This document shows positions 1-64,000 of a DNA stretch of 64,000 nucleotides, one piece after another. The position numbers were made by a program, and so were the translations under genes. Each line of letters begins with the position of its first letter. Positions within the stretch are counted from its first letter, which is position 1. The notes beneath the pieces are model-generated. The model worked only from the letters and a program-made list of their open reading frames with translations, was not told the DNA's origin and did no database searches. Origin of the DNA: Tubiluchus corallicola (Eukaryota > Animalia > Priapulida); contig JAQGDQ010000216.1 in assembly GCA_030141605.1 (NCBI GenBank), forward strand, positions 228,259 to 292,258. Direction: 5' to 3'.

Positions 1-87
1 CTTCAGTTTTTCCTCGAGCTTTTTCCCACCCTGAGCCAAAATATTTTGACTTGCAAAAAGGTGTCGAAGTGCGCGGGGTACTCCTGC

Positions 88-636
88 TTATTCTTTCACA
101 ATTTCTTTTCGGTATACAGTTTTTTTATTAGGCATATCCCATATTTCCATTACTGGTGTGGCACTTGAATAGCTATTACTTTTACTATACTTATCCAATG
201 CGGGATATACTTTGAAAGTCCCCAGTATGATAGATGGCATCCCTTTGAAAGGAAATTCTGTCGTAATGTAGTTTTTCTTTGGATACTCCTCTGTTTTGAG
301 GTCAGATTGAATATTAGCAAGTTTATCTAAGCTGCTCGATTCTAAGATGCAGCCAACTTTTGAACGCAGTTTATCTTTTGCTACTTCTTTTGGGTTGTCA
401 TAGTATATTCCAAAGCCTTTATAGGTAGTGACGTTGTGTTTTTCGAGTAGTGTTTTATAAACTTTATCGGAGACCTTCCCGCTTTGCCTGTAGTCGCCGG
501 TTACATTTTCGTAAACAAGCATTTCTCCCCCACATTCAACTTCAGTTACTGTTATTTTGACAAGTCCTCCGTAATAGATATAAAGCAGTGTTATCAAAAC
601 TGCCAATATTCCAATGATTATTAGTGCTATTTTCAT
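88..636 (-). CDS. Membrane-anchored GyrI-like small-molecule-binding domain protein
   Basis: N-terminal TM helix; GxY...GIYYDNP...LRSxVG pattern typical of GyrI-like domains. Confidence 0.7.
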   Translation of the reverse strand: MKIALIIIGILAVLITLLYIYYGGLVKITVTEVECGGEMLVYENVTGDYRQSGKVSDKVYKTLLEKHNVTTYKGFGIYYDNPKEVAKDKLRSKVGCILESSSLDKLANIQSDLKTEEYPKKNYITTEFPFKGMPSIILGTFKVYPALDKYSKSNSYSSATPVMEIWDMPNKKTVYRKEIVKE

Positions 637-799
637 ATTGCTGTATGTTTATTTAATCCAAACACCTGCTTGTTCATCATTTTATTACTCAGGATTAGCA
701 CCTGTTCGTGTGCTGTGTTAGTATCTAAGAATGTTACCTGAGAAGATGCGTCAGAGCTGCACTCATACAAGAGTTCAGGAAAGCAAGATTAATATTCTC

Positions 800-933
800 G
801 GTACCTCTTCTTTGCAAGGCTCATCTTTTTTATTAAAATTTTCGCCAAAATACTCAATTACGTCAGTAAATTGCTATTTATCATCAAGTTTTTCCTCAGC
901 CTGATCTAAAATCTTTCGCTTTGCAGAGGGCCC
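800..933 (+). repeat. Degenerate ~130-bp dispersed intergenic repeat (MITE-like), copy A
   Basis: Aligns by eye with 48835-48964, 58715-58833, 46238-46325 and 1-65; ends CTTTGCA...TTTGCAGAGG are inverted. Confidence 0.6.
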
Positions 934-1037
934 CTATTATATTTGTGCCACAACTTATATTTTTAGGGAGTTTAATTATGATTTTTGATAATAGCAAGTT
1001 ATTTTTGAATTCACCCAACAGAAAAAAGCTAAACTTT

Positions 1038-2318
1038 ATGAAAAAAGAGGAACTACAAAAGTACAAGGATGAAGCGTTAACACATCTGACTGCAGAGCTC
1101 TTGCCATTCTGGAGTAGCCGTATGATAGACAGCAGGAATGGGGGTTTTATTACACATTTTGATGAGTATGGCAACGACACTGGTGAGGATGAGAAATCAT
1201 TAATAGCACAGGCACGCTGTCTGTATACTGTCTCCTCTGCTCACCGTGCGGGCTATGGAGAGGGAGCTTATGCAGGCATGGCAAAGCATGGAGTGGATTT
1301 TATGATTGACAGGATGTGGGATAGTGAGTATGGCGGATTCTACTGGATGCTTGACAGGAAAGGAAATGTGAAAATAGAAGAGAAGATACTTTATGGCCTT
1401 AGCTTTGCAATCTATTCATTGAGTGAGTATACGCTGGCTACCGGAGATAAGAGAGGGAGTGAGTACGCTCAAAAAACGTTTGATCTGTTACAAAAATACT
1501 GTGTTGACTCTTACTACGGGGGATATTTTGAAATGTTTACCCGTAACTGGACATTAAAGGAGGCTGGTAGCCATGGAGGTGATCGTAAAACCCTTGATGT
1601 GCATATGCATTTAATGGAGGCATTTACCACACTTTACGAGTGCACCAGGCAGGATGTGCATCGCAGAAAATTACTTGAGGATATCGAAATTCTCCTCAAA
1701 AGAATAATGCATCAGGAGTTTAAAACAGGAATACCGCAGTTTTGGGCAAATTGGGAGGTTGCTCCTCAAATCAAGTTTGATATTATATGGGGTTGGGATC
1801 GTTATACAGAAGATGGCTCTAAGGATAATCCAACGGATAATACGTGTTATGGACACAATGCTGAGTTTGCGTGGTTGCTTATTCACGCATTAGATGTATT
1901 GGGTGTGGAAGCTTGCAGATATAAAGATTTGTTGAGACAGATACTTGACCATACGATTGAAAACGGTATTGATACTGAGTATGGAGGGGTTTATGTTGAA
2001 GGCCCTCATTCAGGCGGGGTATACGATATGGGGAAAGAGTTCTGGCAGCAGGCAGAGGTAATGATCGGGGCACTGGATGGTTACCTGCTATTTGGTAATG
2101 AAAAGTATTGGGATGCATATAAAAACATACATGATTTTGTATTTCGTAAAATGATCAACAAGGGGGTTGGAGAGTGGTATCCGCTATTGTCCCGTAAAGG
2201 TGAACCAATCTGGACACATATGGGGCATTCGTGGAAAATCAACTACCACACTGTCAGGTCAATGATTCAAAGCATTGCTCGTATAGACAGTATTATGGGT
2301 AAATGCGTAAAGGGCTAG
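1038..2318 (+). CDS. AGE-family epimerase (N-acylglucosamine/cellobiose 2-epimerase-like)
   Basis: Motifs QARCLY, HMHLMEAF, YGHNAEFAWL, FWQQAE, WKINYH; ATG at 1038 preferred over TTG at 921. Confidence 0.9.
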   Translation: MKKEELQKYKDEALTHLTAELLPFWSSRMIDSRNGGFITHFDEYGNDTGEDEKSLIAQARCLYTVSSAHRAGYGEGAYAGMAKHGVDFMIDRMWDSEYGGFYWMLDRKGNVKIEEKILYGLSFAIYSLSEYTLATGDKRGSEYAQKTFDLLQKYCVDSYYGGYFEMFTRNWTLKEAGSHGGDRKTLDVHMHLMEAFTTLYECTRQDVHRRKLLEDIEILLKRIMHQEFKTGIPQFWANWEVAPQIKFDIIWGWDRYTEDGSKDNPTDNTCYGHNAEFAWLLIHALDVLGVEACRYKDLLRQILDHTIENGIDTEYGGVYVEGPHSGGVYDMGKEFWQQAEVMIGALDGYLLFGNEKYWDAYKNIHDFVFRKMINKGVGEWYPLLSRKGEPIWTHMGHSWKINYHTVRSMIQSIARIDSIMGKCVKG

Positions 2319-2322
2319 AGGG

Positions 2323-3348
2323 ATGGAGTATAAAGGCAGGCATACCCTTTTTGATTCTGGCAAAGTAAAGACCTATCCTGTTTCGGGGCGAAACAATAAG
2401 GTAAAGATACCTGATATAAAAGATCCGGGAAAGGTTAGGGATACTAGGTTTGATATTAACCCTTCTGTCGAGTATAATATATCTACGCTTGCAAAGATAA
2501 TTGTGAAAAGTCGTAAGCGTGGTATGCCGGTTCTCTTTTTTACCGGGGCGCATCTCATCAAAAATGGACTGGGCAGGCTGGTCTGTGAGCTTATAGAGAG
2601 AGATGTATTTACTGTTGTTTCCGGTAATGGAGCAACCTCTATACACGATTTTGAGTTGGCATTGTTTGGAGAGACGAGTGAGGATGTGCCAGATGCACTT
2701 GAGAAGGGAAGGTTTGGTATGGCATACGAATTCAACTTTATCAATGCTGCTATCTCCATTGGCAACCGCTACAAATTGGGATACGGAGAGTCTATTGGGG
2801 AGATGATCAATAGTAAGAAGTTCAGAGATGAGGTTGCCATGTTTCTTAGTAATAATGATCCCATAAGCTTCTCTTATCCAGAGCTAAGTGTTCAGTCAAC
2901 TTGTCATAAAAAGGGTATCCCCTTTACAGTACATGCTGGTATTGGAACTGATGTTATCGATCAGCATCAGTATTTTGATGGGTGTGCTAAAGGGGGCTGT
3001 TCCGGAAGGGACTTTCTTATATATACTAATGAGGTGGGAAAGCTTACAAACGGAGGAGTTGTTGTAAATGTTGGTAGCGCAGTAACTGGGCCTGAAGTTT
3101 TTTTAAAAGCAGCTTCTATGGTCAGCAATACAGGTCTTGCACCAAATAATATTACAACTGCCAATTTTGATATTAGACCATATTATCTGGGTGCAACCAA
3201 TGAAGGGGTAGCTGAGTATTATTTTCGGGATCAAAAAAGTATTATTACGCGCATTCCTCAGGTGTATAAAGGCTCTGGCCTTTACATAGAGGGGAACCAA
3301 CTAAGTACAATTCCTGTACTGTACCAGAAGTTGATAGAGTTGACTTGA
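2323..3348 (+). CDS. Deoxyhypusine-synthase-like (DHS-like NAD-binding fold) conserved protein
   Basis: GAHLIKNGL, GNGATSIHDFE, TVHAGIGTD, GSAVTGPEVFLKA motifs. Confidence 0.65.
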   Translation: MEYKGRHTLFDSGKVKTYPVSGRNNKVKIPDIKDPGKVRDTRFDINPSVEYNISTLAKIIVKSRKRGMPVLFFTGAHLIKNGLGRLVCELIERDVFTVVSGNGATSIHDFELALFGETSEDVPDALEKGRFGMAYEFNFINAAISIGNRYKLGYGESIGEMINSKKFRDEVAMFLSNNDPISFSYPELSVQSTCHKKGIPFTVHAGIGTDVIDQHQYFDGCAKGGCSGRDFLIYTNEVGKLTNGGVVVNVGSAVTGPEVFLKAASMVSNTGLAPNNITTANFDIRPYYLGATNEGVAEYYFRDQKSIITRIPQVYKGSGLYIEGNQLSTIPVLYQKLIELT

Positions 3349-3391
3349 ACATAGGTATCAAAGCTTTTGCAAAACTTTTAGACATAGCTAT

Positions 3392-4429
3392 ATGAAGGAG
3401 GTGCGAATATTAGAGATACTCAAAAAGATAAGTAGCATAAACATTGCAGTGTACGGTGACTTTTGCCTTGATGCGTACTGGATGATGGGTAGTGAAGGCT
3501 CGGAAGTTTCTGTTGAGACAGGAATAGAAGCAGAGGCTGTTACAATGCACAGGTACTCACCAGGAGGTGCTGGGAATGTTGTGGCGAATGTTGCTGCTCT
3601 AAAGCCGGCTTGTCTTAAGGTAATGGGTGTTGTTGGAAATGATATTTATGGTAGGGAGTTGACTACACAAATGGAGGCGTTAGGTGCCGATGTCAGCATG
3701 CTTGTTATACAGGATAATGATTTTGATACATATACTTATACGAAAAGGTATTATGGGGAAGAGGAGGGGGCACGCATTGACTTTGGGACAAAGAATACTC
3801 GCTCAAAAGAGAGTGATAGTATAATTCTGAGAAACATCCGTTATGCGTTGGAGAACTTTGATGTCCTTATTTTTAATCAGCAGGTATGCGGAAGTATTTC
3901 AAACATTGAGTTTATTGATGAGGCCAATAAGCTGTTTGATGAGTTTAGGGATAAGATTGTCATACTTGACTCCAGGCATTTTAATGACCGGTTCAGGAAT
4001 GTTTATCGAAAGGTCAATGAGTTTGAAATAGCTGCGATGTGTGGGATTGATGTTAAGCCGCAAGGTTATATATCTACGGCTGAGGTGGAGAGGTGTGGCA
4101 GACAGGTGTATAAACAATACAGCAAGCCTGTTTTTGTAACCCGTGGCGACAGGGGAATAATGGTTATTGATAGAGGTGGTGTTGCTGTAATTCCCGGCAT
4201 ACAGTTGATGAAAAAGCTGGATTCTGTAGGAGCAGGAGATACCACCATAAGTGCATTAGCGTTATGCCTAGCTGCCGGAGTTGAGCCATCAGAAGCTGCT
4301 GTATTTGCCAACTTTGCAGCGGCAGTTACAGTAGAAAAGCTTTTTACCACAGGTACTGCATCAGGCGAATATAACCGAAAAAACGAAATGTTCAAAAAAC
4401 ACAAAACAAATTGTGCAGAAATATCCTGA
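3392..4429 (+). CDS. PfkB/ribokinase-family sugar kinase (HldE/RfaE kinase-like); 3' end replaced by the prophage end
   Basis: VYGDFCLDAY, PGGAGNV, DSVGAGDT motifs; the last ~19 codons are read from the phage left end beginning at 4370. Confidence 0.85.
   Translation: MKEVRILEILKKISSINIAVYGDFCLDAYWMMGSEGSEVSVETGIEAEAVTMHRYSPGGAGNVVANVAALKPACLKVMGVVGNDIYGRELTTQMEALGADVSMLVIQDNDFDTYTYTKRYYGEEEGARIDFGTKNTRSKESDSIILRNIRYALENFDVLIFNQQVCGSISNIEFIDEANKLFDEFRDKIVILDSRHFNDRFRNVYRKVNEFEIAAMCGIDVKPQGYISTAEVERCGRQVYKQYSKPVFVTRGDRGIMVIDRGGVAVIPGIQLMKKLDSVGAGDTTISALALCLAAGVEPSEAAVFANFAAAVTVEKLFTTGTASGEYNRKNEMFKKHKTNCAEIS
4370..4417 (+). repeat. Prophage left end with two putative transposase-binding sites
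   Basis: TATAACCGAAAAAACGAAATGTTCA (4370-4394) matches the reverse complement of 46213-46237 at 19/25; second site CAAAACAAATTGTGCA near 4402-4417. Confidence 0.8.
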
Positions 4430-4476
4430 ATTGATAGGTTTGGGAATAAATTTATTTTAAATCTTATTATAATCTC

Positions 4477-5931
4477 ATGCGAACAACAGAGCAACGAAAA
4501 CGTAAAAATACGCCTAAAAAACTATCTATTGACTTTATTAATGAGCACTACGGAAAGATCCCTCCGCAAGCACCCGAGGTGGAGGAGGCCGTACTTGGCG
4601 CACTAATGCTTGAAGAGGGCGCGTATATCTCTATTGCCAATATACTTAAACCTGAAAGCTTTTATAAGAAAGGGAATCAGATTATTTTCAAAACAATCCA
4701 GGACTTAAGTGTAAATGAGAAGCCCATAGACCTTATAGTTGTAACTCAGGCATTAAGAGATAACGAGCAACTAGATGAGGCAGGAGGCGTGGTCTATATA
4801 ACCGAGCTGACAGGAAGAGTTGCCTCTGCTGCACATATTGAATTGCACTCAAGAATTATTGCACAAAAATTTATGCAGCGCGAGATTATTCGCGTATCAA
4901 GCAGTATTCAGAATAAAGCATTTGATAATGCAATAGAGCTGGATGAATTAGTTGACTATGCAGAATCTGAACTATTTGGCGTTACAGAAGGGACAATAAC
5001 TAAGCAGTCCCAGCCTATAAAATCTATTCTTAGGGGTGCAATAGAACAGATAGAGGAAAACTCCAAAAAAGGTAGCGGGTTGAGTGGTGTACCATCCGGA
5101 TTCCCGCATCTTGACAAAATAACTTCCGGTTGGCAAAAAACAGACCTTATTATTGTTGCAGCACGCCCTGCAATGGGAAAGACAGCTTTTGTACTCTCTA
5201 TGGCCAGAAATATGGCTATCGACCATAATGTCCCTGTAGCAGTGTTCTCTCTGGAGATGTCATCATCACAGTTGGCAACCAGGCTTATTGCCTCAGAAAC
5301 AGAGCTGGGATCTGAAAAGATCAAATCCGGGATACTTGACAATTGGGAATGGGAGCAGCTGGATAAAAAGATTAAAAGCCTCGAGGACGCACCCCTTTTT
5401 ATTGATGACACCCCGGCTCTCTCTATCTTTGAATTTAGAGCCAAGTGCCGAAGATTAAAAGCTCAATATAATATAGGCATTGTAATTGTCGACTACTTGC
5501 AGTTGATGACAGCGGGAGTTGACAACAAAAGCAATCGTGAGCAGGAAGTTAGCAGCATATCACGCAACCTGAAGGCAATTGCAAAGGAGGTGGATGTTCC
5601 TATCATAGCACTCTCACAGCTGAATCGGTCGGTAGAATCCAGAGATGGAAACAGGCCGCAACTGTCAGACCTGAGAGAGTCGGGCGCTATTGAGCAGGAT
5701 GCAGATATGGTAATTTTTCTTCACCGCCCTGAATACTACGGCATGGTGGAGGATACTCAAGGGCGATCACTATCAGGTATCGCTGAGGTGATCATAGCCA
5801 AACACCGTAACGGCTCTGTAGGCGATGTAGAGCTTAAATTTAAAAGCAGCTTAGCACAGTTTCTAAACTTAGACGATGAAGCATTTGGCTATTTGAATGA
5901 AGGGGATGATGATATTTCTTTTAGCGGATAA
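4477..5931 (+). CDS. dnaB: Replicative DNA helicase, located inside the prophage end
   Basis: PPQAPEVEEAVLGALM, AARPAMGKT Walker A, IVDYLQLM, LSQLNRSVESR, LRESGAIEQDAD, IAKHRNG. Confidence 0.97.
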   Translation: MRTTEQRKRKNTPKKLSIDFINEHYGKIPPQAPEVEEAVLGALMLEEGAYISIANILKPESFYKKGNQIIFKTIQDLSVNEKPIDLIVVTQALRDNEQLDEAGGVVYITELTGRVASAAHIELHSRIIAQKFMQREIIRVSSSIQNKAFDNAIELDELVDYAESELFGVTEGTITKQSQPIKSILRGAIEQIEENSKKGSGLSGVPSGFPHLDKITSGWQKTDLIIVAARPAMGKTAFVLSMARNMAIDHNVPVAVFSLEMSSSQLATRLIASETELGSEKIKSGILDNWEWEQLDKKIKSLEDAPLFIDDTPALSIFEFRAKCRRLKAQYNIGIVIVDYLQLMTAGVDNKSNREQEVSSISRNLKAIAKEVDVPIIALSQLNRSVESRDGNRPQLSDLRESGAIEQDADMVIFLHRPEYYGMVEDTQGRSLSGIAEVIIAKHRNGSVGDVELKFKSSLAQFLNLDDEAFGYLNEGDDDISFSG

Positions 5932-6001
5932 TTAGCTGTTAGCACTTCTGCTTTTCGTTTCCCCTTACTATATAGGAAGTCAGACGCTTATTAAGTTCAT
6001 T

Positions 6002-6022
6002 AAGCCCTTTTCGGGCTTTTTT
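6002..6022 (+). terminator. Intrinsic terminator between convergent dnaB and holin
   Basis: AAGCCC-TTTTC-GGGCTT followed by a T run. Confidence 0.75.
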
Positions 6023-6036
6023 ATGTTCTTGTTTTT

Positions 6037-6381
6037 TTACTTTTTGCTATTAAATAGCTTTCCAATACCTCCGCTTTTCTCTAAGGTTCTTACACCAAAG
6101 TAGAATGAAATAGAGAGCATCAAGCAATTTTCTATTATTCTGCCCCAAAACTCATTAATCAGATTAGTAAAACACCCGATAACAAACATGACCATAAAGA
6201 ACATTAATGATAGTGGCCTAATGTTATTAGAGAGCCAACTACGAGAAGTCATATCATTTTTATGTCTCTCAGTTACGCTTGTTTGCACTATCTTAGTGAG
6301 TTCCACTTTTAACTCGTTCTTTTTATCACTATCAGGTATCAATTTGTCTACTGTACCTATAATTTTATCTACTATTTTCAT
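6037..6381 (-). CDS. Holin (3TM/GTA-holin-like)
   Basis: SWLSNNIRPL...FYFGVRTLEK motif, TM segments, next to the endolysin. Confidence 0.85.
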   Translation of the reverse strand: MKIVDKIIGTVDKLIPDSDKKNELKVELTKIVQTSVTERHKNDMTSRSWLSNNIRPLSLMFFMVMFVIGCFTNLINEFWGRIIENCLMLSISFYFGVRTLEKSGGIGKLFNSKK

Positions 6382-6791
6382 CTCTCTTTTTTTAGTTCAA
6401 TATCTCTTATTAACTTGTTGTAATAATGTTCTATCCGTCCATTGCCTCCATTAATGCGGTAGTATTTATACGCCTTGCTAAAACTCTCATGTTCGTAGAA
6501 GTATAGCCACTTTTGCCGTACTGCTTTATTTATTATCCGCCACAACTCTTTTTTTTGAAGCTCTAAAGTCATGTGTATATTATCATCTAACTTTTTATTA
6601 ATCGGCTTTAACAATTTATTCATTATGGTATAGACACAGACTAAAAGCAGTGCCAGTACTACACTTATCAGCAAAAGCGGATTATTGAATAAAAACTTTT
6701 GACACGCCTTATAATTTGGCAATAATCCTATTATGGCAATAACGGCGAACAAACCACTTTTAAACTTGACTATCCAATCTATCCACCTCAT
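6378..6791 (-). CDS. Lysis-module membrane protein
   Basis: Two hydrophobic segments and a Y...GGNG.I tail; lies between amidase and holin; start at MRWIDW. Confidence 0.55.
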   Translation of the reverse strand: MRWIDWIVKFKSGLFAVIAIIGLLPNYKACQKFLFNNPLLLISVVLALLLVCVYTIMNKLLKPINKKLDDNIHMTLELQKKELWRIINKAVRQKWLYFYEHESFSKAYKYYRINGGNGRIEHYYNKLIRDIELKKER

Positions 6792-7194
6792 TTGATGTAA
6801 ATTCTTTGTGTACGTCAAAGCAAGGACACGCTTTGCTACTAAACTCATTATGCCCATGTATCGCAGCATCAGGATACTGCTGTATTAATTCTGCAACCAA
6901 CAGCCTTAATACTTTTTCTTGCTCAGGTGTTCGGGTATCTTTGGGGTTGCCACTCTCATCTAAACCACCCACATAAGAAACACCTATACTGTGGCGATTT
7001 TGTCCCTCACAATGAGCTCCTACCTTTTGGATAGAACGACCTGCTTCTACCTCTCCATTTAAACCTATCAGATAGTGGTAACCTATCTCATTAAACCCTC
7101 TTTCTCTGTGCCACTTATCTACGGTTTTAGCAGATATGGCTACGCCTTCTTTGGTTGCTGTACAATGAATAATGATTTTGTCTATTATTCTCAT
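6760..7194 (-). CDS. Endolysin, N-acetylmuramoyl-L-alanine amidase (T7 lysozyme-like, Amidase_2)
   Basis: IIIHCTAT, WHRERGF..IGYHY, GAHC.GQN, GHNEFSSKACPCFDV. Confidence 0.93.
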   Translation of the reverse strand: MRIIDKIIIHCTATKEGVAISAKTVDKWHRERGFNEIGYHYLIGLNGEVEAGRSIQKVGAHCEGQNRHSIGVSYVGGLDESGNPKDTRTPEQEKVLRLLVAELIQQYPDAAIHGHNEFSSKACPCFDVHKEFTSNEVDRLDSQV

Positions 7195-7208
7195 ATTATT
7201 TAATTTAG

Positions 7209-8756
7209 TTATATCCATTCAAAACCTCCTGAGCCATCGGCGGTAAGAACCTGCCCAGCTGCACCTGTACTGCCATTTTTATCTACTATGCTGGTTACTT
7301 CTATCGCACCATCCACTTTTAAAGCGTGTGTGCCCGATGGTGCGGTGTTAATACCAACGTTTCCACTAAGGCGTGAATTGCCATTCACGTCGAGCCGATG
7401 GGATGGATTTCGCAATACGCCCAAACCCGTATTTGTAACATTAATGTAACTGTTGCCACCACCTGTATCAATTCGAATGGAATTACCACCATTCGCATAT
7501 ACGCTCGACGTCTCCGCAACTCCAAAAATTATACCATTGTTGCCGCCAATTGTTGGCAAAAACACCCCACCCGACTGCACTACCAGAGATTTAGAAGGGT
7601 TGGCTGTTTTTATCCCAACATTGCCATCAGCTTTTACTACCAGTTTATCATCTTTTACAGTAAAACTACTGTCTCCAAAAATTTTCACTGCATCATCCTG
7701 ACCAATATGAACATCATTAATACCTGCAGGAACAGTTACATTAGTTCCACCAGAACCCCCTCTTATTGGCAATCCCACATATTCTTGCGGAATTACCAAC
7801 GTGGTTGATACATCAGGGGTGTAGGTTGTAAAAAGATTGTATATATTTTCCGTCAAAACATATTTGGCATTTGTGGAAGTAGACGTGTTAGCTTCTATTA
7901 CGCACGTAAAAACATCGTTCAAAGCAACAGAATTTATTGCAAATTCTTTTAATACAAGGAATTGGTTGCCATTATCTACAGCGGATATGGCAGCAGAAGC
8001 CACTTCAATAGTACTGTTTTTAAAAATTTTTACAAAACCGGAAAAGCTGTCTCCTGTTTCTAGTCCTTCAACAGATAATATAAGTTGAACAGATATAACT
8101 AAACTACTTACCTGCGCAGATATCAGCTCTATACCATTTCCATTTACGTTAAATAGGGTACTGTTATCCCCGACCTGCGTTTGAAATTCAATTTCGGCAC
8201 TTGTGCCTTGTAAAATTTCTTGCACCGCGTCATTCGTCGACGAAAGCGAAGGTATTACAACTTGAGTCCCTAAGGGAGCATACCCAGCTATGTTGTCGCG
8301 TGTCATTACTACAAGTGAGTTGGCTATAGTGGGGTTTGCCGTATCCCTCAATTGGTCAAAAGAATGATCTGCCAATGATACTTTGCCGCGAACTTTCAAT
8401 ACCTCTAATAATTGACTCAACGTTAGATGATAGTAAGCTCCCGGCTCGCCCCCCTGCAGGTCAGGAAGTGTATTGTGTTTATCTATTCCTGCACCACCAC
8501 TTGTTGTTCGTGTAACTATATCATTTATCTCTGTTATAATAGTATTCTCGTCATCCTGCGAGCCATCTGCTACGGTAGTGCCTGCGACGTCTTTTACAAT
8601 TATATTTGTTACTGATATAGCGTTGGCTAAATCGGGTTTGTCTACTTCACTAAAAATATTTACAAAACCGGGGTTGGCTATTTCAGCCCGGTATATTTTG
8701 GGATATACCACCCCATCCTTCAAAAAATTGTTACTATTAAGCTCTTGTATTTCCAT
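7209..8756 (-). CDS. Fibre-like virion structural protein
   Basis: HNTLPDLQGG..YYHLT and GNVGI.T..P...L.V.G repeats; N-terminal ~83 aa paralogous to 8759-9010. Confidence 0.6.
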   Translation of the reverse strand: MEIQELNSNNFLKDGVVYPKIYRAEIANPGFVNIFSEVDKPDLANAISVTNIIVKDVAGTTVADGSQDDENTIITEINDIVTRTTSGGAGIDKHNTLPDLQGGEPGAYYHLTLSQLLEVLKVRGKVSLADHSFDQLRDTANPTIANSLVVMTRDNIAGYAPLGTQVVIPSLSSTNDAVQEILQGTSAEIEFQTQVGDNSTLFNVNGNGIELISAQVSSLVISVQLILSVEGLETGDSFSGFVKIFKNSTIEVASAAISAVDNGNQFLVLKEFAINSVALNDVFTCVIEANTSTSTNAKYVLTENIYNLFTTYTPDVSTTLVIPQEYVGLPIRGGSGGTNVTVPAGINDVHIGQDDAVKIFGDSSFTVKDDKLVVKADGNVGIKTANPSKSLVVQSGGVFLPTIGGNNGIIFGVAETSSVYANGGNSIRIDTGGGNSYINVTNTGLGVLRNPSHRLDVNGNSRLSGNVGINTAPSGTHALKVDGAIEVTSIVDKNGSTGAAGQVLTADGSGGFEWI

Positions 8757-8758
8757 AA

Positions 8759-9010
8759 TTATATAATTATATTGTTAATTGCGGCTACAATGGTATTTTC
8801 ATCATCTACAGAACCATTTGCTACGATAGTGCCTCCAGCGTCTTTTACAATTATATTTGTTACCGATATGGCGTTGGCTAAATTAGGTTTGGCTTTTATT
8901 ACGCTAAATATATTTACAAAACCTGTTTTGTCTATCTCTGCACGATATATTTTGGGATATACCACCCCATCCTTCAAAAAATTGTTACTATTAAGCTCTT
9001 GTATTTCCAT
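8759..9010 (-). CDS. 83-aa protein paralogous to the N-terminus of 7209-8756
   Basis: First 26 aa identical (MEIQELNSNNFLKDGVVYPKIYRAEI); ~250-bp tandem DNA duplication. Confidence 0.8.
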   Translation of the reverse strand: MEIQELNSNNFLKDGVVYPKIYRAEIDKTGFVNIFSVIKAKPNLANAISVTNIIVKDAGGTIVANGSVDDENTIVAAINNIII

Positions 9011-9025
9011 TGTTTATATAGTTTT

Positions 9026-9529
9026 TTAATTTTCAAATTGCGGATCTACTACGCCGCTGGCGGGTGTTAATGTATAGGGTTGGTTGTAGGCGGTGTATAC
9101 AGTGCAGCCAAACTCTAGTTCATAAGTAAGCCAGCCGCGTGTGGGTAGTCGGTTAAATCGCGTAAGGTAGAGCTGTGAGTGGCAGGTGTTGGCGGTGCCT
9201 CCTATAGCTTCGTATATAACTTGTAATTTATCGAGATGTTCTAAGGCTACGGCTTGCTCCGCACTTATGTTACTGGCTCGTTCGCTTACACTGAAGGCTA
9301 CTTTTATATTTATAGTAAGGCTGCCCTGTTGTGTGGTGCGTCCGTTGAGTTCGAACTCCTGGCCTTGCTGTACATCTATCAATACGGCAGGAAAGCTAAC
9401 GGGTGCATTGGCTTTTTCTTCTAATTGTCCAAAGTCCCAGTCTAAGTAATAGGCTTCTAATTTGCCATCGCTCACGGCTTGTTGCAAGTTGTTATCTATG
9501 CCTGTGAATATTTGTTTGAGGAATTGCAT
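9026..9529 (-). CDS. Tail terminator/completion protein (Mu gp37-like)
   Basis: YLDWDFGQLE...PVSFPAVLID pattern; position after the morphogenesis gene. Confidence 0.6.
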   Translation of the reverse strand: MQFLKQIFTGIDNNLQQAVSDGKLEAYYLDWDFGQLEEKANAPVSFPAVLIDVQQGQEFELNGRTTQQGSLTINIKVAFSVSERASNISAEQAVALEHLDKLQVIYEAIGGTANTCHSQLYLTRFNRLPTRGWLTYELEFGCTVYTAYNQPYTLTPASGVVDPQFEN

Positions 9530-9954
9530 TAATTATTAATTATCTTAGTTATATCTTGTTTTATGTTGCTTATAGCTTTATTTGTCCAGTTTTTGTGGAC
9601 TCCAGCATATTGTCGTTTGGGGATATAGGCAGAGCGGCGGCGTCCGGCACGTCCCCCTTCGTTATGTATCTCGGCATAAGGTTCCTCGCTGCTTATCACT
9701 ATCTTATTTCCTCTACCTTTTATCTTTATACTGTCACGTAAGTTGGTGGTGTCCACCAATAAGGGGTGTCCACGACCTGCATCCTTACGAGCTCGCCACC
9801 TGCGGCCTGCCGGTGATTTTGACTTACGAAAGTTACCTATTATATTCTTTTCCATTTCTACAGATATTACTTTAGGGGCTGTTTTTTGCAGGTATTTTTG
9901 TAGCTCGCTATTTCTTTTTTGCCATTTTTTCTGTAGCTGTTTTACTGTGCTCAT
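9529..9954 (-). CDS. Phage virion morphogenesis/tail completion protein (Mu G/P2 S-like)
   Basis: W..RK...L.DT..LRDSI...PYAEIHNEGG...IPKRQY motif. Confidence 0.85.
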   Translation of the reverse strand: MSTVKQLQKKWQKRNSELQKYLQKTAPKVISVEMEKNIIGNFRKSKSPAGRRWRARKDAGRGHPLLVDTTNLRDSIKIKGRGNKIVISSEEPYAEIHNEGGRAGRRRSAYIPKRQYAGVHKNWTNKAISNIKQDITKIINN

Positions 9955-9964
9955 TATTTTGTAT

Positions 9965-10046
9965 TATATTTGTAGCTTATCGCGGTTTTGGGCGAAAGCT
10001 CTACTAAGATAGACAGGGGATTGCTTCGGCGTCCCCATTTTATTTT
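9965..10046 (+). ncRNA. Candidate ~65-70 nt structured small RNA convergent on muF
   Basis: TATATTTG -7 element at 9965-9972; GGGC-GAAA-GCTC hairpin at 9990-10001; GGGGATTGC-TTCG-GCGTCCCC at 10016-10036 followed by a T-rich tail. Confidence 0.45.
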
Positions 10047-11311
10047 GCTAGGTTCTTATAATTATACTTACGCCATCGCTTATCAATAAAAATATGTACA
10101 TCGTTTATATTGGCTTTGGGTTTGCGTTTGGCGACCTCCTTTAATTGTCCTTTGGCGCGAGCAAAAGTCATCTCGTTGCTGCTAGTTACTTTGATGCTTA
10201 CATCTATTTTGTTTTTGCTTTTTTCTGCTTGTTTAACGGCTGTTTCTAATCGCACCCCAGCTCTTTTTGTGGTTTGTTTAAATTCGTTGAGCCTGTTAAA
10301 TACCATTGCATCTATATGTTTTTTGCCGTGGATATATCCGTTTGGCATAAATTCTACAAGGTGGCCGCGGTTGTTAAACTCCTTAGCTATTTCCAGTTCT
10401 TGCGACTTCGGAGATAAGCTACGTGGTACAAGTGTGGGCGGCTTGGTGTTTCCTGCAAGAAATTGCCTTGTATAACCCTGATCAAAACGTGCTGCCCATT
10501 GCAGAGCTTTATTGGGTTGTGGAGTCGTAAAGTAAGGGTGGGATTTGTCAAAGGGTGGTTCCTTTCCATAATTAGAACTAAACATTGGCTTCAGTTCTAA
10601 TTCTCCTTTTTGTGTTTGTTTACTCCGTGTAGACTCTACTGTACAGCGGCATCCCCAATCGTTTGGCGGCAAATGAGTAGCCCAAAAGGGGTGGTCGATG
10701 GGATATACAGAGCCGTCTATTTGCTGATGGTCGGGGCGTACCTTGCTGTCCCCCGCTGTGAGGTAGCGTATAGATGGGTAGAGGTCTTTGTTCTGTACAG
10801 CTCTTTGCCACTTTTCGGCCATAGCTGCCGAGCGGTTGGCGTGCATATATTCGCTTCGTAGCCAATTCTTATTGTATTTTTCTGATATTTTCAAAGCCTC
10901 TTTTTTAAATTGCTCAAATGTTCTGCGCTCGCCCCCGCTGTTTACAAGTTGTTGAGCTACTTCAAGTGTATTGTTGTGATTTTTAAAAGCTGCAAAAGTT
11001 GAAAAATTGGTTTTTACCCGTTGTACAAAATTCCAGTTGGGTTCATTCCACTTAGTTTTTAATATATTTTGTTTATAAGTTTTGTTGTAATTATTTACAA
11101 AACCGTTGTATGTTTTTTCAAATGTTTTACGGTCTATTTCGCCCGCCTTTAAACTGCCTTTAAACAGCCTTGCAATAGTGTTGTTTATCTCTTTTTGTAG
11201 TGATGGTAGTATTACATCGTTTGTTAGTTGTTGGTTGTCCTTGTTGTATAATTTGTGTAGTGCTATAAAGTGTTGTTTTGCTGCCCCGCTTTTAATTACG
11301 GGGCTTATACG
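10040..11311 (-). CDS. MuF/SPP1 gp7 minor head protein with C-terminal PD-(D/E)xK-like putative toxin domain; probably expressed as a -1 frameshift fusion to portal
   Basis: Y.TAGD.KVRPDH...HPFW..HLPPNDWGCRC MuF motif; frame open from ~11320 with no ATG/GTG/TTG before 10894; C-terminal E..IA...G..VEFMP...KHID...EFK. Confidence 0.8.
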   Translation of the reverse strand, partial: RISPVIKSGAAKQHFIALHKLYNKDNQQLTNDVILPSLQKEINNTIARLFKGSLKAGEIDRKTFEKTYNGFVNNYNKTYKQNILKTKWNEPNWNFVQRVKTNFSTFAAFKNHNNTLEVAQQLVNSGGERRTFEQFKKEALKISEKYNKNWLRSEYMHANRSAAMAEKWQRAVQNKDLYPSIRYLTAGDSKVRPDHQQIDGSVYPIDHPFWATHLPPNDWGCRCTVESTRSKQTQKGELELKPMFSSNYGKEPPFDKSHPYFTTPQPNKALQWAARFDQGYTRQFLAGNTKPPTLVPRSLSPKSQELEIAKEFNNRGHLVEFMPNGYIHGKKHIDAMVFNRLNEFKQTTKRAGVRLETAVKQAEKSKNKIDVSIKVTSSNEMTFARAKGQLKEVAKRKPKANINDVHIFIDKRWRKYNYKNLAK

Positions 11312-11317
11312 AAAAAA
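11283..11317 (-). promoter_or_regulatory. Programmed -1 frameshift signal (portal to MuF)
   Basis: Minus strand T_TTT_TTC (11317-11311), 6-nt spacer GTATAA, hairpin GCCCCG-N10-CGGGGC. Confidence 0.7.
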
Positions 11318-12576
11318 TCTTTAACCTTCAGTTCGTTTGTTCTACCTACGTTACGCGGTGTTAGTGTGTCTTCTTCGTCTTGTGGTGTATTGCGTTTGTA
11401 GCGTTCGTAGAGCTCTTCTTTGGAGAGCGGCACTCCCATACTTAGAAGGGTTTCATCTACCTTTATGTGTTCTTCTGTACTATGTGTGTTTACCTCTTTA
11501 AACTGGAACTCACCTTGCAAATTCCAATTAGCACGGTTGAGTATAGGTAGTAGTTGGTTGTTAAGTGTACGTATTACCAATTGTCTGTCTTTGGAATTGA
11601 GCTGTTGGCTTACATCTCCATGTATTTGTGCCTGTGCGTAGCCAGAGTTGCGGCTGTCGAGTGTGGTCATGCTTTCACCTAATATACGTATGGCCATACG
11701 TTCCATCAGTCGCTTGTCAAGGGTGTCGTAAGTTCCATTAGCGCTTCCTGAGCCGCTGCCTGCTCCTGCATACATTATTTCTACATCTTTGTCGGTTATA
11801 AGTGTTGCTCCTGCTCCTGCTTCTTCTATTTGTTCTTTTATCTTCTCCCTTTCATCTTCATTATCCACTTTTATGTGTTTTTCGGGCATTCCGTATGTTT
11901 CGTTGCTTTCGCCCCAGTCGCCTATATTGTTCTCCATACGTATAGATAACTTACTGGCTTGTAGGTAAGCTCCCAAACTATACGGGTCGCCTACAGCTAT
12001 TGTGTTGTTGCTTTGTGGCGGTGTCAGGTAGCTTAAGCCTGTTGTGCTATAAGGGTCTTTTACTACTATGCCAAGCTCTGGCTTTACGTGTGAGCGAGGT
12101 ATAAGCACAACACTACCCTCTTCTATGCTGTTGGGCTTAGGTGCTGCTACTTCCAAAAGACTATATCCAAACAGCTCGCTGTTGATGGTTTCTTTTAATA
12201 TAGTGGTAAAATAATTGGTATCGAATATAGGGGCTATCTCTTCGTTCTCCGTGCCATCTTGGTTTTTAAATATTATGGGCGTGTTGAGTATGGGCATACG
12301 GCGTTTATCTGATAGTGATGCTAAGAAGTCGTCTTTGCTTAATACATCCCAGTATAGTTCGTAGAGTAGTTTGCGGGTCTTGGTCTCTCCGCAGGCGTGG
12401 TCGCGTGCAGCCTTCCAGTCTTGCATATCGCGACGGCGTTTGCTAAATGTAGTAAGGTTGATGTATTTAATAAGGGTGTTTTCTGCGTTTTCGCCCCGTG
12501 TTATAGTTACCCTACCTGTGTCAAGTCTAGCAGGTGGTACGGGTTTTTTCCTCCATTTTTTAAAAAAGCTAAACAT
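11305..12576 (-). CDS. Portal protein (Mu gp29/DUF935)
   Basis: FGYSLLE, IPRSHVKPE, WGE..E.YGMP, ILGESMTT...GYAQAQIH motifs. Confidence 0.9.
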   Translation of the reverse strand: MFSFFKKWRKKPVPPARLDTGRVTITRGENAENTLIKYINLTTFSKRRRDMQDWKAARDHACGETKTRKLLYELYWDVLSKDDFLASLSDKRRMPILNTPIIFKNQDGTENEEIAPIFDTNYFTTILKETINSELFGYSLLEVAAPKPNSIEEGSVVLIPRSHVKPELGIVVKDPYSTTGLSYLTPPQSNNTIAVGDPYSLGAYLQASKLSIRMENNIGDWGESNETYGMPEKHIKVDNEDEREKIKEQIEEAGAGATLITDKDVEIMYAGAGSGSGSANGTYDTLDKRLMERMAIRILGESMTTLDSRNSGYAQAQIHGDVSQQLNSKDRQLVIRTLNNQLLPILNRANWNLQGEFQFKEVNTHSTEEHIKVDETLLSMGVPLSKEELYERYKRNTPQDEEDTLTPRNVGRTNELKVKDFFV

Positions 12577-12985
12577 AGTTATCTCGTTTTATTGCGTTAC
12601 GGCTTACAATTTGCGTTTTACGTTCAGCAGTATCTTCTCTACGTGCCAAATCAGGATATATACCACTAGTTTGCGCCCCTCGTAACCATTCAATAGCTCT
12701 TTTGTAGCGAGTCTCTCTATCTATAATATCCTGCCCTGCCTGCTCTCTACTCACTATAATGTATATGGCTATATCGGCTACTAAGTTCACGAGTAGCTGG
12801 TGGCGGTCTGTACCAGTTTTTGTAAATATAATTTCCACATCATAACTATCAAACAAGTAAGTGGTAGCTTCGCTCTGGGCCGAGTCAATAGCTGCATTTA
12901 TGATGGTGTCGTCGCCACGTGTTATTTGTTCTAGCTCATCTATTAGTATTTGTTTTGTTATGTCTGTTTTATTTATAAAACTCAT
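12569..12985 (-). CDS. Head-tail adaptor (Mu gp36/DUF1320)
   Basis: FI...D...AI..A..EA..YL...YD...IF...DIAIY...RYKRAIEWL. Confidence 0.85.
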   Translation of the reverse strand: MSFINKTDITKQILIDELEQITRGDDTIINAAIDSAQSEATTYLFDSYDVEIIFTKTGTDRHQLLVNLVADIAIYIIVSREQAGQDIIDRETRYKRAIEWLRGAQTSGIYPDLARREDTAERKTQIVSRNAIKRDNYV

Positions 12986-13001
12986 ATCCGCTGTTTTTCT
13001 A

Positions 13002-13577
13002 TCAATTGTTATCTATTTTTGTAAGTACAAAATCTTCATCACTTATTAATTTCATAGTATAGGCTTGAGCATGTTGTATCCCTTCCATTTGCGGGAAGTT
13101 AATATCAGTGATTACTACTTTTGTTATATCAAGCAGCTCGCAGATTGGGTTGGTTATGCTAAGGCTGCCAGTGCTAGCTGTACTGTCGAATAACTCGCGT
13201 ATAGCTCTGACTTCTTCGCGCGGATAGCGTATAGGGTTGATGGGGTTGAGCACTATGCCCTTGATCTCTATCTGCCAATCGGTCTGTCCTATTATCTCTT
13301 TTACACTACCTGCTCTACGAGTCCCTGTGAGTTGTGTGCTGACTATTTCATTACGTTTGCTAAACGAAATAAGCGGTTCGTTAGGTAGTTGTAGGTCGCC
13401 TATTTTGACAGGGGCAAATAGCTGAACACCGTTGAATGTAGTAGAGTCAAAAGCTGAAAGATCAAAACCAGTATCGCCAATTAAGTTGGTTTGCAACTTT
13501 CCGTAAGTAGCTCCAAAAAACTTAGCATATAATACGCTTAGTCCTATTACGTTTTTATCTGGTGGGCGTATGGTCAT
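13002..13577 (-). CDS. Tail tube-initiator-like protein (DUF6046-like)
   Basis: LPNEPLISFS..N.IV.T...GSVKE.I...DW.I.IKG; directly after the tape measure. Confidence 0.7.
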   Translation of the reverse strand: MTIRPPDKNVIGLSVLYAKFFGATYGKLQTNLIGDTGFDLSAFDSTTFNGVQLFAPVKIGDLQLPNEPLISFSKRNEIVSTQLTGTRRAGSVKEIIGQTDWQIEIKGIVLNPINPIRYPREEVRAIRELFDSTASTGSLSITNPICELLDITKVVITDINFPQMEGIQHAQAYTMKLISDEDFVLTKIDNN

Positions 13578-13584
13578 TTTAGTA

Positions 13585-13728
13585 AGTTAAAAGTTAAAAA
13601 CTAAAAGATGAAAGCAGTTTTTATCTTCTCTCTATTATCTTAATTAGTGGGTGCATGTTCATTTTAGCAAGTTGAAAATTAAAAATTAAAAGATTTTAAT
13701 ACGAGAAAAGTTAAAAACTGCTTTCATT
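13585..13728. repeat. Heptamer-based imperfect palindromic intergenic repeats (AGTTAAA/AGATAAA units)
   Basis: AGTTAAAAGTTAAAAACTAAAAGATGAAAGCAGTTTTT; related element at 22191-22262 in inverted orientation. Confidence 0.7.
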
Positions 13729-15615
13729 TTAATTCGTGGTTTGTATTTGGTTAATACCGTTAAGTGTTTCTATCAATGTCTGCTCTATCTTTTCTCGCAT
13801 CTCTTCTACTCCTTCTTGCAGTGTTTGGGGTAGTATTTTTAGTTCGTTTACTAAGTTATTGATACTTACATTTATATTTGTTGTTTTTTTACCTCCCCCA
13901 TGTATCGCTTCTATACCGCTTTGCACAGTAGCAGGTGTGGTTGCTGACGTATCAGTTATTGCTCCTGCTTCTCCGAAAAATTCTGGAACGTTTTCTTCCT
14001 TTTCTTCTTCCTTTTCCTCTTCCGTTTTTGCTTTCTTTTTTACTTCAGCTTCGACGTCGACGCCCAGCTTTTCTCGCATATTTTTAATAAAACCTTCTCC
14101 CTTTGCAGCTAATTTGCCTAAACCCGGTATTTTTGAAAGGAGGCCTAAAAACTTCTGCAGAGGTTGCAGCAGAGCATCTAAGAGGGTGATGCCTATCTGT
14201 TTAATGCCACTCAAAATACCCCCATCCGCAAAAGCTTTTTTAACTTTGTCCCAATTTCGCCTAAATGACTGAATAAGTGATATAACAAACCCTAAGGGGC
14301 CCATAAATATACTTACTGCAGCACCCCATTCATCCCACTTTTTTATAACTAAAACAACAAGCCCAACTAAGATAGCTATAGCAGCAATGATTTTACCAAC
14401 GGGGTTAGCTTTTAAAGCTTTATTTAATAGCCACTGTGCAGCTGTCCATATTTTGGTTGCACCTGCCACAAGGAGCGTCCACGCGTATTGCAACTTCGCT
14501 ACTATTAGTTGTCTGCCTTGCGCGGTGGCTATTGTATTTAATATAGGTGCTATAATTTTATAACCTTGCCATGCTACTAATAGTTTAAAAGCAATGGGAA
14601 TTATCTTCTTTATCAATTCTGAATTTTCCGCAAAAAATGTAGCTATTTTAGCTATTTCTTGCCCCAAAGGCTTCAAAACGGGCATTAGCCCCTCCATTAT
14701 GCTTTCCTGAATGTCGCCTATGGTATTTTGGAACTGTATCATAGCACCTACATCGGTTTGTGCCAATGCCTCTGCTGTACCTCCATACTGCTTCCCAAGT
14801 TCGTCTAATATAAGAGTTTGAGCTTGTGCTATCTGGTTACTTTCTGTAAGTTGTTTAATAAGGTCTATTTGCTGTTGTGAGAATTGAATACCTGCTCTAG
14901 ATAGTGCTGATAAGTTTTTTACAGGGTCGTTAAGAGCTTTCCCCAGCATAATAGAGGTGCTGCGAAGATCTTCGCTAGTAGCTTTTGTGCCTTTTAGCTT
15001 AGAGGTAACATCTAAAACTGTTTTTTGCACACGGTCAAACTGGCTGCCCGTTACTTTTGTGAAAGTAAGCATCTGTGCCGTAACACCTTGTAAAATGGAT
15101 TCATCGCCAAATATGGTATTAGATTGTAATTGTGAAGCTTGCTTCTTAAGGTCTTCTAGCGAACGCCCTGCTGCTTGGTTTGTACTTATTAATCCAGCCT
15201 CCACATTAGCTACAGCACTGACTTGCTCCCCGTATTTCTTCCAGCTGTCGCGTGCAATAATTAATCCAGAAGCTACACCAATAAAGCCACCAAGCCCTGC
15301 AGTCATCTGTTTTAGGCGAGTAATAGTAGATTGTGGCGGCAGATTCTTTAGGCGATTGAGTTGTTTTTCTGTTTTGCGAATTTCAAGATTAAAATTAGAA
15401 ATTTTTCCGTGCGAAAACGCCTTATCCCTTTTTACACTTAGCTCTTCTAACTTTGTCTGGAGCTTCGTTATTGGGGTTGTTGTTTTATTTATTTTGTTTT
15501 GAAATACCGTTGTTTTTTTAGATATACTGCCCAGTCCAGATTCTACAGACTTTTGTAGTTTGCGAAACTTCGAACTTACAGCGTCTTTTATATCTAAGGT
15601 TAAAACATCGGCCAT
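13729..15615 (-). CDS. Tail tape measure protein
   Basis: 628 aa, helical and Ala/Ile/Trp-rich; LGKALNDP..LSALSRAGIQF motif; follows the chaperone. Confidence 0.9.
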   Translation of the reverse strand: MADVLTLDIKDAVSSKFRKLQKSVESGLGSISKKTTVFQNKINKTTTPITKLQTKLEELSVKRDKAFSHGKISNFNLEIRKTEKQLNRLKNLPPQSTITRLKQMTAGLGGFIGVASGLIIARDSWKKYGEQVSAVANVEAGLISTNQAAGRSLEDLKKQASQLQSNTIFGDESILQGVTAQMLTFTKVTGSQFDRVQKTVLDVTSKLKGTKATSEDLRSTSIMLGKALNDPVKNLSALSRAGIQFSQQQIDLIKQLTESNQIAQAQTLILDELGKQYGGTAEALAQTDVGAMIQFQNTIGDIQESIMEGLMPVLKPLGQEIAKIATFFAENSELIKKIIPIAFKLLVAWQGYKIIAPILNTIATAQGRQLIVAKLQYAWTLLVAGATKIWTAAQWLLNKALKANPVGKIIAAIAILVGLVVLVIKKWDEWGAAVSIFMGPLGFVISLIQSFRRNWDKVKKAFADGGILSGIKQIGITLLDALLQPLQKFLGLLSKIPGLGKLAAKGEGFIKNMREKLGVDVEAEVKKKAKTEEEKEEEKEENVPEFFGEAGAITDTSATTPATVQSGIEAIHGGGKKTTNINVSINNLVNELKILPQTLQEGVEEMREKIEQTLIETLNGINQIQTTN

Positions 15616-15626
15616 CTTTTAAATAG

Positions 15627-15794
15627 TTACTTTGTTTTTGCTTCCTGTTTTAAAATGTGTTGTAGTTGGGCGAAACGTAATGCCCATTCGTTATCACTAA
15701 AATTATCAGTGCTAGTGTGTAGATGTCGTCGCATAAGGGTGTCTACATAGAGCAGCCAATTTTCCTGTGGCGTACCCTTATACGACCTTACAAC
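15627..15794 (-). CDS. Tail chaperone GT-type -1 frameshift extension (absent from ORF track)
   Basis: 55 open codons VVRSYKGTPQENWLLYVDTLMRRHLHTSTDNFSDNEWALRFAQLQHILKQEAKTK in the -1 frame after G_GTA_AAG; 13-bp stem 7 nt downstream. Confidence 0.75.
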   Translation of the reverse strand, partial: VVRSYKGTPQENWLLYVDTLMRRHLHTSTDNFSDNEWALRFAQLQHILKQEAKTK

Positions 15795-16084
15795 TTTACC
15801 AACTGCCCTTCACGAACATTAATCATTTCTTGGACTGCTCCCACAGCTGCGAGATGTAGCTCTGCATCTTGTTTAAAAGATTCATCGCCTGCTACAAAGC
15901 ATTTTTTAATTACGAACATAGTAGTGTTAAGCGGGTCTTGGCTCATATTAGCAACAACATAAGAAAGTGTTTGCCTATCCATTTTTTTAAGAACACACCA
16001 TTTTTCTTCTACCTCTATTTTAAATATTTCTCCGTGTTGTTCTTTGAGCTTTTCTATCTGCTCTTTGCTTATCTTTTTTGTCAT
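15788..16084 (-). CDS. Tail assembly chaperone (G-like)
   Basis: 98 aa between tube and tape measure; slippery site at its end. Confidence 0.8.
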   Translation of the reverse strand: MTKKISKEQIEKLKEQHGEIFKIEVEEKWCVLKKMDRQTLSYVVANMSQDPLNTTMFVIKKCFVAGDESFKQDAELHLAAVGAVQEMINVREGQLVKL

Positions 16085-16094
16085 AATTTTTTAC

Positions 16095-16523
16095 TTATAC
16101 TTGTTTGACTTCAATTGCTTTAAAATTTAACTCTACTTCCATATTCAAGTCGCCTTGCTCCATACCCTCTTCGTAGCTTTCAAATTCAACCCCTTTGATT
16201 ATTTTGGCTAGCGGAGATCCTATCTCACCGTTGCCGGGGGTGTAGGCAACAGCTATGTCCCATTGTGCTTGGGTAAGTTCTTGAAAACCTGCTGTTTTTG
16301 AAGCCGATATAATAAATTCCAGCTCACTCTGCAAAAGCATAATACTGCCCTCCACACTGATATTACCGCTTTGGATGGCTAAGGGTCGGTTTCCTCTGCC
16401 GCGTAAATAATCTTTCTCCTGTGAAGTAGTGTATTTTACACCTCTAATCCCTACTATATCTCTCGCGCCAAGTACTACTGTAACATTAGCCCAAGCGTAT
16501 TGTTTGCTGTTAAATGCTGCCAT
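16095..16523 (-). CDS. Tail tube protein
   Basis: FNSKQYAW..V.V.LG...GIRGVKY...GRGN.P..IQ.GN; after the sheath. Confidence 0.85.
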   Translation of the reverse strand: MAAFNSKQYAWANVTVVLGARDIVGIRGVKYTTSQEKDYLRGRGNRPLAIQSGNISVEGSIMLLQSELEFIISASKTAGFQELTQAQWDIAVAYTPGNGEIGSPLAKIIKGVEFESYEEGMEQGDLNMEVELNFKAIEVKQV

Positions 16524-16538
16524 AATTTTTTATTAAAA

Positions 16539-17753
16539 TTAAAGTTCGAATCCTAAATCTACAATTATAAATTGTGTGTAGCCAACAGGACGTCCAAATA
16601 GCTGTATGCGTATCTCGCCTGTGCTTACTACATTTTGGTTGGGGTCTACATCAGCCCTTACAGCTGACAGTTCGCCAGGGACTACCATTGTTTGCTCAAT
16701 AGCACGTTCTACCCGCGCTTTGATGTCAGCTGCTACGGCATCGGGCAATGTTCCGCCTTCGGCTGTAAGCACTTCTTCGTTCAAATCTCGCACGTAAGTA
16801 TCGTAAGCGATTATTATCATCTTTTTGATTATACGATGGCGTGCTATGATGTTGTAGTCGTCACTTGCTCCAGTAGCAGTAGGGTCGTCAGAGAAGAAGA
16901 AGCCCCCCAATCTTGGTATGGTGCGTAGTGTTACAAAACCTGCATCGTGTATAAGTCCTTGATAGGCTTGCGACTGTTCTTCTACAAGTGTTGAACTGTT
17001 GTAATAAGCTGTGGTGATAGGCAAAGCTCCATCCTGCACACGGCTAAGCTTACGCTGCACGGGTATAGCTGCCAAGCGCCCAAGAGCCAATGCCACAGAA
17101 GCACTATCGTCGTCCTTGCTACCTCCTAATACAATAGAACAGTGGTTTTCGGTTTGTTGCCTAAGGTCTTTGAGGTTGGCAGGTGCGCCGTCGAAACTGC
17201 GCCCTTCAATAAGTATCTGCACGGGCTGCGGGATCGCTTGGTATTGATTGGCTAATGCTTGCCCTGTTACCAGTGCATCGTAAGCGTCTTGGTCTATACC
17301 ATCGGTAACGGTAGGCGTATAGGCACTTGCAGGGTTGCGAGCTACGCCCAGTAGTTTAATGGTGTCAGCAAAGTCTAATAACTTAGTAGCAAACTGATTA
17401 CCTGTGTCTAGCATATCTTCGAGCGAAACGGTGTCGGATACAAATAGTACGTGTAGCACAGGGCCAGATGCTCCTGCCGTGTCGAAAAACTCCTTAAAGT
17501 GTCTATACACATTGATAGGGTCGTAAGTTCCAACTCCGTCGGGGTCAGCGTCGTAATCAGCTGTAATGCCCCTATCTATTACATCTTGCAGAGAAGTGAT
17601 AGTTTTAGGCGTTCCAATCGCAAATGGGTCGGTAATGCCCGTAGAGGGCAGCTCGGGTACGCTTATAATAATACCTGCCTCCCCATCGTTGAGAGGAGTT
17701 ACGCCTCCTAATGCTCCATTGAGCTTGTTAATCGTTACTTTGGGAAGTGCCAT
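16539..17753 (-). CDS. Tail sheath protein (DUF2586-like)
   Basis: LPKVTI...NG.LG, LGRLAAIPVQR..RVQDG, DDPTA...DDY, C-terminal P.GY...I.V.LGF. Confidence 0.88.
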   Translation of the reverse strand: MALPKVTINKLNGALGGVTPLNDGEAGIIISVPELPSTGITDPFAIGTPKTITSLQDVIDRGITADYDADPDGVGTYDPINVYRHFKEFFDTAGASGPVLHVLFVSDTVSLEDMLDTGNQFATKLLDFADTIKLLGVARNPASAYTPTVTDGIDQDAYDALVTGQALANQYQAIPQPVQILIEGRSFDGAPANLKDLRQQTENHCSIVLGGSKDDDSASVALALGRLAAIPVQRKLSRVQDGALPITTAYYNSSTLVEEQSQAYQGLIHDAGFVTLRTIPRLGGFFFSDDPTATGASDDYNIIARHRIIKKMIIIAYDTYVRDLNEEVLTAEGGTLPDAVAADIKARVERAIEQTMVVPGELSAVRADVDPNQNVVSTGEIRIQLFGRPVGYTQFIIVDLGFEL

Positions 17754-18123
17754 ATAGTTTTGTTTTTATATGTTCAACATACTGCAAGTTGCTAGTACCT
17801 GCTTTAATCTCTATTTCAAGCTCTTTACAAAGAGCGTGTAATTGTGCCTGTTTGAGTGTTTCCATATAATCTATTCCTTTCTCCTCGCCTAATGCTTTTA
17901 CTTCATCTGCATTAAGTGTCTCTATCTTTTCTTTTTTATCTTTTATCTTTTCTCGCTTAAACACCTCTACTTTGCCCTTCTTACCTATTTTATGCATACC
18001 ACTTTGGTGTCCTTTTGCTCCCTCCTCTGTGATAAACGGCATACCGTCACTAGTTATATATACTTTATCGTACTCTTTATGAGTTTTAAATATGTTGTTA
18101 GCCAATTTCTGTTTTTTGTTCAT
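17728..18123 (-). CDS. Hypothetical head/tail region protein
   Basis: Y.TSDG..F....A..H pattern; between capsid and sheath. Confidence 0.55.
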   Translation of the reverse strand: MNKKQKLANNIFKTHKEYDKVYITSDGMPFITEEGAKGHQSGMHKIGKKGKVEVFKREKIKDKKEKIETLNADEVKALGEEKGIDYMETLKQAQLHALCKELEIEIKAGTSNLQYVEHIKTKLYGTSQSND

Positions 18124-18155
18124 AATTCATTTTTTTATGTTCTATCAAAAAAAAC

Positions 18156-19121
18156 TTAAGGGGTTGCCATTTTAATGATACCTACACCTTGATTACCACC
18201 TACGGTTATTGTTCCCGTTGGTGCATCTATAGGGTTTGGGTTATCTATAATGGCTTCTCCACGTCTAGCCCTTCCTCCCATACGCACCTCGTGGCTAATC
18301 ACATCGCCATAGTACTCAGCTCGTCGTTGATTATCGAAGGTTACTATATCGCCAACGGCACGTTCTACCGCCATATCGTGCCAAAAGAAGGCAGCGGGTA
18401 CATCGGTAGCTATAATAGCAGCATCGGCTGGTTTTACGGCTCCGGTGTTGTCTAATATAAGTACGCGGCTACGTTCTATAATCCAAAAGCCGTGTAGGCG
18501 GGTAACTACTCCACTAGGCAGATCTACTGTGTCGCGGTAATGGAACTTGTCTTTCATCTCCAATTTCAGCGCTTTTAAATTATCTGGGTCAATAGCCATA
18601 TACCAACCATCACGTTTCCACGTTTTTTGTCGCTTAGCAAAGGCTTCTGCTTCTATCAAGTCGCTCTCCTGTAGACCTTTGAGCGAAACCGTTGAACCTC
18701 CTATACTTACCGAAACCGTTGAGCCAGTAGCTTCTAACTGGTCGGCTACAGGTAGGTTTACAGCCCAGTTGTACAGTAAGTCGTCGCCCACTATGTCGGT
18801 GAGGTTGGCTGCGTTGTCTCTTAGTATAGATTGCCGTTTGTCGTAATTGGTCTCTGCTTCTTCTAAATTACGTACTAAGGTAGGGTCTACGGTGTAGCTG
18901 TCCAGTGCATAGGTAACGTCTCCATCGCCACGCCTTACCACTGTACCGGGAAGGGTGCTACGATTTTTCACTACTGCCGAAGGATCGCCTGCTTGGGGGA
19001 TATGTACCACTTTTCCGTTCAATACTTCGCTAGAAGCATCCACAGAGAATTGCATAAATTGGTTGTTATCCTCTATATAATTGAGGATATCTCGACGCCA
19101 AATTTCTTGTTCTACTGCCAT
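18156..19121 (-). CDS. Major capsid protein
   Basis: MAV..EIW...VHIPQAG.P..V.KNR...YYGDVIS...RMGGR; follows the protease. Confidence 0.85.
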   Translation of the reverse strand: MAVEQEIWRRDILNYIEDNNQFMQFSVDASSEVLNGKVVHIPQAGDPSAVVKNRSTLPGTVVRRGDGDVTYALDSYTVDPTLVRNLEEAETNYDKRQSILRDNAANLTDIVGDDLLYNWAVNLPVADQLEATGSTVSVSIGGSTVSLKGLQESDLIEAEAFAKRQKTWKRDGWYMAIDPDNLKALKLEMKDKFHYRDTVDLPSGVVTRLHGFWIIERSRVLILDNTGAVKPADAAIIATDVPAAFFWHDMAVERAVGDIVTFDNQRRAEYYGDVISHEVRMGGRARRGEAIIDNPNPIDAPTGTITVGGNQGVGIIKMATP

Positions 19122-19154
19122 TTTTTTTTAGTATTTAATTTAAATTAATTTAGT

Positions 19155-20096
19155 TTATATGTTTTGTGGTTTTGTGCCATACTCTTCTTTAAAAAGCCTT
19201 TGGTATTCTTGCGGGTCTTCTTGTTTTAACCTACTTAGTTCTCTGGGGCTGGTTTTTGAAAGTTGCTCAAAGGTCAGTTTTTTAGTTGTTTTTTCACTCA
19301 CATAATCAGCCACGCTGCTTTCTTTATCTTTAGATCTAAGGTCGCCTATTACTTTCTCAAGGGCTAACTTTTCAAATGATAGGTAAGTCTCTTTGTCTAT
19401 CTCTTTTATAAAGCCTTGTTCTACTGCTTTGTCCACAAGTTCCTGCTTCTCGGCTGCTTCCTGCTCTGCTATTTCGCTCTTAAGCTGTTCCAATTTTTCA
19501 ATATGTTTCTTAGAGAGCTGTACCGCATTTTCGGCATCGTTTTTTAGTTTTTCAATAGCTGCCAATATATCTGTCTCCGCCACCTGACTATCTAAACCTA
19601 ATGCCTTAGCTATTTTTTGCAAATTTTCTTTTTCCATTACTTTTTTTTCTTTTTGGGGTTTATCTAACTTATTATTATTCACATAGTTTAATCTTACGAT
19701 ACTTTCATTCTCCTTTTTTAGCTTAACGGCTTCAGGATTCGAGGGAATATCTACAATGGATACTTCCAAAATCTCGCTATCTATCCACGTCTCTATACCT
19801 TCTATATTCTTTTTTAACAGCGGTACGATACCTACGCTAGTGGCGTTAAGAAAACCTTCATCCCATTTTCTACTAACAGCCCTGCCAGTGTCGTCTTGAA
19901 TGTCGAAAACAGGGTCAGCTATTAGTTGCCTGTTTTCCACCCTTACGTTCTCCCACCTACCTACGGGCGAGAGATAATCAAGATGATTGTAATACATTAC
20001 GGGGTTCTTCTTAAAATTTTCTAGGTTAATACCACCTGTAAGTATTTTAAAGCCGTGTCGGTTTACTGCTTCGGTATTGAGTATGGCTGCTTTCAT
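19155..20096 (-). CDS. Prohead protease with C-terminal scaffold
   Basis: N.HGFKILT.GI..ENF.KNPVM.YNH, ATSVG, EVSIVDIPSNP; coiled-coil C-terminus. Confidence 0.88.
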   Translation of the reverse strand: MKAAILNTEAVNRHGFKILTGGINLENFKKNPVMYYNHLDYLSPVGRWENVRVENRQLIADPVFDIQDDTGRAVSRKWDEGFLNATSVGIVPLLKKNIEGIETWIDSEILEVSIVDIPSNPEAVKLKKENESIVRLNYVNNNKLDKPQKEKKVMEKENLQKIAKALGLDSQVAETDILAAIEKLKNDAENAVQLSKKHIEKLEQLKSEIAEQEAAEKQELVDKAVEQGFIKEIDKETYLSFEKLALEKVIGDLRSKDKESSVADYVSEKTTKKLTFEQLSKTSPRELSRLKQEDPQEYQRLFKEEYGTKPQNI

Positions 20097-20126
20097 AAAC
20101 TTTAATAGCTGCTTGTTTTTGTGCTA

Positions 20127-20215
20127 CAAAAATAGAGGATGGGTAAAACCTGTGCAAATAGTATGTACTTTAACTACATACTATTTTTAAAACCGAGCTG
20201 CTAATTCTATTTTTG
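20127..20215. promoter_or_regulatory. Divergent late promoters flanking a 12-7-12 palindrome
   Basis: TATTTTTG on minus (20127-20134) and plus (20208-20215); AAATAGTATGTA-N7-TACATACTATTT at 20156-20186. Confidence 0.7.
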
Positions 20216-20232
20216 ACACAAAAAAACAAGCT

Positions 20233-20676
20233 ATGAAACGAGTAGCACAAGTTAAGAAAGATTACGCCAAAACATTATACCTTAACGGGATTACACAAAA
20301 AGAAATAGCAGCACAAACAGGTTTAGCAGAAAGCACCGTAAGCAGATACGTAAAACCAAAAGACAAAGGCGGTGAAGGCTGGGGACAGCTCAAGGCTGGT
20401 ATGGTAACCTCTAAAGCCGAAAACATAGCACGTATGCAAAACCTACTAAACGACCTATTGGCAAAAATAGATAAAAAAGGCAAAGCAGACACGGGCGATA
20501 TAGATAGCATAAGCAAACTGACTACGGCCATTGAACGCTTGGAAGGGGAAATAAACGTAACGACTGCAGTAAATGTGATGATTGGCTTTTGCGATTATGT
20601 GCGTAAAGCAGAATTGGAGAGTGCTAAAGAGATAAGCAGCTATGCCGATAGTTACCTAAACTCGCTTGTAAAATGA
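20233..20676 (+). CDS. Terminase small subunit (HTH)
   Basis: AK.LYL.G.TQKEIA...G.AESTVSRY HTH; overlaps the large terminase start. Confidence 0.8.
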   Translation: MKRVAQVKKDYAKTLYLNGITQKEIAAQTGLAESTVSRYVKPKDKGGEGWGQLKAGMVTSKAENIARMQNLLNDLLAKIDKKGKADTGDIDSISKLTTAIERLEGEINVTTAVNVMIGFCDYVRKAELESAKEISSYADSYLNSLVK

Positions 20677-22190
20677 TAAAAGAAACAATTACACAAAAAC
20701 GGCAAGCTATAAACGACTGGGTAGACTACCGCAGTAACCTACTACGTGCCACCCCTGTACCAGTAGAAAGCAAAAAAGAACAAGAGGCACGTATAAAAAA
20801 ACTACAAAAAGACCCTCTTACATTCTTTAAATTTTACTTTCCAAATTACTGCGATGCAGAATTTGCACTCTTCCAAAAAAGATTTATTAATAAAGTACTT
20901 GAAGAAAAAAAGCTATACATCACCTTAGAAGTGGCGAGAGAACACGCCAAGAGCGTAATTACAAGCTTGTTCCTGCCAATATACCTTATGTTTGGCAAAA
21001 AGGAAAAGCTCAATATGATACTGGCAAGCCATAGTTATGACAATGCTGTGGACTTGCTTACTCCACTGATGATAAACCTAGAAGACAACCAGCGTATCGT
21101 CAACGACTATGGGCCACAAAAAGGAATAAGGGGTTGGGAAACAGGCAACTTTACAACCAACAAAGGCAACGCCTTTCATGCTTTTGGTGCAGGACAAAGC
21201 CCACGAGGCAAACGCAGCGAGGAGACACGACCCAACTATATAGTGGTAGACGATATAGACCACGACGAAGACTTTTACAATCCTGACCGTAGCATTAAAA
21301 AGTTTAAATGGGTAAGCGATGCTCTCTTCCCCTCTATGAGTGTAAAAGGGGCAAAACGATTTATAATAACAGGCAACCGCATAAGCGATAGCGGAGTAGT
21401 GGCACAAAGTACGCAATTTGCCGACAAGCATTACAAAATAAACATACTGGACAGTAAAGGACAGCCTACGTGGAAGGAGCGTTATAGCCTTTCGCACGTT
21501 AACTATATGCTCTCCAAAATAAGCTATGCTTCTGCACAAAGAGAGTATTTTAACAACCCAATACAAGAAGGGTTGGTATTCAGAGATGTTCATTGGGGGC
21601 ATATCCCACCACTTAGAACTTTTAAGTCACTTGTCTGCTATACCGACCCCTCTTTTAAAGAAAGCAAAACAAACGACTACAAAGCCACTGTATTGGTCGG
21701 CTATAAAGATGGCAAGTACTATGTAATAAGAACCTTCTTAGAACAAACCACTACGGCTAATATGCTGCAATGGCTGTACCAAATAGAAGATATAGTACCG
21801 CCAAGTGTAGCCTGCTACTTTTATATGGAAACAAACTTTGTGCAAGATTTGGTCAAGGACAAGGTCTACGAACTATCGGTACAGCAAAACAGACCGCTAC
21901 ATATAACAGGTGATACCCGTAAAAAACCTAATAAATTTGCTCGCATTGAAAGCAGCCTCGAACCACTCAACAGCTCGGGTAAACTCATATTTAACGAAAA
22001 AGAGAAGAAAAACCCACATATGCAAAGACTGGTAGAACAATTTAAAAGCATATCACCCAAAAGCCGTAGCCACGACGACGGCCCCGACGCAGTAGAAGGG
22101 GCTGTATATATATTGAAACGCAAAATAAAATCAAGCATCATAGGTACTACTGTAATGGGGGGAGCTACAAAAGGCAGGAATAAAACTTAA
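20673..22190 (+). CDS. Terminase large subunit
   Basis: AREHAKS Walker A variant, GQSPRG, IVVDDID, YTDPS, HDDGPDAVEGA. Confidence 0.93.
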   Translation: MIKETITQKRQAINDWVDYRSNLLRATPVPVESKKEQEARIKKLQKDPLTFFKFYFPNYCDAEFALFQKRFINKVLEEKKLYITLEVAREHAKSVITSLFLPIYLMFGKKEKLNMILASHSYDNAVDLLTPLMINLEDNQRIVNDYGPQKGIRGWETGNFTTNKGNAFHAFGAGQSPRGKRSEETRPNYIVVDDIDHDEDFYNPDRSIKKFKWVSDALFPSMSVKGAKRFIITGNRISDSGVVAQSTQFADKHYKINILDSKGQPTWKERYSLSHVNYMLSKISYASAQREYFNNPIQEGLVFRDVHWGHIPPLRTFKSLVCYTDPSFKESKTNDYKATVLVGYKDGKYYVIRTFLEQTTTANMLQWLYQIEDIVPPSVACYFYMETNFVQDLVKDKVYELSVQQNRPLHITGDTRKKPNKFARIESSLEPLNSSGKLIFNEKEKKNPHMQRLVEQFKSISPKSRSHDDGPDAVEGAVYILKRKIKSSIIGTTVMGGATKGRNKT

Positions 22191-22262
22191 TAAAATAAAA
22201 GATAAAAGATAAAAGAGAAAAACTGTCTTCATCTTTCATCTTTTAACTTTTAACTTTTAACT
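22191..22262. repeat. Heptamer-based imperfect palindrome
   Basis: (AAGATAA)n ... (CTTTTAA)n; related to 13585-13728. Confidence 0.7.
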
Positions 22263-22270
22263 ATAATAAA

Positions 22271-22795
22271 ATGGCAACTAACACAAAAGAATTACAAGAA
22301 CAGTTTAAGATTTTTTCGCAAAGGCAAATACCACGTATGGGCTACCCTTGCAAAGTAATAGCAATAAACGATGATGATACCATAGACGTGGTAGATGATA
22401 GCGACATAGAACTGTTTGGCGTAAGACTACGGGCAGCAGTGGACAACAACACAAACGGAATAGTAATTACCCCTGCCATTGATAGTTGGGTACTGGTAGC
22501 CCCGGTAGATGGACAACGCGAGGAACTATACGTAACTATGTACAGCGAAATAGACTGCGTAAAAATAGCCAAAGAAAAGAAAGGCATAACCATAAACGCA
22601 GCGAAAGGAACTATACAAATGAATGAAGGGGATAACGGGGGGCTAATCATTATACAAGCTCTTACAGAAAAACTCAATCAGCTTGTAGGAGAGCTTAATA
22701 ATTTAAAGGGTAAATATAACAATCATGTCAATGTTATTCCTAAAGGCGCTGTTATAGTTCTCAAGCGCTTTGACAGCAATTCTGATATCAAGTGA
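22271..22795 (+). CDS. Baseplate spike (gpV/Mu gp45-like)
   Basis: OB-fold-like VRLRA...P..DSWVLV, SEID, N.G.NGGL; atypical C-terminus. Confidence 0.7.
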   Translation: MATNTKELQEQFKIFSQRQIPRMGYPCKVIAINDDDTIDVVDDSDIELFGVRLRAAVDNNTNGIVITPAIDSWVLVAPVDGQREELYVTMYSEIDCVKIAKEKKGITINAAKGTIQMNEGDNGGLIIIQALTEKLNQLVGELNNLKGKYNNHVNVIPKGAVIVLKRFDSNSDIK

Positions 22796-22882
22796 GTATA
22801 AAAGAAGACGAGGCTGGAGACACAAATTTGAGTTGAAAGATTATATAAACACAAATGTAACGCATTAAGAGATTTAATAACT

Positions 22883-23176
22883 ATGAAGGACTTATTTGTA
22901 GATATAAATACAGAAACCCCAGACCTTGAGATAATCAAAGGGGATTTTAGTGTAAAGGATGGCACGGCACAGCATCAAGCCTTCTTACTGCTTGCTCGCA
23001 AAGGAGAAATACGCCCTTTCCCACGTGTAGGAGTGGGTATAGACGACTACCTTAACAACGATAAGGGGGGGCTTGAATTTGCTATAAGAAAAGAATTTGA
23101 ACGGGACGGTATGACTATAAAAAACCTGTCGGTGTCATCCACAGGTCAGGTAGAGATAAATGCAAGTTACGAGTAA
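22883..23176 (+). CDS. Baseplate wedge protein (gp25/gpW-like)
   Basis: GDF....T.QHQ..LL...KGE....P.VGVGI. Confidence 0.7.
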   Translation: MKDLFVDINTETPDLEIIKGDFSVKDGTAQHQAFLLLARKGEIRPFPRVGVGIDDYLNNDKGGLEFAIRKEFERDGMTIKNLSVSSTGQVEINASYE

Positions 23177-24183
23177 TGGCCACTTTTATATGTAACATAC
23201 GGCTGGAGATAGGCAACTTTGAACTGAACAGGGTACACGAGGTAGTAGTTGTATCTAGCCACGACCAACTGGCAGACACTTGCACAATAAAGCTCCCCAC
23301 CACAGCACGGCTGCAACAAAAAGGCAATAATACAGTGGTAGAGTTTGCTAAAGAGTTTAAAGTGGGCGATGAAGTAAAGGTATATGCGGGCTATAATGGT
23401 GAGGAAAATCTGGAATTCCAAGGATATATAAAAAAAATAAACCTATCTACTCCGCTTGTGGTAGAGTGCGAAGATGCTACCTATTTACTGCGAAGAAACA
23501 CATTGAACAAAAGCTTTAAAAACACAACGCTAAGCCAAATACTGAACTTCGCACTGGACGGCACGGGTATAGACTTGATAGGTGAAGTACCAGAAATAGA
23601 GTTTGAAAAATTTGTAATAACCAAAGTATCGGCTGCTCAAACCGTGCAGGAATTTATAGACAAATACGGCTTATCGGCCTATATAACCCAAGGCACACAG
23701 CTCTTTATAAACTATGCATACAAAGAGCAACGGGGCGAAGCAGCTTACAACCTACGTAACAACACGGTAACGGACGACTTGAAATACCAAACCAAAGAGG
23801 ACACAAAGCTCAAAGTAAAAGCCACAGCCGTACTAAAAAACAACGAACGCATAGAGGAAGAAGTAGGCGACAAAGATGGCGAGCAACGTAGCTTATTTTT
23901 CTATAATATAACAGATAAGGAAACACTAAAAAACACCGCAGAGGCAAAACTGGACAGCTTGAAATACGAAGGCTATACCGGTACAATAACAGGCTTTTTA
24001 CTACCTTTTGTACAACACGGAGCGGCAGTAGAGGTGGTGGATGAAAAATACACTAATAGAGAAGGGGAATACAGAGCCGAGCAAGTAACTACTACACTAG
24101 GACGGTCGGGGTTTAGACGTAAAGTGAAACTGGGAATATTAATTAAAAAGGAGGAAGAGAATGGAAATACAAACAGTGAGTAA
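23176..24183 (+). CDS. Baseplate hub (Mu P/P2 gpD-like)
   Basis: LADTCTIKLP, GY.....EFQGYI, ECED, YEG.I.GFL.P, G.SGFRRKVKLG. Confidence 0.85.
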   Translation: MATFICNIRLEIGNFELNRVHEVVVVSSHDQLADTCTIKLPTTARLQQKGNNTVVEFAKEFKVGDEVKVYAGYNGEENLEFQGYIKKINLSTPLVVECEDATYLLRRNTLNKSFKNTTLSQILNFALDGTGIDLIGEVPEIEFEKFVITKVSAAQTVQEFIDKYGLSAYITQGTQLFINYAYKEQRGEAAYNLRNNTVTDDLKYQTKEDTKLKVKATAVLKNNERIEEEVGDKDGEQRSLFFYNITDKETLKNTAEAKLDSLKYEGYTGTITGFLLPFVQHGAAVEVVDEKYTNREGEYRAEQVTTTLGRSGFRRKVKLGILIKKEEENGNTNSE

Positions 24184-24394
24184 ACAACAAAGTATGATAG
24201 ACTCTACCATACTAGCCTATGGTAATGAATTGCAAATATTTAAACACCATTTAAACAACAATTTAACGCAATTGCCAGCCGATTTAAACAAGGGGCAAAA
24301 ACTGCAATTTGAACCGTCCAAGGATGAATTGAGTAAAATAAACTTGAAAGTACTAAATAATGAGCCTAATACCTTGGCCACCAAACCTTTTTAA
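24161..24394 (+). CDS. Small baseplate protein (LysM/gpX-like)
   Basis: 77 aa; QS..D.....YG...L..GQ.L pattern; baseplate context. Confidence 0.5.
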   Translation: MEIQTVSKQQSMIDSTILAYGNELQIFKHHLNNNLTQLPADLNKGQKLQFEPSKDELSKINLKVLNNEPNTLATKPF

Positions 24395-24404
24395 AAAATA
24401 AATT

Positions 24405-25262
24405 ATGGCACGTACAAAAGAAGAAATAAAACAAGTAATAATAGATAGGCTGCAAATGTTGATACCCGAACTAACCAGCACATCGGCAACGGCTATCTAC
24501 CAACTACTGGCTGATGCATTTGCATCGGCTACCAATAGCTTTGAGCAACTGACAGAAGTAGAACTACAAACTATTGAAACACTACTACTTAACAACCAAT
24601 ACGGCACAAAGCAGCAAACCATACAGTCGCTATTAAAGTTTCAAAATGGCGATGTACTGGAATGGGACAGTGAAACAGGTACATCTGGCTATGCGACAAT
24701 AGACGAAAGCAAGCAAATAATAAAACGTGTTGCAGTAGAAGAACAAGAATCGGGCTTTTTCTTAGTAAAAGCAGCTAAAATAGAAAACGGCGAAATAGTA
24801 AAACTTGAAGAAGCAGAAAAAACCAATGCCAATGCTTATTTAGACAACACGCTGCCCGTAGGCTCTGACTGGATACTGCGAAGCGAGCAAGCCGACCTAC
24901 TAGATGCTACAGTTACAATAACCTACCGTGGCGAGTTTGGACTGGATAATATAAAAACAGCCTTGAAAACGGCACTAGATGACTTTTTGCAGGACAACAC
25001 CTCCTTAGAAAGTTTTAGCGGTACTTTCCTACTTAATAGCTTTGTAGACGCCATACGAGAAATAGAGGGGATAAACGATGCCGTAGTGGGCTTTCTTTCA
25101 TTTACCGACTTTATCCCCAAAATCTCGATAATCGTAGAAACCATAGGAGATGACATAATCATAAAACAATCGAGCTACAAGACAACCGCCGGCTACTTTG
25201 CTTACGCAGGGGGTACACAGGCATTAATAGATAGCTGGGCTTATAAAACAGTAGAAAAATGA
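24405..25262 (+). CDS. Baseplate J-like protein
   Basis: MART.EEIK, FQ.GD.L, Y..IDESKQIIK..AV, AGYF. Confidence 0.7.
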   Translation: MARTKEEIKQVIIDRLQMLIPELTSTSATAIYQLLADAFASATNSFEQLTEVELQTIETLLLNNQYGTKQQTIQSLLKFQNGDVLEWDSETGTSGYATIDESKQIIKRVAVEEQESGFFLVKAAKIENGEIVKLEEAEKTNANAYLDNTLPVGSDWILRSEQADLLDATVTITYRGEFGLDNIKTALKTALDDFLQDNTSLESFSGTFLLNSFVDAIREIEGINDAVVGFLSFTDFIPKISIIVETIGDDIIIKQSSYKTTAGYFAYAGGTQALIDSWAYKTVEK

Positions 25263-25834
25263 TGTTTTTTAATTACAAAATACCGCAATATGTACGGGAA
25301 TACTTGGGCTTACTCTTCAACCGTGAACGACTGGGCAACTTGGCCGAAGGACTGAACGAAGGGCTTACCACCTACTGGGCAGATTCCTATGCTATAGACT
25401 TTGAACCTACGGGCGACATCAAAACCAACCAAGAATACTACTTTACACTGGGCAGGCAGTACCTACGCTACCGTGCCAATATAAACGGCAGTCAGTTTAG
25501 TTTACAAAACAGTTTGAACGACCTTTTTGACTTTGCCCAACGACGCATAAGAATACTCAACATAGCACGGCAAGAAAGTAAGATATACACAGGCTTTGAG
25601 AGCGAAAGCGACAACGAGCCTACACCCGTATTTACAGGTTTTGAAAATGAAGACAGCAACGGCACAGCAGGTATATACATAGGAGCCAATGCAGGCGACA
25701 AAGTGAACGAAAGGTTTATCATAGCTCTGCCCAACGACCCCGCTGTAACGGATCGAGAAGAAGAAATACGGGCGTGGATTGAAAGGTATAGAGCAGCAGG
25801 CAAAAACTACTATACAATAGAAATTAGTAATTAA
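25259..25834 (+). CDS. Baseplate I-like protein
   Basis: NGSQ.SLQ..LND.FD...RRI.I, C-terminal YRAAGK.Y. Confidence 0.65.
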   Translation: MMFFNYKIPQYVREYLGLLFNRERLGNLAEGLNEGLTTYWADSYAIDFEPTGDIKTNQEYYFTLGRQYLRYRANINGSQFSLQNSLNDLFDFAQRRIRILNIARQESKIYTGFESESDNEPTPVFTGFENEDSNGTAGIYIGANAGDKVNERFIIALPNDPAVTDREEEIRAWIERYRAAGKNYYTIEISN

Positions 25835-25852
25835 TAAATAAATTCAAACAAA

Positions 25853-28615
25853 ATGAAAAGACAAAGTTTAGAAACAGGTGTACGTAGGTGGTTTGGCGAA
25901 GACTGGATAAAACTACAGAACGAAATATACAAAGCATTAGAACAAGGCTTGCTCAACAATCTTGACGACTGCATACTGGGAGGTATGGAAGTAACGCCTA
26001 ATGGTGGCAACTACGATGTAGCACCCGGTATATGCTATGTAGGGGGTAAGATAGCTATCTACGAAGGAGCTACTAACACAACACTGCCTATAACCTTGAT
26101 GCTCAAAGAAACACCCGCAGACGATAGGCTCTACTTAGACGGATCTACCAAACCAACACGCACCCACTACACAGCTGCTACAGACGGCACACTGGGCGGC
26201 AATTTGGAGATAAGCCCAACAAAAGACCCACGCATACAAATACCTGCCTTAAATAGCAACGGGGAGCTAATAGGAGTAGTGAAAAGCAACAGTACCACGC
26301 TTGACGACAGCAACACCTTAGCCACCAGTAAGGCAGTGAGGGATGCCACAAGGGGTAGTTCTACCGAACAGGTGCAAATAGGAAATGGTGCAGAAGCCAG
26401 TGGTATCAATTCTACCGCAGTGGGAAGCCTTGCAGCTGCCAGTAACGACTCTTCCGTTGCATTGGGACGAAAAGCAATAGCCAGTATGAACTTTTCCACC
26501 GCACTGGGATACCTCACAGAAGCCAGTGGACTCAATTCCACCGCAGTGGGACGCGAAGCAACAGCCAGTGGTTCCAATTCTATCGCACTAGGGAATGGAG
26601 CAACTGCCAGTAGAAGCTATTCCACCGCACTGGGACGCGATACACAAGCCAGTGGCGACTGGTCCACCGCACTGGGATACACTGCGCAAGCCAGTGGCGA
26701 AAATTCCACCGCACTGGGACGAAATGCACAAGCCAGTGGAAGCACTTCCACCGCACTGGGATACAATGCAAAAGCCAGTGGCTACTTGTCCACCGCACTG
26801 GGATACACTGCGCAAGCCAGTAGCACCTCATCCACCGCACTGGGATACACTGCAGAAGCCAGTCAAAACAGATCCACCGCAGTGGGACGAAGTGCAAAAG
26901 CCCGTGGAAGCTATTCCACCGCACTGGGAAACGAAGCAACAGCCAGTGCCGAAAATTCCACCGCACTCGGAAACACTGCACAAGCCAGTGGAAGCTATTC
27001 CACCGCACTGGGAACCTATGCAGAAGCCAGTGGAAGCAGTTCCACCGCACTGGGAGACAATGCAAAAGCCAGTGGAAGCAGTTCCACCGCACTGGGATAC
27101 GGTGCACAAACCAGTGGCGGCTGGTCCACCGCACTGGGATACGGTGCAAAAGCCAGTGGCATCGCATCCACCGCACTGGGAAACCAACCAGTAGCCAGTG
27201 GCGAAGATTCCATTGCAATAGGAAACAGAGTGATAGGCAGTGAAGATACTACAGCCAGTGGAGAACGCTCCATTGCAATAGGAAGCATTGCAGCAGCCAG
27301 TGGAGCCTATTCCATCGCACTGGGAAACGCTGCAACAGCTGATGGAATCAATTCCATCGCACTGGGATACAACACCAATGAACAAATAATTGGTGGAAAT
27401 AGTTCCATCGCACTGGGAGACAGAGCAAAAGCCGGAGGTGAAGCTTCCACCGCACTGGGATTCCAAGCAGCAGCCAGTGGACTCTATTCCACCGCACTGG
27501 GATTCCAAGCAGAAGCCCGTGAAAGCTATTCCACCGCACTGGGAATCGAAGCAATAGCCAGTAACGAAAATTCCACCGCACTGGGAACCTTTGCAATAGC
27601 CAGTGGATTCTGTTCCACCGCACTGGGATGCAATGTAAAAGCCAGTGAAAGCTATTCCACCGCACTGGGATACAATGCACAAGCCAGTGCCGACAGTTCC
27701 ACCGCACTGGGACAAAATACTACAGCCAGTGGCGTACAATCCATTGCAATAGGAAACAGAGTGATAGGCAGTGAAGATACTACAGCCAGTGGAGAACAAT
27801 CCATTGCAATAGGAGGCAGTGCAACAGCCAGTGGAATATATTCCACCGCACTGGGATGCAATGCAATAGCCAGTAAAAACAGATCCACCGCACTGGGATA
27901 CGGTGCACAAGCCACTAATATAGAATCCACCGCACTGGGAACCGCTGCAACAGCCAGTGGAAACAGATCCACCGCACTGGGATACAATGCAAAAGCCAGT
28001 GTAAGCAGTTCCACCGCAGTGGGAGAAAATGCACAAGCCAGTGGAGGCAGTTCCACCGCACTGGGACGAAGTGCAATCGTATCAGCAGACAGCACTATGG
28101 TACTTGGGAACTCTAATACTACTGTAATACTAAGCAATGGTAACGCGGTAACTTCCGACGAGCGAGATAAGATAGACATAGCCGATAATGAGCTGGGACT
28201 GGACTTTGTAAAGCAAATAAAAACCCGCAAATGGAGAGGCAACAATAGAGATAGGTACTGGGTAAAAGAAAAAGTAAAAGGAGAAAAAAGAGAAGGAGTA
28301 GAAGAGACAGAGGAAAGAGAAGTATTCAAAACAGATGAAAAAGGCGAACGTGTGTACGATGCTAAGGAACACGCCAAGGGAAGCAAAGCAGGCAAACGCT
28401 GGCACAGGGGGATAATAGCCCAAGAAATGTTAGAGCTCGTAGACCCGATGGAATTTTCGGGGGTAAAAGATACAGAGGTGAACAACCCCGACATCACCCA
28501 TCAAGAAATGAGCTTTGCCTACGACCAACTCATCGCCCCAATGATAAAAGCTATACAAGAACTATCGGCAAAAACAGAGGAGCTTTTTAAAAGAATAGAA
28601 CAATTGGAGAAGTAA
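25853..28615 (+). CDS. Tail fibre/spike with YadA-head (Hep_Hag) 14-aa repeats and a C-terminal S74 intramolecular chaperone
   Basis: About 39 STALGxxAxASGxx repeats; TSDERDK.DI....GLDFV, G.IAQE, Y.QLIAPMIKAIQEL. Confidence 0.9.
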   Translation: MKRQSLETGVRRWFGEDWIKLQNEIYKALEQGLLNNLDDCILGGMEVTPNGGNYDVAPGICYVGGKIAIYEGATNTTLPITLMLKETPADDRLYLDGSTKPTRTHYTAATDGTLGGNLEISPTKDPRIQIPALNSNGELIGVVKSNSTTLDDSNTLATSKAVRDATRGSSTEQVQIGNGAEASGINSTAVGSLAAASNDSSVALGRKAIASMNFSTALGYLTEASGLNSTAVGREATASGSNSIALGNGATASRSYSTALGRDTQASGDWSTALGYTAQASGENSTALGRNAQASGSTSTALGYNAKASGYLSTALGYTAQASSTSSTALGYTAEASQNRSTAVGRSAKARGSYSTALGNEATASAENSTALGNTAQASGSYSTALGTYAEASGSSSTALGDNAKASGSSSTALGYGAQTSGGWSTALGYGAKASGIASTALGNQPVASGEDSIAIGNRVIGSEDTTASGERSIAIGSIAAASGAYSIALGNAATADGINSIALGYNTNEQIIGGNSSIALGDRAKAGGEASTALGFQAAASGLYSTALGFQAEARESYSTALGIEAIASNENSTALGTFAIASGFCSTALGCNVKASESYSTALGYNAQASADSSTALGQNTTASGVQSIAIGNRVIGSEDTTASGEQSIAIGGSATASGIYSTALGCNAIASKNRSTALGYGAQATNIESTALGTAATASGNRSTALGYNAKASVSSSTAVGENAQASGGSSTALGRSAIVSADSTMVLGNSNTTVILSNGNAVTSDERDKIDIADNELGLDFVKQIKTRKWRGNNRDRYWVKEKVKGEKREGVEETEEREVFKTDEKGERVYDAKEHAKGSKAGKRWHRGIIAQEMLELVDPMEFSGVKDTEVNNPDITHQEMSFAYDQLIAPMIKAIQELSAKTEELFKRIEQLEK
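26385..28080 (+). repeat. 42-bp coding tandem repeat, about 39 units
   Basis: Conserved GCCAGT and TCCACCGCACTGGGA blocks with variable codons between them. Confidence 0.9.
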
Positions 28616-28685
28616 ATGTTTATAATAAAGAAAAGGAATCTATAGACTATAAAACATTTGAATCAAGTGCTAATATGACAAATAT

Positions 28686-28775
28686 AGCACTATCTCATAA
28701 ACTGTATAAATAGAAAATGCCGAGGATTGCAACCCTCGGCATTTTTTTAGTTTACACACTTTGTGAAACAGTGTC
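28686..28775. mobile_element. 90-bp IS256-type MITE, copy 1
   Basis: AGCACTATCTCATAAACTGT...ACACTTTGTGAAACAGTGTC imperfect terminal IRs around an AAAATGCCGAGG..CCTCGGCATTTT hairpin. Confidence 0.8.
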
Positions 28776-29103
28776 TGCAATACACTCTGCCCAAATCGAA
28801 ACAAGTCAGAACAAAAATATTACAGCCAACTGAAATGCAAAAAAAGTTGTTAAATATGAAATTATAAACTTGGGTGCTGCAATGCACAAAACAGGAAGTT
28901 GTTGTTTCAGACAAGGCTTAATGTAATGAGCCCTGAGAAGTAATATTGAAAAGGATCATGAAATAAAAATAAAAATTCTTAAAACATGGACCTGACATCG
29001 ACTTGCAGATGTAATTTTTTTCATATCCTCTTTACAGAGTTTTTTTTTTCATATCTTTTCATATCTTTGCAGAGTTTTTTCGATCATACTAAGACATCAA
29101 TTT

Positions 29104-29187
29104 AAAAAACAATAATTGACATGAAAAAAACAATAATTGACATGAAAAAAACAATAATTGACATGAAAAAAACAATAATTGACATGA
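29104..29187 (+). repeat. 21-bp tandem repeat x4 containing the start codon (x2 in the paralog)
   Basis: AAAAAAACAATAATTGACATG; ATGs at 29121, 29142, 29163, 29184 versus 32126, 32147. Confidence 0.9.
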
Positions 29188-31568
29188 AGGTTGTAACTAA
29201 CACAAAGGTATCATCTAAATCTATTGCGTTACTATTATTATTTTCACTCTTCGTTTTTGCGTTAGGGTGTGAAAAAGAAAAAAAAGGTGTAGAGGCTCCT
29301 CTCTCCGGAGAAAAAGATATCAAGGAGTTTGTTTTTAAGGCAATTTATAATAAAAATGTACTAATAGCAGATGTGAACCCCGAAGAAATTTTAGAGGATA
29401 AAATTACATTAATAGTTCCCTATGGCACAGATTTATCAGTAGCATTAATCCCTAGCATAGAAGTATCAGAAAAAGCCAGAGTAAGCCCGGCAAGCGGTGT
29501 GGCAGTGAACTTTAAAGCAGGGTCGGCAGAGTACAAAGTAACAGCAGAAGATAATAGTGTAAAGAGTTATACTGTAATAGTTACGGAAAACAAGTGTGCA
29601 TTTACGAAATTTGTATTTGAACAAAAATATAATACAGGCGTATTAACAGAAGATACTGAACTCGGAGAAATTTCAGAAGAGAACAATACTATTAAACTAA
29701 ATGTTCCTTACAATACAGATGTAACAGCGTTAGTAGCCACTTTTGAGGTATCTGAGGGAGCCACAGTAAAGGTAGATGGAAAACAACAAACAAGTGGAGT
29801 AACAGGGGTTGACTTCTCAGATGTTAATGGTGTAAAATACACTGTAACAGCAGAAGATGGCAACACTAAGGATTATACTGTAACAGTTACGGAAGCACCC
29901 GCAAGTAGTGAATGTGAAATTACAGAATTTCTATTTGAGGGAGACAATAATGAGTTTGAGGATAATGTAACCGCGGAAAATATTACCGGAACCAACATTA
30001 ACATAACAGTTCCTTTCGGTACAGATGTAACAAAGTTAGTAGCCACTTTTACAGTATCTGAGGGAGCCTCAGTAACGGTAGATGGAAACCAACAAACAAG
30101 TGGAGAAACAGGGGTTGACTTCTCAGATGTTAATGGTGTAATATACACTGTAACAGCACAAGATGGCAACACTCAGGAGTATACTGTAACAGTAAAGTCA
30201 CCACAGCCCTCTTTCGCTACCGTGAGCTATTACGAGAGAGAGAACCGTATAGGAGCAGGGGATTTTGAAAAACCCGATCTGTTTGAGATAAGTGATATAG
30301 CAGAGGGGAACTACAATTACACATTGAAGATAGCAGATAAAACTGCAAATGGTACAGTAGAAGTAAAAGACGGTAATGGTACAATAGGCGGCAGTACGCT
30401 GCTTGCTTCTGACTGGAATGAAATAGATGATGGCAATATTATCATTGCATTAACCTTAGAAGGTTCTACCTTTAGCTACAACACTACCAAAGAGCAGTAT
30501 AATATAAAGAGCTGGCAGGATCTGCAGGGGATAAAATATAATCTAGGTGGTCGTTACACTTTGATGAATGATATAGAGCTGCCAGAACCCTCCCAAACAG
30601 AAGGCATTTTCCCGGAAGAGCTACCTAAAGAAGGCTTTGACCCTGTCGGTAATAATGATAATAATAGATTCGAGGGTTCTCTCGATGGTGATGACAAGGT
30701 GATAGAGAACTTGTTTATAGATAGAGAGAATACAAACGGGGTAGGCCTGTTTGGATATATACGGAACGCTGAGATAGAAAATGTAATTATAAAAATAGAT
30801 AACGAAGGAATAGGAATAACTGGAAATTCGAATGTTGGTGGGTTGGTAGGGCTTGGAATTAATTCAACAATTGATAACTGCCATATTACAGGAGGCTCCA
30901 TACTGGCAAAAGGTAATAACGCTGGTGGGGTATTAGGATATGGATCAGTTTCTGATACTGATCTCTTTGAAATATCAAAAAGTTCCGCATCAGTAAATGT
31001 TACCGCAGAGGGTGGCAGCGGTCGTGTCGGAGGATTAGCAGGATCTTTTGGATATTTGAATTATAACACTGATGCTTTAAAAATTAATGAGTGTAAGGCT
31101 ACGGGAAATGTAGCAGGCACAAATCACTTAGGTGGCTTAATAGGAGTGCTTGGAGGTACCGTCACCAACTCTTACAGCACAGGGGATGCTAAAGGTAGTA
31201 GCGGAGGGAGCACTTATGGTGGACTAATAGGAATTTGTACTGCTACAGGAGCAGCCATAATTGAGAACTGTTATGCCACCGGAGAGACGAATAATGCATC
31301 TCCACTGCTTGGTGGCTTGATAGGAGGAGATGCGTCTGAAAATAGTGATATTTATAGTTATTGGGATGAGGAAAGTTCAGGAGTGCAGGAACTTCCTGAA
31401 ACTCTGGCAGGAATTGGAGTTAGCAGTGGCAGCCATTTGAAAAAAGAGGGCAGCCAGTACAAAGATACTGAAAAGGATAGAGAAGTCTTTGAATACTGGG
31501 ACTTCTCAAATACTTGGAAATGGGTGAATGATGGAGAGTGGCCCATTCTCAATTGGGAGGCGCAATAA
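29121..31568 (+). CDS. Surface lipoprotein: 3 Ig-like (DUF5018-like) repeats + GLUG-motif beta-helix
   Basis: Lipobox FALG-C then EKEKK; VP.GTD...YTVTAEDG repeats; VGGLVG/YATG repeats; W......WP.L.W end. Confidence 0.88.
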   Translation: MKKTIIDMKKTIIDMKKTIIDMKVVTNTKVSSKSIALLLLFSLFVFALGCEKEKKGVEAPLSGEKDIKEFVFKAIYNKNVLIADVNPEEILEDKITLIVPYGTDLSVALIPSIEVSEKARVSPASGVAVNFKAGSAEYKVTAEDNSVKSYTVIVTENKCAFTKFVFEQKYNTGVLTEDTELGEISEENNTIKLNVPYNTDVTALVATFEVSEGATVKVDGKQQTSGVTGVDFSDVNGVKYTVTAEDGNTKDYTVTVTEAPASSECEITEFLFEGDNNEFEDNVTAENITGTNINITVPFGTDVTKLVATFTVSEGASVTVDGNQQTSGETGVDFSDVNGVIYTVTAQDGNTQEYTVTVKSPQPSFATVSYYERENRIGAGDFEKPDLFEISDIAEGNYNYTLKIADKTANGTVEVKDGNGTIGGSTLLASDWNEIDDGNIIIALTLEGSTFSYNTTKEQYNIKSWQDLQGIKYNLGGRYTLMNDIELPEPSQTEGIFPEELPKEGFDPVGNNDNNRFEGSLDGDDKVIENLFIDRENTNGVGLFGYIRNAEIENVIIKIDNEGIGITGNSNVGGLVGLGINSTIDNCHITGGSILAKGNNAGGVLGYGSVSDTDLFEISKSSASVNVTAEGGSGRVGGLAGSFGYLNYNTDALKINECKATGNVAGTNHLGGLIGVLGGTVTNSYSTGDAKGSSGGSTYGGLIGICTATGAAIIENCYATGETNNASPLLGGLIGGDASENSDIYSYWDEESSGVQELPETLAGIGVSSGSHLKKEGSQYKDTEKDREVFEYWDFSNTWKWVNDGEWPILNWEAQ

Positions 31569-31618
31569 TACTAAAACCCTACTTCAGGTAGAAATATAAT
31601 ACTAATTCAAGACAGAAC

Positions 31619-31661
31619 AAAACCCCGAAAAAGGACAAATTTGATCCTGAATCGGGGTTTT
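31619..31661 (+). terminator. Terminator-like hairpin after lipoprotein 1
   Basis: AAAACCCCGA...TCGGGGTTTT. Confidence 0.55.
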
Positions 31662-31665
31662 CTGT

Positions 31666-31781
31666 GACACTGTTTCACAAAGTGTAAATATAGCACTATC
31701 TCATAAACTGTATAAATAGAAAATGCCGAGGGTTGCAACCCTCGGCATTTTTTTAGTTTACACACTTTGTGAAACAGTGTC
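31666..31781. mobile_element. IS256-type MITE copy 2 (31692-31781) with an extra outer IR
   Basis: GACACTGTTTCACAAAGTGT at 31666 is a perfect 20-bp inverted match to the right end. Confidence 0.8.
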
Positions 31782-32125
31782 TGCAATACACTCTGCCCAA
31801 ATCGAAACAAGTCAGAACAAAAATATTACAGCCAACTGAAATGCAAAAAAAGTTGTTAAATATGAAATTATAAACTTGGGTGCTGCAATGCACAAAACAG
31901 GAAGTAGTTGTTTCAAACAAGGCTTAATGTAATGAGCCCTGAGAAGTAATATTGAAAAGGATCATGAAATAAAAATAAAAATTCTTAAAACATGGACCTG
32001 ACATCGACTTGCAGATGTAATTTTTTTCATATCCTCTTTACAGAGTTTTTTTTTCATATCTTTTCATATCTTTGCAGAGTTTTTTCGATCATACTAAGAC
32101 ATCAATTTAAAAAACAATAATTGAC

Positions 32126-34432
32126 ATGAAAAAAACAATAATTGACATGAAGGTTGTAACTAACACAAAGGTATCATCTAAATCTATTGCGTTACTATTA
32201 TTATTTTCACTCTTCGTTTTTGCGTTAGGGTGTGAAAAAGAAAAAAAAGGTGTAGAGGCTCCTCTCTCCGGAGAAAAAGATATCAAGGAGTTTGTTTTTA
32301 AGGCAATTGATAATAAAGATGTACTAATAGCAGATGTGAACCCCGAAGAAATTTCAGAGGATAAAATTACATTAATAGTTCCCTATGGCACAGATCCAAA
32401 TGGATTGATTCCTACTATAGAAGTATCAGATAAAGCCAGTATATATCCGGAGAGTGGAGTCCCGGGAAACTTCACAGATGCAGCAACTTATACTGTAACA
32501 GCAGAAGATAATAGTGTAAAGAGTTATACTGTAATAGTTACGGAAAACAAGTGTGCATTTACGAAATTTGTATTTGAACAAAAATATAATACAGGCGTAT
32601 TAACAGAAGATACTGAACTCGGAGAAATTTCAGAAGAGAACAATACTATTAAACTAAATGTTCCTTACAATACAGATGTAACAGCGTTAGTAGCCACTTT
32701 TGAGGTATCTGAGGGAGCCACAGTAAAGGTAGGCACAGATCCACAAATAAGTGAAGTAACAGAGACTAACTTTACAAGCCCTGTTACCTACACTGTAACA
32801 GCAGAAGATGGCAACATATCTCAGGATTATACTGTAACAGTAAAGCCACAGCCCTCTTTCGCTACCGTGAGCTATTACGAGAGAGAGAACCGTGTAGGAG
32901 CAGGGGATTTTGAAAAACCCGATCTGTTTGAGATAAGTGATATAGCAGAGGGGAGCTACAATTACACATTGAAGATAGCAGATAAAACTGCAAATGGTAC
33001 AGTAGAAGTAAAAGACGGTAATGGTACAATAGGCGGCAGTACGCTGAGTATTTCTGATTGGAATAAAATAGATGATGGCAATATCAACGTTGTATTAGAG
33101 ATTGAAGAGATTGAAGGTATTGACTTTACCTACACTGTAACCAAAGAGCAGTATAAAATAAGAAGTTGGCAAGATTTGCAAGGTATGAAGTATAATTTAA
33201 ATGGTAGTTATACTTTGATGAATGATATAGAACTACCAGACCCTACAAACGGAACTTTCCCTGCCGAGCTTCCATCACAAGGGTTTAAGCCTGTGGGGCA
33301 GGCGCAGTGGACGGAGGATGAGAGTTTTAAAGGCTCATTTGATGGACAGAATTATGTAATAAGCAATTTCTTTATAAATAGAGTAGTTACGGATTATGTA
33401 GGTTTGTTTGGTAGTACCAAAGGTGCAACTACAACTATAGAAAATGTAGGTATAAAAATATCATCAGACGGTGTTACAGGAAGATATTATGTCGGCGGCC
33501 TGGTGGGGCGTGCCTTGGAAGGGAGCACTATTGAAAACTGTAATGTAACGGAGGATGATAATGTAACGGAGAATGATGATATAGTTACAGGAAAAAGAAC
33601 CATTGGCGGCCTGGTGGGGAGTGCCACTAATACCACTATTACCAACAGTTATACAATGATAAAAGTTAATTCAACTGGAGGATCTGCGGGAGATAGTGAT
33701 GTCGGCGGCCTGGTGGGGAGTACCACTAATAGCTCCATTACCAACAGTTATGCAACGGGGGATGTTACAGGAGATAGAACTGTCGGCGGCCTGGTGGGGA
33801 AGGCCGACAGTACTCCCGATATTGGCGACAGTAATATCACTATTGCCAACAGTTATGCAACGGGTAATGTTACAGGAAGTACGATTGTCGGCGGCCTGGT
33901 GGGGGTACTTGAAGCTAATAATAGTAATACGGGATCCTATATTTATAGAAGCTATGCCACAGGTAGTGTAAGTGGTACAAATGTTGAAGAAAGCTATGTA
34001 GGGGGGTTGGTTGGTCGTTTTTTTAGGGGAACTATTTCAGATAGTTATGCTACAGGCAGTGTAAGTGGAGTGAAATATGTAGGAGGGTTGTTTGGGCGTA
34101 TACACTATACTGATGCCTTTACAAAAAGAACTTACGCTACAGGTATAGTGACAGGGAGTAGTGATGTTGGAGGTTTGGGAGGCCATCAATCTGGAGGAGG
34201 AGATACTCATAGTTACTGGGATATACACAGTACAGGACAGACACAGTCTTCTGTAGGAACGGGTGTTTCCTCAAGATCTAATCTGGTAGAGATTGAAGGT
34301 AAATACTACGATACAGGCCCAAACCCTGATGTTGAAGTTTTCATTGACTGGAAGTTTGGCGATAATGATGAGAATCCTTGGAAGTGGGAGGGCACTGGTC
34401 AGTGGCCTACTCTCTACTGGCAGGGGAACTAA
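32126..34432 (+). CDS. Surface lipoprotein: 2 Ig-like repeats + GLUG beta-helix
   Basis: Leader and N-terminus near-identical to 29121; divergent GLUG domain. Confidence 0.88.
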   Translation: MKKTIIDMKVVTNTKVSSKSIALLLLFSLFVFALGCEKEKKGVEAPLSGEKDIKEFVFKAIDNKDVLIADVNPEEISEDKITLIVPYGTDPNGLIPTIEVSDKASIYPESGVPGNFTDAATYTVTAEDNSVKSYTVIVTENKCAFTKFVFEQKYNTGVLTEDTELGEISEENNTIKLNVPYNTDVTALVATFEVSEGATVKVGTDPQISEVTETNFTSPVTYTVTAEDGNISQDYTVTVKPQPSFATVSYYERENRVGAGDFEKPDLFEISDIAEGSYNYTLKIADKTANGTVEVKDGNGTIGGSTLSISDWNKIDDGNINVVLEIEEIEGIDFTYTVTKEQYKIRSWQDLQGMKYNLNGSYTLMNDIELPDPTNGTFPAELPSQGFKPVGQAQWTEDESFKGSFDGQNYVISNFFINRVVTDYVGLFGSTKGATTTIENVGIKISSDGVTGRYYVGGLVGRALEGSTIENCNVTEDDNVTENDDIVTGKRTIGGLVGSATNTTITNSYTMIKVNSTGGSAGDSDVGGLVGSTTNSSITNSYATGDVTGDRTVGGLVGKADSTPDIGDSNITIANSYATGNVTGSTIVGGLVGVLEANNSNTGSYIYRSYATGSVSGTNVEESYVGGLVGRFFRGTISDSYATGSVSGVKYVGGLFGRIHYTDAFTKRTYATGIVTGSSDVGGLGGHQSGGGDTHSYWDIHSTGQTQSSVGTGVSSRSNLVEIEGKYYDTGPNPDVEVFIDWKFGDNDENPWKWEGTGQWPTLYWQGN

Positions 34433-34468
34433 AAAAAGAGGCAAAAGTATACTTACTAATAATTATTT

Positions 34469-34503
34469 AAACCCGTGCTTACTGCAAAGGCACGGGTTTT
34501 TTT
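34469..34503 (+). terminator. Intrinsic terminator (near-identical copy at 39146-39180, related copy at 55524-55556)
   Basis: AAACCCGTGC-loop-GCACGGGTTTTTTT. Confidence 0.8.
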
Positions 34504-34639
34504 GCATAGTTTTTCATCAAAAGAATTTACAGGCTTGATCTTGGGGTTCTTTTGTGTCATGACAAAAGAACTTGATCCTTCGCCTCTCTTACATCAAAAC
34601 AAAAGAATGTAAAGAAAACAGCTAAAAGGAGATATAAAA

Positions 34640-34739
34640 CAATGCCTCGTTTTTGGAGCTCTTGTAAAAAACCATTGAGCTCTTCCCCTGAATTAAACTG
34701 TTCAAGGAAATCATCATTTAATAAATCTTCTTTTTTCAT
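34640..34739 (-). pseudogene. IS256-family transposase 5' remnant
   Basis: MKKEDLLNDDFLEQFNSGEELNGFLQELQKRGI resembles Bacteroidota IS256 N-termini, then loses similarity. Confidence 0.75.
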
Positions 34740-34787
34740 TACTGTCTAAAGTTTTAAAATTAAACAAAAAAATGCCGAGGGATCCTC

Positions 34788-34877
34788 AGCACTATCTCAT
34801 AAACTGTGTAAATAGAAAATGCCGAGGGTTGCAACCCTCGGCATTTTTTTAGTTTACACACTTTGTGAAACAGTGTC
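34788..34877. mobile_element. 90-bp IS256-type MITE, copy 3
   Basis: Near-identical to 28686-28775. Confidence 0.8.
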
Positions 34878-35114
34878 TGCAATACACTCTGCCCAAATCG
34901 AAACAAGTCAGAACAAAAATATTACAGCCAACTGAAATGCAAAAAAAGTTGTTAAATATGAAATTATAAACTTGGGGGCTGCAATGCACAAAACAGGAAG
35001 AACAAGAAGTGTTAAAAAAAAACAATAAAGCAGAATAAAATAAAATTAATTAACTTTCCGCAAAGACATTTTCTTTATCTTTACGAAGATCACTTTAATA
35101 AATTTATTAAGAAT

Positions 35115-38100
35115 ATGAAAACAGCAGCATTTAAACCACTAATCAATATACTTATATTGCTCCTAGCTATTACATTTGGATGCAAAAAAGGGGATGAAGA
35201 ACCACCTCTCTCCGATGAGAATCTGATTACTGAGTTTGCGTTTAGGAAAAGTGTCAATGGGTCATTAGCTGTCGATGTAGATGCGGGTGTAATCACAGGC
35301 ACAGAAATTGAACTAACAGTTCCTTTTGGTACAGCCCTCGAGTTAACTCCTACAATAGAGATATCGGATGGTGCCACTATTAGTCCTGCTAGTGGAGTGC
35401 CTATAAACTTTGAAGAAACAAACCCTGCAAGCTACACAGTAACAGCGGAGAATGGCGACGAGCGGGAGTATAAAGTAACAGTTGAAGTAGCACAAAATAC
35501 CGAATGTAAAATCAAAACTTTTGTATTTGAACAAAAATATAATACAGGCGTATTAACAGAAGATACTGAACTCGGAGAAATTTCAGAAGAGAACAATACT
35601 ATTAAACTAAATGTTCCTTACAATACAGATGTAAAAAATTTAGTAGCCACTTTTGAGGTATCTGAGGGAGCCACAGTAACGGTAGATGGAATTACACAAG
35701 TAAGTGGAGTAACAGATGTCGACTTTACAGGCGATGTTATTTACACTGTAACAGCACAAGATGGAACCTCCACACAGGAGTATACTGTAAAAGTTACGGA
35801 AGCACCCGCAAGTAGTGAATGTGAAATCAAAACTTTTGTGTTTGAGGAAAAAAATAATAAGGATAATTTATATGTCGATGTAGATGCGGGCGTAATTACA
35901 GGCCCAGATATCACACTCACAGTACCTTTTGGTACAGCCCTCGAGTTAACTCCTACAATAGAGATATCGGATGATGCCACTATTAATCCTGCTAGTGGAG
36001 TGCCTGTAAACTTTGGACTACTAAACCATCTAACCTACACAGTAACAGCGGAGAATGGCGACGAGCAGGATTATAAAGTAACAGTTACTGTAGCAGAAAA
36101 CACAGCAAATGACATCATATGGTTTAAATTTGAGCATGAAAAAAATGATGAATTAGATATAGATGTTGACGCCGGAGAGATAGAAGGAACTAACATTGAA
36201 CTAACAGTTCCCCGTAATACGAATATAACAGAACTGATAGCCAGTTTTGAAGTATCAGAAGGAGCCACAGTAAAGGTAGATGGAGAGACACAAGTAAGTG
36301 GAACAACAAAGGTTGACTTCTCAGATGTTGATGGTGTAAAATACATTGTAGAAGCAGAAGATGGCAGCACTCAGGAGTATACAGTAACAGTTAAAGAAGC
36401 AAAAAATAGCGCAAGTGCGATTACTAGCTTTGTGTTTGAGGAAAAAAATAATAAGAATAATTTATATGTCGATGTAGATGCGGGCGTAATTACAGGCACA
36501 GATATCCCACTCATAGTACCTTTTGGTACAGACCTCGAGTTAACTCCTACAATAGGAATATCGGATGGTGCCACTATTAGTCCGGATAGTGGTGAATCTG
36601 TGGACTTTTCCAGCAGCGCCACACAAGCTGTAGAATACACAGTAACATCAGAAGATAATACTACTACTGAGACTTATAGAGTAGAAGTTACTGTAGCATC
36701 TGAAACAGACAAAGAGATTACGAGCTTTGTGTTTGAGGCAGATAAAAATAGTGATAAAGGATTAACTAAAGATGTAGTGGCGGAAGATGTTACAGGTCCG
36801 GATATCACATTAATAGTACCTTATAATACAAATGTAGCATCATTAACTCCTACAATTACAATAAAAGGTAAACACATCACTCCTAAAAGTGGAGAGGCAA
36901 TAAGTTTCGAGAGTTTTGTAACCTATACAGTAACAGCAGGGGATGACACGACTCAGGATTATAAAGTAACAGTTAATAAAGAGGAGGCTAGCACAGCAAG
37001 CGACATACTCCGCTTTGCATTTGAGGTAGGGGATAATAAAGATAAATTAACTGAAGACGTAGTTGTGGAAAATATTACAAGCACAGATATCACACTCGAA
37101 GTACCTTATGGCACAAACCTCGAGCTAATCCCCAGAATAGAGATATCGGAGTATGCTTCAATAGATCCTGAAAGTGGTGTATTAAATGATTTTTCCAACA
37201 GTGAATCAGCACCTGTAGAATACGAAGTAACAGCTCAAGATGATGAAACCACTAAGGTTTACGAAGTAACAGTAAAAGAAACGCCAGCAAGTGACGAAAA
37301 AGAGATCACTCTCTTTGACTTTGAAGTATCAGACAACCCTACATATATAGAAGAAAAAGTGGAGGGTGATATTTCACCTGAAGACAATACAATTAGATTA
37401 AAGGTACCTTTTGGTACAGACGTGCATTCACTAAGGCCCAGAATAGAGATATCGGAGTATGCTTCAATAAGTCCTGAAAGTGGTGTATTAAATGATTTTT
37501 CCAACAGTGAATCAGCACCTGTAGAATACGAAGTAACAGCTCAAGATGAAACTTCCCAGACTTATTATGTAACCGTAGTCATCGAAAATATACCACGCCC
37601 CACTTTCACTGTTTTAAGTTATAATAATGGAGCCAATCGTATAGGAGCCGGAGACTTAGAAAAGCCGGATCTGTTTCAGATAGGAGATCTTCAGGATGGT
37701 AGTTATGACTATTCACTAAAGATAGACAACAAAGATGCAGGAGGTGGTACATTATCAGTATTGGGTGGTAAAGCCTCAATAGGCAGTACGCTGCTTGCTT
37801 CTGACTGGAATGAAATAGATGATGGCAATATTACCATTGTATTAACCTTAGAAGGTTCTACCTTTAGCTACAACACTACCAAAGAGCAGTATAGTGTAAA
37901 GAGTTGGCAGGATCTTCAGGGGATGAAGTACGGTTTGTCAGGTGACTACACTTTGATGAATGATATAGAGCTGCCTGACCCCTCCCAAACAGGAGGCACT
38001 TTCCCGGAGGAGCTTCCTGCAGCAGGTTTTGACCCTGTGGGTGGTAGATTTACAGGTTCATTTAGTTCAGCTAGTGGAGAGATATATGTAATAAGCAACC

Positions 38101-39122
38101 TATTTATAGATAGAGGAAATGATGAATATGTAGGGCTGTTTGCTTATGCATTCAATGCAACCATCGAGAATGTTGGAATAGAAATATCAGATGGTGGTGT
38201 GACGGGGCATGAACATGCTGGTGGCCTGATGGGGTATAATCGTAGTAGTACTGTTAATAATATTACCATTACCGGTGGTAGTATAAAGTCAACACAAAAA
38301 TGGGATGATACTGGATACGAAGGGTGTGCTGGCAGCCTGGTGGGGTTTAATCACGATGGCAGTATAACCAACTGTTACGCTACTGGTACTAGTATTCTGG
38401 GAGGAATAAATCTTGGCGGTCTGGTGGGGTTTAATTTAGATGGCAGTATAACCGATAGCTACGCTACTGGTAGTGTGTCTGGAGGAGATAATTCTGGTAC
38501 AGCTATCGGCGGCCTGGTGGGGGAAGATGTGAGAGGTACTATAACCAACTGTTATGCTACCGGTAGTGTGTCGGTAGGATCTACCTTCAAAACCCGCATT
38601 GGCGGTCTGGTTGGTAGATCCGCTTCCAGAATAATCGACTGTTACGCTACTGGTAGTGTGACGGGTGGAGAGAGTACTGGCGGCCTGGTGGGGATTAATT
38701 ACTATGGCAGTATAACCGATAGCTACGCTACTGGCAGTGTGATGGATGGAAAGAGTAATGGCGGCCTGGTGGGGTATAATCACGATGGCAGTATAACCGA
38801 TAGCTACGCTACTGGCAGTGTGACGGGTGGAGTGATGAATGGCGGCCTGGTGGGAGAGTATCGGCAAGGCACTATAACCAAAAGCTACTGGGATAAGGGT
38901 AGTACAGGGCAAAGTGGTTCTGCTGGCGGGAAGGGGACGGGTGTCTCCTCGGGAGCTTACCTGGAGAAAGAAGGAGCTGTATATATAGATAAAGAAGCAG
39001 ATGGCAATGGTACTACAAATGTTTTTGTAGATTGGTCTATTAGTGACGATGACACTGAAACCTGGAAGTGGCGGGGTAATGGTCAATGGCCTGTTCTCAC
39101 CTGGCCACCACCAGGCAACTAA
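35115..39122 (+). CDS. Surface lipoprotein: 8 Ig-like repeats + GLUG beta-helix
   Basis: Lipobox ITFG-C then KKGDEE; eight ~90-aa repeats; GGLVG...ITDSYATGSV repeats. Confidence 0.88.
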   Translation: MKTAAFKPLINILILLLAITFGCKKGDEEPPLSDENLITEFAFRKSVNGSLAVDVDAGVITGTEIELTVPFGTALELTPTIEISDGATISPASGVPINFEETNPASYTVTAENGDEREYKVTVEVAQNTECKIKTFVFEQKYNTGVLTEDTELGEISEENNTIKLNVPYNTDVKNLVATFEVSEGATVTVDGITQVSGVTDVDFTGDVIYTVTAQDGTSTQEYTVKVTEAPASSECEIKTFVFEEKNNKDNLYVDVDAGVITGPDITLTVPFGTALELTPTIEISDDATINPASGVPVNFGLLNHLTYTVTAENGDEQDYKVTVTVAENTANDIIWFKFEHEKNDELDIDVDAGEIEGTNIELTVPRNTNITELIASFEVSEGATVKVDGETQVSGTTKVDFSDVDGVKYIVEAEDGSTQEYTVTVKEAKNSASAITSFVFEEKNNKNNLYVDVDAGVITGTDIPLIVPFGTDLELTPTIGISDGATISPDSGESVDFSSSATQAVEYTVTSEDNTTTETYRVEVTVASETDKEITSFVFEADKNSDKGLTKDVVAEDVTGPDITLIVPYNTNVASLTPTITIKGKHITPKSGEAISFESFVTYTVTAGDDTTQDYKVTVNKEEASTASDILRFAFEVGDNKDKLTEDVVVENITSTDITLEVPYGTNLELIPRIEISEYASIDPESGVLNDFSNSESAPVEYEVTAQDDETTKVYEVTVKETPASDEKEITLFDFEVSDNPTYIEEKVEGDISPEDNTIRLKVPFGTDVHSLRPRIEISEYASISPESGVLNDFSNSESAPVEYEVTAQDETSQTYYVTVVIENIPRPTFTVLSYNNGANRIGAGDLEKPDLFQIGDLQDGSYDYSLKIDNKDAGGGTLSVLGGKASIGSTLLASDWNEIDDGNITIVLTLEGSTFSYNTTKEQYSVKSWQDLQGMKYGLSGDYTLMNDIELPDPSQTGGTFPEELPAAGFDPVGGRFTGSFSSASGEIYVISNLFIDRGNDEYVGLFAYAFNATIENVGIEISDGGVTGHEHAGGLMGYNRSSTVNNITITGGSIKSTQKWDDTGYEGCAGSLVGFNHDGSITNCYATGTSILGGINLGGLVGFNLDGSITDSYATGSVSGGDNSGTAIGGLVGEDVRGTITNCYATGSVSVGSTFKTRIGGLVGRSASRIIDCYATGSVTGGESTGGLVGINYYGSITDSYATGSVMDGKSNGGLVGYNHDGSITDSYATGSVTGGVMNGGLVGEYRQGTITKSYWDKGSTGQSGSAGGKGTGVSSGAYLEKEGAVYIDKEADGNGTTNVFVDWSISDDDTETWKWRGNGQWPVLTWPPPGN

Positions 39123-39327
39123 AAATAGGCAAGAGAATAATATTTAAACCCGTGCTTACTGCAAAAGCACGGGTTTTTTTGCATAGTTTTTCATCAAAAG
39201 AATTTACAGGCTTGATCTTGGGGTTCTTTTGTGTCATGACAAAAGAACTTAAAAAGAACTTGATCCTTCGCCTCTCTTACATCAAAACAAAAGAATGTAA
39301 AGAAAACAGCTAAAAGGAGATATAAAA

Positions 39328-39427
39328 CAATGCCTCGTTTTTGGAGCTCTTGTAAAAAACCATTGAGCTCTTCCCCTGAATTAAACTGTTCAAGGAAATC
39401 ATCATTTAATAAATCTTCTTTTTTCAT
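39328..39427 (-). pseudogene. IS256-family transposase 5' remnant, second copy
   Basis: Part of a ~330-bp duplication of 34463-34787. Confidence 0.75.
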
Positions 39428-39472
39428 TACTGTCTAAAGTTTTAAAATTAAACAAAAAAATGCCGAATCCTC

Positions 39473-39562
39473 AGCACTATCTCATAAACTGTATAAATAG
39501 AAAATGCCGAGGGTTGCAACCCTCGGCATTTTTTTAGTTTACACACTTTGTGAAACAGTGTC
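39473..39562. mobile_element. 90-bp IS256-type MITE, copy 4 (right border of the cargo)
   Basis: Near-identical to the other copies; phage genes resume 6 bp later. Confidence 0.8.
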
Positions 39563-39568
39563 TTCACA

Positions 39569-40000
39569 TCAGTTTAAACATACACTTAGCAGTTGTTTTT
39601 TTGTGTTGCTATTACGTTCGATAGCTTTAAATTGTTTAATGAGTTTTTGTAGTTCTTTGAGGTTGTACTTGTGAAGATCCTTGTGGTAAACGGAGCTTTT
39701 AATCATCCATTTGTTAAACCTATCGTAATTTCCTTGTGCTAGTTCGGGGAATAGTGCATCGGTGGCTATGGTGAGTACTGTGCTGCGTAGTTTTTTAAGT
39801 GTTTTGTGTTTTTTGGTTTGCTTTATCTGCTCTTGAAGTGCTTTGATGAGGTTTTGTAGTTCTTCTTCCGAGAGTTGCTTGAGGCTCTCTACTCCGTAGT
39901 CATCCTTTATAGCATCTTTCACTACCTGGCTGTACTCTCCACTACCTACAATGGCGTGGAACCTCCTTATAAGTTGTGGTTTTTTAGTAGTTGTTCTCAT
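39569..40000 (-). CDS. Mu GemA-like early protein
   Basis: RRFHA...YGVESLKQLS..EL..LI...LRS.VL...EL.KLIKQF.AI; end of the early operon. Confidence 0.55.
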   Translation of the reverse strand: MRTTTKKPQLIRRFHAIVGSGEYSQVVKDAIKDDYGVESLKQLSEEELQNLIKALQEQIKQTKKHKTLKKLRSTVLTIATDALFPELAQGNYDRFNKWMIKSSVYHKDLHKYNLKELQKLIKQFKAIERNSNTKKQLLSVCLN

Positions 40001-40040
40001 TTTTTTTTAAGTTGATTAAAATAATAGGAATTAGTAACTG

Positions 40041-40661
40041 TTATATGTTGCTAAAGTTGAGTTCTATATTTTGGTACTCTCCTGATTTACTTTTTACCCA
40101 TATCCGTAGGTATTGCTTGCTGCTGATTACGCGGATGGCTTTTTCTATGAGATCTAAGGCAGTGTGAAATTGTGGGTTTTTTATTTTGGTGCGGTAACGT
40201 AGAAGTGCTGTTATTTTTTTTACGTCTAACTTTCCTCTGCTGGTTTCGAAGGCGTTCATTACTAGTTGTTTTACTACCTCGTTTTCGCTGTTTATGTTGT
40301 TGCTGATGAATTGGTTGAGTAGTGTTTTGGCTTGCTCTATGAGGTTGTCGTCGAACTCTTGTCGGTCGTTGATGTTGAGCTCGAGCTTTACGTCGCGGTT
40401 GAAGCTGTAGAGTGTGTAGTTGCCTTTGCGTTGTTCTATGCTTATACCGTTTTCTGCCATTTCTTCTAAATAGCTGTTGTGGCTTGCATCCATTGCGTAT
40501 AGTTTGAAGTCGCTTAGTTTTTTGGAAAGTTGTTGTGCCTCCTTTACGAGTTTGGCAAGTAACCGTTCTTTTTTCTTTTCGCTTTTTGTTACTCTGTTTA
40601 TAGGTATGGCGTTTCCTTGCTCATCTTCCCATATCTTTTCTTTGTTGGTGTGTAGTTTCAT
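40041..40661 (-). CDS. DUF3164-family Mu-like early protein
   Basis: KGNYTLYSF, FDD....AK.L, SK.Y.R.W.K...GEY..I.LNFS. Confidence 0.8.
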   Translation of the reverse strand: MKLHTNKEKIWEDEQGNAIPINRVTKSEKKKERLLAKLVKEAQQLSKKLSDFKLYAMDASHNSYLEEMAENGISIEQRKGNYTLYSFNRDVKLELNINDRQEFDDNLIEQAKTLLNQFISNNINSENEVVKQLVMNAFETSRGKLDVKKITALLRYRTKIKNPQFHTALDLIEKAIRVISSKQYLRIWVKSKSGEYQNIELNFSNI

Positions 40662-40677
40662 AGTTATTTGTTAATAA

Positions 40678-40926
40678 TTAGTTAATAATTGTAGCTATGT
40701 ATGTTCCTGTTATTGCTCCGCTTGCTGCCCCAAGTGCATAAACAATGCGTTGCAGGTCGTTGTGCATAGCCATTTTCTTTACCTTGGTAGCCCATAGGTA
40801 GCTTATGGCAAAGGAGCATATACCTAAACCTATCCAATGGAGGTTGGCAATAAAATAGGTGTTGCCTGCCACGAATAGTACTTGTAAAAAAGCTGTGGCA
40901 AATAGTTTACATAGTTTTTTGTTCAT
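40678..40926 (-). CDS. Small membrane protein
   Basis: 82 aa, three hydrophobic segments. Confidence 0.6.
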   Translation of the reverse strand: MNKKLCKLFATAFLQVLFVAGNTYFIANLHWIGLGICSFAISYLWATKVKKMAMHNDLQRIVYALGAASGAITGTYIATIIN

Positions 40927-41007
40927 AATAGCTAAATGTTTTATAGTGTTTCCATTTGTTATAAAATTTGCTGTATTGGTTTATGGCATCCAGCCATAGC
41001 GCATTGA

Positions 41008-41211
41008 TTAGTTTTTTTTAGTATTTAAAATTCGTTTATAGTTGATCTTTTTGTAGTTTAACAATGTGCGGTAGCTTATAAAAAATCTGTCTTTTATAAA
41101 GACTCTCCAAATACGACTATCGGGATAGTCTTGATTTTGATTCTTGGCTTCTAAGTATGCATCCATTACCAGTTGCACCCTTTTTGCATAGTTGTACTTT
41201 TTTAAGTCCAT
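41008..41211 (-). CDS. Small basic HTH-like protein, candidate late activator
   Basis: IWR..I...F.ISYRTLLNY pattern. Confidence 0.5.
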   Translation of the reverse strand: MDLKKYNYAKRVQLVMDAYLEAKNQNQDYPDSRIWRVFIKDRFFISYRTLLNYKKINYKRILNTKKN

Positions 41212-41212
41212 A

Positions 41213-41815
41213 TTACATTATGTTTTTAGATCCTTGATCCCATACCGTATAGGGCTCTCCGCCGCCATACCGGCTGAGGCAGTTGGCAACATACCCCTCG
41301 ACCCTCACCTTCACCGAGGCGTCGTAGCGTATCATGTTCGCAAGCCTCCCTGCTGGCATCGCACCATCGGCGTGGGAAACCCAGACAAACAGCTTGTCGG
41401 GAAATTCCGACAACAGATGCTTGTAACCACTGCTGTCGCACCCGCTATACTGTAAGCTATCTACAATTACAACCTTGGGGCCTCTGGGACGTTTTAACAC
41501 TAATTGAATGTCGTTAAAACAGCATTTATCAAATATTTTAATATTGCGACAGCCACCCAGTTCGTTGCGTTGGACAGCCTTCTTCATAGATAGCGACACC
41601 CCCTCCTCCAAACTATTATAAGCAACTTTTACATGCCTGGACAACTCCTTTGCAAGTTGCAGCGCAAATGAGGTTTTACCATTAAAAGAGCTGCCCCATA
41701 TTATCCAGCTGCCCCGAACTTCGGGGCGGCCTATTGCCTTGTTGAACTTTGGAGAAAGATCCAAACCTTTAAACCTTTTTTTCAACAACTCGTTTGTCGT
41801 GATACTCCTCTTCAT
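41213..41815 (-). CDS. RecA/RadA-like ATP-binding protein
   Basis: WGSSFNGKTS, YNSLEEG, IVDSLQY. Confidence 0.85.
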   Translation of the reverse strand: MKRSITTNELLKKRFKGLDLSPKFNKAIGRPEVRGSWIIWGSSFNGKTSFALQLAKELSRHVKVAYNSLEEGVSLSMKKAVQRNELGGCRNIKIFDKCCFNDIQLVLKRPRGPKVVIVDSLQYSGCDSSGYKHLLSEFPDKLFVWVSHADGAMPAGRLANMIRYDASVKVRVEGYVANCLSRYGGGEPYTVWDQGSKNIM

Positions 41816-41825
41816 AACACTCTTT

Positions 41826-42701
41826 TTATCTCCCTGAATACTCTTTCTTCAACTCTATACCCACCCTGCGGAGGCTACCATCGGTTGCGGCATACAGCTC
41901 TTTGAGGTCCCGCTTCGTATTATTTGCTTTCCCAAGCAACGCCACCTGCTGAAAAGCAAACTCCCTCTGAGCTTCCGCTCCATCCGGGGTAACCCTCTGA
42001 AACCTCTTGCCAAATCGACTGAATATCTCAGCATACCCCACCTTCTGACAACTCACATTTCTCTCTATCTTTGCCCTCAGTCCGTTTGCCCCCATCATAT
42101 ACCACCCGCAATGTCCCTCCGTGGCATTCCACAACGCCTTTAGCTCCAAAAAAGCAGGATAATTGAGATCCCCAGCCTCATCAAGTATGATCAAAGGTGG
42201 TACCTCCGTAGACTGTAGGTAATAAACCAAATCTTCATACACATCGGCATACCTCCCCATATTCTCAATACCAAACTCCTGAGCCATCTTCCGGATCAAC
42301 TGCTGCTTAAACTTCACCTGTGAACAATCTACATATATCGCATTGCGGTGAGACCTTACATACACCCTTGCCGTATAGCTCTTACCTATATCCGCACTAT
42401 CGCACAAAAGTGCTGACAAACCATTACTTTGGCAGGAGGATAGCTGTGATGTAACAAAGTTGTATACCGGTGTCTTGGCAGTATGCCAGACACGCTCCTC
42501 CCTAAGCTGAACATCCAGCCTGCGGGCTATCGCCAGCCACTTGCCATCCGAAAGCACCTTTTCAAACCTGCCCTGCTTAACTTGTGAAAGCACACCAGGG
42601 GCAACTCCAAGAGCCGTAGATTGCGACCTGTCACTGCTGTAGTTGTGCCTATCTGCAACGATGGCCTTTACTATCTTCTCTTTTATTCCCGTTCCAATCA
42701 T
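41826..42701 (-). CDS. MuB-like AAA+ transposition ATPase
   Basis: ADIGKS Walker A, IILDEAG Walker B, LKALWNATE; follows the transposase. Confidence 0.9.
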   Translation of the reverse strand: MIGTGIKEKIVKAIVADRHNYSSDRSQSTALGVAPGVLSQVKQGRFEKVLSDGKWLAIARRLDVQLREERVWHTAKTPVYNFVTSQLSSCQSNGLSALLCDSADIGKSYTARVYVRSHRNAIYVDCSQVKFKQQLIRKMAQEFGIENMGRYADVYEDLVYYLQSTEVPPLIILDEAGDLNYPAFLELKALWNATEGHCGWYMMGANGLRAKIERNVSCQKVGYAEIFSRFGKRFQRVTPDGAEAQREFAFQQVALLGKANNTKRDLKELYAATDGSLRRVGIELKKEYSGR

Positions 42702-42717
42702 CTTTACTATATTTTGT

Positions 42718-44754
42718 TTATATAGAATTACTACCTATACTCGCGTACTTCTCCACATCTAAATCGTTCACCTGTAGATCTTCCCCCGCAAACTCTGCCA
42801 CTGCACTATCCCCGCCTATCCTCCCAATACTTTTCGAATGTGGTAAACTTGCAAGATCTGAAAGTACCATCTTGCTCTCCTTCGCCATCTTATCAAACCT
42901 GGCATTATACGCCAGCTGCTCTCTATATCTTCTTTCGTCATGCTCGGTCCATTCAGCTTTGGCGCGGTTGAACCTCCTGACTCTCTCACAACAATCTATC
43001 AGCTTCCCTTTTTGATACAGATATACCTTGGGAACACTGCCATCTTTGCTTGGCAACCAATAGGCAGTGACCTTTGTATTATTTGACGACAACCTCTTCA
43101 GAACTTCGGGTGCAGACAACATGTACTTCTCGTAATTAACTGTGCAGTAGCTGCTGCGTCTTATGCTTGTATCGCGGCTCTCCCCAAAATGATACGCCAC
43201 CACAGAATCGTTATAAACCGGAAGGTTTGGATTTAGATTGTCGAAAAATACCTCCATCCTGCTCATCCCCAGGTACCGCTTTTTATTTGGATGAAGCTCG
43301 CTGTTATAAGCATTTATCGTAAGTACATCGTTGGCCACTATCTCCTCGAATGGCTCCAGCTTATACTTATAATTATCATTACTTTCGTCAAACACCCTCT
43401 TATTATCAACTATATTGGCAGACAACTTGCTATAGTGCCGCCCTGTCCTGCCTATCATATCTTTCTCTGTCCCATACTTCTTATTACGTATAAGCCTCTC
43501 GGCATACTTCTCCTGCGAATTGCCAGGCCTGCACCAGTGTATCTTTGGGAATATAGCACCCTCTTTAAATGCTCCCTCCCTGTAGTTGCCTACAAGGTGG
43601 TGCTCCACCTCCATTTCGAGCGGAAAGCCCACACCGTGCTCGTAGAGCCAGCCAAACATGCTTCTCATACACCCCTCCAGCAGCCCAGCATCCTTCCTCA
43701 AACTGTGCGCATGCCCGATTATCGCCCCGCTCAAAACATCAAAAGCATAATAGGCCTTTACCTTGTTGCCATTTGCTAGCCTGCTCCACATTATATCCCT
43801 GTCATCAATACTCACTTTACTCATTGAATAATGCGGTGCGTGACGATGTATATGCGGACGGTAGTTGTACCTGAAATATTCGTTGCTCTGCCTCTTTAAC
43901 TCCACCGCTATCTTGTTCGTATGTTTATGGTAATAGTTGGCAACAGTGGTTACGCTTATCACCACTGGCTTGCCATTTTTCCTGTAATCCTTGGGATCAA
44001 AATACTCGCCGCTCCTTCTGTCATACACCTCAAACTCACCTACCAAAAATAGACTGTAAAGCTCGTGAACACGCTCTATAAAAGGCTTTTGTGGCAAAGT
44101 GAAAAGCGATAAAAGCAAACGCTCTATCTTTGCATCCACCTTTCTATTGTTCTGGTTGCGGTACCCCTTATGTATAAAACAGACATAACCCTCCTTTTGG
44201 TACAACTTGGCTTTATCTCTCAGCCTTCTCTCGTTAGTAGGTAGCGAATGCCTGTATATGGATCTGTCTAGGGCGTTGACATATCCGCTTATCTGTTGCC
44301 ATACACTCGTTGTCTTTGCTCCCATTGCCCTTCTTCTATCTACTTTTTTGCCTGCCAGTTTTATCACAGCGTTCAATATCTCAGCATTGGCCCTGTACTC
44401 CCTCTGCCGATCAAAAGGTATAGTATCACTCCCGCCTGTATAATCTCGAAAACTATAATTTGCAAAAAACTCCCCCGCCTTTTCGTCCGGCTCTAGCAAT
44501 GTCGCGAAATATGACACCGTGCTCTCATCATAGGGATTGCCAAGCTGAGCCTCTATCTTCTCTTTAAACCTCGCCGGTATACTGTCATACACAACCCAAG
44601 CCCTCCGCCCGTTGCCACCTTTCATTAATCTGTCTATAATGCCTCGTTGTGTCAATGCTCTATAGTTATAAATAGTTATAATATTGCCATCTCCATACAG
44701 CCAATTAGCAGCTACGCACATTACACCTTTTATATATTGTAGTGGTTGATCCAT
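42718..44754 (-). CDS. MuA-like DDE transposase
   Basis: SKVSIDD, YYAFDV.SG..IG, EVEHHL, NSQEKYAE; ATG coupled to the upstream stop (TAATG). Confidence 0.9.
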   Translation of the reverse strand: MDQPLQYIKGVMCVAANWLYGDGNIITIYNYRALTQRGIIDRLMKGGNGRRAWVVYDSIPARFKEKIEAQLGNPYDESTVSYFATLLEPDEKAGEFFANYSFRDYTGGSDTIPFDRQREYRANAEILNAVIKLAGKKVDRRRAMGAKTTSVWQQISGYVNALDRSIYRHSLPTNERRLRDKAKLYQKEGYVCFIHKGYRNQNNRKVDAKIERLLLSLFTLPQKPFIERVHELYSLFLVGEFEVYDRRSGEYFDPKDYRKNGKPVVISVTTVANYYHKHTNKIAVELKRQSNEYFRYNYRPHIHRHAPHYSMSKVSIDDRDIMWSRLANGNKVKAYYAFDVLSGAIIGHAHSLRKDAGLLEGCMRSMFGWLYEHGVGFPLEMEVEHHLVGNYREGAFKEGAIFPKIHWCRPGNSQEKYAERLIRNKKYGTEKDMIGRTGRHYSKLSANIVDNKRVFDESNDNYKYKLEPFEEIVANDVLTINAYNSELHPNKKRYLGMSRMEVFFDNLNPNLPVYNDSVVAYHFGESRDTSIRRSSYCTVNYEKYMLSAPEVLKRLSSNNTKVTAYWLPSKDGSVPKVYLYQKGKLIDCCERVRRFNRAKAEWTEHDERRYREQLAYNARFDKMAKESKMVLSDLASLPHSKSIGRIGGDSAVAEFAGEDLQVNDLDVEKYASIGSNSI

Positions 44755-44939
44755 TAACCTATGTGATCCCTTACTACTTTTACTGCCTGCTGCTCCCGAC
44801 ACTTTACGATGTGTCGATAAACCCTCATTACTCTCTCATTTGACTTGTTCCCATTTATAACAGCACTTACATAACCCAAACTATAACCTGTGGCTTGAGC
44901 TATCGCACCTACATCGCCTTTTTTTAGTCCTGATTTCAT
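44754..44939 (-). CDS. Ner/Cro-like HTH regulator
   Basis: IAQATGYS.GYVSAVING; first gene of the early operon, divergent from the repressor. Confidence 0.75.
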   Translation of the reverse strand: MKSGLKKGDVGAIAQATGYSLGYVSAVINGNKSNERVMRVYRHIVKCREQQAVKVVRDHIG

Positions 44940-45152
44940 TTTTTTTTTATATTATTTACTTAAATTTGTTCGTTTGGCCTTAAAAAAAAATAAGAGACTT
45001 TTGTTTGTTGCTACTGCCTTGCGGCCTATTTTTTTTTGCGCGTTTAGATCAAAAATCAACAAAAATGAGTCTTTTTAAAAATTAAAGAAGTAAATATATT
45101 AGAGTAATTTCTAAAATACAAATAAAAAATTAGATTTTTTTCAAAATATTTT

Positions 45153-45671
45153 ATGAAAACATCCGAAAGAATCCTGCAGTTTATTGATGATCAAAATATC
45201 ACAAAAACAGAAGTTTATAATAAAACCGGAATTTCAAATGGTGCTCTGGATAAAAAAAGCAATCTCAGAAGTGATAACTTAGAAAAGATTCTACTTTTTT
45301 ACAACATTAATCCCGAATGGTTATTAACAGGGCGTGGTGAAATGTTGAAAAGCTGTGAAAAAAACTACTTGATAGATTTGCGGGACATATTTAAACTTGA
45401 TGACATTTCACAAAACAAAGCCACCTTAACTAAATTGAAAAAAAAAATTACCCAATACATCACTAATAATTATAATGTTGATGGCAATAACAATATTGTT
45501 GACGCTATAATAAGTGATGGAGCTACTGTGTATCAAAAATCTAATACCAACAACTCAACAGACACCAGCTTACAAAAAGAAGTAAAGCTCAAAAATGAGC
45601 TAATAGAGCAGTTGCAAGCGCAATTGAAAGACAAAGACACTATAATTGAACTGCTCGCAAAAAAAACCTAA
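45153..45671 (+). CDS. Phage repressor (HTH_XRE)
   Basis: TGISNG.L...INPEWLLTGRGEM; C-terminal coiled coil; no S24 autocleavage domain. Confidence 0.88.
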   Translation: MKTSERILQFIDDQNITKTEVYNKTGISNGALDKKSNLRSDNLEKILLFYNINPEWLLTGRGEMLKSCEKNYLIDLRDIFKLDDISQNKATLTKLKKKITQYITNNYNVDGNNNIVDAIISDGATVYQKSNTNNSTDTSLQKEVKLKNELIEQLQAQLKDKDTIIELLAKKT

Positions 45672-45883
45672 CTCTCCCTCTACACACATACGAATTGTGC
45701 ACTGATATATTAATGACTTGTGGTAAAAACCATAAGCCACTAATAGACAGGCATATCTTTAACACACAGTTTTTAAAGCTTTTCCCTTGTGTCGCTTTGA
45801 GCAATTATAAGGCTAAAAAAAGGCTTTAAACAGTGTTTTTATGTCGTTTTCAAGTGGTTTAAAGCCCCTTTTTTGTGGTCAAA

Positions 45884-45919
45884 TGTGTATCCAACTGTAT
45901 ATCCAACTGTATACCCAAC
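45884..45919 (+). repeat. 3 x 12-bp direct repeat near the prophage end
   Basis: TGTGTATCCAAC TGTATATCCAAC TGTATACCCAAC. Confidence 0.85.
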
Positions 45920-46121
45920 TATTTTTTAGACTGTTTTTTTGCATAAAAAAAGGGGGCTTTTTACCCCCTGTATAGGCTGTTTTTTGCCTGTATATTACCG
46001 TGTGTCATTGCTGTTATATCTATGTTTTAAGGCTTATTAGGCTGTTTGTATGGCTTATATTAGCATATAGGTAGGTTCTGTTACATATCTGCTTTAAAAA
46101 TTAGTGGTAAAATAGCATAAA

Positions 46122-46237
46122 TGTACATTTCGTTTTGCTGGGCTTGTTTTTATATATAGGCTGTATCCCTTATAAACAGTGGTTTTTGCTGCTGTTTTGT
46201 TATTTGCTTATATGTACGTTTTGTTTTGTCCCTTATA
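46122..46237 (-). repeat. Prophage right end with two putative transposase-binding sites
   Basis: TGTACATTTCGTTTTG (46122-46137) and TGTACGTTTTGTTTTGTCCCTTATA (46213-46237). Confidence 0.8.
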
Positions 46238-46332
46238 CTAAATCCCTCATTTATGTCGATAAGGGGTGGTTTATTGTTGACCTTTTTCTCAATATTGACC
46301 AATATATTTCACTTTGTAGAGATATAGTTGCG

Positions 46333-46932
46333 CTATTTGAGTAGGAGTGTGAGTAGGAATGGGGTAAAGATTGTTAGTACTATGCCACTGAAGATTGCTA
46401 TTATGGCATATTCCTTTCCTGAGTATTTAGTGATTATAGGCAAGGAGGTATCCATAGAGGTAGCCCCTCCCGATGCTATGATAGCAAATTTGCCAAAAAA
46501 TCTGATAAGCAAAGGTGCAGCAATAAGTGTAATAACCTCTCGCATAATATTGGACAGGAGTGCTATTATGCCTAGCGCTTCGCTATGCATACTGCTAATC
46601 AAGACGCTTGATAAGCTGTACCATCCAAAGCCACTTCCTACTATTACAGCCTCAAGAAGAGATGTGTTTGGTAACAGGAGAGAGGCCAGTGCTGTTCCTG
46701 CCAGTGTTCCAATTACTATTCCGGGAGGGATCAAAAATATTCTCAGATTCATAGAAAGGATTAGTTTAAATGATTTTCTATCGGCACCTATGCCTACGCC
46801 TACCAAGTACATCAGGGCGTATAGAGCGTAATTGCTATATCCTCCTTCTACAATGAAACAGGGCAGTATGTTGCAAAGCCCTAAGGCAATGCCTAGCATA
46901 AAAAGTATTAATATGGTGATGCTATTTTTCAA
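46333..46932 (-). CDS. Lysine exporter LysO (YbjE/DUF340) family, large part
   Basis: GFGWYSLS, NIMRE, GGATSMDTSLP. Confidence 0.9.
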   Translation of the reverse strand: MKNSITILILFMLGIALGLCNILPCFIVEGGYSNYALYALMYLVGVGIGADRKSFKLILSMNLRIFLIPPGIVIGTLAGTALASLLLPNTSLLEAVIVGSGFGWYSLSSVLISSMHSEALGIIALLSNIMREVITLIAAPLLIRFFGKFAIIASGGATSMDTSLPIITKYSGKEYAIIAIFSGIVLTIFTPFLLTLLLK

Positions 46933-47053
46933 TTTTCTGTTTCTAATATTTATGGTTTTGCTTTAAAAATATGGATAAACTTATGATTAGTGAGATTGAG
47001 AGCAGTTTTTATCGCAATGAGTAATCAGGAGATGGCAGTATGCAGGGTTACAG

Positions 47054-47326
47054 TCATTTAAAATGGAAGAAGTATCTGTAAATCAGCCAGCAGATAAAAA
47101 TACTACCGGCAATAGCACCTATTGTTATGGTAAGTGCTTCTATTCCAATTGTTTTTATGTTAGACATGATATGCTTGTTTACTCCTACAGAGATGCCTAG
47201 TAGAAAAAGGAGAAGAAAGATAGCAGTAGAGCTTAGTATTTTGGATATTCTGATTGTTGCGTTTTGCTTGCGAAGCAAGGCGCCTGTTAGTATTCCTGCT
47301 ATAATGAGAATGAGCACAGTAGTCAT
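47054..47326 (-). CDS. LysO-family small membrane subunit
   Basis: LLLFLLGISVG.N; precedes the large part. Confidence 0.8.
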   Translation of the reverse strand: MTTVLILIIAGILTGALLRKQNATIRISKILSSTAIFLLLFLLGISVGVNKHIMSNIKTIGIEALTITIGAIAGSIFICWLIYRYFFHFK

Positions 47327-47358
47327 ATTTACTTGATTTTTTTAAGTTTTATGCTATA

Positions 47359-48714
47359 CAATAGTTCGTTAAACATTTACATAAATATCTGACAATCAAT
47401 AAAATAAATATTGAAAAAATTAGGATAATCCCCTGATAATCAGTATCTTAAAGTTGTTTTTGACCGACAATTTTAGACATGATTATCAAGGAAATATCAA
47501 GATATAAAGATCAGGTAAAAATGATTTTAAACCAAATGGAAGGAATAAATAAGTGGCAATTCGATTTTATGCTAGACATCTTCGGACTATTTCTTAGTAT
47601 CAAAGGAAAGATGAACTTTCTTCAATTTGGTAGATATGGAAATCACTGTGAGCAACGTTATAGATATCAATTTGAAAAAGGGTTTGATTTTATGACTTTT
47701 AACAAAGAGTCGGTAATCCATTACGCAAGCAACCATCAAGCCATAGCCTTTGATCCAAGCTATATAAGCAAGTCAGGAAAGCATACATCTGGGGCTGGTT
47801 ACTTTTGGTCAGGATGTGCCGGCAAAACAAAATGGGGCTTAGAGATTGCAGGAATAGTAGCCGTTGATATTGATAATCATACAGCTTTTCATTTAGAAGC
47901 TATTCAAACCCCTAATAATCTTGAAGCAGAAAGTCTGGTTGATCATTACGCAAATGTTTTGATTCAACGCAAGGACAATCTGTTATGTGTATCAAAATAC
48001 GTTTTGGCAGATGCCTATTTTTCAAAGAATAAGTTTGTAACCAAGCTTTGCGAAAATGGATTTGAAGTGATTAGTCGCCTGAGAGATGATGCTAACTTAC
48101 AATACAAATTTTATGGTCAGCAAAAAGCTGGTAGAGGAAGACCTAGAAAATATGAAGGAAAGATTGACTTTGATAATTTAAAATCAAAATATTTTGAATG
48201 CTTTGAGCAAAACGAAAAATGCAAAATATACGGAGCAACAGTTTATGCAAAATCATTAAAACGAGATGTTAATCTTGTTGTTGTTTTTACAAAAGGAACA
48301 TCCCGAAAGTGGTCTCACAAGTTATACTTCTCTACTGATTTGCAAATGAAAGCCGAGACGATTCTTGAATATTATCAAGCCAGATTCCAGATTGAGTTCA
48401 TTTACAGAGATGCAAAACAATATACCGGATTGAAAGACTGTCAGGCAAGAAGTGAAAATAAATTACATTTTCATTTTAATGCGTCTCTTACTGCAGTCAA
48501 TTTGGCCAAGATTAACCACTGGTTAGCTATACCAAAAATCAATAGAAATGCTTTTTCTATGGCCGATATAAAAACAATGTATCACAATGAATTACTGCTA
48601 AATAGATTTTTTAGCGTGTTCGCGGTGAGACCAAACTTAACCAAAAATAAATCCAAAATCAGAGAATTAATAACTTACGGCACTATCGCTGCATGATTAT
48701 TTAACGAACTATTG
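47359..48714 (+). mobile_element. Insertion sequence, IS4-superfamily (IS701/ISH3-like), 1356 bp
   Basis: Perfect 15-bp IR CAATAGTTCGTTAAA / TTTAACGAACTATTG; 5-bp target duplication CTATA. Confidence 0.92.
47479..48696 (+). CDS. DDE transposase
   Basis: IAFDPS, VLADAYF, Y..RFQIEF.YRDAKQ (YREK motif). Confidence 0.93.
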   Translation: MIIKEISRYKDQVKMILNQMEGINKWQFDFMLDIFGLFLSIKGKMNFLQFGRYGNHCEQRYRYQFEKGFDFMTFNKESVIHYASNHQAIAFDPSYISKSGKHTSGAGYFWSGCAGKTKWGLEIAGIVAVDIDNHTAFHLEAIQTPNNLEAESLVDHYANVLIQRKDNLLCVSKYVLADAYFSKNKFVTKLCENGFEVISRLRDDANLQYKFYGQQKAGRGRPRKYEGKIDFDNLKSKYFECFEQNEKCKIYGATVYAKSLKRDVNLVVVFTKGTSRKWSHKLYFSTDLQMKAETILEYYQARFQIEFIYRDAKQYTGLKDCQARSENKLHFHFNASLTAVNLAKINHWLAIPKINRNAFSMADIKTMYHNELLLNRFFSVFAVRPNLTKNKSKIRELITYGTIAA

Positions 48715-48834
48715 CTATAAAGATATTAATAAATATATTCCAAATATTGTGCTGTTTTGTGTGTAGGTCTAAAAGGTTATATAGTGAGGGTGGTGTGTCA
48801 GTAAATATGGTAGTTGTTGATAATTTTATTTTGT

Positions 48835-48964
48835 GAGACCTGCCTTTGCATCCCTCATTTTTATTAACATTTTTGCCGAGCTCTCTTCATTTATCAGCAA
48901 GCTATAGTTTTTCATCGGGTTTTTTCTCAGTCTGGACTAAAATCTCTTGCTTTGCAAAGGCTTC
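48835..48964 (+). repeat. Degenerate dispersed repeat, copy B
   Basis: GAGACC..CCTTTGCA ... TTTGCAAAGGCTTC inverted ends; interior similar to 800-933. Confidence 0.6.
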
Positions 48965-49081
48965 ATTGTTCTGGAAATTAGTAGTGAGCTTAAGTGTCTG
49001 CTTTAAGTTGCTTGTTTATTTTTTGCAGCCTTATATTAATTTCATTATTATTGTTAGTAATTGCAAAAAATATAAAGGGTT

Positions 49082-51358
49082 ATGACATACGATATTGAGG
49101 TAATTCAGCGGATATATAGTGAGATGTCTCAAAAGGTTGATGCTGCGCGTAGTTTGCTGGGCAGGCCACTAACGTTGAGTGAAAAGATACTTTATTCACA
49201 TTTTCATGGCAACTGTCCCCGGAGTCCATTTGTGAGGGGTGAGTCATATGTAAATTTTATTCCAGATCGTGTTGCGATGCAGGATGCGACTGCCCAGATG
49301 GCTTTATTACAGTTTATGCAGGCAGGGAAGGCGCAGGTGTCTGTACCTTCTACTGTTCATTGTGACCATTTAATTTTGGCAAAAGATGGTGCTGAGAAGG
49401 ATTTATCATCAGCCAATGAATCCAATATGGAGGTTTATGATTTTTTGTCGTCTGTGTCAAAAAAATATGGGATAGGATTTTGGAAGCCTGGTGCAGGAAT
49501 TATCCACCAGGTTGTGTTTGAGAATTATGCTTTTCCGGGTGGGATGATGATTGGGACAGATTCGCACACTCCAAATGCGGGAGGGATGGGAATGGTAGCT
49601 ATTGGTGTTGGAGGAGCCGATGCGGTGGATGTAATGGTAGGGTTGCCGTGGGAGTTAAAGTTTCCTAAGCTGATAGGAGTGAGCTTATCCGGCAGGCTTA
49701 GTGGGTGGGCATCGCCGAAGGATGTTATATTAAAGGTGGCAGGGTTGTTATCTGTAAAAGGAGGTACCGGCTGTATAGTAGAGTACTTTGGTGAGGGTGC
49801 GGAGTCGATATCTGCAACAGGAAAAGGTACAATCTGTAACATGGGGGCTGAGATTGGCGCGACGACTTCTAATTTTCCTTATGATGAGAGTATGTATAGG
49901 TATCTTGAGTCTACAGGTAGGCGTGATATTGCAGAAATGGCAGAAAAAATCAAAGGGTGCCTGAGAGCGGATAAAGATGTTTATGATAATCCTGGGAAGT
50001 ATTATGATAAGGTTATTGAGATAGATTTATCGGAGCTTGAAGCTCATATAAATGGTCCGTTTACTCCCGACTTGGCAACACCTGTGTCTCAATTTGAGAA
50101 AACGGCGCGAGAGAATGGCTGGCCTCTAAAAATAGATGCAGGGCTTATTGGGTCTTGCACCAATTCATCTTATGAGGATATAGGCAGGGCTGCTTTTGTT
50201 GCGAAACAGGCAGTGGAAATGAAGCTTAAAGCTAAGGCACAGTTTACTATTACTCCCGGTTCGGAGCAGGTGAGATATACTGTTGAGCGGGATGGCTTTC
50301 TTAGTGCACTTACTGATATTGGAGGAACAGTGCTGGCGAATGCTTGTGGTCCATGTATAGGTCAGTGGAAGAGGCATAATGCAGAGAGCCTTCGGGAAAA
50401 TTCTATTATGACATCATTTAACCGGAACTTTTCGAAAAGAAATGATGGGAATCCAAATACGCACAGTTTTGTTGCTTCTCCTGAGATTGTAACTGCTTTT
50501 TCTATTGCAGGTACTTTATGCTTCAATCCTGTTACTGATTTTTTGGTGAATGAAGATGGAGAAAAGGTGAAGCTGGATGAGCCTCTTGCCAACAGTTTGC
50601 CAGAGAAAGGTTTCGAAGTAGAAGATAGCGGGTTTGTCCCACCTTCTAAGGTTTTGCAGGATACAAAAGTGGTTATAGATCCTAAGTCGGATAGGTTGCA
50701 GGTTTTGGAGCCTTTCAATGAGTGGGAAGGGAAAGATCTTACCGGCATGAGGGTGCTTATAAAAGCGAGGGGTAAGTGTACAACAGATCATATATCAATG
50801 GCCGGAGACTGGTTGAAGTTTAGAGGGCACCTTGATAACATATCGAATAATATGCTTATTGGTGCGATTAATGACTTCAATGCAAAAGCCAATTGTGTGA
50901 AGAATCAACTTACATCAGACTATGGAGAGGTACCTGCTGTAGCCAGAGCATATAAGAGTGCCGGAGTTGGGTCTGTGGTAGTAGGTGATGAAAACTATGG
51001 AGAGGGTTCGTCAAGAGAGCATGCTGCAATGGAGCCTCGACATCTGGGTGTCAGGGCTGTTATAGTACGCTCATTTGCACGTATTCATGAAACAAATTTG
51101 AAAAAGCAGGGAGTTTTGGCATTGGTTTTTAAAGATCCTGATGATTACCTAAAAGTTCTTGAAGATGATATAGTTGACATCATAGGCCTTGAAAAGTTCA
51201 CCCCAACTGCTTCTTTGTATATGAAGCTGGTTCATGAAGATGGGACTATTGATAAGTTTGAGGTGCTACATACTTATAATCAAGCTCAGGTAGAGTGGTT
51301 TAAGGCTGGCTCATGCCTTAATTTTATAAAGAGAGAGCAAGTAGATTGCAGGCTTTAG
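49082..51358 (+). CDS. acnA: Aconitate hydratase (mitochondrial-type)
   Basis: [46 protein letters not shown]. Confidence 0.96.
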
Positions 51359-51388
51359 AATCACTACAGAGCTGTTTAGGGGTAAAGT

Positions 51389-52300
51389 GTGATAATGTCA
51401 AATACTCTTATAGTTTTAACAGGCCCCACAGGAGTGGGAAAAACAGAGTTGAGTGTTAGAATAGCTTCTTATTTTAATACTGAGATTATTTCGTGCGATT
51501 CTAGGCAACTGTACAGAGAGATGAGAATAGGAACAGCTGTACCAAGTGATGATATTCTAAATTCTATACCGCATCATTTTATACAATATCTTCGGGTAAA
51601 AGAGGAGTACAATGCCGGGATGTTTGAGCTTGATGTCATTGCAAAACTCAACGTTCTTTTTAAGAGCTATAGGCAAGTTTTAATGACAGGAGGTTCGATG
51701 ATGTATATAGATGCTGTGTGTAAAGGTATTGACCTGCTTCCTGCAATAAGCCCGGAGCTTCGAAAGCAGCTTTTGTCTCTGTATGATGCTGAGGGCATAG
51801 AAGGGATAAGAATGCAACTCAGGCGCCTGGATCCTGATTATTATGAGGTTGTGGATCTTAGGAATCATAAGCGTATTTTACATGCCCTTGAGGTATGTTT
51901 TATGGCGGGGAAACCCTATTCTTCATTTCTTACAGGAAAAAAGAAGGAGCAGGATTTTGATATTGTTAAAGTATGCCTAAACCGTGATAGAGGTGAGTTG
52001 TATGAAAGGATTAATGAGAGAGTGGATAAAATGGTTGCAGATGGTTTGGTAGATGAAGTTAGGTTGTTAATGCCGTTTAAGGGGTTACAGGCGTTGAATA
52101 GTGTAGGTTACAGGGAGATATTTTCATATTTTGAAGGAGAGATATCACTTGATGAGGCTATAGAAAAGATTAAAGCAAATTCCAGGAAGTATGCTAGAAA
52201 GCAGCTTACCTGGTTAAAACGGGATAAAGAGTACAAATGGTTTCACCCCAATGATTTCAATGATATAATATCTTTTATTGAGCAAAGTTGTGCCGACTAG
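51389..52300 (+). CDS. miaA: tRNA dimethylallyltransferase
   Basis: GPTGVGKT, DSRQLY, GGSMMY, YARKQLTW. Confidence 0.96.
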   Translation: MIMSNTLIVLTGPTGVGKTELSVRIASYFNTEIISCDSRQLYREMRIGTAVPSDDILNSIPHHFIQYLRVKEEYNAGMFELDVIAKLNVLFKSYRQVLMTGGSMMYIDAVCKGIDLLPAISPELRKQLLSLYDAEGIEGIRMQLRRLDPDYYEVVDLRNHKRILHALEVCFMAGKPYSSFLTGKKKEQDFDIVKVCLNRDRGELYERINERVDKMVADGLVDEVRLLMPFKGLQALNSVGYREIFSYFEGEISLDEAIEKIKANSRKYARKQLTWLKRDKEYKWFHPNDFNDIISFIEQSCAD

Positions 52301-52328
52301 AGTAGGATTGAATGGTATGGGTAGTGAT

Positions 52329-52787
52329 TTAAAACAGGTGCGCTATTTTACTACACACCCTTTCAAGGAATGTTTTATCTGCGCTAGTGAATGGAGCAAG
52401 CAAGTGTGAGTCTATATCCAATTCTGCTACAAATCTATTATCTTTTATTATGGGGACAACTATCTCACTTTGCACGTTAATACTGCATGCAATATAGTTT
52501 TTTTCTTTGCTTACATCCTGTGCAATAATTGTCTGCTTGCTTTCTGCTACTTGCCCGCATATTCCTTTTCCAACAGGAATTACTGTATGTTCGGTAGGTT
52601 TGCCCCTGTATGCACCAAGTGTTAGCGATTTGCTTGCTGTATCCATTACATAGAATCCAACCCAGTCGTAGTGATAAATATTTTCTTTCAATATATCACA
52701 TATACTCTGCAGTGTCTCTTCTGCCGGGTTCTCTCTTTTCAGCAGTTTATAAAGCAGGTTGTTTACAGTAGAGAAGTCTGATTTCAT
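52329..52787 (-). CDS. GAF-domain protein (MsrC/YebR-like)
   Basis: WVGFY, G.GICG, SEIVVP, ELDIDS. Confidence 0.85.
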   Translation of the reverse strand: MKSDFSTVNNLLYKLLKRENPAEETLQSICDILKENIYHYDWVGFYVMDTASKSLTLGAYRGKPTEHTVIPVGKGICGQVAESKQTIIAQDVSKEKNYIACSINVQSEIVVPIIKDNRFVAELDIDSHLLAPFTSADKTFLERVCSKIAHLF

Positions 52788-52832
52788 TAGTTTGTATTCG
52801 ACAGATAAGATTTTTTAATATTCAGGTGGAAA

Positions 52833-53288
52833 CTATTTAATCACTATTTCATCGCTGTGCATTATTTTTTCACAGTATCTGCATTTAAATGACATTGAGT
52901 TGCCCTCTGCAATTACCTGAAACCGTGTTGTGATGTCTTCTTCATTGGTAATGCATTGTGGGTTAATGCATTTGACAATGTCTTTTATTTTTTCAGGAAC
53001 CTGCACCAGTCTTTTTTCTACCACTTTATAGTTTTTGATAGTGCTAAGTTTTGCATTGGGAGATACAAGGGCTATCTTATTGATTTCATCATCTTTAAAA
53101 AAGCGATTTGCAACTTTAATGATAGCTTTGTTTTTATATACTTTACTGTCAAGGTTGTTTCCGAATGTTATCATGTTGTTACATTCTTCTAGGTGCAATA
53201 TAGATATTACCTTGAATAGGGATGAGGGGAGAATATGATCTATTACTGTCCCATTTTTTATAGCACTTACCTTTAATTGTTGCTCCAT
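52833..53288 (-). CDS. pyrI: Aspartate carbamoyltransferase regulatory chain
   Basis: VSAIKNGTVIDHI; C.NP.CITN...CRYCE zinc site. Confidence 0.96.
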   Translation of the reverse strand: MEQQLKVSAIKNGTVIDHILPSSLFKVISILHLEECNNMITFGNNLDSKVYKNKAIIKVANRFFKDDEINKIALVSPNAKLSTIKNYKVVEKRLVQVPEKIKDIVKCINPQCITNEEDITTRFQVIAEGNSMSFKCRYCEKIMHSDEIVIK

Positions 53289-53315
53289 TGTTTTTTGTTT
53301 TTTATTTGCGAAGGG

Positions 53316-54221
53316 CTACATAAGTTTTAATAAGAAGGATATTATTGCCATTCTGGCATATATTCCGTTTGATGCCTGAGTGAAGTAATATGCTTTATCG
53401 CTGCTGTCCACATCTGTGCTTATTTCATTGACTCGCGGAAGCGGATGGAGTATTTTCAGGTTCTTTTTAGTATTGTTCAGCATTGCTTTATTGAGGACGT
53501 ATGTATTTTTTACTTTTTCATAGTCAACCGGGTCAGGGAAGCGCTCTTGTTGTACCCTTGTCATATACAGTATATCCGCTTTGTCTATTATATCTGTAAA
53601 TTCATTATGTTCGAAGTAACATATTTTTTTTGAGTCGAGGTATAGTTTGTACTCTTTGGGCATAGCAAGTTCTGGAGGTGCGATGAAATTAAAAATGGGG
53701 TTTTCGAATTCCGATATTGCCATTAGAAGGCTGTGCACTGTACGTCCATACTTTAGGTCTCCTACCAAAAAGAGGTTTATGTTGTCAAGAGTTTTCTGTG
53801 TTTTAATGATAGAGTACAGGTCGAGCAGCGTTTGTGTAGGGTGCTGGTTTGCACCATCCCCCGCGTTAATTATTGGAATATCTGATATTTCAGAAGCGTA
53901 GCGTGCGCTACCTTCCAGTGGGTGTCTCATAATAATGAGGTCAGCATACTTGTTTACCACTTTAATAGTGTCGTGCAGTGTTTCTCCTTTTGATACACTG
54001 GATGATGAAGAGTCAGAGAATCCAATTATTCTGCCTCCTAAGCGATTAATAGCTGTTTCGAAGCTTAGCCTTGTGCGTGTTGAGGGCTCAAAAAAGAGAG
54101 TGGCAATAACCTTTCCTTCCAGAAGGTTTTGGTTTGGATTTGATTCAAAGTCTGCCGCCAGCTCCATTATTCGCACATATTCGTCTTTTGTGAAGTCGGT
54201 AATTGAGATAAGATGTTTCAC
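53316..54221 (-). CDS. pyrB: Aspartate carbamoyltransferase catalytic chain
   Basis: [21 protein letters not shown]. Confidence 0.97.
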
Positions 54222-54264
54222 TTTTTAAGTGTTAATTAAGTTTATATAAGTTTTGTGACATTTA

Positions 54265-54960
54265 TTAAGATAAACTATACAGGGCTATTGCAAGAGTCAT
54301 CTTTTTATTGATATTTTCATCAAAATCTTTATTTGTGAGCTGTCTGAAAGCTGTTGTTGTTTGAATCAAATTTTCTTGTTTCATGAAGGGTTCTATATAT
54401 GATTTATTGGTATTTATATTTAATAGTGCTTTGTTATTAATTTGCGGTGAGTTTTCTTTTCTTATTTCGATTTTCGATTTTTTGATTTTGGCAATTTCGC
54501 TGATAATTTTTTCTATACTCGATTTCTGTACTGCAAGTAGAGTGTAGCAGCTTATTCCTAAGGTTACCTCAACTTGTTTGAGCTTACGCTCTTTGATGAT
54601 ACACATTACACTGTTCATTGCAGAGTAGTCAAACTTAACTGTAATTAGGCTTTTAGTTCTGTATGTAGCGACAGAGGAGTTATTTAATGCGTTGGCAGCA
54701 GCGTTTTTGTATGCGCTGGTTAGCCCTCTTCTGCCTAGTAATGTTCCTCCAAAGTAATGTATTACTATTATTAAGACATTACATAGCTTTCTTGATTGTA
54801 TCTGACTTAGTATTGGCTTGCCTGCCGTTCTCTGTGGTTCCCTGCTATCGCTTATTTTATGTTTTTTATTATCAATACCAATAGACCATGCATAGCAGCA
54901 GTGCTTAGCGGAGTGATGTTCTTTTTTTATCCTGGTATAACCCATAAAATAAAAAGGACG
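54265..54960 (-). pseudogene. Degenerate YigZ/IMPACT-family gene
   Basis: A.H.CYAW, EP..TAGKPIL, YFGG.LLG..GL..AY retained; DDGEP changed to DSREP; N-terminus replaced by low-complexity sequence. Confidence 0.65.
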
Positions 54961-55250
54961 AAGAAATTGTATGATTCGCCTTATTTTCTTGCATATTTTG
55001 TTCAGTGGGCTGTAAATATATGATTTTTTTAATTTAAACATAGGTTTAGTGGTTATTTTTTTGCGTTGGTGGTTCGTTCTATAATTTTGAGTTGTTTGAT
55101 GAGTTTTTGTAGTTCTTTTTTGTTGTGTTGTGTGAGGGTTTTTTGTAGGGGCTTTTGTGTAGCACAAATTGGTTGAATTGTGTGTAGTTGCTTTGTGCTA
55201 GCCCGGGGGAATTAGTGTGTTGGTGGCTATGATGGGGGGACTCCCAGCCT

Positions 55251-55492
55251 GGTACTACGACTAACAGCTACTGGGATATAGCTAGCACAGGACAAAACAA
55301 TTTTTCTGGTGATGAGAAGGGTGTTTCCTCAGGAGAAAACTTGAAGAATGAGGGGAATGATTATATAGAATAAAGAAGCAGATGGCGATGGTACAACAAA
55401 GGTTTTCGTTAACTGGAATTTTGGCGACGATGATGATAATCCTTGGGGATGGTTGGATGGTAATTGGCCTATTTTTTTATTGGGTAGAATAA
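55251..55492 (+). pseudogene. Orphan 3' fragment of the GLUG lipoprotein family
   Basis: TNSYWDIASTGQ...GVSSGENLK.EG..YI then frameshift KEADGDGTTKVFVNWNFGDDDDNPW.W..GNWPI, matching C-termini of 32126 and 35115. Confidence 0.8.
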
Positions 55493-55719
55493 GAATTAGA
55501 GTTACAAGGAGCAAAGGAATTAGAACCGTGCTAGCAAGAAGTAGCACGGTTTTTTTCACATAAATTTTGTATGCTAATTATTAATAATGATAATGTAATA
55601 TCAATTGGCAGAAAATGATATATAGTGCTTACTGCGGTAGCATAAAAAAAGGGGTGAAAAGTCCCTTTTTTGCATTTTTGTGTCTGTATGGTTTATTTTG
55701 TTTGTTGAGGTTGTTATGC

Positions 55720-57111
55720 TCAGGATATTAGTTTTTGCCCTATTTCACTTAAACTGTATTGAAATTTTTTATCTATGTCTTTGAGATTGTTAACAGTTTT
55801 ATATGAGTGTAGTACAGTGGCGTGGTCTTTACCTCCTATAGCTGCTCCTATTGAGGAAAGAGATAATTTGGTTAGTTTTTTTGCAAAGTACATAGCTATT
55901 TGCCTTGCCTGAACAATTTCACGCTTTCTTACTTTTGATTGGAATTCGTTTTCCGATATGTTGTAATACTCACATACCGTTTCGCAAATAGAGTTGATCT
56001 GTACTTCACGTTTTGTGGTTTGTACCAGGTTGCTAACTACCTCTGAAGCATATTTTACCGTGTCTTCTCCGTCACCAAGTCTTATTCGTGCCAGCAGAGA
56101 GTTCAGGGCCCCTTCCAGCTCTCGTATGTTAGATGTAATTTCTGATGCTATATGTTCGAGTACCTCATCGGAGATAGTAACGCCACTATTCATTTTTCTC
56201 TGCAAAATTTTAACTCTGGTACTAAAATCGGGGATAGTCAGTTGTGCCGATAGCCCCCACTTGAACCTTGACAGTAGCCGTTCGTCCAAACCGACAAGTT
56301 CTTTAGGGGATCGATCAGAAGTTAAGACTAGCTGTTTATCTAACTGATGAAGATGGTTGAAGATATGGAAAAATGTTCTCTGTGTTTTTTCTTTGTTTGC
56401 AAAGTCTTGCGCATCGTCAACTATCAAGGCATCTGCCATTTGATAGAAATTGATAAAGCTATTTAGTTCGTTTTCGCGCACTGCGCTGGTATATTGATTT
56501 TGAAATTTGTTTGCACTAACATAGACCACAGCTTTTTCGGGAAACTTTTTCTTTATTTCCAAGCTAATCGCCTGAGCAAGATGAGTTTTTCCCAAGCCGG
56601 ATTTGCCATAAATAAATAATGGGTTATAGGTATTGACACCTGGTTCCTTAGCAATGGCGTCACCAGCACTTCGAGCTAATTTATTACATTGTCCCTCTAC
56701 AAAGTCATCGAATGTATTTTTACTATCAACCTGTGGGATAATGTTTACTTTTTTTATGTTGTATCCGACCTCAAATGGGTTTTTTGCTGTAGCATCCGAT
56801 TTTTTCTTTATTTGAGCTATGGATTGCCTTTTCCCTCTGCTTTCAGGCGTGTTGTTCCTATTCTTTAAGTAAGTATATTCAAGTTTTGCATCGCTGCCGA
56901 CTACTGCCTTTACTGCCTTACTGATGACTTCTATGTAGTTTTCTTCAAGATATTCGCAAAAAAACTTACTGGGGACACGAATGGTCAATACGTTACTACT
57001 CAATTTTAGAGGAACGATTGGTTTAAACCACGTATCAAAGCTGCTAGGAGCCACATATTGTTTTGTGATTCGCAAACAGTTCTCCCATATTTTTGCGTAA
57101 TCTTGGTTCAT
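55720..57111 (-). CDS. dnaA: Chromosomal replication initiator
   Basis: NPLFIYGKSGLGKTHL, RF.WGL, RELEGAL, GGKDHATVLH. Confidence 0.97.
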   Translation of the reverse strand: MNQDYAKIWENCLRITKQYVAPSSFDTWFKPIVPLKLSSNVLTIRVPSKFFCEYLEENYIEVISKAVKAVVGSDAKLEYTYLKNRNNTPESRGKRQSIAQIKKKSDATAKNPFEVGYNIKKVNIIPQVDSKNTFDDFVEGQCNKLARSAGDAIAKEPGVNTYNPLFIYGKSGLGKTHLAQAISLEIKKKFPEKAVVYVSANKFQNQYTSAVRENELNSFINFYQMADALIVDDAQDFANKEKTQRTFFHIFNHLHQLDKQLVLTSDRSPKELVGLDERLLSRFKWGLSAQLTIPDFSTRVKILQRKMNSGVTISDEVLEHIASEITSNIRELEGALNSLLARIRLGDGEDTVKYASEVVSNLVQTTKREVQINSICETVCEYYNISENEFQSKVRKREIVQARQIAMYFAKKLTKLSLSSIGAAIGGKDHATVLHSYKTVNNLKDIDKKFQYSLSEIGQKLIS

Positions 57112-57393
57112 GATAATTATAAAAGTTTAAGGGTGAGATTTTACAAACATTAACCACTTTTCTGAAGCAAAGATGAGAAAAAAATATATAGAAAAAAAGC
57201 ACATTTTTTTTGTATTTTTCTATGAGATTCTATTTCAAAAAGTTAAAATTAAAGTTTTTTTTAATTTTTTCTATGTGATTGATTGATAAGGGTTTACGAG
57301 GATGTTTTTGAATTGATTTGTGCTACAGCTAATTATATCATAGACCAAAGTTCCTATTAATTTTAAGTGATAAATTGATAGTCTAATGGTAGT

Positions 57394-58641
57394 CTATTTT
57401 TCAGATATTCTTATTGCTTTTTTTAGCTTAATTTGTCTTCCTTTTTTAAATGCTATTATTGAGGCTTCAGGAAATGTTTCATGTGCCTCGGGGAGTAGTT
57501 TCATTATTTGTTCAAGTTTTTCCTCGTTTCCAGTGAGGTAATTGTAGGTAGCCCCAGATTTATATTCTTCTATATTTTCAAAGCCTTCAAAGATGGGGGA
57601 GTTTAATGGAACGGCCTCTTTTGTTGACATTATTAGTATTTTAAATGACACATTTTTGTTATTTGTGTGCTGTTTACTGTTATTTTTATCCTTTTTGTTA
57701 ATCAGAGATAGTTGTACATATCTTTTTGGATTTTCCTGGAAATCAACAATCAGGTGGTTTAGGTTTTTTGATGATATATTAAGGTTTTGGTATAGTTGCT
57801 TATCATTAATAAGCATCCCCAGCGTCCCTTCGGAGTTTTCGACTTTGGATACTGCCTGGTTAAGATTTTCAAGAGAGAGGCTTAAGTTTTTAGAGATATT
57901 TGTCAACTTTATTGAAGCGAGAGAGTCGCTAAAGTCAGAGATATTAGTAAAGGCATTATCTATTTTGTCGGTATTATTTTTTAACGTTTCTACAGTCACG
58001 CCCAGGTTTTTTATGGTAGTTGCTATATTGTATTCTTCGACTCCTGCTGTATTAATGTTACTTGTTATTGCTTTGAGGTTTGATGTTGTGGCACTTATGT
58101 TAGCAAAGCTGTTGCTTAGATATTCACGAGTATCTTCACTGAATATATGAGATATAATGTTGACGGCAGAATCCATTGATGCAAGCATGCGCTCTGCTTT
58201 TATTACTACAGGGGCTATCTGTTCACTAACCTGTGCTTTAAATCCTGCCATAAATCTAGCATTAATTGTATCTCCATGCTGAAGTAGCTCTTTTGAATTA
58301 CCAGGTATTAGCTCCATAATTCTGGTTCCCAGTATGTCTGAGCTCACTATTTCTGCTATTGAGTTTGCGGGTAATGGAAAGTCACTAGTCATAGCTACTT
58401 CTACGATTAAATCTCCTGAGTGATCCTCTGCAAAATATATGTTTTTCGCATAGCCAACTTTAAAGCCATTTAGTATAACGTCAGAGGATGGTTTTAGGCC
58501 TCCTATGTTACTGTATCTGGCTATGTATATATCTTCAGGATTAAACATATTTCTGCCTTTTAGGTAGTTCATTCCCCAAATAAAAATAGCCAGGGTAATA
58601 GCAGTAAGTATTCCAATTTTTGTTGCTTTTGATATTTTCAT
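57394..58641 (-). CDS. MlaD/MCE-family protein with C-terminal extension
   Basis: WG.NYLKG.N.F, GL..SS.V..NG.KVG, GTLG.LIND..LY, NPKRYV. Confidence 0.88.
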   Translation of the reverse strand: MKISKATKIGILTAITLAIFIWGMNYLKGRNMFNPEDIYIARYSNIGGLKPSSDVILNGFKVGYAKNIYFAEDHSGDLIVEVAMTSDFPLPANSIAEIVSSDILGTRIMELIPGNSKELLQHGDTINARFMAGFKAQVSEQIAPVVIKAERMLASMDSAVNIISHIFSEDTREYLSNSFANISATTSNLKAITSNINTAGVEEYNIATTIKNLGVTVETLKNNTDKIDNAFTNISDFSDSLASIKLTNISKNLSLSLENLNQAVSKVENSEGTLGMLINDKQLYQNLNISSKNLNHLIVDFQENPKRYVQLSLINKKDKNNSKQHTNNKNVSFKILIMSTKEAVPLNSPIFEGFENIEEYKSGATYNYLTGNEEKLEQIMKLLPEAHETFPEASIIAFKKGRQIKLKKAIRISEK

Positions 58642-58714
58642 GTGCTGTAGTATTCTTAATGTTTATTTTAATGCAAGAGTGAAAAGTCAAAGAAAATAAT
58701 CAAGATGATATGTT

Positions 58715-58833
58715 TTTAAAGCTCACTTTTTGTTAATATTCTCTTCAATATCCTCATTTATGCCAGTAAGCTGGGCTCTTCATCGAACTTTTTCTCAAAC
58801 TGAACAAAAGCCTTTCGCTCTGTGAAGGCCTCA
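58715..58833 (+). repeat. Degenerate dispersed repeat, copy C
   Basis: CCTCATTTATGCCAGTAAG...TTCATCGAACTTTTTCTCAAACTGAACAAAAGCCTTTCGCTCTGTGAAGGCCTC aligns with copies A and B. Confidence 0.55.
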
Positions 58834-58853
58834 ATATATAAGTTATTTCCAAT

Positions 58854-59945
58854 TTATTGTGTGGTTCTCATGTCGTTTATGTTAGCAGGTTTACCATCTT
58901 TAAAGGCGACAAGATATGCATCTTTATATTTCTCTTTTGCCTTTTCAAGGCTTAGGGAAGCTTCTTCAAGTGTTTTTGATACTCCATACAGGTATTTGTA
59001 TTTTTTTCCTGATTTTAAGCAGTATATATCGTGCAGCCCTTTAAAGTTTTCAGGTTTTGTTTCAACTTTTGAGTTAGAGACTGCTATCTGCACTGCAAAT
59101 ATGGCACCTTTATTAATATTTACAGATTTTTTCTTTAAATGTTTATTTGTTGATGGCTGAGAGGAGATGAAATCACTTTTGGCTTCAATTGCTTTTTTGT
59201 AGTCGCGAAAGGCTCTAAATATGGCAGATGCAATAACTGTTCTTCCTTTGCTAGTTTGCAAGTATTTTAGTTCGTTGTTGTTGCTCATATACCCGACTTC
59301 TACCAATACACTTGGCATAGCTATTTCTCTTAAAACCAGGAATCCGGCTTGTTTTACTCCAAGGTTTTTCCGTTTTGCCCGGCTGGCAAATTGCTCCTGA
59401 ATGGCAGAGGCAAAAGATAAGCTTTGATTAAGAAATTCATCCTGCATGAGCTCGAACATAATGTATGATTCGGAGCTGTTGGGATCGAAGCCTTCATATC
59501 GAGTTGTGTGATCTTCCTCCAGGAGTATTACTTTATTTTCTCTTTTCGCTACATTAAGGTTATCTTCAGTGCGGTGTAACCCCAATACATAGGTTTCAGT
59601 TCCGCTTATTGGGGATGCTCTATGGTGGTTGGCATGTATTGAGATAAAGAGGTCTGCTTCATTTTTATTTGCTACATAGGCACGATCCTTCAAGCGAACA
59701 AACCTGTCATTATCACGTGTGTATATAACCTCAACATCCGGTATGTTCTCAGAAATATATTTGCCGAGCTTAAGCGCAATGTCAAGCACAATATCTTTTT
59801 CACAAACTTTTCCGGCCACTGCTCCGGGATCTTTTCCCCCATGCCCGGCATCAATAACTACTTTTCTCAGTTTGTATGTTTCTCCATATGATTTGGAAGG
59901 AGAGGAGGCTATTATTATAAGTAACGATAGAGCTAAATACCTCAT
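58854..59945 (-). CDS. N-acetylmuramoyl-L-alanine amidase (Amidase_3, AmiA/C-like)
   Basis: VVIDAGHGGKDPGA, FISIHAN, PSVLVEVGY. Confidence 0.93.
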   Translation of the reverse strand: MRYLALSLLIIIASSPSKSYGETYKLRKVVIDAGHGGKDPGAVAGKVCEKDIVLDIALKLGKYISENIPDVEVIYTRDNDRFVRLKDRAYVANKNEADLFISIHANHHRASPISGTETYVLGLHRTEDNLNVAKRENKVILLEEDHTTRYEGFDPNSSESYIMFELMQDEFLNQSLSFASAIQEQFASRAKRKNLGVKQAGFLVLREIAMPSVLVEVGYMSNNNELKYLQTSKGRTVIASAIFRAFRDYKKAIEAKSDFISSQPSTNKHLKKKSVNINKGAIFAVQIAVSNSKVETKPENFKGLHDIYCLKSGKKYKYLYGVSKTLEEASLSLEKAKEKYKDAYLVAFKDGKPANINDMRTTQ

Positions 59946-60109
59946 AAGGCGTTGATAATGTTATTTATTGTTAATTTCATTTTGATTGCCAAGATTAATA
60001 ATTGCACTATAATTATGACATTACAAAAATATAAAGATTAAATTATTTTAATGAGTAACGGTCAACTCTGGAATGATTTTTTACTTTTGCATTACAAGTT
60101 AGTACATAG

Positions 60110-63067
60110 ATGCGTTGGCCAGTTATTATATTAGCATGTTTCTTTGTGGCTCTATTGATATCTTCGATATGCTCATTTGGGCAGGAGGCTTCAATTGGAG
60201 AAAGAGTACCGTTGTCTGCCTACGGAGGAGAGGAGTTTTTAAAAGATACTACTGCGAAAAAAGTGTCACAACTTCATGTAGAAGAGGAGCTTCTGAGAGA
60301 TAGTATTAGGGAAAAATCACCCCGATCAATCTATTATGACGGAGAGGTTTTTCCTGGAGATACTATAAGGGATGGAGAGCCTCGTTCGGATTATAACGGA
60401 GAGGTTTTTCCTGGAGATACTATAAGGGATAGAGAGCCTCGTTCGGATTATGACGGAGAGGTTTTTTTGGAAGATACCATTGGGGGAAGGTCACTCCGAT
60501 CTATTTATTATGACGGAGAAAATTCTTTGAGAGATACTATTTTACACGCTAATACTCCAGCAATTATAGACACTACCACAAACAGGTTGCTTTCTGATAC
60601 TATACCGCAAAGCAGTGCTACGGTATTTGATGAAGAGATTGACTATACTGCAACTGATTCAATAAAGCTTTCTATGGAAAGCAGAAAGGTATATTTGTTT
60701 GGTAATGCAGAAATTGAGTATAAAGATATAAAGCTTACGGCAGATTACATCGAGCTAGACCTTGATAGTAGCCAGGTTTATGCTGTTGGTGTTGAGGATA
60801 CTACCGGAACAGTTACAGGTAAGCCTGTTTTCACCCAGAAAGGAGAAGAGTTTAATGCTGATGCTCTGAGATATGACTTTAAGACCAAAAAGGGTTTAGT
60901 TTTTGGAGTTATAACTGAGCAAGAGGGGGGATATGTGCATAGTGGCCGTACAAAGCTTGTTAATGATTCAACTTATTGTTTGAAGGATGGGAAGTATACA
61001 ACATGTGATGCTGATCATCCCCATTTTTACCTTCAAATGACAAAGGCAAAAGTTATTTCGAACAATAAAATTGTGACAGGGCCTTCATATCTTGTTGTTG
61101 AAGATTTGCCTATTTATATTGCAATAATTCCTTTTGGGTTTTTCCCTAACTCTCCGACGTATTCATCTGGTTTTATTTTGCCGACGTATGGTGAAGAGGC
61201 CAACAGGGGTTTTTTCCTTAGAGACTTTGGGTATTATTGGGCTGCAAGTGATTATTTTGATCTTGTTGTGAGGGGAGATGTCTACTCCAAAGGCTCGAGA
61301 GGGGTTAAGATGCACAGTAATTATAAGCGTAGATATAAGTTTAGTGGTAATTTTGATTTAAAGTATTACAGAAATGTGATCGGGGAGGAGGGGTTGCCAG
61401 ATTATTCTCGTCAGAGTGATTTTGCCGTAGCGTGGAGCCACAGTATGGATACTAAAGCCATTCCCAGCCAAACATTTAGTGCCAGTGTGAACTACTCTAC
61501 AAGTCAGTTTGATCAAAATAATGCAAATTCATCTGAAAACTACCTCACTAACACAAAACAGTCGAGTATATCATATTCAAAACGCTGGGAAGGTACCCCA
61601 TTTAGTATTTCTGGTAGTTTAAGGCATTCACAAAATAGCCGTGATACAACCATTAGCCTTACTATGCCACAAATGACATTTACTATGTCAAGACTCTACC
61701 CTTTTAAGTCAAATAAGCGAGGTGGTAAGGAGAAATGGTATGAGAAGATTGGAGTAAACTATACACTTGATTTACAGAATAATATTAATACTAAAGAGTA
61801 TGAGCTGCTTAGCTCTTCCTTGAGTGACTGGGAAAATGGGATAAAGCATACTCTGCCTATTAGTACATCATTTAATGCGTTTAAGTATTTAACTGTGAGT
61901 CCTTCTGTTAACTATACGGAGAGGTGGTATAATAGTGAGATACGAAAGGAGTATGACTACGAAAGGAATCAAATGGTTGTTTCTGACACTATTTATGGTT
62001 TTACCAGAAGTAGTGACTACTCTTTTAGTTTAGGAGCATCGACAAAGCTGTATGGGTTTTATGCTCCATTAAAGGAAAACTCCAAGTTGGTGGCAGTGCG
62101 TCATATGATGACCCCCAGAGTGAGTTTTAGTATTAGGCCTGATTTTAGCGATCCGCGTTTTGGCCTGTATGAGACTGTTGAAGTGTATGATGATTCAGGT
62201 ACGCCTAAGTATTATACTTATCCATATCATGAAGGTGCAGTTTACGGCACTGCTAGTCCTGGGAGGTCAGGTTCAATTGGTTTTGGTTTGGATAACGTGT
62301 TGGAGATGAAAACTCTTAATACCAGGGATACTACCTCAAATGATAAGCATAAAAAGATAAGCCTGTTAGACCAACTTTCATTTAGCGGGTCATATAATCT
62401 TTTTGCAGATTCGCTGAACCTGTCTGTTATTAACATGAAAGGCAGAACGAAGGTGTCAAATGTAAATGTAAATTTTGGAGCGGTATTTGACCCGTATGCA
62501 TATTTAGATGGTCGTAAAGTTAATGTTTTTGAGTATTCCAATTCGGGAAAATTGGCCAGAATGACAAGTGCTGATCTCTCTTTTGGAATGTCTTTTAATT
62601 CCAAGCAGGGTGGGGGGAAAAAAAAGGAGAGCAGCTTTGGTGAATCCGAGGATAAAACTGAAGGAGAGGAGGCCTTTGAAGAGAGCTCAAGGAGTGTGTT
62701 ACCTGGAAAGTATTCTGATTATGCTGATTTTAATGTTAACTGGGATTTTCGTTTTGATTGCAGTTTTAGATATAGCAGAACTAATCCCGATGAGGCGGCT
62801 ACTATTACGCAGACAATTGATTTTGGAGGTAATCTAAATGTCACGAAAAAGTGGAAGTTTGGGTTTTCTTCAGGATATGATATTCAGAACAAGCAGATAA
62901 CATTTACACAGATGAATTTGTTTAGGGATATGCATTGCTGGCAGATGTCTCTTAGCTTGGTGCCGTTTGGTTATCGCCAAAGTTACAGTTTCACAATAAG
63001 GGCCAGTTCTTCTATGCTGAAAGATCTGAAACTTTCTAAGAGACAGAGCTTTTATGATAATAATTAA
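60110..63067 (+). CDS. lptD: LPS-assembly protein LptD (Bacteroidota type) with an N-terminal repeat insertion
   Basis: A.DSI...V.L.GNA...Y, YTTCD..HPHFY, PFGFFP, RD.HCW.M...PFG. Confidence 0.88.
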   Translation: MRWPVIILACFFVALLISSICSFGQEASIGERVPLSAYGGEEFLKDTTAKKVSQLHVEEELLRDSIREKSPRSIYYDGEVFPGDTIRDGEPRSDYNGEVFPGDTIRDREPRSDYDGEVFLEDTIGGRSLRSIYYDGENSLRDTILHANTPAIIDTTTNRLLSDTIPQSSATVFDEEIDYTATDSIKLSMESRKVYLFGNAEIEYKDIKLTADYIELDLDSSQVYAVGVEDTTGTVTGKPVFTQKGEEFNADALRYDFKTKKGLVFGVITEQEGGYVHSGRTKLVNDSTYCLKDGKYTTCDADHPHFYLQMTKAKVISNNKIVTGPSYLVVEDLPIYIAIIPFGFFPNSPTYSSGFILPTYGEEANRGFFLRDFGYYWAASDYFDLVVRGDVYSKGSRGVKMHSNYKRRYKFSGNFDLKYYRNVIGEEGLPDYSRQSDFAVAWSHSMDTKAIPSQTFSASVNYSTSQFDQNNANSSENYLTNTKQSSISYSKRWEGTPFSISGSLRHSQNSRDTTISLTMPQMTFTMSRLYPFKSNKRGGKEKWYEKIGVNYTLDLQNNINTKEYELLSSSLSDWENGIKHTLPISTSFNAFKYLTVSPSVNYTERWYNSEIRKEYDYERNQMVVSDTIYGFTRSSDYSFSLGASTKLYGFYAPLKENSKLVAVRHMMTPRVSFSIRPDFSDPRFGLYETVEVYDDSGTPKYYTYPYHEGAVYGTASPGRSGSIGFGLDNVLEMKTLNTRDTTSNDKHKKISLLDQLSFSGSYNLFADSLNLSVINMKGRTKVSNVNVNFGAVFDPYAYLDGRKVNVFEYSNSGKLARMTSADLSFGMSFNSKQGGGKKKESSFGESEDKTEGEEAFEESSRSVLPGKYSDYADFNVNWDFRFDCSFRYSRTNPDEAATITQTIDFGGNLNVTKKWKFGFSSGYDIQNKQITFTQMNLFRDMHCWQMSLSLVPFGYRQSYSFTIRASSSMLKDLKLSKRQSFYDNN
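60280..60545 (+). repeat. 60-63 bp coding tandem repeats in the LptD N-terminus
   Basis: GEVFPGDTIRD.EPRSDY-type units, about 4.5 copies. Confidence 0.85.
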
Positions 63068-63203
63068 AAAGTTGAATGCCATATTGGTCTTTGTCAGAGT
63101 TACTTATGCTAATAGAGTGTGATTTGTTTTTGAATTTTTTAGCATGAGATCTTTTCGGAGGTTTTATGTTTTATGATTTGTTATTGCAAGGGGTCTACTG
63201 CTT

Positions 63204-64000
63204 TTAGTAAGGAAATATTTTGTTTGTGGCCTTTTTGTGCTTAAAAATGGGGTGTCCAAAGATAGCCAGTAGTATGATTGATGTGCCTAAATAAAAGCCT
63301 GGTGTCATCTGCTCTGATTCACGAAATAGTAGCCAGGCTAAAGTTATACCGTACACTGGTTCTAGGTTTATAGTTAATGATACTATATATGCAGATAGTT
63401 TCTGCATTACTTTAACCTGTACAGCAAAAGCGTATGCAGTACATATAACGCCAAGTATAAGGAGGTATGCCAGGTCATTTGTGGGGGGCAACTGCAGGGG
63501 AAAGTCACCGGACAAGAGGAGGAATATTGTTATTCCTAGCAGGCCGCCTAACATTTCATAGAAGCTGATAATGGATGGCTGGTGCGTTTTTACAAGTTTT
63601 TTGTTTAGTACATTAAATATCACTGCTAGGAGAGAGGAGGTTAGCGCTGTGATAATGCCCGCTGTGTGGTTTGTTTCGAAGCGGAATATTATGTATAGCC
63701 CAATGATAATTACTATTCCAATTATAATTTCTAGTGCATCTACTTTTCGTTTGAAGACAATAGGTTCAATTATACTTGTAAAGAGTGCCATTGATGATAT
63801 ACAGCCTAATGTAACTGATATATTGGATATTTTGATTGCACCAAAAAAGGTTATCCAGTGAGCGCCTACAATCAAGCCTATCCCCAATACTTTATATGTT
63901 TCCTTTTTTGTGAGTGAAAAGTTTATTTTACTGATTTTAAAGAAGAGCAAAAATGCTATTGCTGAAATCAACATCCTGTACCATACCAGGTGAGTTGCAG
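63204..64000 (-). CDS. DMT/EamA-family transporter, 5' end outside the window
   Basis: HWITFF.AIK.SN, NLEPVYGI; multiple TM helices. Confidence 0.88.
   Translation of the reverse strand, partial: ATHLVWYRMLISAIAFLLFFKISKINFSLTKKETYKVLGIGLIVGAHWITFFGAIKISNISVTLGCISSMALFTSIIEPIVFKRKVDALEIIIGIVIIIGLYIIFRFETNHTAGIITALTSSLLAVIFNVLNKKLVKTHQPSIISFYEMLGGLLGITIFLLLSGDFPLQLPPTNDLAYLLILGVICTAYAFAVQVKVMQKLSAYIVSLTINLEPVYGITLAWLLFRESEQMTPGFYLGTSIILLAIFGHPIFKHKKATNKIFPY

Follow-up and report, generated by a model that had tools for sequence, protein, structure and literature searches.

In lambda and other tailed phages, the tail chaperones G and GT are reportedly made by a −1 frameshift, as Levin et al. 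in 1993 and Xu, Hendrix and Duda in 2004 are said to have described. Recoding of an oligomer subunit also occurs in dnaX, whose tau and gamma forms arise by −1 frameshifting in E. coli and by transcriptional slippage on an A run in Thermus, the slip giving the truncated subunit; to our knowledge, dnaX shows no reversal of this polarity between relatives. Among MuF proteins, SPP1 gp7 is present at 1–2 copies per capsid, bound to the portal protein gp6, according to the passages of PMC5576092 and PMC10083569 that cite it, and the relevant section of PMC10083569 states as open both how MuF proteins with toxin tails enter the head and their copy number. The word 'frameshift' does not occur in the portions of PMC5576092, PMC3482391, PMC10083569 and PMC11699363 used here, and our literature search found no report of a portal–MuF frameshift, a site which supplements and subscription bacterial recoding surveys may mention.

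The window, i.e. the whole 64,000-nucleotide stretch of Tubiluchus corallicola DNA analysed here, contains an element that carries MuA/MuB transposition genes (phrog_310, E 6e-40; phrog_296, E 1e-35), a Mu-type portal, a gp36 adaptor and a sheath, and that holds transposase and repressor along with MuF. On this gene content it is a transposable Mu-like Bacteroidota phage, Winoviridae-like, with relatives compared by portal and MuF only. A second −1-type site lies in the tail chaperone gene of the same prophage. The features around the portal junction are as follows.

12569 to 12985, minus strand: Mu gp36-like head–tail adaptor, upstream of the portal (PF07030, E 3e-11)
11305 to 12576, minus strand: Mu-type portal gene, 423 aa (PF06074, E 4e-47; phrog_113 and phrog_35074)
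11311 to 11317, minus strand: slippery heptamer T TTT TTC in portal-frame register, read from the sequence
11283 to 11304, minus strand: GC-rich hairpin 6 nt past the heptamer, predicted frameshift stimulator (folding, stem conservation)
10040 to 11320, minus strand: MuF frame without a start, −1 relative to the portal frame, 426 codons open (PF04233, E 2e-15, residues 125–228)

The portal 3′ end reads GAT TTT TTC GTA TAA, with the zero-frame product ending two codons past the first phenylalanine of the heptamer. Beyond it GCCCCG (11304–11299) pairs with CGGGGC (11288–11283), in a predicted fold of 7 bp with an 8-nt loop at −14.7 kcal/mol (z −3.9 to −4.8 in the three short segments folded). 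This hairpin was rejected as an intrinsic terminator because no U-tract follows it: the next 8 nt hold no T, and a terminator search found none at this place. The MuF frame, laid out from N- to C-terminus as a helical part, the MuF domain, a linker and a tail, lacks ATG, GTG and TTG for 142 codons; TTG first appears at codon 143 (10894) and ATG at codon 159 (10846), both 3′ of the conserved FAAFK block. An in-register X XXY YYZ, a structure 5–9 nt downstream and a start-less open −1 frame, by which programmed −1 frameshifting is canonically recognized, are thus all found in the window, and the predicted portal–MuF fusion comprises 422+423=845 aa. The sequence-only reading had described a frame open from about 11320 to 10040 with some 140 start-less codons, T_TTT_TTC with a 6-nt spacer and GC hairpin, and a MuF in the exact −1 frame giving a fusion of about 845 aa; sequence and fold agree on each point, with 142 as the exact codon count.

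Conservation of this arrangement was assessed in 315 sequences (314 loci plus the window), 296 of them with portal and MuF, which formed 155 clusters at 90% portal identity. As the portal alignment was too diverse for seeding scans, all loci were gathered through MuF (best 80 matches per scan), and the set is therefore biased towards MuFs with a PPNDWGC motif; a portal query against viral contigs gave no match. Before counting we set aside 19 loci in which no portal was detected, 31 clusters of proteobacterial type, by a filter that also removed loci L110 and L122, and five non-adjacent or broken clusters. Bacteroidota-type clusters with adjacent, unfused genes numbered 99; 74 of them lacked an ATG within 30 nt of the portal stop, and among these 74 non-redundant clusters MuF lay in the −1 phase in 70 and a heptamer within the last three portal codon positions in 63. 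A heptamer occupied the same place in 5/25 nearby-ATG clusters, 1/31 proteobacterial-type clusters and 33/800 other ORF ends, and an in-frame XXX YYY Z heptamer was found in 160 of 11,556 portal-body windows. The 76 non-redundant −1 sites comprised AAAAAAG (27), TTTTTTC (25), GGGAAAG (12, the lambda slip site), AAAAAAA (6), TTTTTTT (5) and CCCAAAC (1), and were hence of the T type in 30 cases. At 28/30 T-type sites a 6-bp stem started at +6, compared with 0–9/30 at ten other offsets, and each of the six stem columns contained more than one Watson–Crick pair type, i.e. compensatory changes; the A/G-type sites had no comparable hairpin (stem at +6 in 8/46). In addition, the first 12 codons after the stop varied by −1-frame position as 0.14/0.04/0.37 in one clade of 17 sequences, and this third-position variation indicates that these codons are coding ahead of any ATG. 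The check proposed with the sequence-only reading, conservation of phase, heptamer and hairpin at portal 3′ ends, thus gave a positive answer, and one which comes from distant kin because the window portal is a long branch in a quick tree (≤34% identity to any relative).

From the conserved phase, heptamer and covarying hairpin, which strongly support what had been proposed from the window alone, we put the probability that a programmed −1 ribosomal frameshift fuses portal to MuF at roughly 85%. Some ribosomes would slip back one base at T_TTT_TTC, with the hairpin 6 nt downstream, and one mRNA would yield two proteins, the portal alone (423 aa) and a portal–MuF chain of 845 aa whose tail is predicted to be a CdiA-CT-like nuclease. 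Bare and MuF-bearing chains may then co-assemble in one portal ring, and the toxin tail would be carried in the phage head. Against the frameshift counts that Hankyphage has, besides the signal, two ATGs near the portal stop; Table S6 of PMC12135933, the part of that source used here, lists 20 portal and three MuF peptides from its capsid. MuF was seen there in the 250–85 kDa slice, which is no proof of a fusion since small proteins, e.g. the head–tail adaptor, share that slice.

The 3′ end of the MuF frame and the region beyond it hold four further features.

10043 to 10420, minus strand: C-terminal tail; carries E...D...ExK and is predicted to be a PD-(D/E)xK nuclease resembling CdiA-CT (profile, fold match)
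9974 to 10046, plus strand: candidate convergent small RNA of ~70 nt (z −3.5; predicted from sequence)
9965 to 9972, plus strand: TATATTTG, which fits TAnnTTTG and points back to the MuF stop (motif match)
9529 to 9954, minus strand: neck/tail-completion gene, first ORF past MuF (PF05069, E 3e-12; phrog_26)

The window tail scored 35.7 bits (best of 500 shuffles, 8.2) with a profile built from the CdiA_C-like tails of relatives and without its own sequence, and its model (pLDDT 89), biased by having been built with CdiA_C-like relatives, found PDB 4G6V as best Foldseek match (prob 1.00, TM 0.63, E 2e-3). A single-sequence model (pLDDT 61.5) gave no fold match, Pfam no direct match and phmmer over 1.84 billion representatives only two weak, uninformative matches. 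The earlier suggestion of a nuclease toxin tail thus looks right as a prediction. The marks of a MuF polymorphic toxin, i.e. MuF just after the portal, a temperate phage and a (predicted) variable C-terminal domain, were found, and relatives' tails include CdiA_C, LPD3 and PBECR2. Directly 3′ of MuF there is no small immunity ORF, only an 85-nt gap before the neck gene. We therefore predict that the window MuF works like a MuF toxin, not as part of a standard toxin–immunity pair.

The gap holds a match to TAnnTTTG, which we take to be the Bacteroidota −7 promoter element; no fixed −33 element was seen with this reverse motif. The candidate RNA that follows would consist of a 5′ hairpin (9974–10000), a terminator-like hairpin (10016–10036) and a U-tract (10038–10046) overlapping the MuF stop codon, and it had no Rfam match. 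The reverse motif followed MuF in 51/68 tailed and 3/35 tailless loci (27/29 CdiA-type, 10/11 LPD3-type, 5/8 PBECR2-type and 0/5 peptidase-type tails), in 0/10 tailless loci with a long gap and in 4/63 other gaps, and a terminator-like site lay on the motif strand in 41/51 motif-bearing loci vs 12/51 on the other. In type III toxin–antitoxin systems the antitoxin RNA is co-transcribed upstream of the toxin gene; the window differs from this, its candidate RNA lying downstream of MuF, in convergent orientation and with no Rfam match. At LPD3-type loci, a resemblance of the small RNAs to an anticodon loop (5/10 vs a shuffle rate of 0.23) was not significant and serves only as a lead. That a convergent small RNA substitutes for an immunity protein is conceivable, although we lean against it, and it is the weakest step of the explanation. 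The full scheme, in which a recoding switch wired both ways gives mixed portal rings, a swappable nuclease rides on a set share of subunits and a convergent RNA antitoxin of ~60–70 nt differs in fold by toxin family, is tentative and on balance unlikely to hold in every part.

Of the competing explanations, the one that survives best accepts the frameshift and takes the tail as an inactive passenger, the convergent unit being a bidirectional terminator or the leftover promoter of an acquired cassette. The lack of an immunity ORF would suit this, given that small ORFs follow 89% of MuF toxins in the relevant part of Jamet 2017 (PMC5576092), as would the MuF of Mu itself, whose PBECR tail is called inactive in the section of Iyer 2017 (PMC5512222) that describes it. 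However, the window tail has the acidic/lysine nuclease pattern and the reverse motif goes with nuclease tails (CdiA-type vs tailless, as above), and we regard an inert tail as unlikely, though a serious contender.

Far less probable is that MuF is a separate protein, re-initiated at TTG 10894 or at a near-cognate codon (the ATT of the loop, or ATA over the stop), with the hairpin only tuning the start. MuF codon 5, ATA, does overlap the window portal stop in the manner of ATGA coupling, with more near-cognate codons after it, and MuF has its own ATG without a heptamer in 18/99 clusters, with both in seven more. The −1 phase alone is also expected from ATGA/TAATG coupling, and 11/25 ATG-bearing loci share it. 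Among 56 relatives, 50 lack ATG in the first 40 MuF codons, but only three lack every ATG, GTG and TTG before the FxxFK block, and some relatives may therefore use internal starts. Coupling, however, leaves unexplained both the heptamers of 63/74 clusters and the fixed 6-nt spacer; at 11/22 T-type sites the stop-overlapping codon (CTA, GTA, TTA) is not start-like, and TTG 10894 falls after conserved MuF columns.

Transcriptional slippage needs a homopolymer of roughly nine or more bases. Addition of one base by RNA polymerase slipping on such a run would give the same fusion as ribosomal frameshifting, and runs of 10–11 A at the junction of 26 clusters, in the −1, 0 and +1 phases, fit it for those members, where transcriptional slippage is probably included. 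The window heptamer has a run of only six T, below that length, as do 25/30 T-type sites; the hairpin at +6 is ribosome geometry, and the 12 G GGA AAG sites have no long run. For the window we hold this mechanism to be very improbable, slightly more so than re-initiation.

In-frame portal–MuF fusions form 20 clusters, 17 of which keep a slip signal at the junction. Eleven have the A10–11 run, and six have a T-heptamer plus hairpin with a −1 stop 15–20 codons on, where a −1 slip would, as read from sequence, yield a short portal instead and a low slip rate would leave most subunits fused. These six inverted cases could be recent relics, but synonymous divergence speaks against this: just 28–58% of their four-fold sites match and the signal is still kept. 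In a quick tree they sit at two places, each next to extending T-type relatives. Fusions also occur in annotated phage genomes, such as the 853-aa 'portal' of P. gingivalis phage007a, and in PHROG 35074, so that the sequence-only reading was too simple in equating an in-frame fusion with an assembly error. The family thus appears to hold four junction solutions: a −1 slip that extends the portal (the commonest), a −1 slip that would truncate a fusion, a run of 10–11 A in any phase, and an ATG of MuF's own.

An assembly error or dead-prophage mutation in a real in-frame fusion, for which these 20 clusters and locus L002, separated from its −1 relatives only by A-run length, might be cited, is largely refuted and scarcely credible for the window, since two public-run contigs, among the matches listed, cross the junction with 0 gaps (11 and 4 letters differ from the window; both are assembled contigs, not raw reads, of one sample, from which the window itself may come), the stop followed by a hairpin is seen again in cultured phages and dozens of independent contigs, and phase is constant within 33 multi-member 90% clusters except for one contig, L078.

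The programmed frameshift had also been credited with placing 'a few subunits' in the ring and setting a 'toxin dose'. This part found no support in that form: the signal is also kept by 14/53 complete −1/no-ATG relatives in which no tail follows MuF, and the six inverted fusions show the opposite logic. For these reasons selection more likely maintains a mix of portal chains with and without MuF, the tail being interchangeable cargo.

If true, a recoded covalent portal–MuF chain would directly answer how MuF enters the head, in a group that includes gut Hankyphage, Peternella and P. gingivalis phages. Deposited MuF starts in the group would then often be wrong or arbitrary (Hankyphage records use two different ATGs and Peternella a GTG ~100 nt after the stop), and 'fused portals' would conceal a short product. 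One signal in both polarities would be an unusual natural experiment on oligomer stoichiometry, and the RNA antitoxin candidate, if real, would explain nuclease tails without immunity genes.

The locus resembles the MuF polymorphic toxins, as described in the relevant sections of PMC5576092, PMC3482391 (Zhang 2012), PMC10083569 (Apk2) and PMC11699363 (Bxa), in having MuF directly after the portal, in a temperate phage, with interchangeable C-termini; in those accounts, however, the proteins stand alone with adjacent immunity ORFs, whereas here MuF is start-less and no immunity ORF is present. Like the polyvalent proteins of Iyer 2017 (PMC5512222), it joins effector domains to MuF and portal, predicted to be packaged and injected, but the MuF/portal–PBECR fusions in the part of that source used here are in-frame architectures only, without mention of 'frameshift'. 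The CdiA-CT nuclease of PDB 4G6V, top profile and fold match of the tail at ~15% identity, differs from the window tail in being a toxin delivered on cell contact and paired with an immunity protein. Type I toxin–antitoxin systems use a convergent antisense RNA, with promoter and terminator at the toxin 3′ end; the candidate promoter motif and terminator-like hairpin of the window may amount to such a unit, but the candidate RNA overlaps the MuF ORF by only a few bases and no fixed −33 element accompanies the motif. SPP1 gp7, in the accounts cited above, is likewise a MuF protein of low copy number that sits on the portal, but it is separately started and binds non-covalently, where a covalent link is predicted here. 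The truncating slip of dnaX, ribosomal or transcriptional by lineage, has its match in the inverted and A10 members, although dnaX is a host replication gene. As in lambda G/GT, where the ratio is fixed, a −1 slip just before the stop would give a short and a long product from a start-less second ORF; unlike G/GT, the switch lies in the head module, would join the portal to MuF and an enzyme tail that varies, and is seen in an extending as well as a truncating form.

The window carries a transposable Mu-like prophage with a Bacteroidota-type host, and the sequence evidence indicates that the junction between the portal gene and MuF, the head protein encoded 3′ of it, is a real and conserved recoding site.

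Features of the prophage (window positions)
Near 41.8–44.8 kb: transposase and MuB-like genes
Elsewhere in the window: protease, capsid, sheath, tape measure, gp36 adaptor, portal, MuF, neck, amidase and holin genes
9965–10046 (+): convergent promoter–hairpin–terminator unit (motif, hairpin, second hairpin and U-tract over the MuF stop)

As described in the sequence-only reading, the portal ends GAT TTT TTC GTA TAA, with the slippery heptamer at 11317–11311, a stem beginning at 11304 and MuF in the −1 frame. The 5′ part of the MuF frame is indeed start-less, with its first TTG at codon 143 and its first ATG at codon 159, and the predicted fusion has the proposed 845 aa. Two contigs from one public sample bridge the junction gap-free, differing from the window by 11 and 4 substitutions, of which those listed near the site lie in the spacer or off the stem. 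We consider a ribosomal −1 frameshift at this junction very likely, with a probability of approximately 85%.

MuF-seeded scans and five phage records yielded 314 loci; together with the window, 296 of 315 had both portal and MuF, forming 155 clusters at 90% portal identity. Once 31 proteobacterial-type and five broken or non-adjacent clusters had been set aside, 20 in-frame fusions and 99 adjacent pairs were left. No ATG lay within 30 nt of the portal stop in 74 of the 99 pairs; 70 of these 74 were in −1 phase and 63 had a heptamer within the last three codon positions of the portal, although, because of shared ancestry, the clusters cannot be treated as independent trials (those with a heptamer and no ATG, 69 in all, represent 25 groups at 50% identity). 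Heptamers occurred at 33/800 other ORF ends, in 160/11,556 portal-body windows and in 5/25 pairs with a nearby ATG; six kinds were seen at the portal end across the relatives. At the 30 T-type sites (e.g. T TTT TTC) the mean downstream fold was −15.8 kcal/mol, with z < −2 against mononucleotide shuffles in 27, and the stem, whose two arms covary, begins at +6 in 28 (0–9 at other offsets), whereas only 8 of 46 A/G-type sites (e.g. AAAAAAG) had a comparable stem at +6.

Hankyphage (L082, i.e. BK010646, with loci L317 and L318) has T TTT TTC and the same hairpin 13 codons ahead of the portal stop; its MuF start is placed at different ATGs in different records, and an ORF on the other strand overlaps the end of MuF. 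In the published capsid MS, the portal gave 20 peptides and MuF three, counts that cannot tell fused from free MuF (PMC12135933, Table S6). The Peternella junction is an A10 site in −1 phase, and pippi8-1 and FPSV-S1 have a MuF with its own ATG. In an own-ATG clade (L024, L027 and L044) the portal itself terminates in a KLH..L..LY helix, and in frameshifting loci L012 and L047 a similar L..LHY segment lies directly 3′ of the slip site; bare portals therefore differ in retaining this helix.

T TTT TTY, a 6-nt spacer and GCCCCG...CGGGGC also stand at the portal end of six in-frame fusion clusters, here within the open frame; P. gingivalis phage007a is among them, as are three Rikenellaceae-type loci. 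A −1 stop lies 15–20 codons farther on, so that slippage would here truncate the fusion. Identity at four-fold sites of these six is just 28–58%, and their other Phe-Phe pairs are coded like the slip site in just 1/6. A quick tree requires two changes for the six, with extending T-type relatives as neighbours (SH-aLRT 100 for both groups). Eleven further in-frame fusions have an A10–11 run at the junction position, and three of the 20 clusters have no slip signal there. We infer selection for portal chains of both kinds, bare and MuF-bearing; their ratio may be closer to even than the ‘few’ fused subunits first envisaged.

Some A10–11 junctions are in +1 or 0 phase (L104, L290, L002 and L078), and one of 62 near-identical contigs is a +1 outlier; these may reflect transcript slippage, DNA-level phase variation or homopolymer errors. 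Transcriptional slippage on homopolymers has a length threshold, and dnaX offers a comparison case of slippage recoding.

The window's variable tail, C-terminal to MuF, had no Pfam match. A profile made from CdiA_C-like tails of relatives, with the window's own tail left out, gave it 35.7 bits; the highest score among 500 shuffles was 8.2. A profile including it matched PDB 4G6V at E 0.0011, and 4G6V was the top-ranked fold match (probability 1.00, TM 0.63, E 2e-3) of an alignment-based model of the tail (pLDDT 89). Tails scanned in 40 relatives were CdiA_C, LPD3, PBECR2 or unassigned. A tail past MuF is absent from 14 of the 53 complete −1/no-ATG loci, so the frameshift is not for toxin alone.

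No immunity ORF follows MuF in the window, the next ORF being the neck gene 85 nt on. The opposite strand of this gap reads TATATTTG, which we take to be the Bacteroidota −7 promoter element. The motif follows tailed MuFs in convergent orientation in 51/68 cases and in the other orientation in 1/68, compared with 3/35 tailless MuFs, 46/497 portal windows and 4/63 other gaps. By tail type, assigned by local profiles, it accompanied CdiA in 27/29, LPD3 in 10/11, PBECR2 in 5/8, unassigned in 9/15 and peptidase in 0/5. Across relatives the motif thus goes with nuclease-type tails, an association found after the fact. Judged by eye, the predicted RNA mostly forms two hairpins in CdiA-type loci and one long interrupted hairpin in LPD3/PBECR-type loci; Rfam gave no match for it. 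Our best guess, a tentative one, is that the convergent unit encodes an RNA antitoxin; it may instead be a terminator or a cassette relic. On the opposite strand of the post-MuF gap in LPD3-tailed loci L034, L084, L250 and L252, the predicted apical loop resembles a tRNA anticodon loop (GUA, GCA, GAA), a likeness that was not significant (5/10 against a shuffle rate of 0.23).

A second candidate slip site lies at 16084–15627 (−), where a 98-aa gene that precedes the tape measure closes with G GTA AAG TTG TAA. No stop interrupts the −1 frame of this gene for 57 codons, to just short of the tape measure start. This is likely a tail-chaperone frameshift, for which we assume the lambda G/GT frameshift as a model, and the prophage would then have two recoding sites. 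Elsewhere, an 83-aa ORF (9010–8759, −) approximately duplicates the first ~80 residues of the adjoining 515-aa ORF (8756–7209, −), a pair without a match in the scan of long ORFs. Three large DUF5018/GLUG proteins (815, 768 and 1335 aa; 29121–39122, +) between the tail fibre and early genes are probably cargo; those of 815 and 768 aa have an N-terminus in common, and the 815-aa protein begins with a tandem 7-residue repeat.

No description of recoding at a portal–MuF junction turned up in the literature searched, including passages of PMC5576092, PMC11699363, PMC10083569, PMC10367356, PMC8008677, PMC5512222, PMC3482391, PMC8776804 and PMC12135933. Effectors fused in-frame to MuF and portal domains are already known (PMC5512222). 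A −1 frameshift at this junction would be a known mechanism at a place for which we found no earlier description, and the two-way polarity and candidate RNA add to its interest.

Follow-up and report, generated by a model that had tools for sequence, protein, structure and literature searches.

Introduction

Polymorphic MuF toxins of temperate phages are known from the work of Jamet in 2017 (PMC5576092) and from Bxa, reported with Bsi/BAH and Apk2 (PMC11699363), and in the literature that was found the immunity to polymorphic toxins is based on proteins. The locus described here lies in a window of 64,000 nucleotides (the whole stretch of DNA that was analysed) and raises the question of how a lysogen could be protected when a MuF gene with a nuclease-like tail is followed so closely by the next structural gene that no immunity protein fits in between. 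An RNA decoy in this slot would be a departure from what is known; a search of titles and abstract starts, in which few subscription journals were covered, gave no RNA immunity for MuF, CdiA_C, LPD3 or PBECR toxins.

The MuF locus and its portal junction

The locus is held by a Mu-like prophage, the host of which is probably a member of the Bacteroidota as judged from its relatives, and it reads on the - strand in the order portal, MuF with its tail, a gap of 85 bp and a Neck1-type gene. The Mu-type portal gene (11305..12576, -) matches Pfam Portal_Mu with an E of 4e-47. The MuF frame, open from stop to stop over 426 aa (10040..11320, -), joins the MuF domain (Pfam Phage_Mu_F, residues 124-227, E 1.8e-15) to a C-terminal predicted toxin tail, whereas the next structural gene, Phage_tail_S / Neck1 (9529..9954, -; Pfam E 2.8e-12; PHROG 26), starts with an ATG at 9954. 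Between this ATG and the MuF stop at 10040-10042 lies the gap, 9955-10039. A MuF domain that adjoins the portal within the head module is a mark of MuF polymorphic toxins, and so is a variable C-terminal toxin domain, which is CdiA_C-like in the window and of the LPD3, PBECR or deamidase type in relatives. An initial sequence-only reading of this DNA had held that the gap is too small for an immunity protein, and the 85 bp measured between MuF and the Neck1-type gene bear this out; no small downstream immunity ORF was found, the gap being devoid of any ATG-started antisense frame of at least 25 aa.

The earliest ATG, GTG or TTG in the MuF frame occurs only at 10894. At the end of the portal gene we find a candidate -1 frameshift signal (11283..11317, -), composed of the heptamer T TTT TTC (11317-11311), the portal stop and a hairpin (11304-11283). 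Of 70 portal-MuF junctions with a -1 overlap, 50 have a slippery heptamer at the offset from the stop that is seen here, compared with 1-4 at other offsets; the heptamer takes the forms TTTTTTC, AAATTTT, GGGAAAG and AAAAAAG. The lack of an early MuF start, together with the heptamer in these 50 junctions, suggests that the toxin is probably made as a low-copy extension of the portal through -1 frameshifting. Among titles and abstract starts, no paper on a portal-MuF frameshift was found.

The MuF tail as a predicted tRNase

The tail, named P0001 (10043..10450, -), is predicted to be a tRNase of the CdiA_C-like PD-(D/E)xK type from its modelled fold, an HMM and the ESM Atlas. The motif originally pointed out in its letters, E..G..MP..HID..EFK, is seen as E20, G29, MP35-36, HID45-47 and EFK56-58 of P0001, from which E20, D47, E56 and K58 emerge as candidate catalytic residues; they align on conserved columns of the MuF-tail HMM and supply the acidic and lysine residues of a CdiA_C tRNase. 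The ESM Atlas placed the tail with PF18451 CdiA_C clusters (0.94), and an HMM of 38 PF18451-matching MuF tails, from which the window was excluded, scored it at 25 bits. An alignment-based AF2 model (pLDDT 86) had as its top Foldseek match 4G6V_A, the CdiA-CT of Bp1026b (prob 1.00, TM 0.58, E 0.002), and a profile including the window tail matched 4G6V at E 1.6e-8; this model was used instead of a single-sequence AF2 model, which gave no meaningful Foldseek match. The predicted structure therefore has the PD-(D/E)xK fold of CdiA_C (PF18451) tRNases, in agreement with the resemblance to CdiA-type enzymes that had been claimed for the tail.

The window tail is a divergent one, with a best identity of 24% to its nearest row and a long branch in a quick tree. 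Pfam returned no PF18451 match for it, the family being matched by 35 of 93 other tails scanned, some of them under the cut-off. Tail-only protein searches found no kin, and the whole-library search gave two matches, both of them long repetitive proteins. The CdiA-CT of Bp1026b cleaves tRNA-Ala at the acceptor stem, while the related enzyme E479 cleaves in the T loop (PMC9086364). Altogether, the MuF tail is likely a CdiA_C-type PD-(D/E)xK domain, predicted by modelling to be a tRNA acceptor-stem nuclease. It shares with the CdiA-CT/CdiI system of Burkholderia pseudomallei 1026b (4G6V, PF18451) the PD-(D/E)xK fold and the aligned acidic residues, but the identity is 17%, no CdiI-like gene is adjacent and the substrate of the window tail is only a predicted one. 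Moreover, CdiA/CdiB deliver the Burkholderia toxin and the CdiI protein is its inhibitor (PMC9086364), whereas the window tail forms the end of a phage head protein.

A promoter-like site and two hairpins in the gap

On the strand opposite to MuF, the gap carries TATATTTG (9965-9972, +), a convergent element of the form TAnnTTTG, as the sequence-only reading had stated, which is the Bacteroidota -7 consensus (PMC7366714). This form is at chance level in the window (79 matches vs 78.6 expected) and no TTTG was visible at the -33 spacing before the element, the weight of which comes from its conservation in relatives.

The convergent RNA predicted from this site would be 60-70 nt long. Its 5' hairpin (9975..10003, +), a candidate mimic of a tRNA acceptor end, has a stem opened by a G-C pair (9975-9999) and followed by UCUA; for an RNA start at 9975, the preferred 5' fold comprises GCUU/AAGC and UCGC/GCGA pairings with an 8-nt loop, then UCUA. 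A GAAA-tetraloop hairpin had been proposed here instead. Its letters are indeed present on the + strand (9990-10001), but the RNA would have to start at 9979 for this hairpin to be favoured, its probability being at most 0.12 for starts within 9973-9977 (four of the five positions tested), and it is better regarded as one of two predicted folds and only a possible working fold. The second structure put forward from the letters, a C(UUCG)G hairpin with a U-rich tail (10016..10047, +), did appear in the minimum-energy fold and is a likely terminator of the RNA; the hairpin itself spans 10016-10036 and was not called by a simple terminator scan, while the U-rich tail extends over the stop codon of MuF. 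On both strands, folding of the gap is better than that of shuffled sequences (z -2.9 on + and -3.3 on -; fold energies -25.9 vs -20.2 kcal/mol), so that the strand is not given by folding alone. An Rfam covariance-model search over 9700-10300, with E allowed up to 10, yielded no match.

Association of the site with nuclease tails

The comparison was based on 183 fetched loci plus the window, which gave 148 distinct MuFs with the MuF motif and a complete end, grouped into 114 clusters at 70% identity. Of these clusters 113 were scored, with L150 left out for its short flank, and L140, a broken row where the motif falls within the continuation of the gene, was left out of the LPD3 count. A promoter site was defined as an antisense TAnnTTTG 25-140 nt past the MuF stop. 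Such a site, at the same relative position as in the window, was present in 40 of 41 clusters with a CdiA_C tail, in 17/17 with an LPD3 tail and in 3/4 with a PBECR tail, the miss being a Solidesulfovibrio contig; it was found in 1/10 clusters with unclassified tails, in 46 of 626 background windows and in only 3 of 32 tail-less clusters, a control that may be partly unfair with regard to the hosts of the tail-less loci. Independent of the host is the control of gap length, with a median of 1 nt in MuFs lacking a tail vs about 100 nt in those with CdiA_C or LPD3 tails. The co-occurrence with the toxin tail proposed as a check by the sequence-only reading thus holds, and both gap and site are nearly absent behind tail-less MuFs, where an equal presence would have spoken against it.

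An independent set from two genome samples and two named phages, with 42 loci that had an HMM match (weak matches included), contained 32 promoter sites; several of these loci are stand-alone ORFs lacking MuF. Taking both sets together, and leaving L260, L262 and L263 (weak or wrong-domain matches) and L264 (no match) out of the catalytic tally, the site lies behind 73 of 78 tails keeping both acidic residues vs 0/4 of those with one or both lost. Among the five misses with intact tails, the motif is at or beyond the cut-off in two, a variant in one and missing in two. The degenerate locus L258 kept its hairpins with a decayed site, and the degenerate L034 shares one starred clade with the RNA-bearing L084 and L116. 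As judged from their sequences, the arrangement of a nuclease tail and a convergent site is real and widespread, being shared by dozens of related phages.

The CdiA_C tails of L265 (Winogradskyella phage Peternella_1), L034 and L108 have lost catalytic residues and have no RNA cassette, and read as degenerate toxins kept on MuF. On the other hand, stand-alone CdiA_C ORFs in open frames of 145-191 aa, with no MuF motif, occur at L252, L274, L275, L282, L285, L292 and L294; these also show a convergent promoter site and a folded stretch, resembling free toxin-antitoxin modules.

Shapes of the predicted RNAs

When the RNAs were folded from the TTTG to the MuF stop, those of CdiA_C loci mostly comprised a 5' hairpin and a terminator-like hairpin. 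In 38 of 73 CdiA_C RNAs, position 5 after TTTG is exactly where a stem begins, and among these stems the first pair is G-C in 34, whereas all six pair types occur at pairs 2 and 3. An N-CC following the position-5 stem was found in 18 CdiA_C RNAs vs 0-4 at other start positions. Scored as a test, which was devised after inspection of the first set, this feature was present in 17/41 CdiA_C RNAs (41%) vs 1-4 in eight shuffle rounds and in 0/17 LPD3 RNAs; at held-out loci it reached 7/32 (22%) vs 0-3 in shuffles. More than half of the CdiA_C RNAs fail this test, including that of the window. Several CdiA_C RNAs match the acceptor ends of Bacteroidota tRNAs (for example Gly, Cys, Thr and His) at 9 or 10/10 letters, but position-free matching revealed no enrichment, either for tRNA 3' ends (8.24 in CdiA_C RNAs vs 8.14 in shuffles) or for T arms. 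RNAalifold found no consensus structure for 24 hairpins that had been aligned with MAFFT, and so yielded no formal covariation result.

The LPD3 RNAs, in turn, mostly fold into a single long stem capped by an apical loop. A hairpin similar to an anticodon arm occurs in 5/17 of them (shuffle mean 0.89, maximum 5), three of the five having one common loop sequence, whereas the same rule finds 8/73 CdiA_C RNAs (shuffle mean 3.85, maximum 8). The LPD3 RNA of L164 equals a tRNA-His anticodon arm at 16/17, with one base different, and the PBECR RNA of L132 matches a T arm at 16/17. The predicted RNA shape thus differs by nuclease class. A quick tree indicates that RNA motifs also follow the clades of the tails, which is descriptive because kin share traits.

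The RNA of the window matches a tRNA-Thr end at 9/10. It fails the strict N-CC test because its stem begins at position 3 and its tail UCUA reads CUA, a form of N-CUA also present in L174 and L178; with its stem followed by UCUA, it is by its sequence a divergent member of the CdiA_C RNAs. An 11-nt match with the RNA of L116, in the absence of tail kinship, is possibly due to convergence.

Other RNAs deserve a mention. Mostly longer ones belong to L107, L287, L289, L291, L285, L288 and L079, which form one starred tail clade, and several of them have a motif similar to a tRNA variable arm plus an altered T loop, making them candidate T-loop decoys. In L172, L178, L090, L171 and L279 an exact common core, GCGCGAUAACUUCAAGCU, is kept inside variable stems. 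In L277 and L132, the antisense strand 3' of the toxin stop carries nearly whole tRNA-like sequences that include a GGUUCGA T arm; the decoys may have evolved from such sequences.

The same slot in Hankyphage and other relatives

Tails of the deamidase and peptidase types have a convergent promoter at +199 to +240 in 8/8 cases, and an antisense ORF of 76-98 aa in 7/8. The antisense-ORF rule also fired in 7/63 nuclease-tail and 8/32 tail-less clusters, and is therefore specific only together with the upstream promoter. In Hankyphage jmh43, the MuF-deamidase is faced by hp22 in the convergent slot. In the RNA-seq of S6 Data of PMC12135933, no other gene of the prophage had as many normalised reads as hp22 when the lysogen was repressed (6 h): 1452-1779, vs 1-2 for MuF and 1 for Neck1, which puts hp22 ~1000-fold above MuF. 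These data show that the slot promoter is active in a relative, albeit one whose slot codes for a protein. The Hankyphage p00 pair of MuF-glutamine deamidase and hp22 thus shares slot, orientation, promoter motif and, for Hankyphage, high expression in the lysogen, but its slot holds an 89-aa protein with an inferred role in immunity, whereas that of the window holds a predicted RNA. MuF peptides were also found in the lysate of Hankyphage, a relative with another tail.

A proposed decoy antitoxin and its alternatives

The reading that we favour, with a probability of about 65%, is that of a toxin-immunity pair whose small RNA acts as a tRNA-fragment decoy antitoxin against the MuF nuclease. 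It is based on how the tail is predicted to fold, on the gap of 85 bp, on the conserved site and on the absence of this site behind tail-less and degenerate MuFs, as well as on the protein ORF that occupies the slot of protein-targeting tails and on RNA shapes that track the nuclease class. An RNA antitoxin or decoy had already been advanced by the sequence-only reading, which gains support from the fold, the tail-bound promoter site, its loss behind degenerate tails and the class-specific RNA shapes. In the proposed mechanism, the lysogen would make the convergent RNA constitutively, from a promoter presumed active there by analogy with the Hankyphage slot; the 5' hairpin would imitate the acceptor end of a tRNA and occupy the nuclease, serving as a decoy that is either left uncut or sacrificed. 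The toxin itself would be packaged, with -1 frameshifting probably supplying it as a minor portal-MuF-nuclease product, and would cut tRNA in cells devoid of the matching RNA. The weakest step, to which we give about even odds, is the mimic in the window, a GCUU/AAGC stem whose UCUA tail has CUA instead of CCA.

An RNA in this position might also act on the toxin message, pairing as a type I-like antisense with the 3' region of the MuF mRNA or interfering by its transcription with the late operon, so that less toxin is made. The RNA is fully complementary to the intergenic stretch of the mRNA, and the convergent 3'-overlapping geometry is that of txpA/RatA and bsrG/SR4 of B. subtilis (PMC6562991). 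We consider this mode of action unlikely, since it would ignore the toxin type, yet a short RNA lies behind nuclease tails and a protein ORF behind deamidase and peptidase tails; nor does it predict class-specific tRNA-like shapes, and only a few bases of coding sequence are overlapped. A product of the convergent promoter might alternatively be a micro-protein immunity factor, as slots coding for proteins in other toxin classes would suggest, and the window does have a TTG-started frame of 33 aa from 9988, antisense into MuF. However, this frame must be read through the terminator-like hairpin, and only 14/61 RNAs have an ATG-started antisense frame of at least 25 aa beginning in the gap, which makes a micro-protein highly improbable.

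The gap could moreover be a by-product of tail swapping, in which a terminator and a left-over promoter or tRNA scrap remain and immunity is elsewhere or unneeded. The chance frequency of TAnnTTTG in the window, the good folding of both gap strands and the near-perfect tRNA pieces at few loci (L132, L277) fit such an origin, but the fixed register between promoter and stem, the loss of the cassette behind degenerate tails and the protein ORFs of other toxins in the same slot leave little room for it, and we hold it to be very unlikely. Little probability is likewise assigned to an RNA that binds the nuclease as a cofactor, guide or packaging partner and not as an inhibitor: RNA motifs following the tail clades would be compatible with it, as would a MuF/gp7 that is a low-copy capsid protein bound to the portal (PMC5576092), but the RNA is set apart from the late operon by its convergent promoter, and the Hankyphage slot is expressed while MuF is silent.

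The decoy reading can be extended to a widespread, undescribed class in Bacteroidota phages and genomes, where tRNases of at least three families (CdiA_C, LPD3 and PBECR) would each be disarmed by a very small tRNA-fragment decoy that corresponds to the part cut by the enzyme, be it the acceptor end, the anticodon arm or the T arm; the pairs would be both virion-fused and stand-alone. On this general statement our opinion is evenly divided. If true, the RNA sequence would predict the target of each nuclease, so that the tRNAs attacked by uncharacterised CdiA_C, LPD3 and PBECR domains could be read from sequence. An RNA decoy in the immunity slot would also extend RNA antitoxins beyond the ToxIN and AbiF families and account for MuF nucleases that seemingly lack immunity.

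Relation to known systems

The window resembles the MuF polymorphic toxins described in the sources cited above in its MuF domain after the portal, its variable C-terminal toxin and an adjacent protective element, but it has no room for an immunity gene and its slot is occupied by a predicted RNA. A direct neutralization of a nuclease by a non-coding RNA has been proposed for the type III systems ToxIN, AbiQ, TenpIN and CptIN and for AbiF/RCd22 (bioRxiv 10.1101/2025.04.15.648962). In those cases, the antitoxins are tandem repeats located upstream and co-transcribed with ToxN-related or AbiF toxins (same source), whereas the RNA of the window is a single copy, downstream and on the opposite strand, resembles parts of tRNAs and faces, in the window and its relatives, toxins of the CdiA_C, LPD3 or PBECR type. 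Pfam and Foldseek place the toxin outside ToxN, TenpN, CptN and AbiF. The arrangement therefore likely works in the manner of a type III pair but outside that family, as a MuF toxin without protein immunity.

As for type I systems, the predicted RNA of the window is complementary to the MuF mRNA by position, and in B. subtilis txpA/RatA and bsrG/SR4 the antitoxin RNA also meets the 3' end of the toxin gene; these RNAs, as described in PMC6562991, target mRNAs, mostly of small hydrophobic peptides, and have no likeness to tRNA. The supplement of PMC10690425 holds over ten thousand candidate phage RNAs, which may include the motifs described here with no function attached.

Other features of the prophage

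Lysis, head and tail genes of the prophage occupy ~6037-28615; early genes, among them AAA_22, DUF3164, GemA-like and HTH genes, form a module at 39569-45671. The idea of a structural-only remnant was dropped upon finding this module. A 694-aa ORF within it, with no Pfam match, is taken as the transposase by position only. Three large proteins with DUF5018-type domains, two of them with GLUG repeats, are encoded at 29121-39122 (+), after the tail-fibre gene and before the early module, and constitute cargo inside the prophage. The tail fibre itself (25853-28615, +) contains a G+C-rich stretch and 26 repeats of the YadA-head type, and weakly matches an endosialidase chaperone. Finally, an 83-aa ORF at 8759-9010 (-) is a near-duplicate of the N-terminus of the adjacent 515-aa protein (7209-8756, -).
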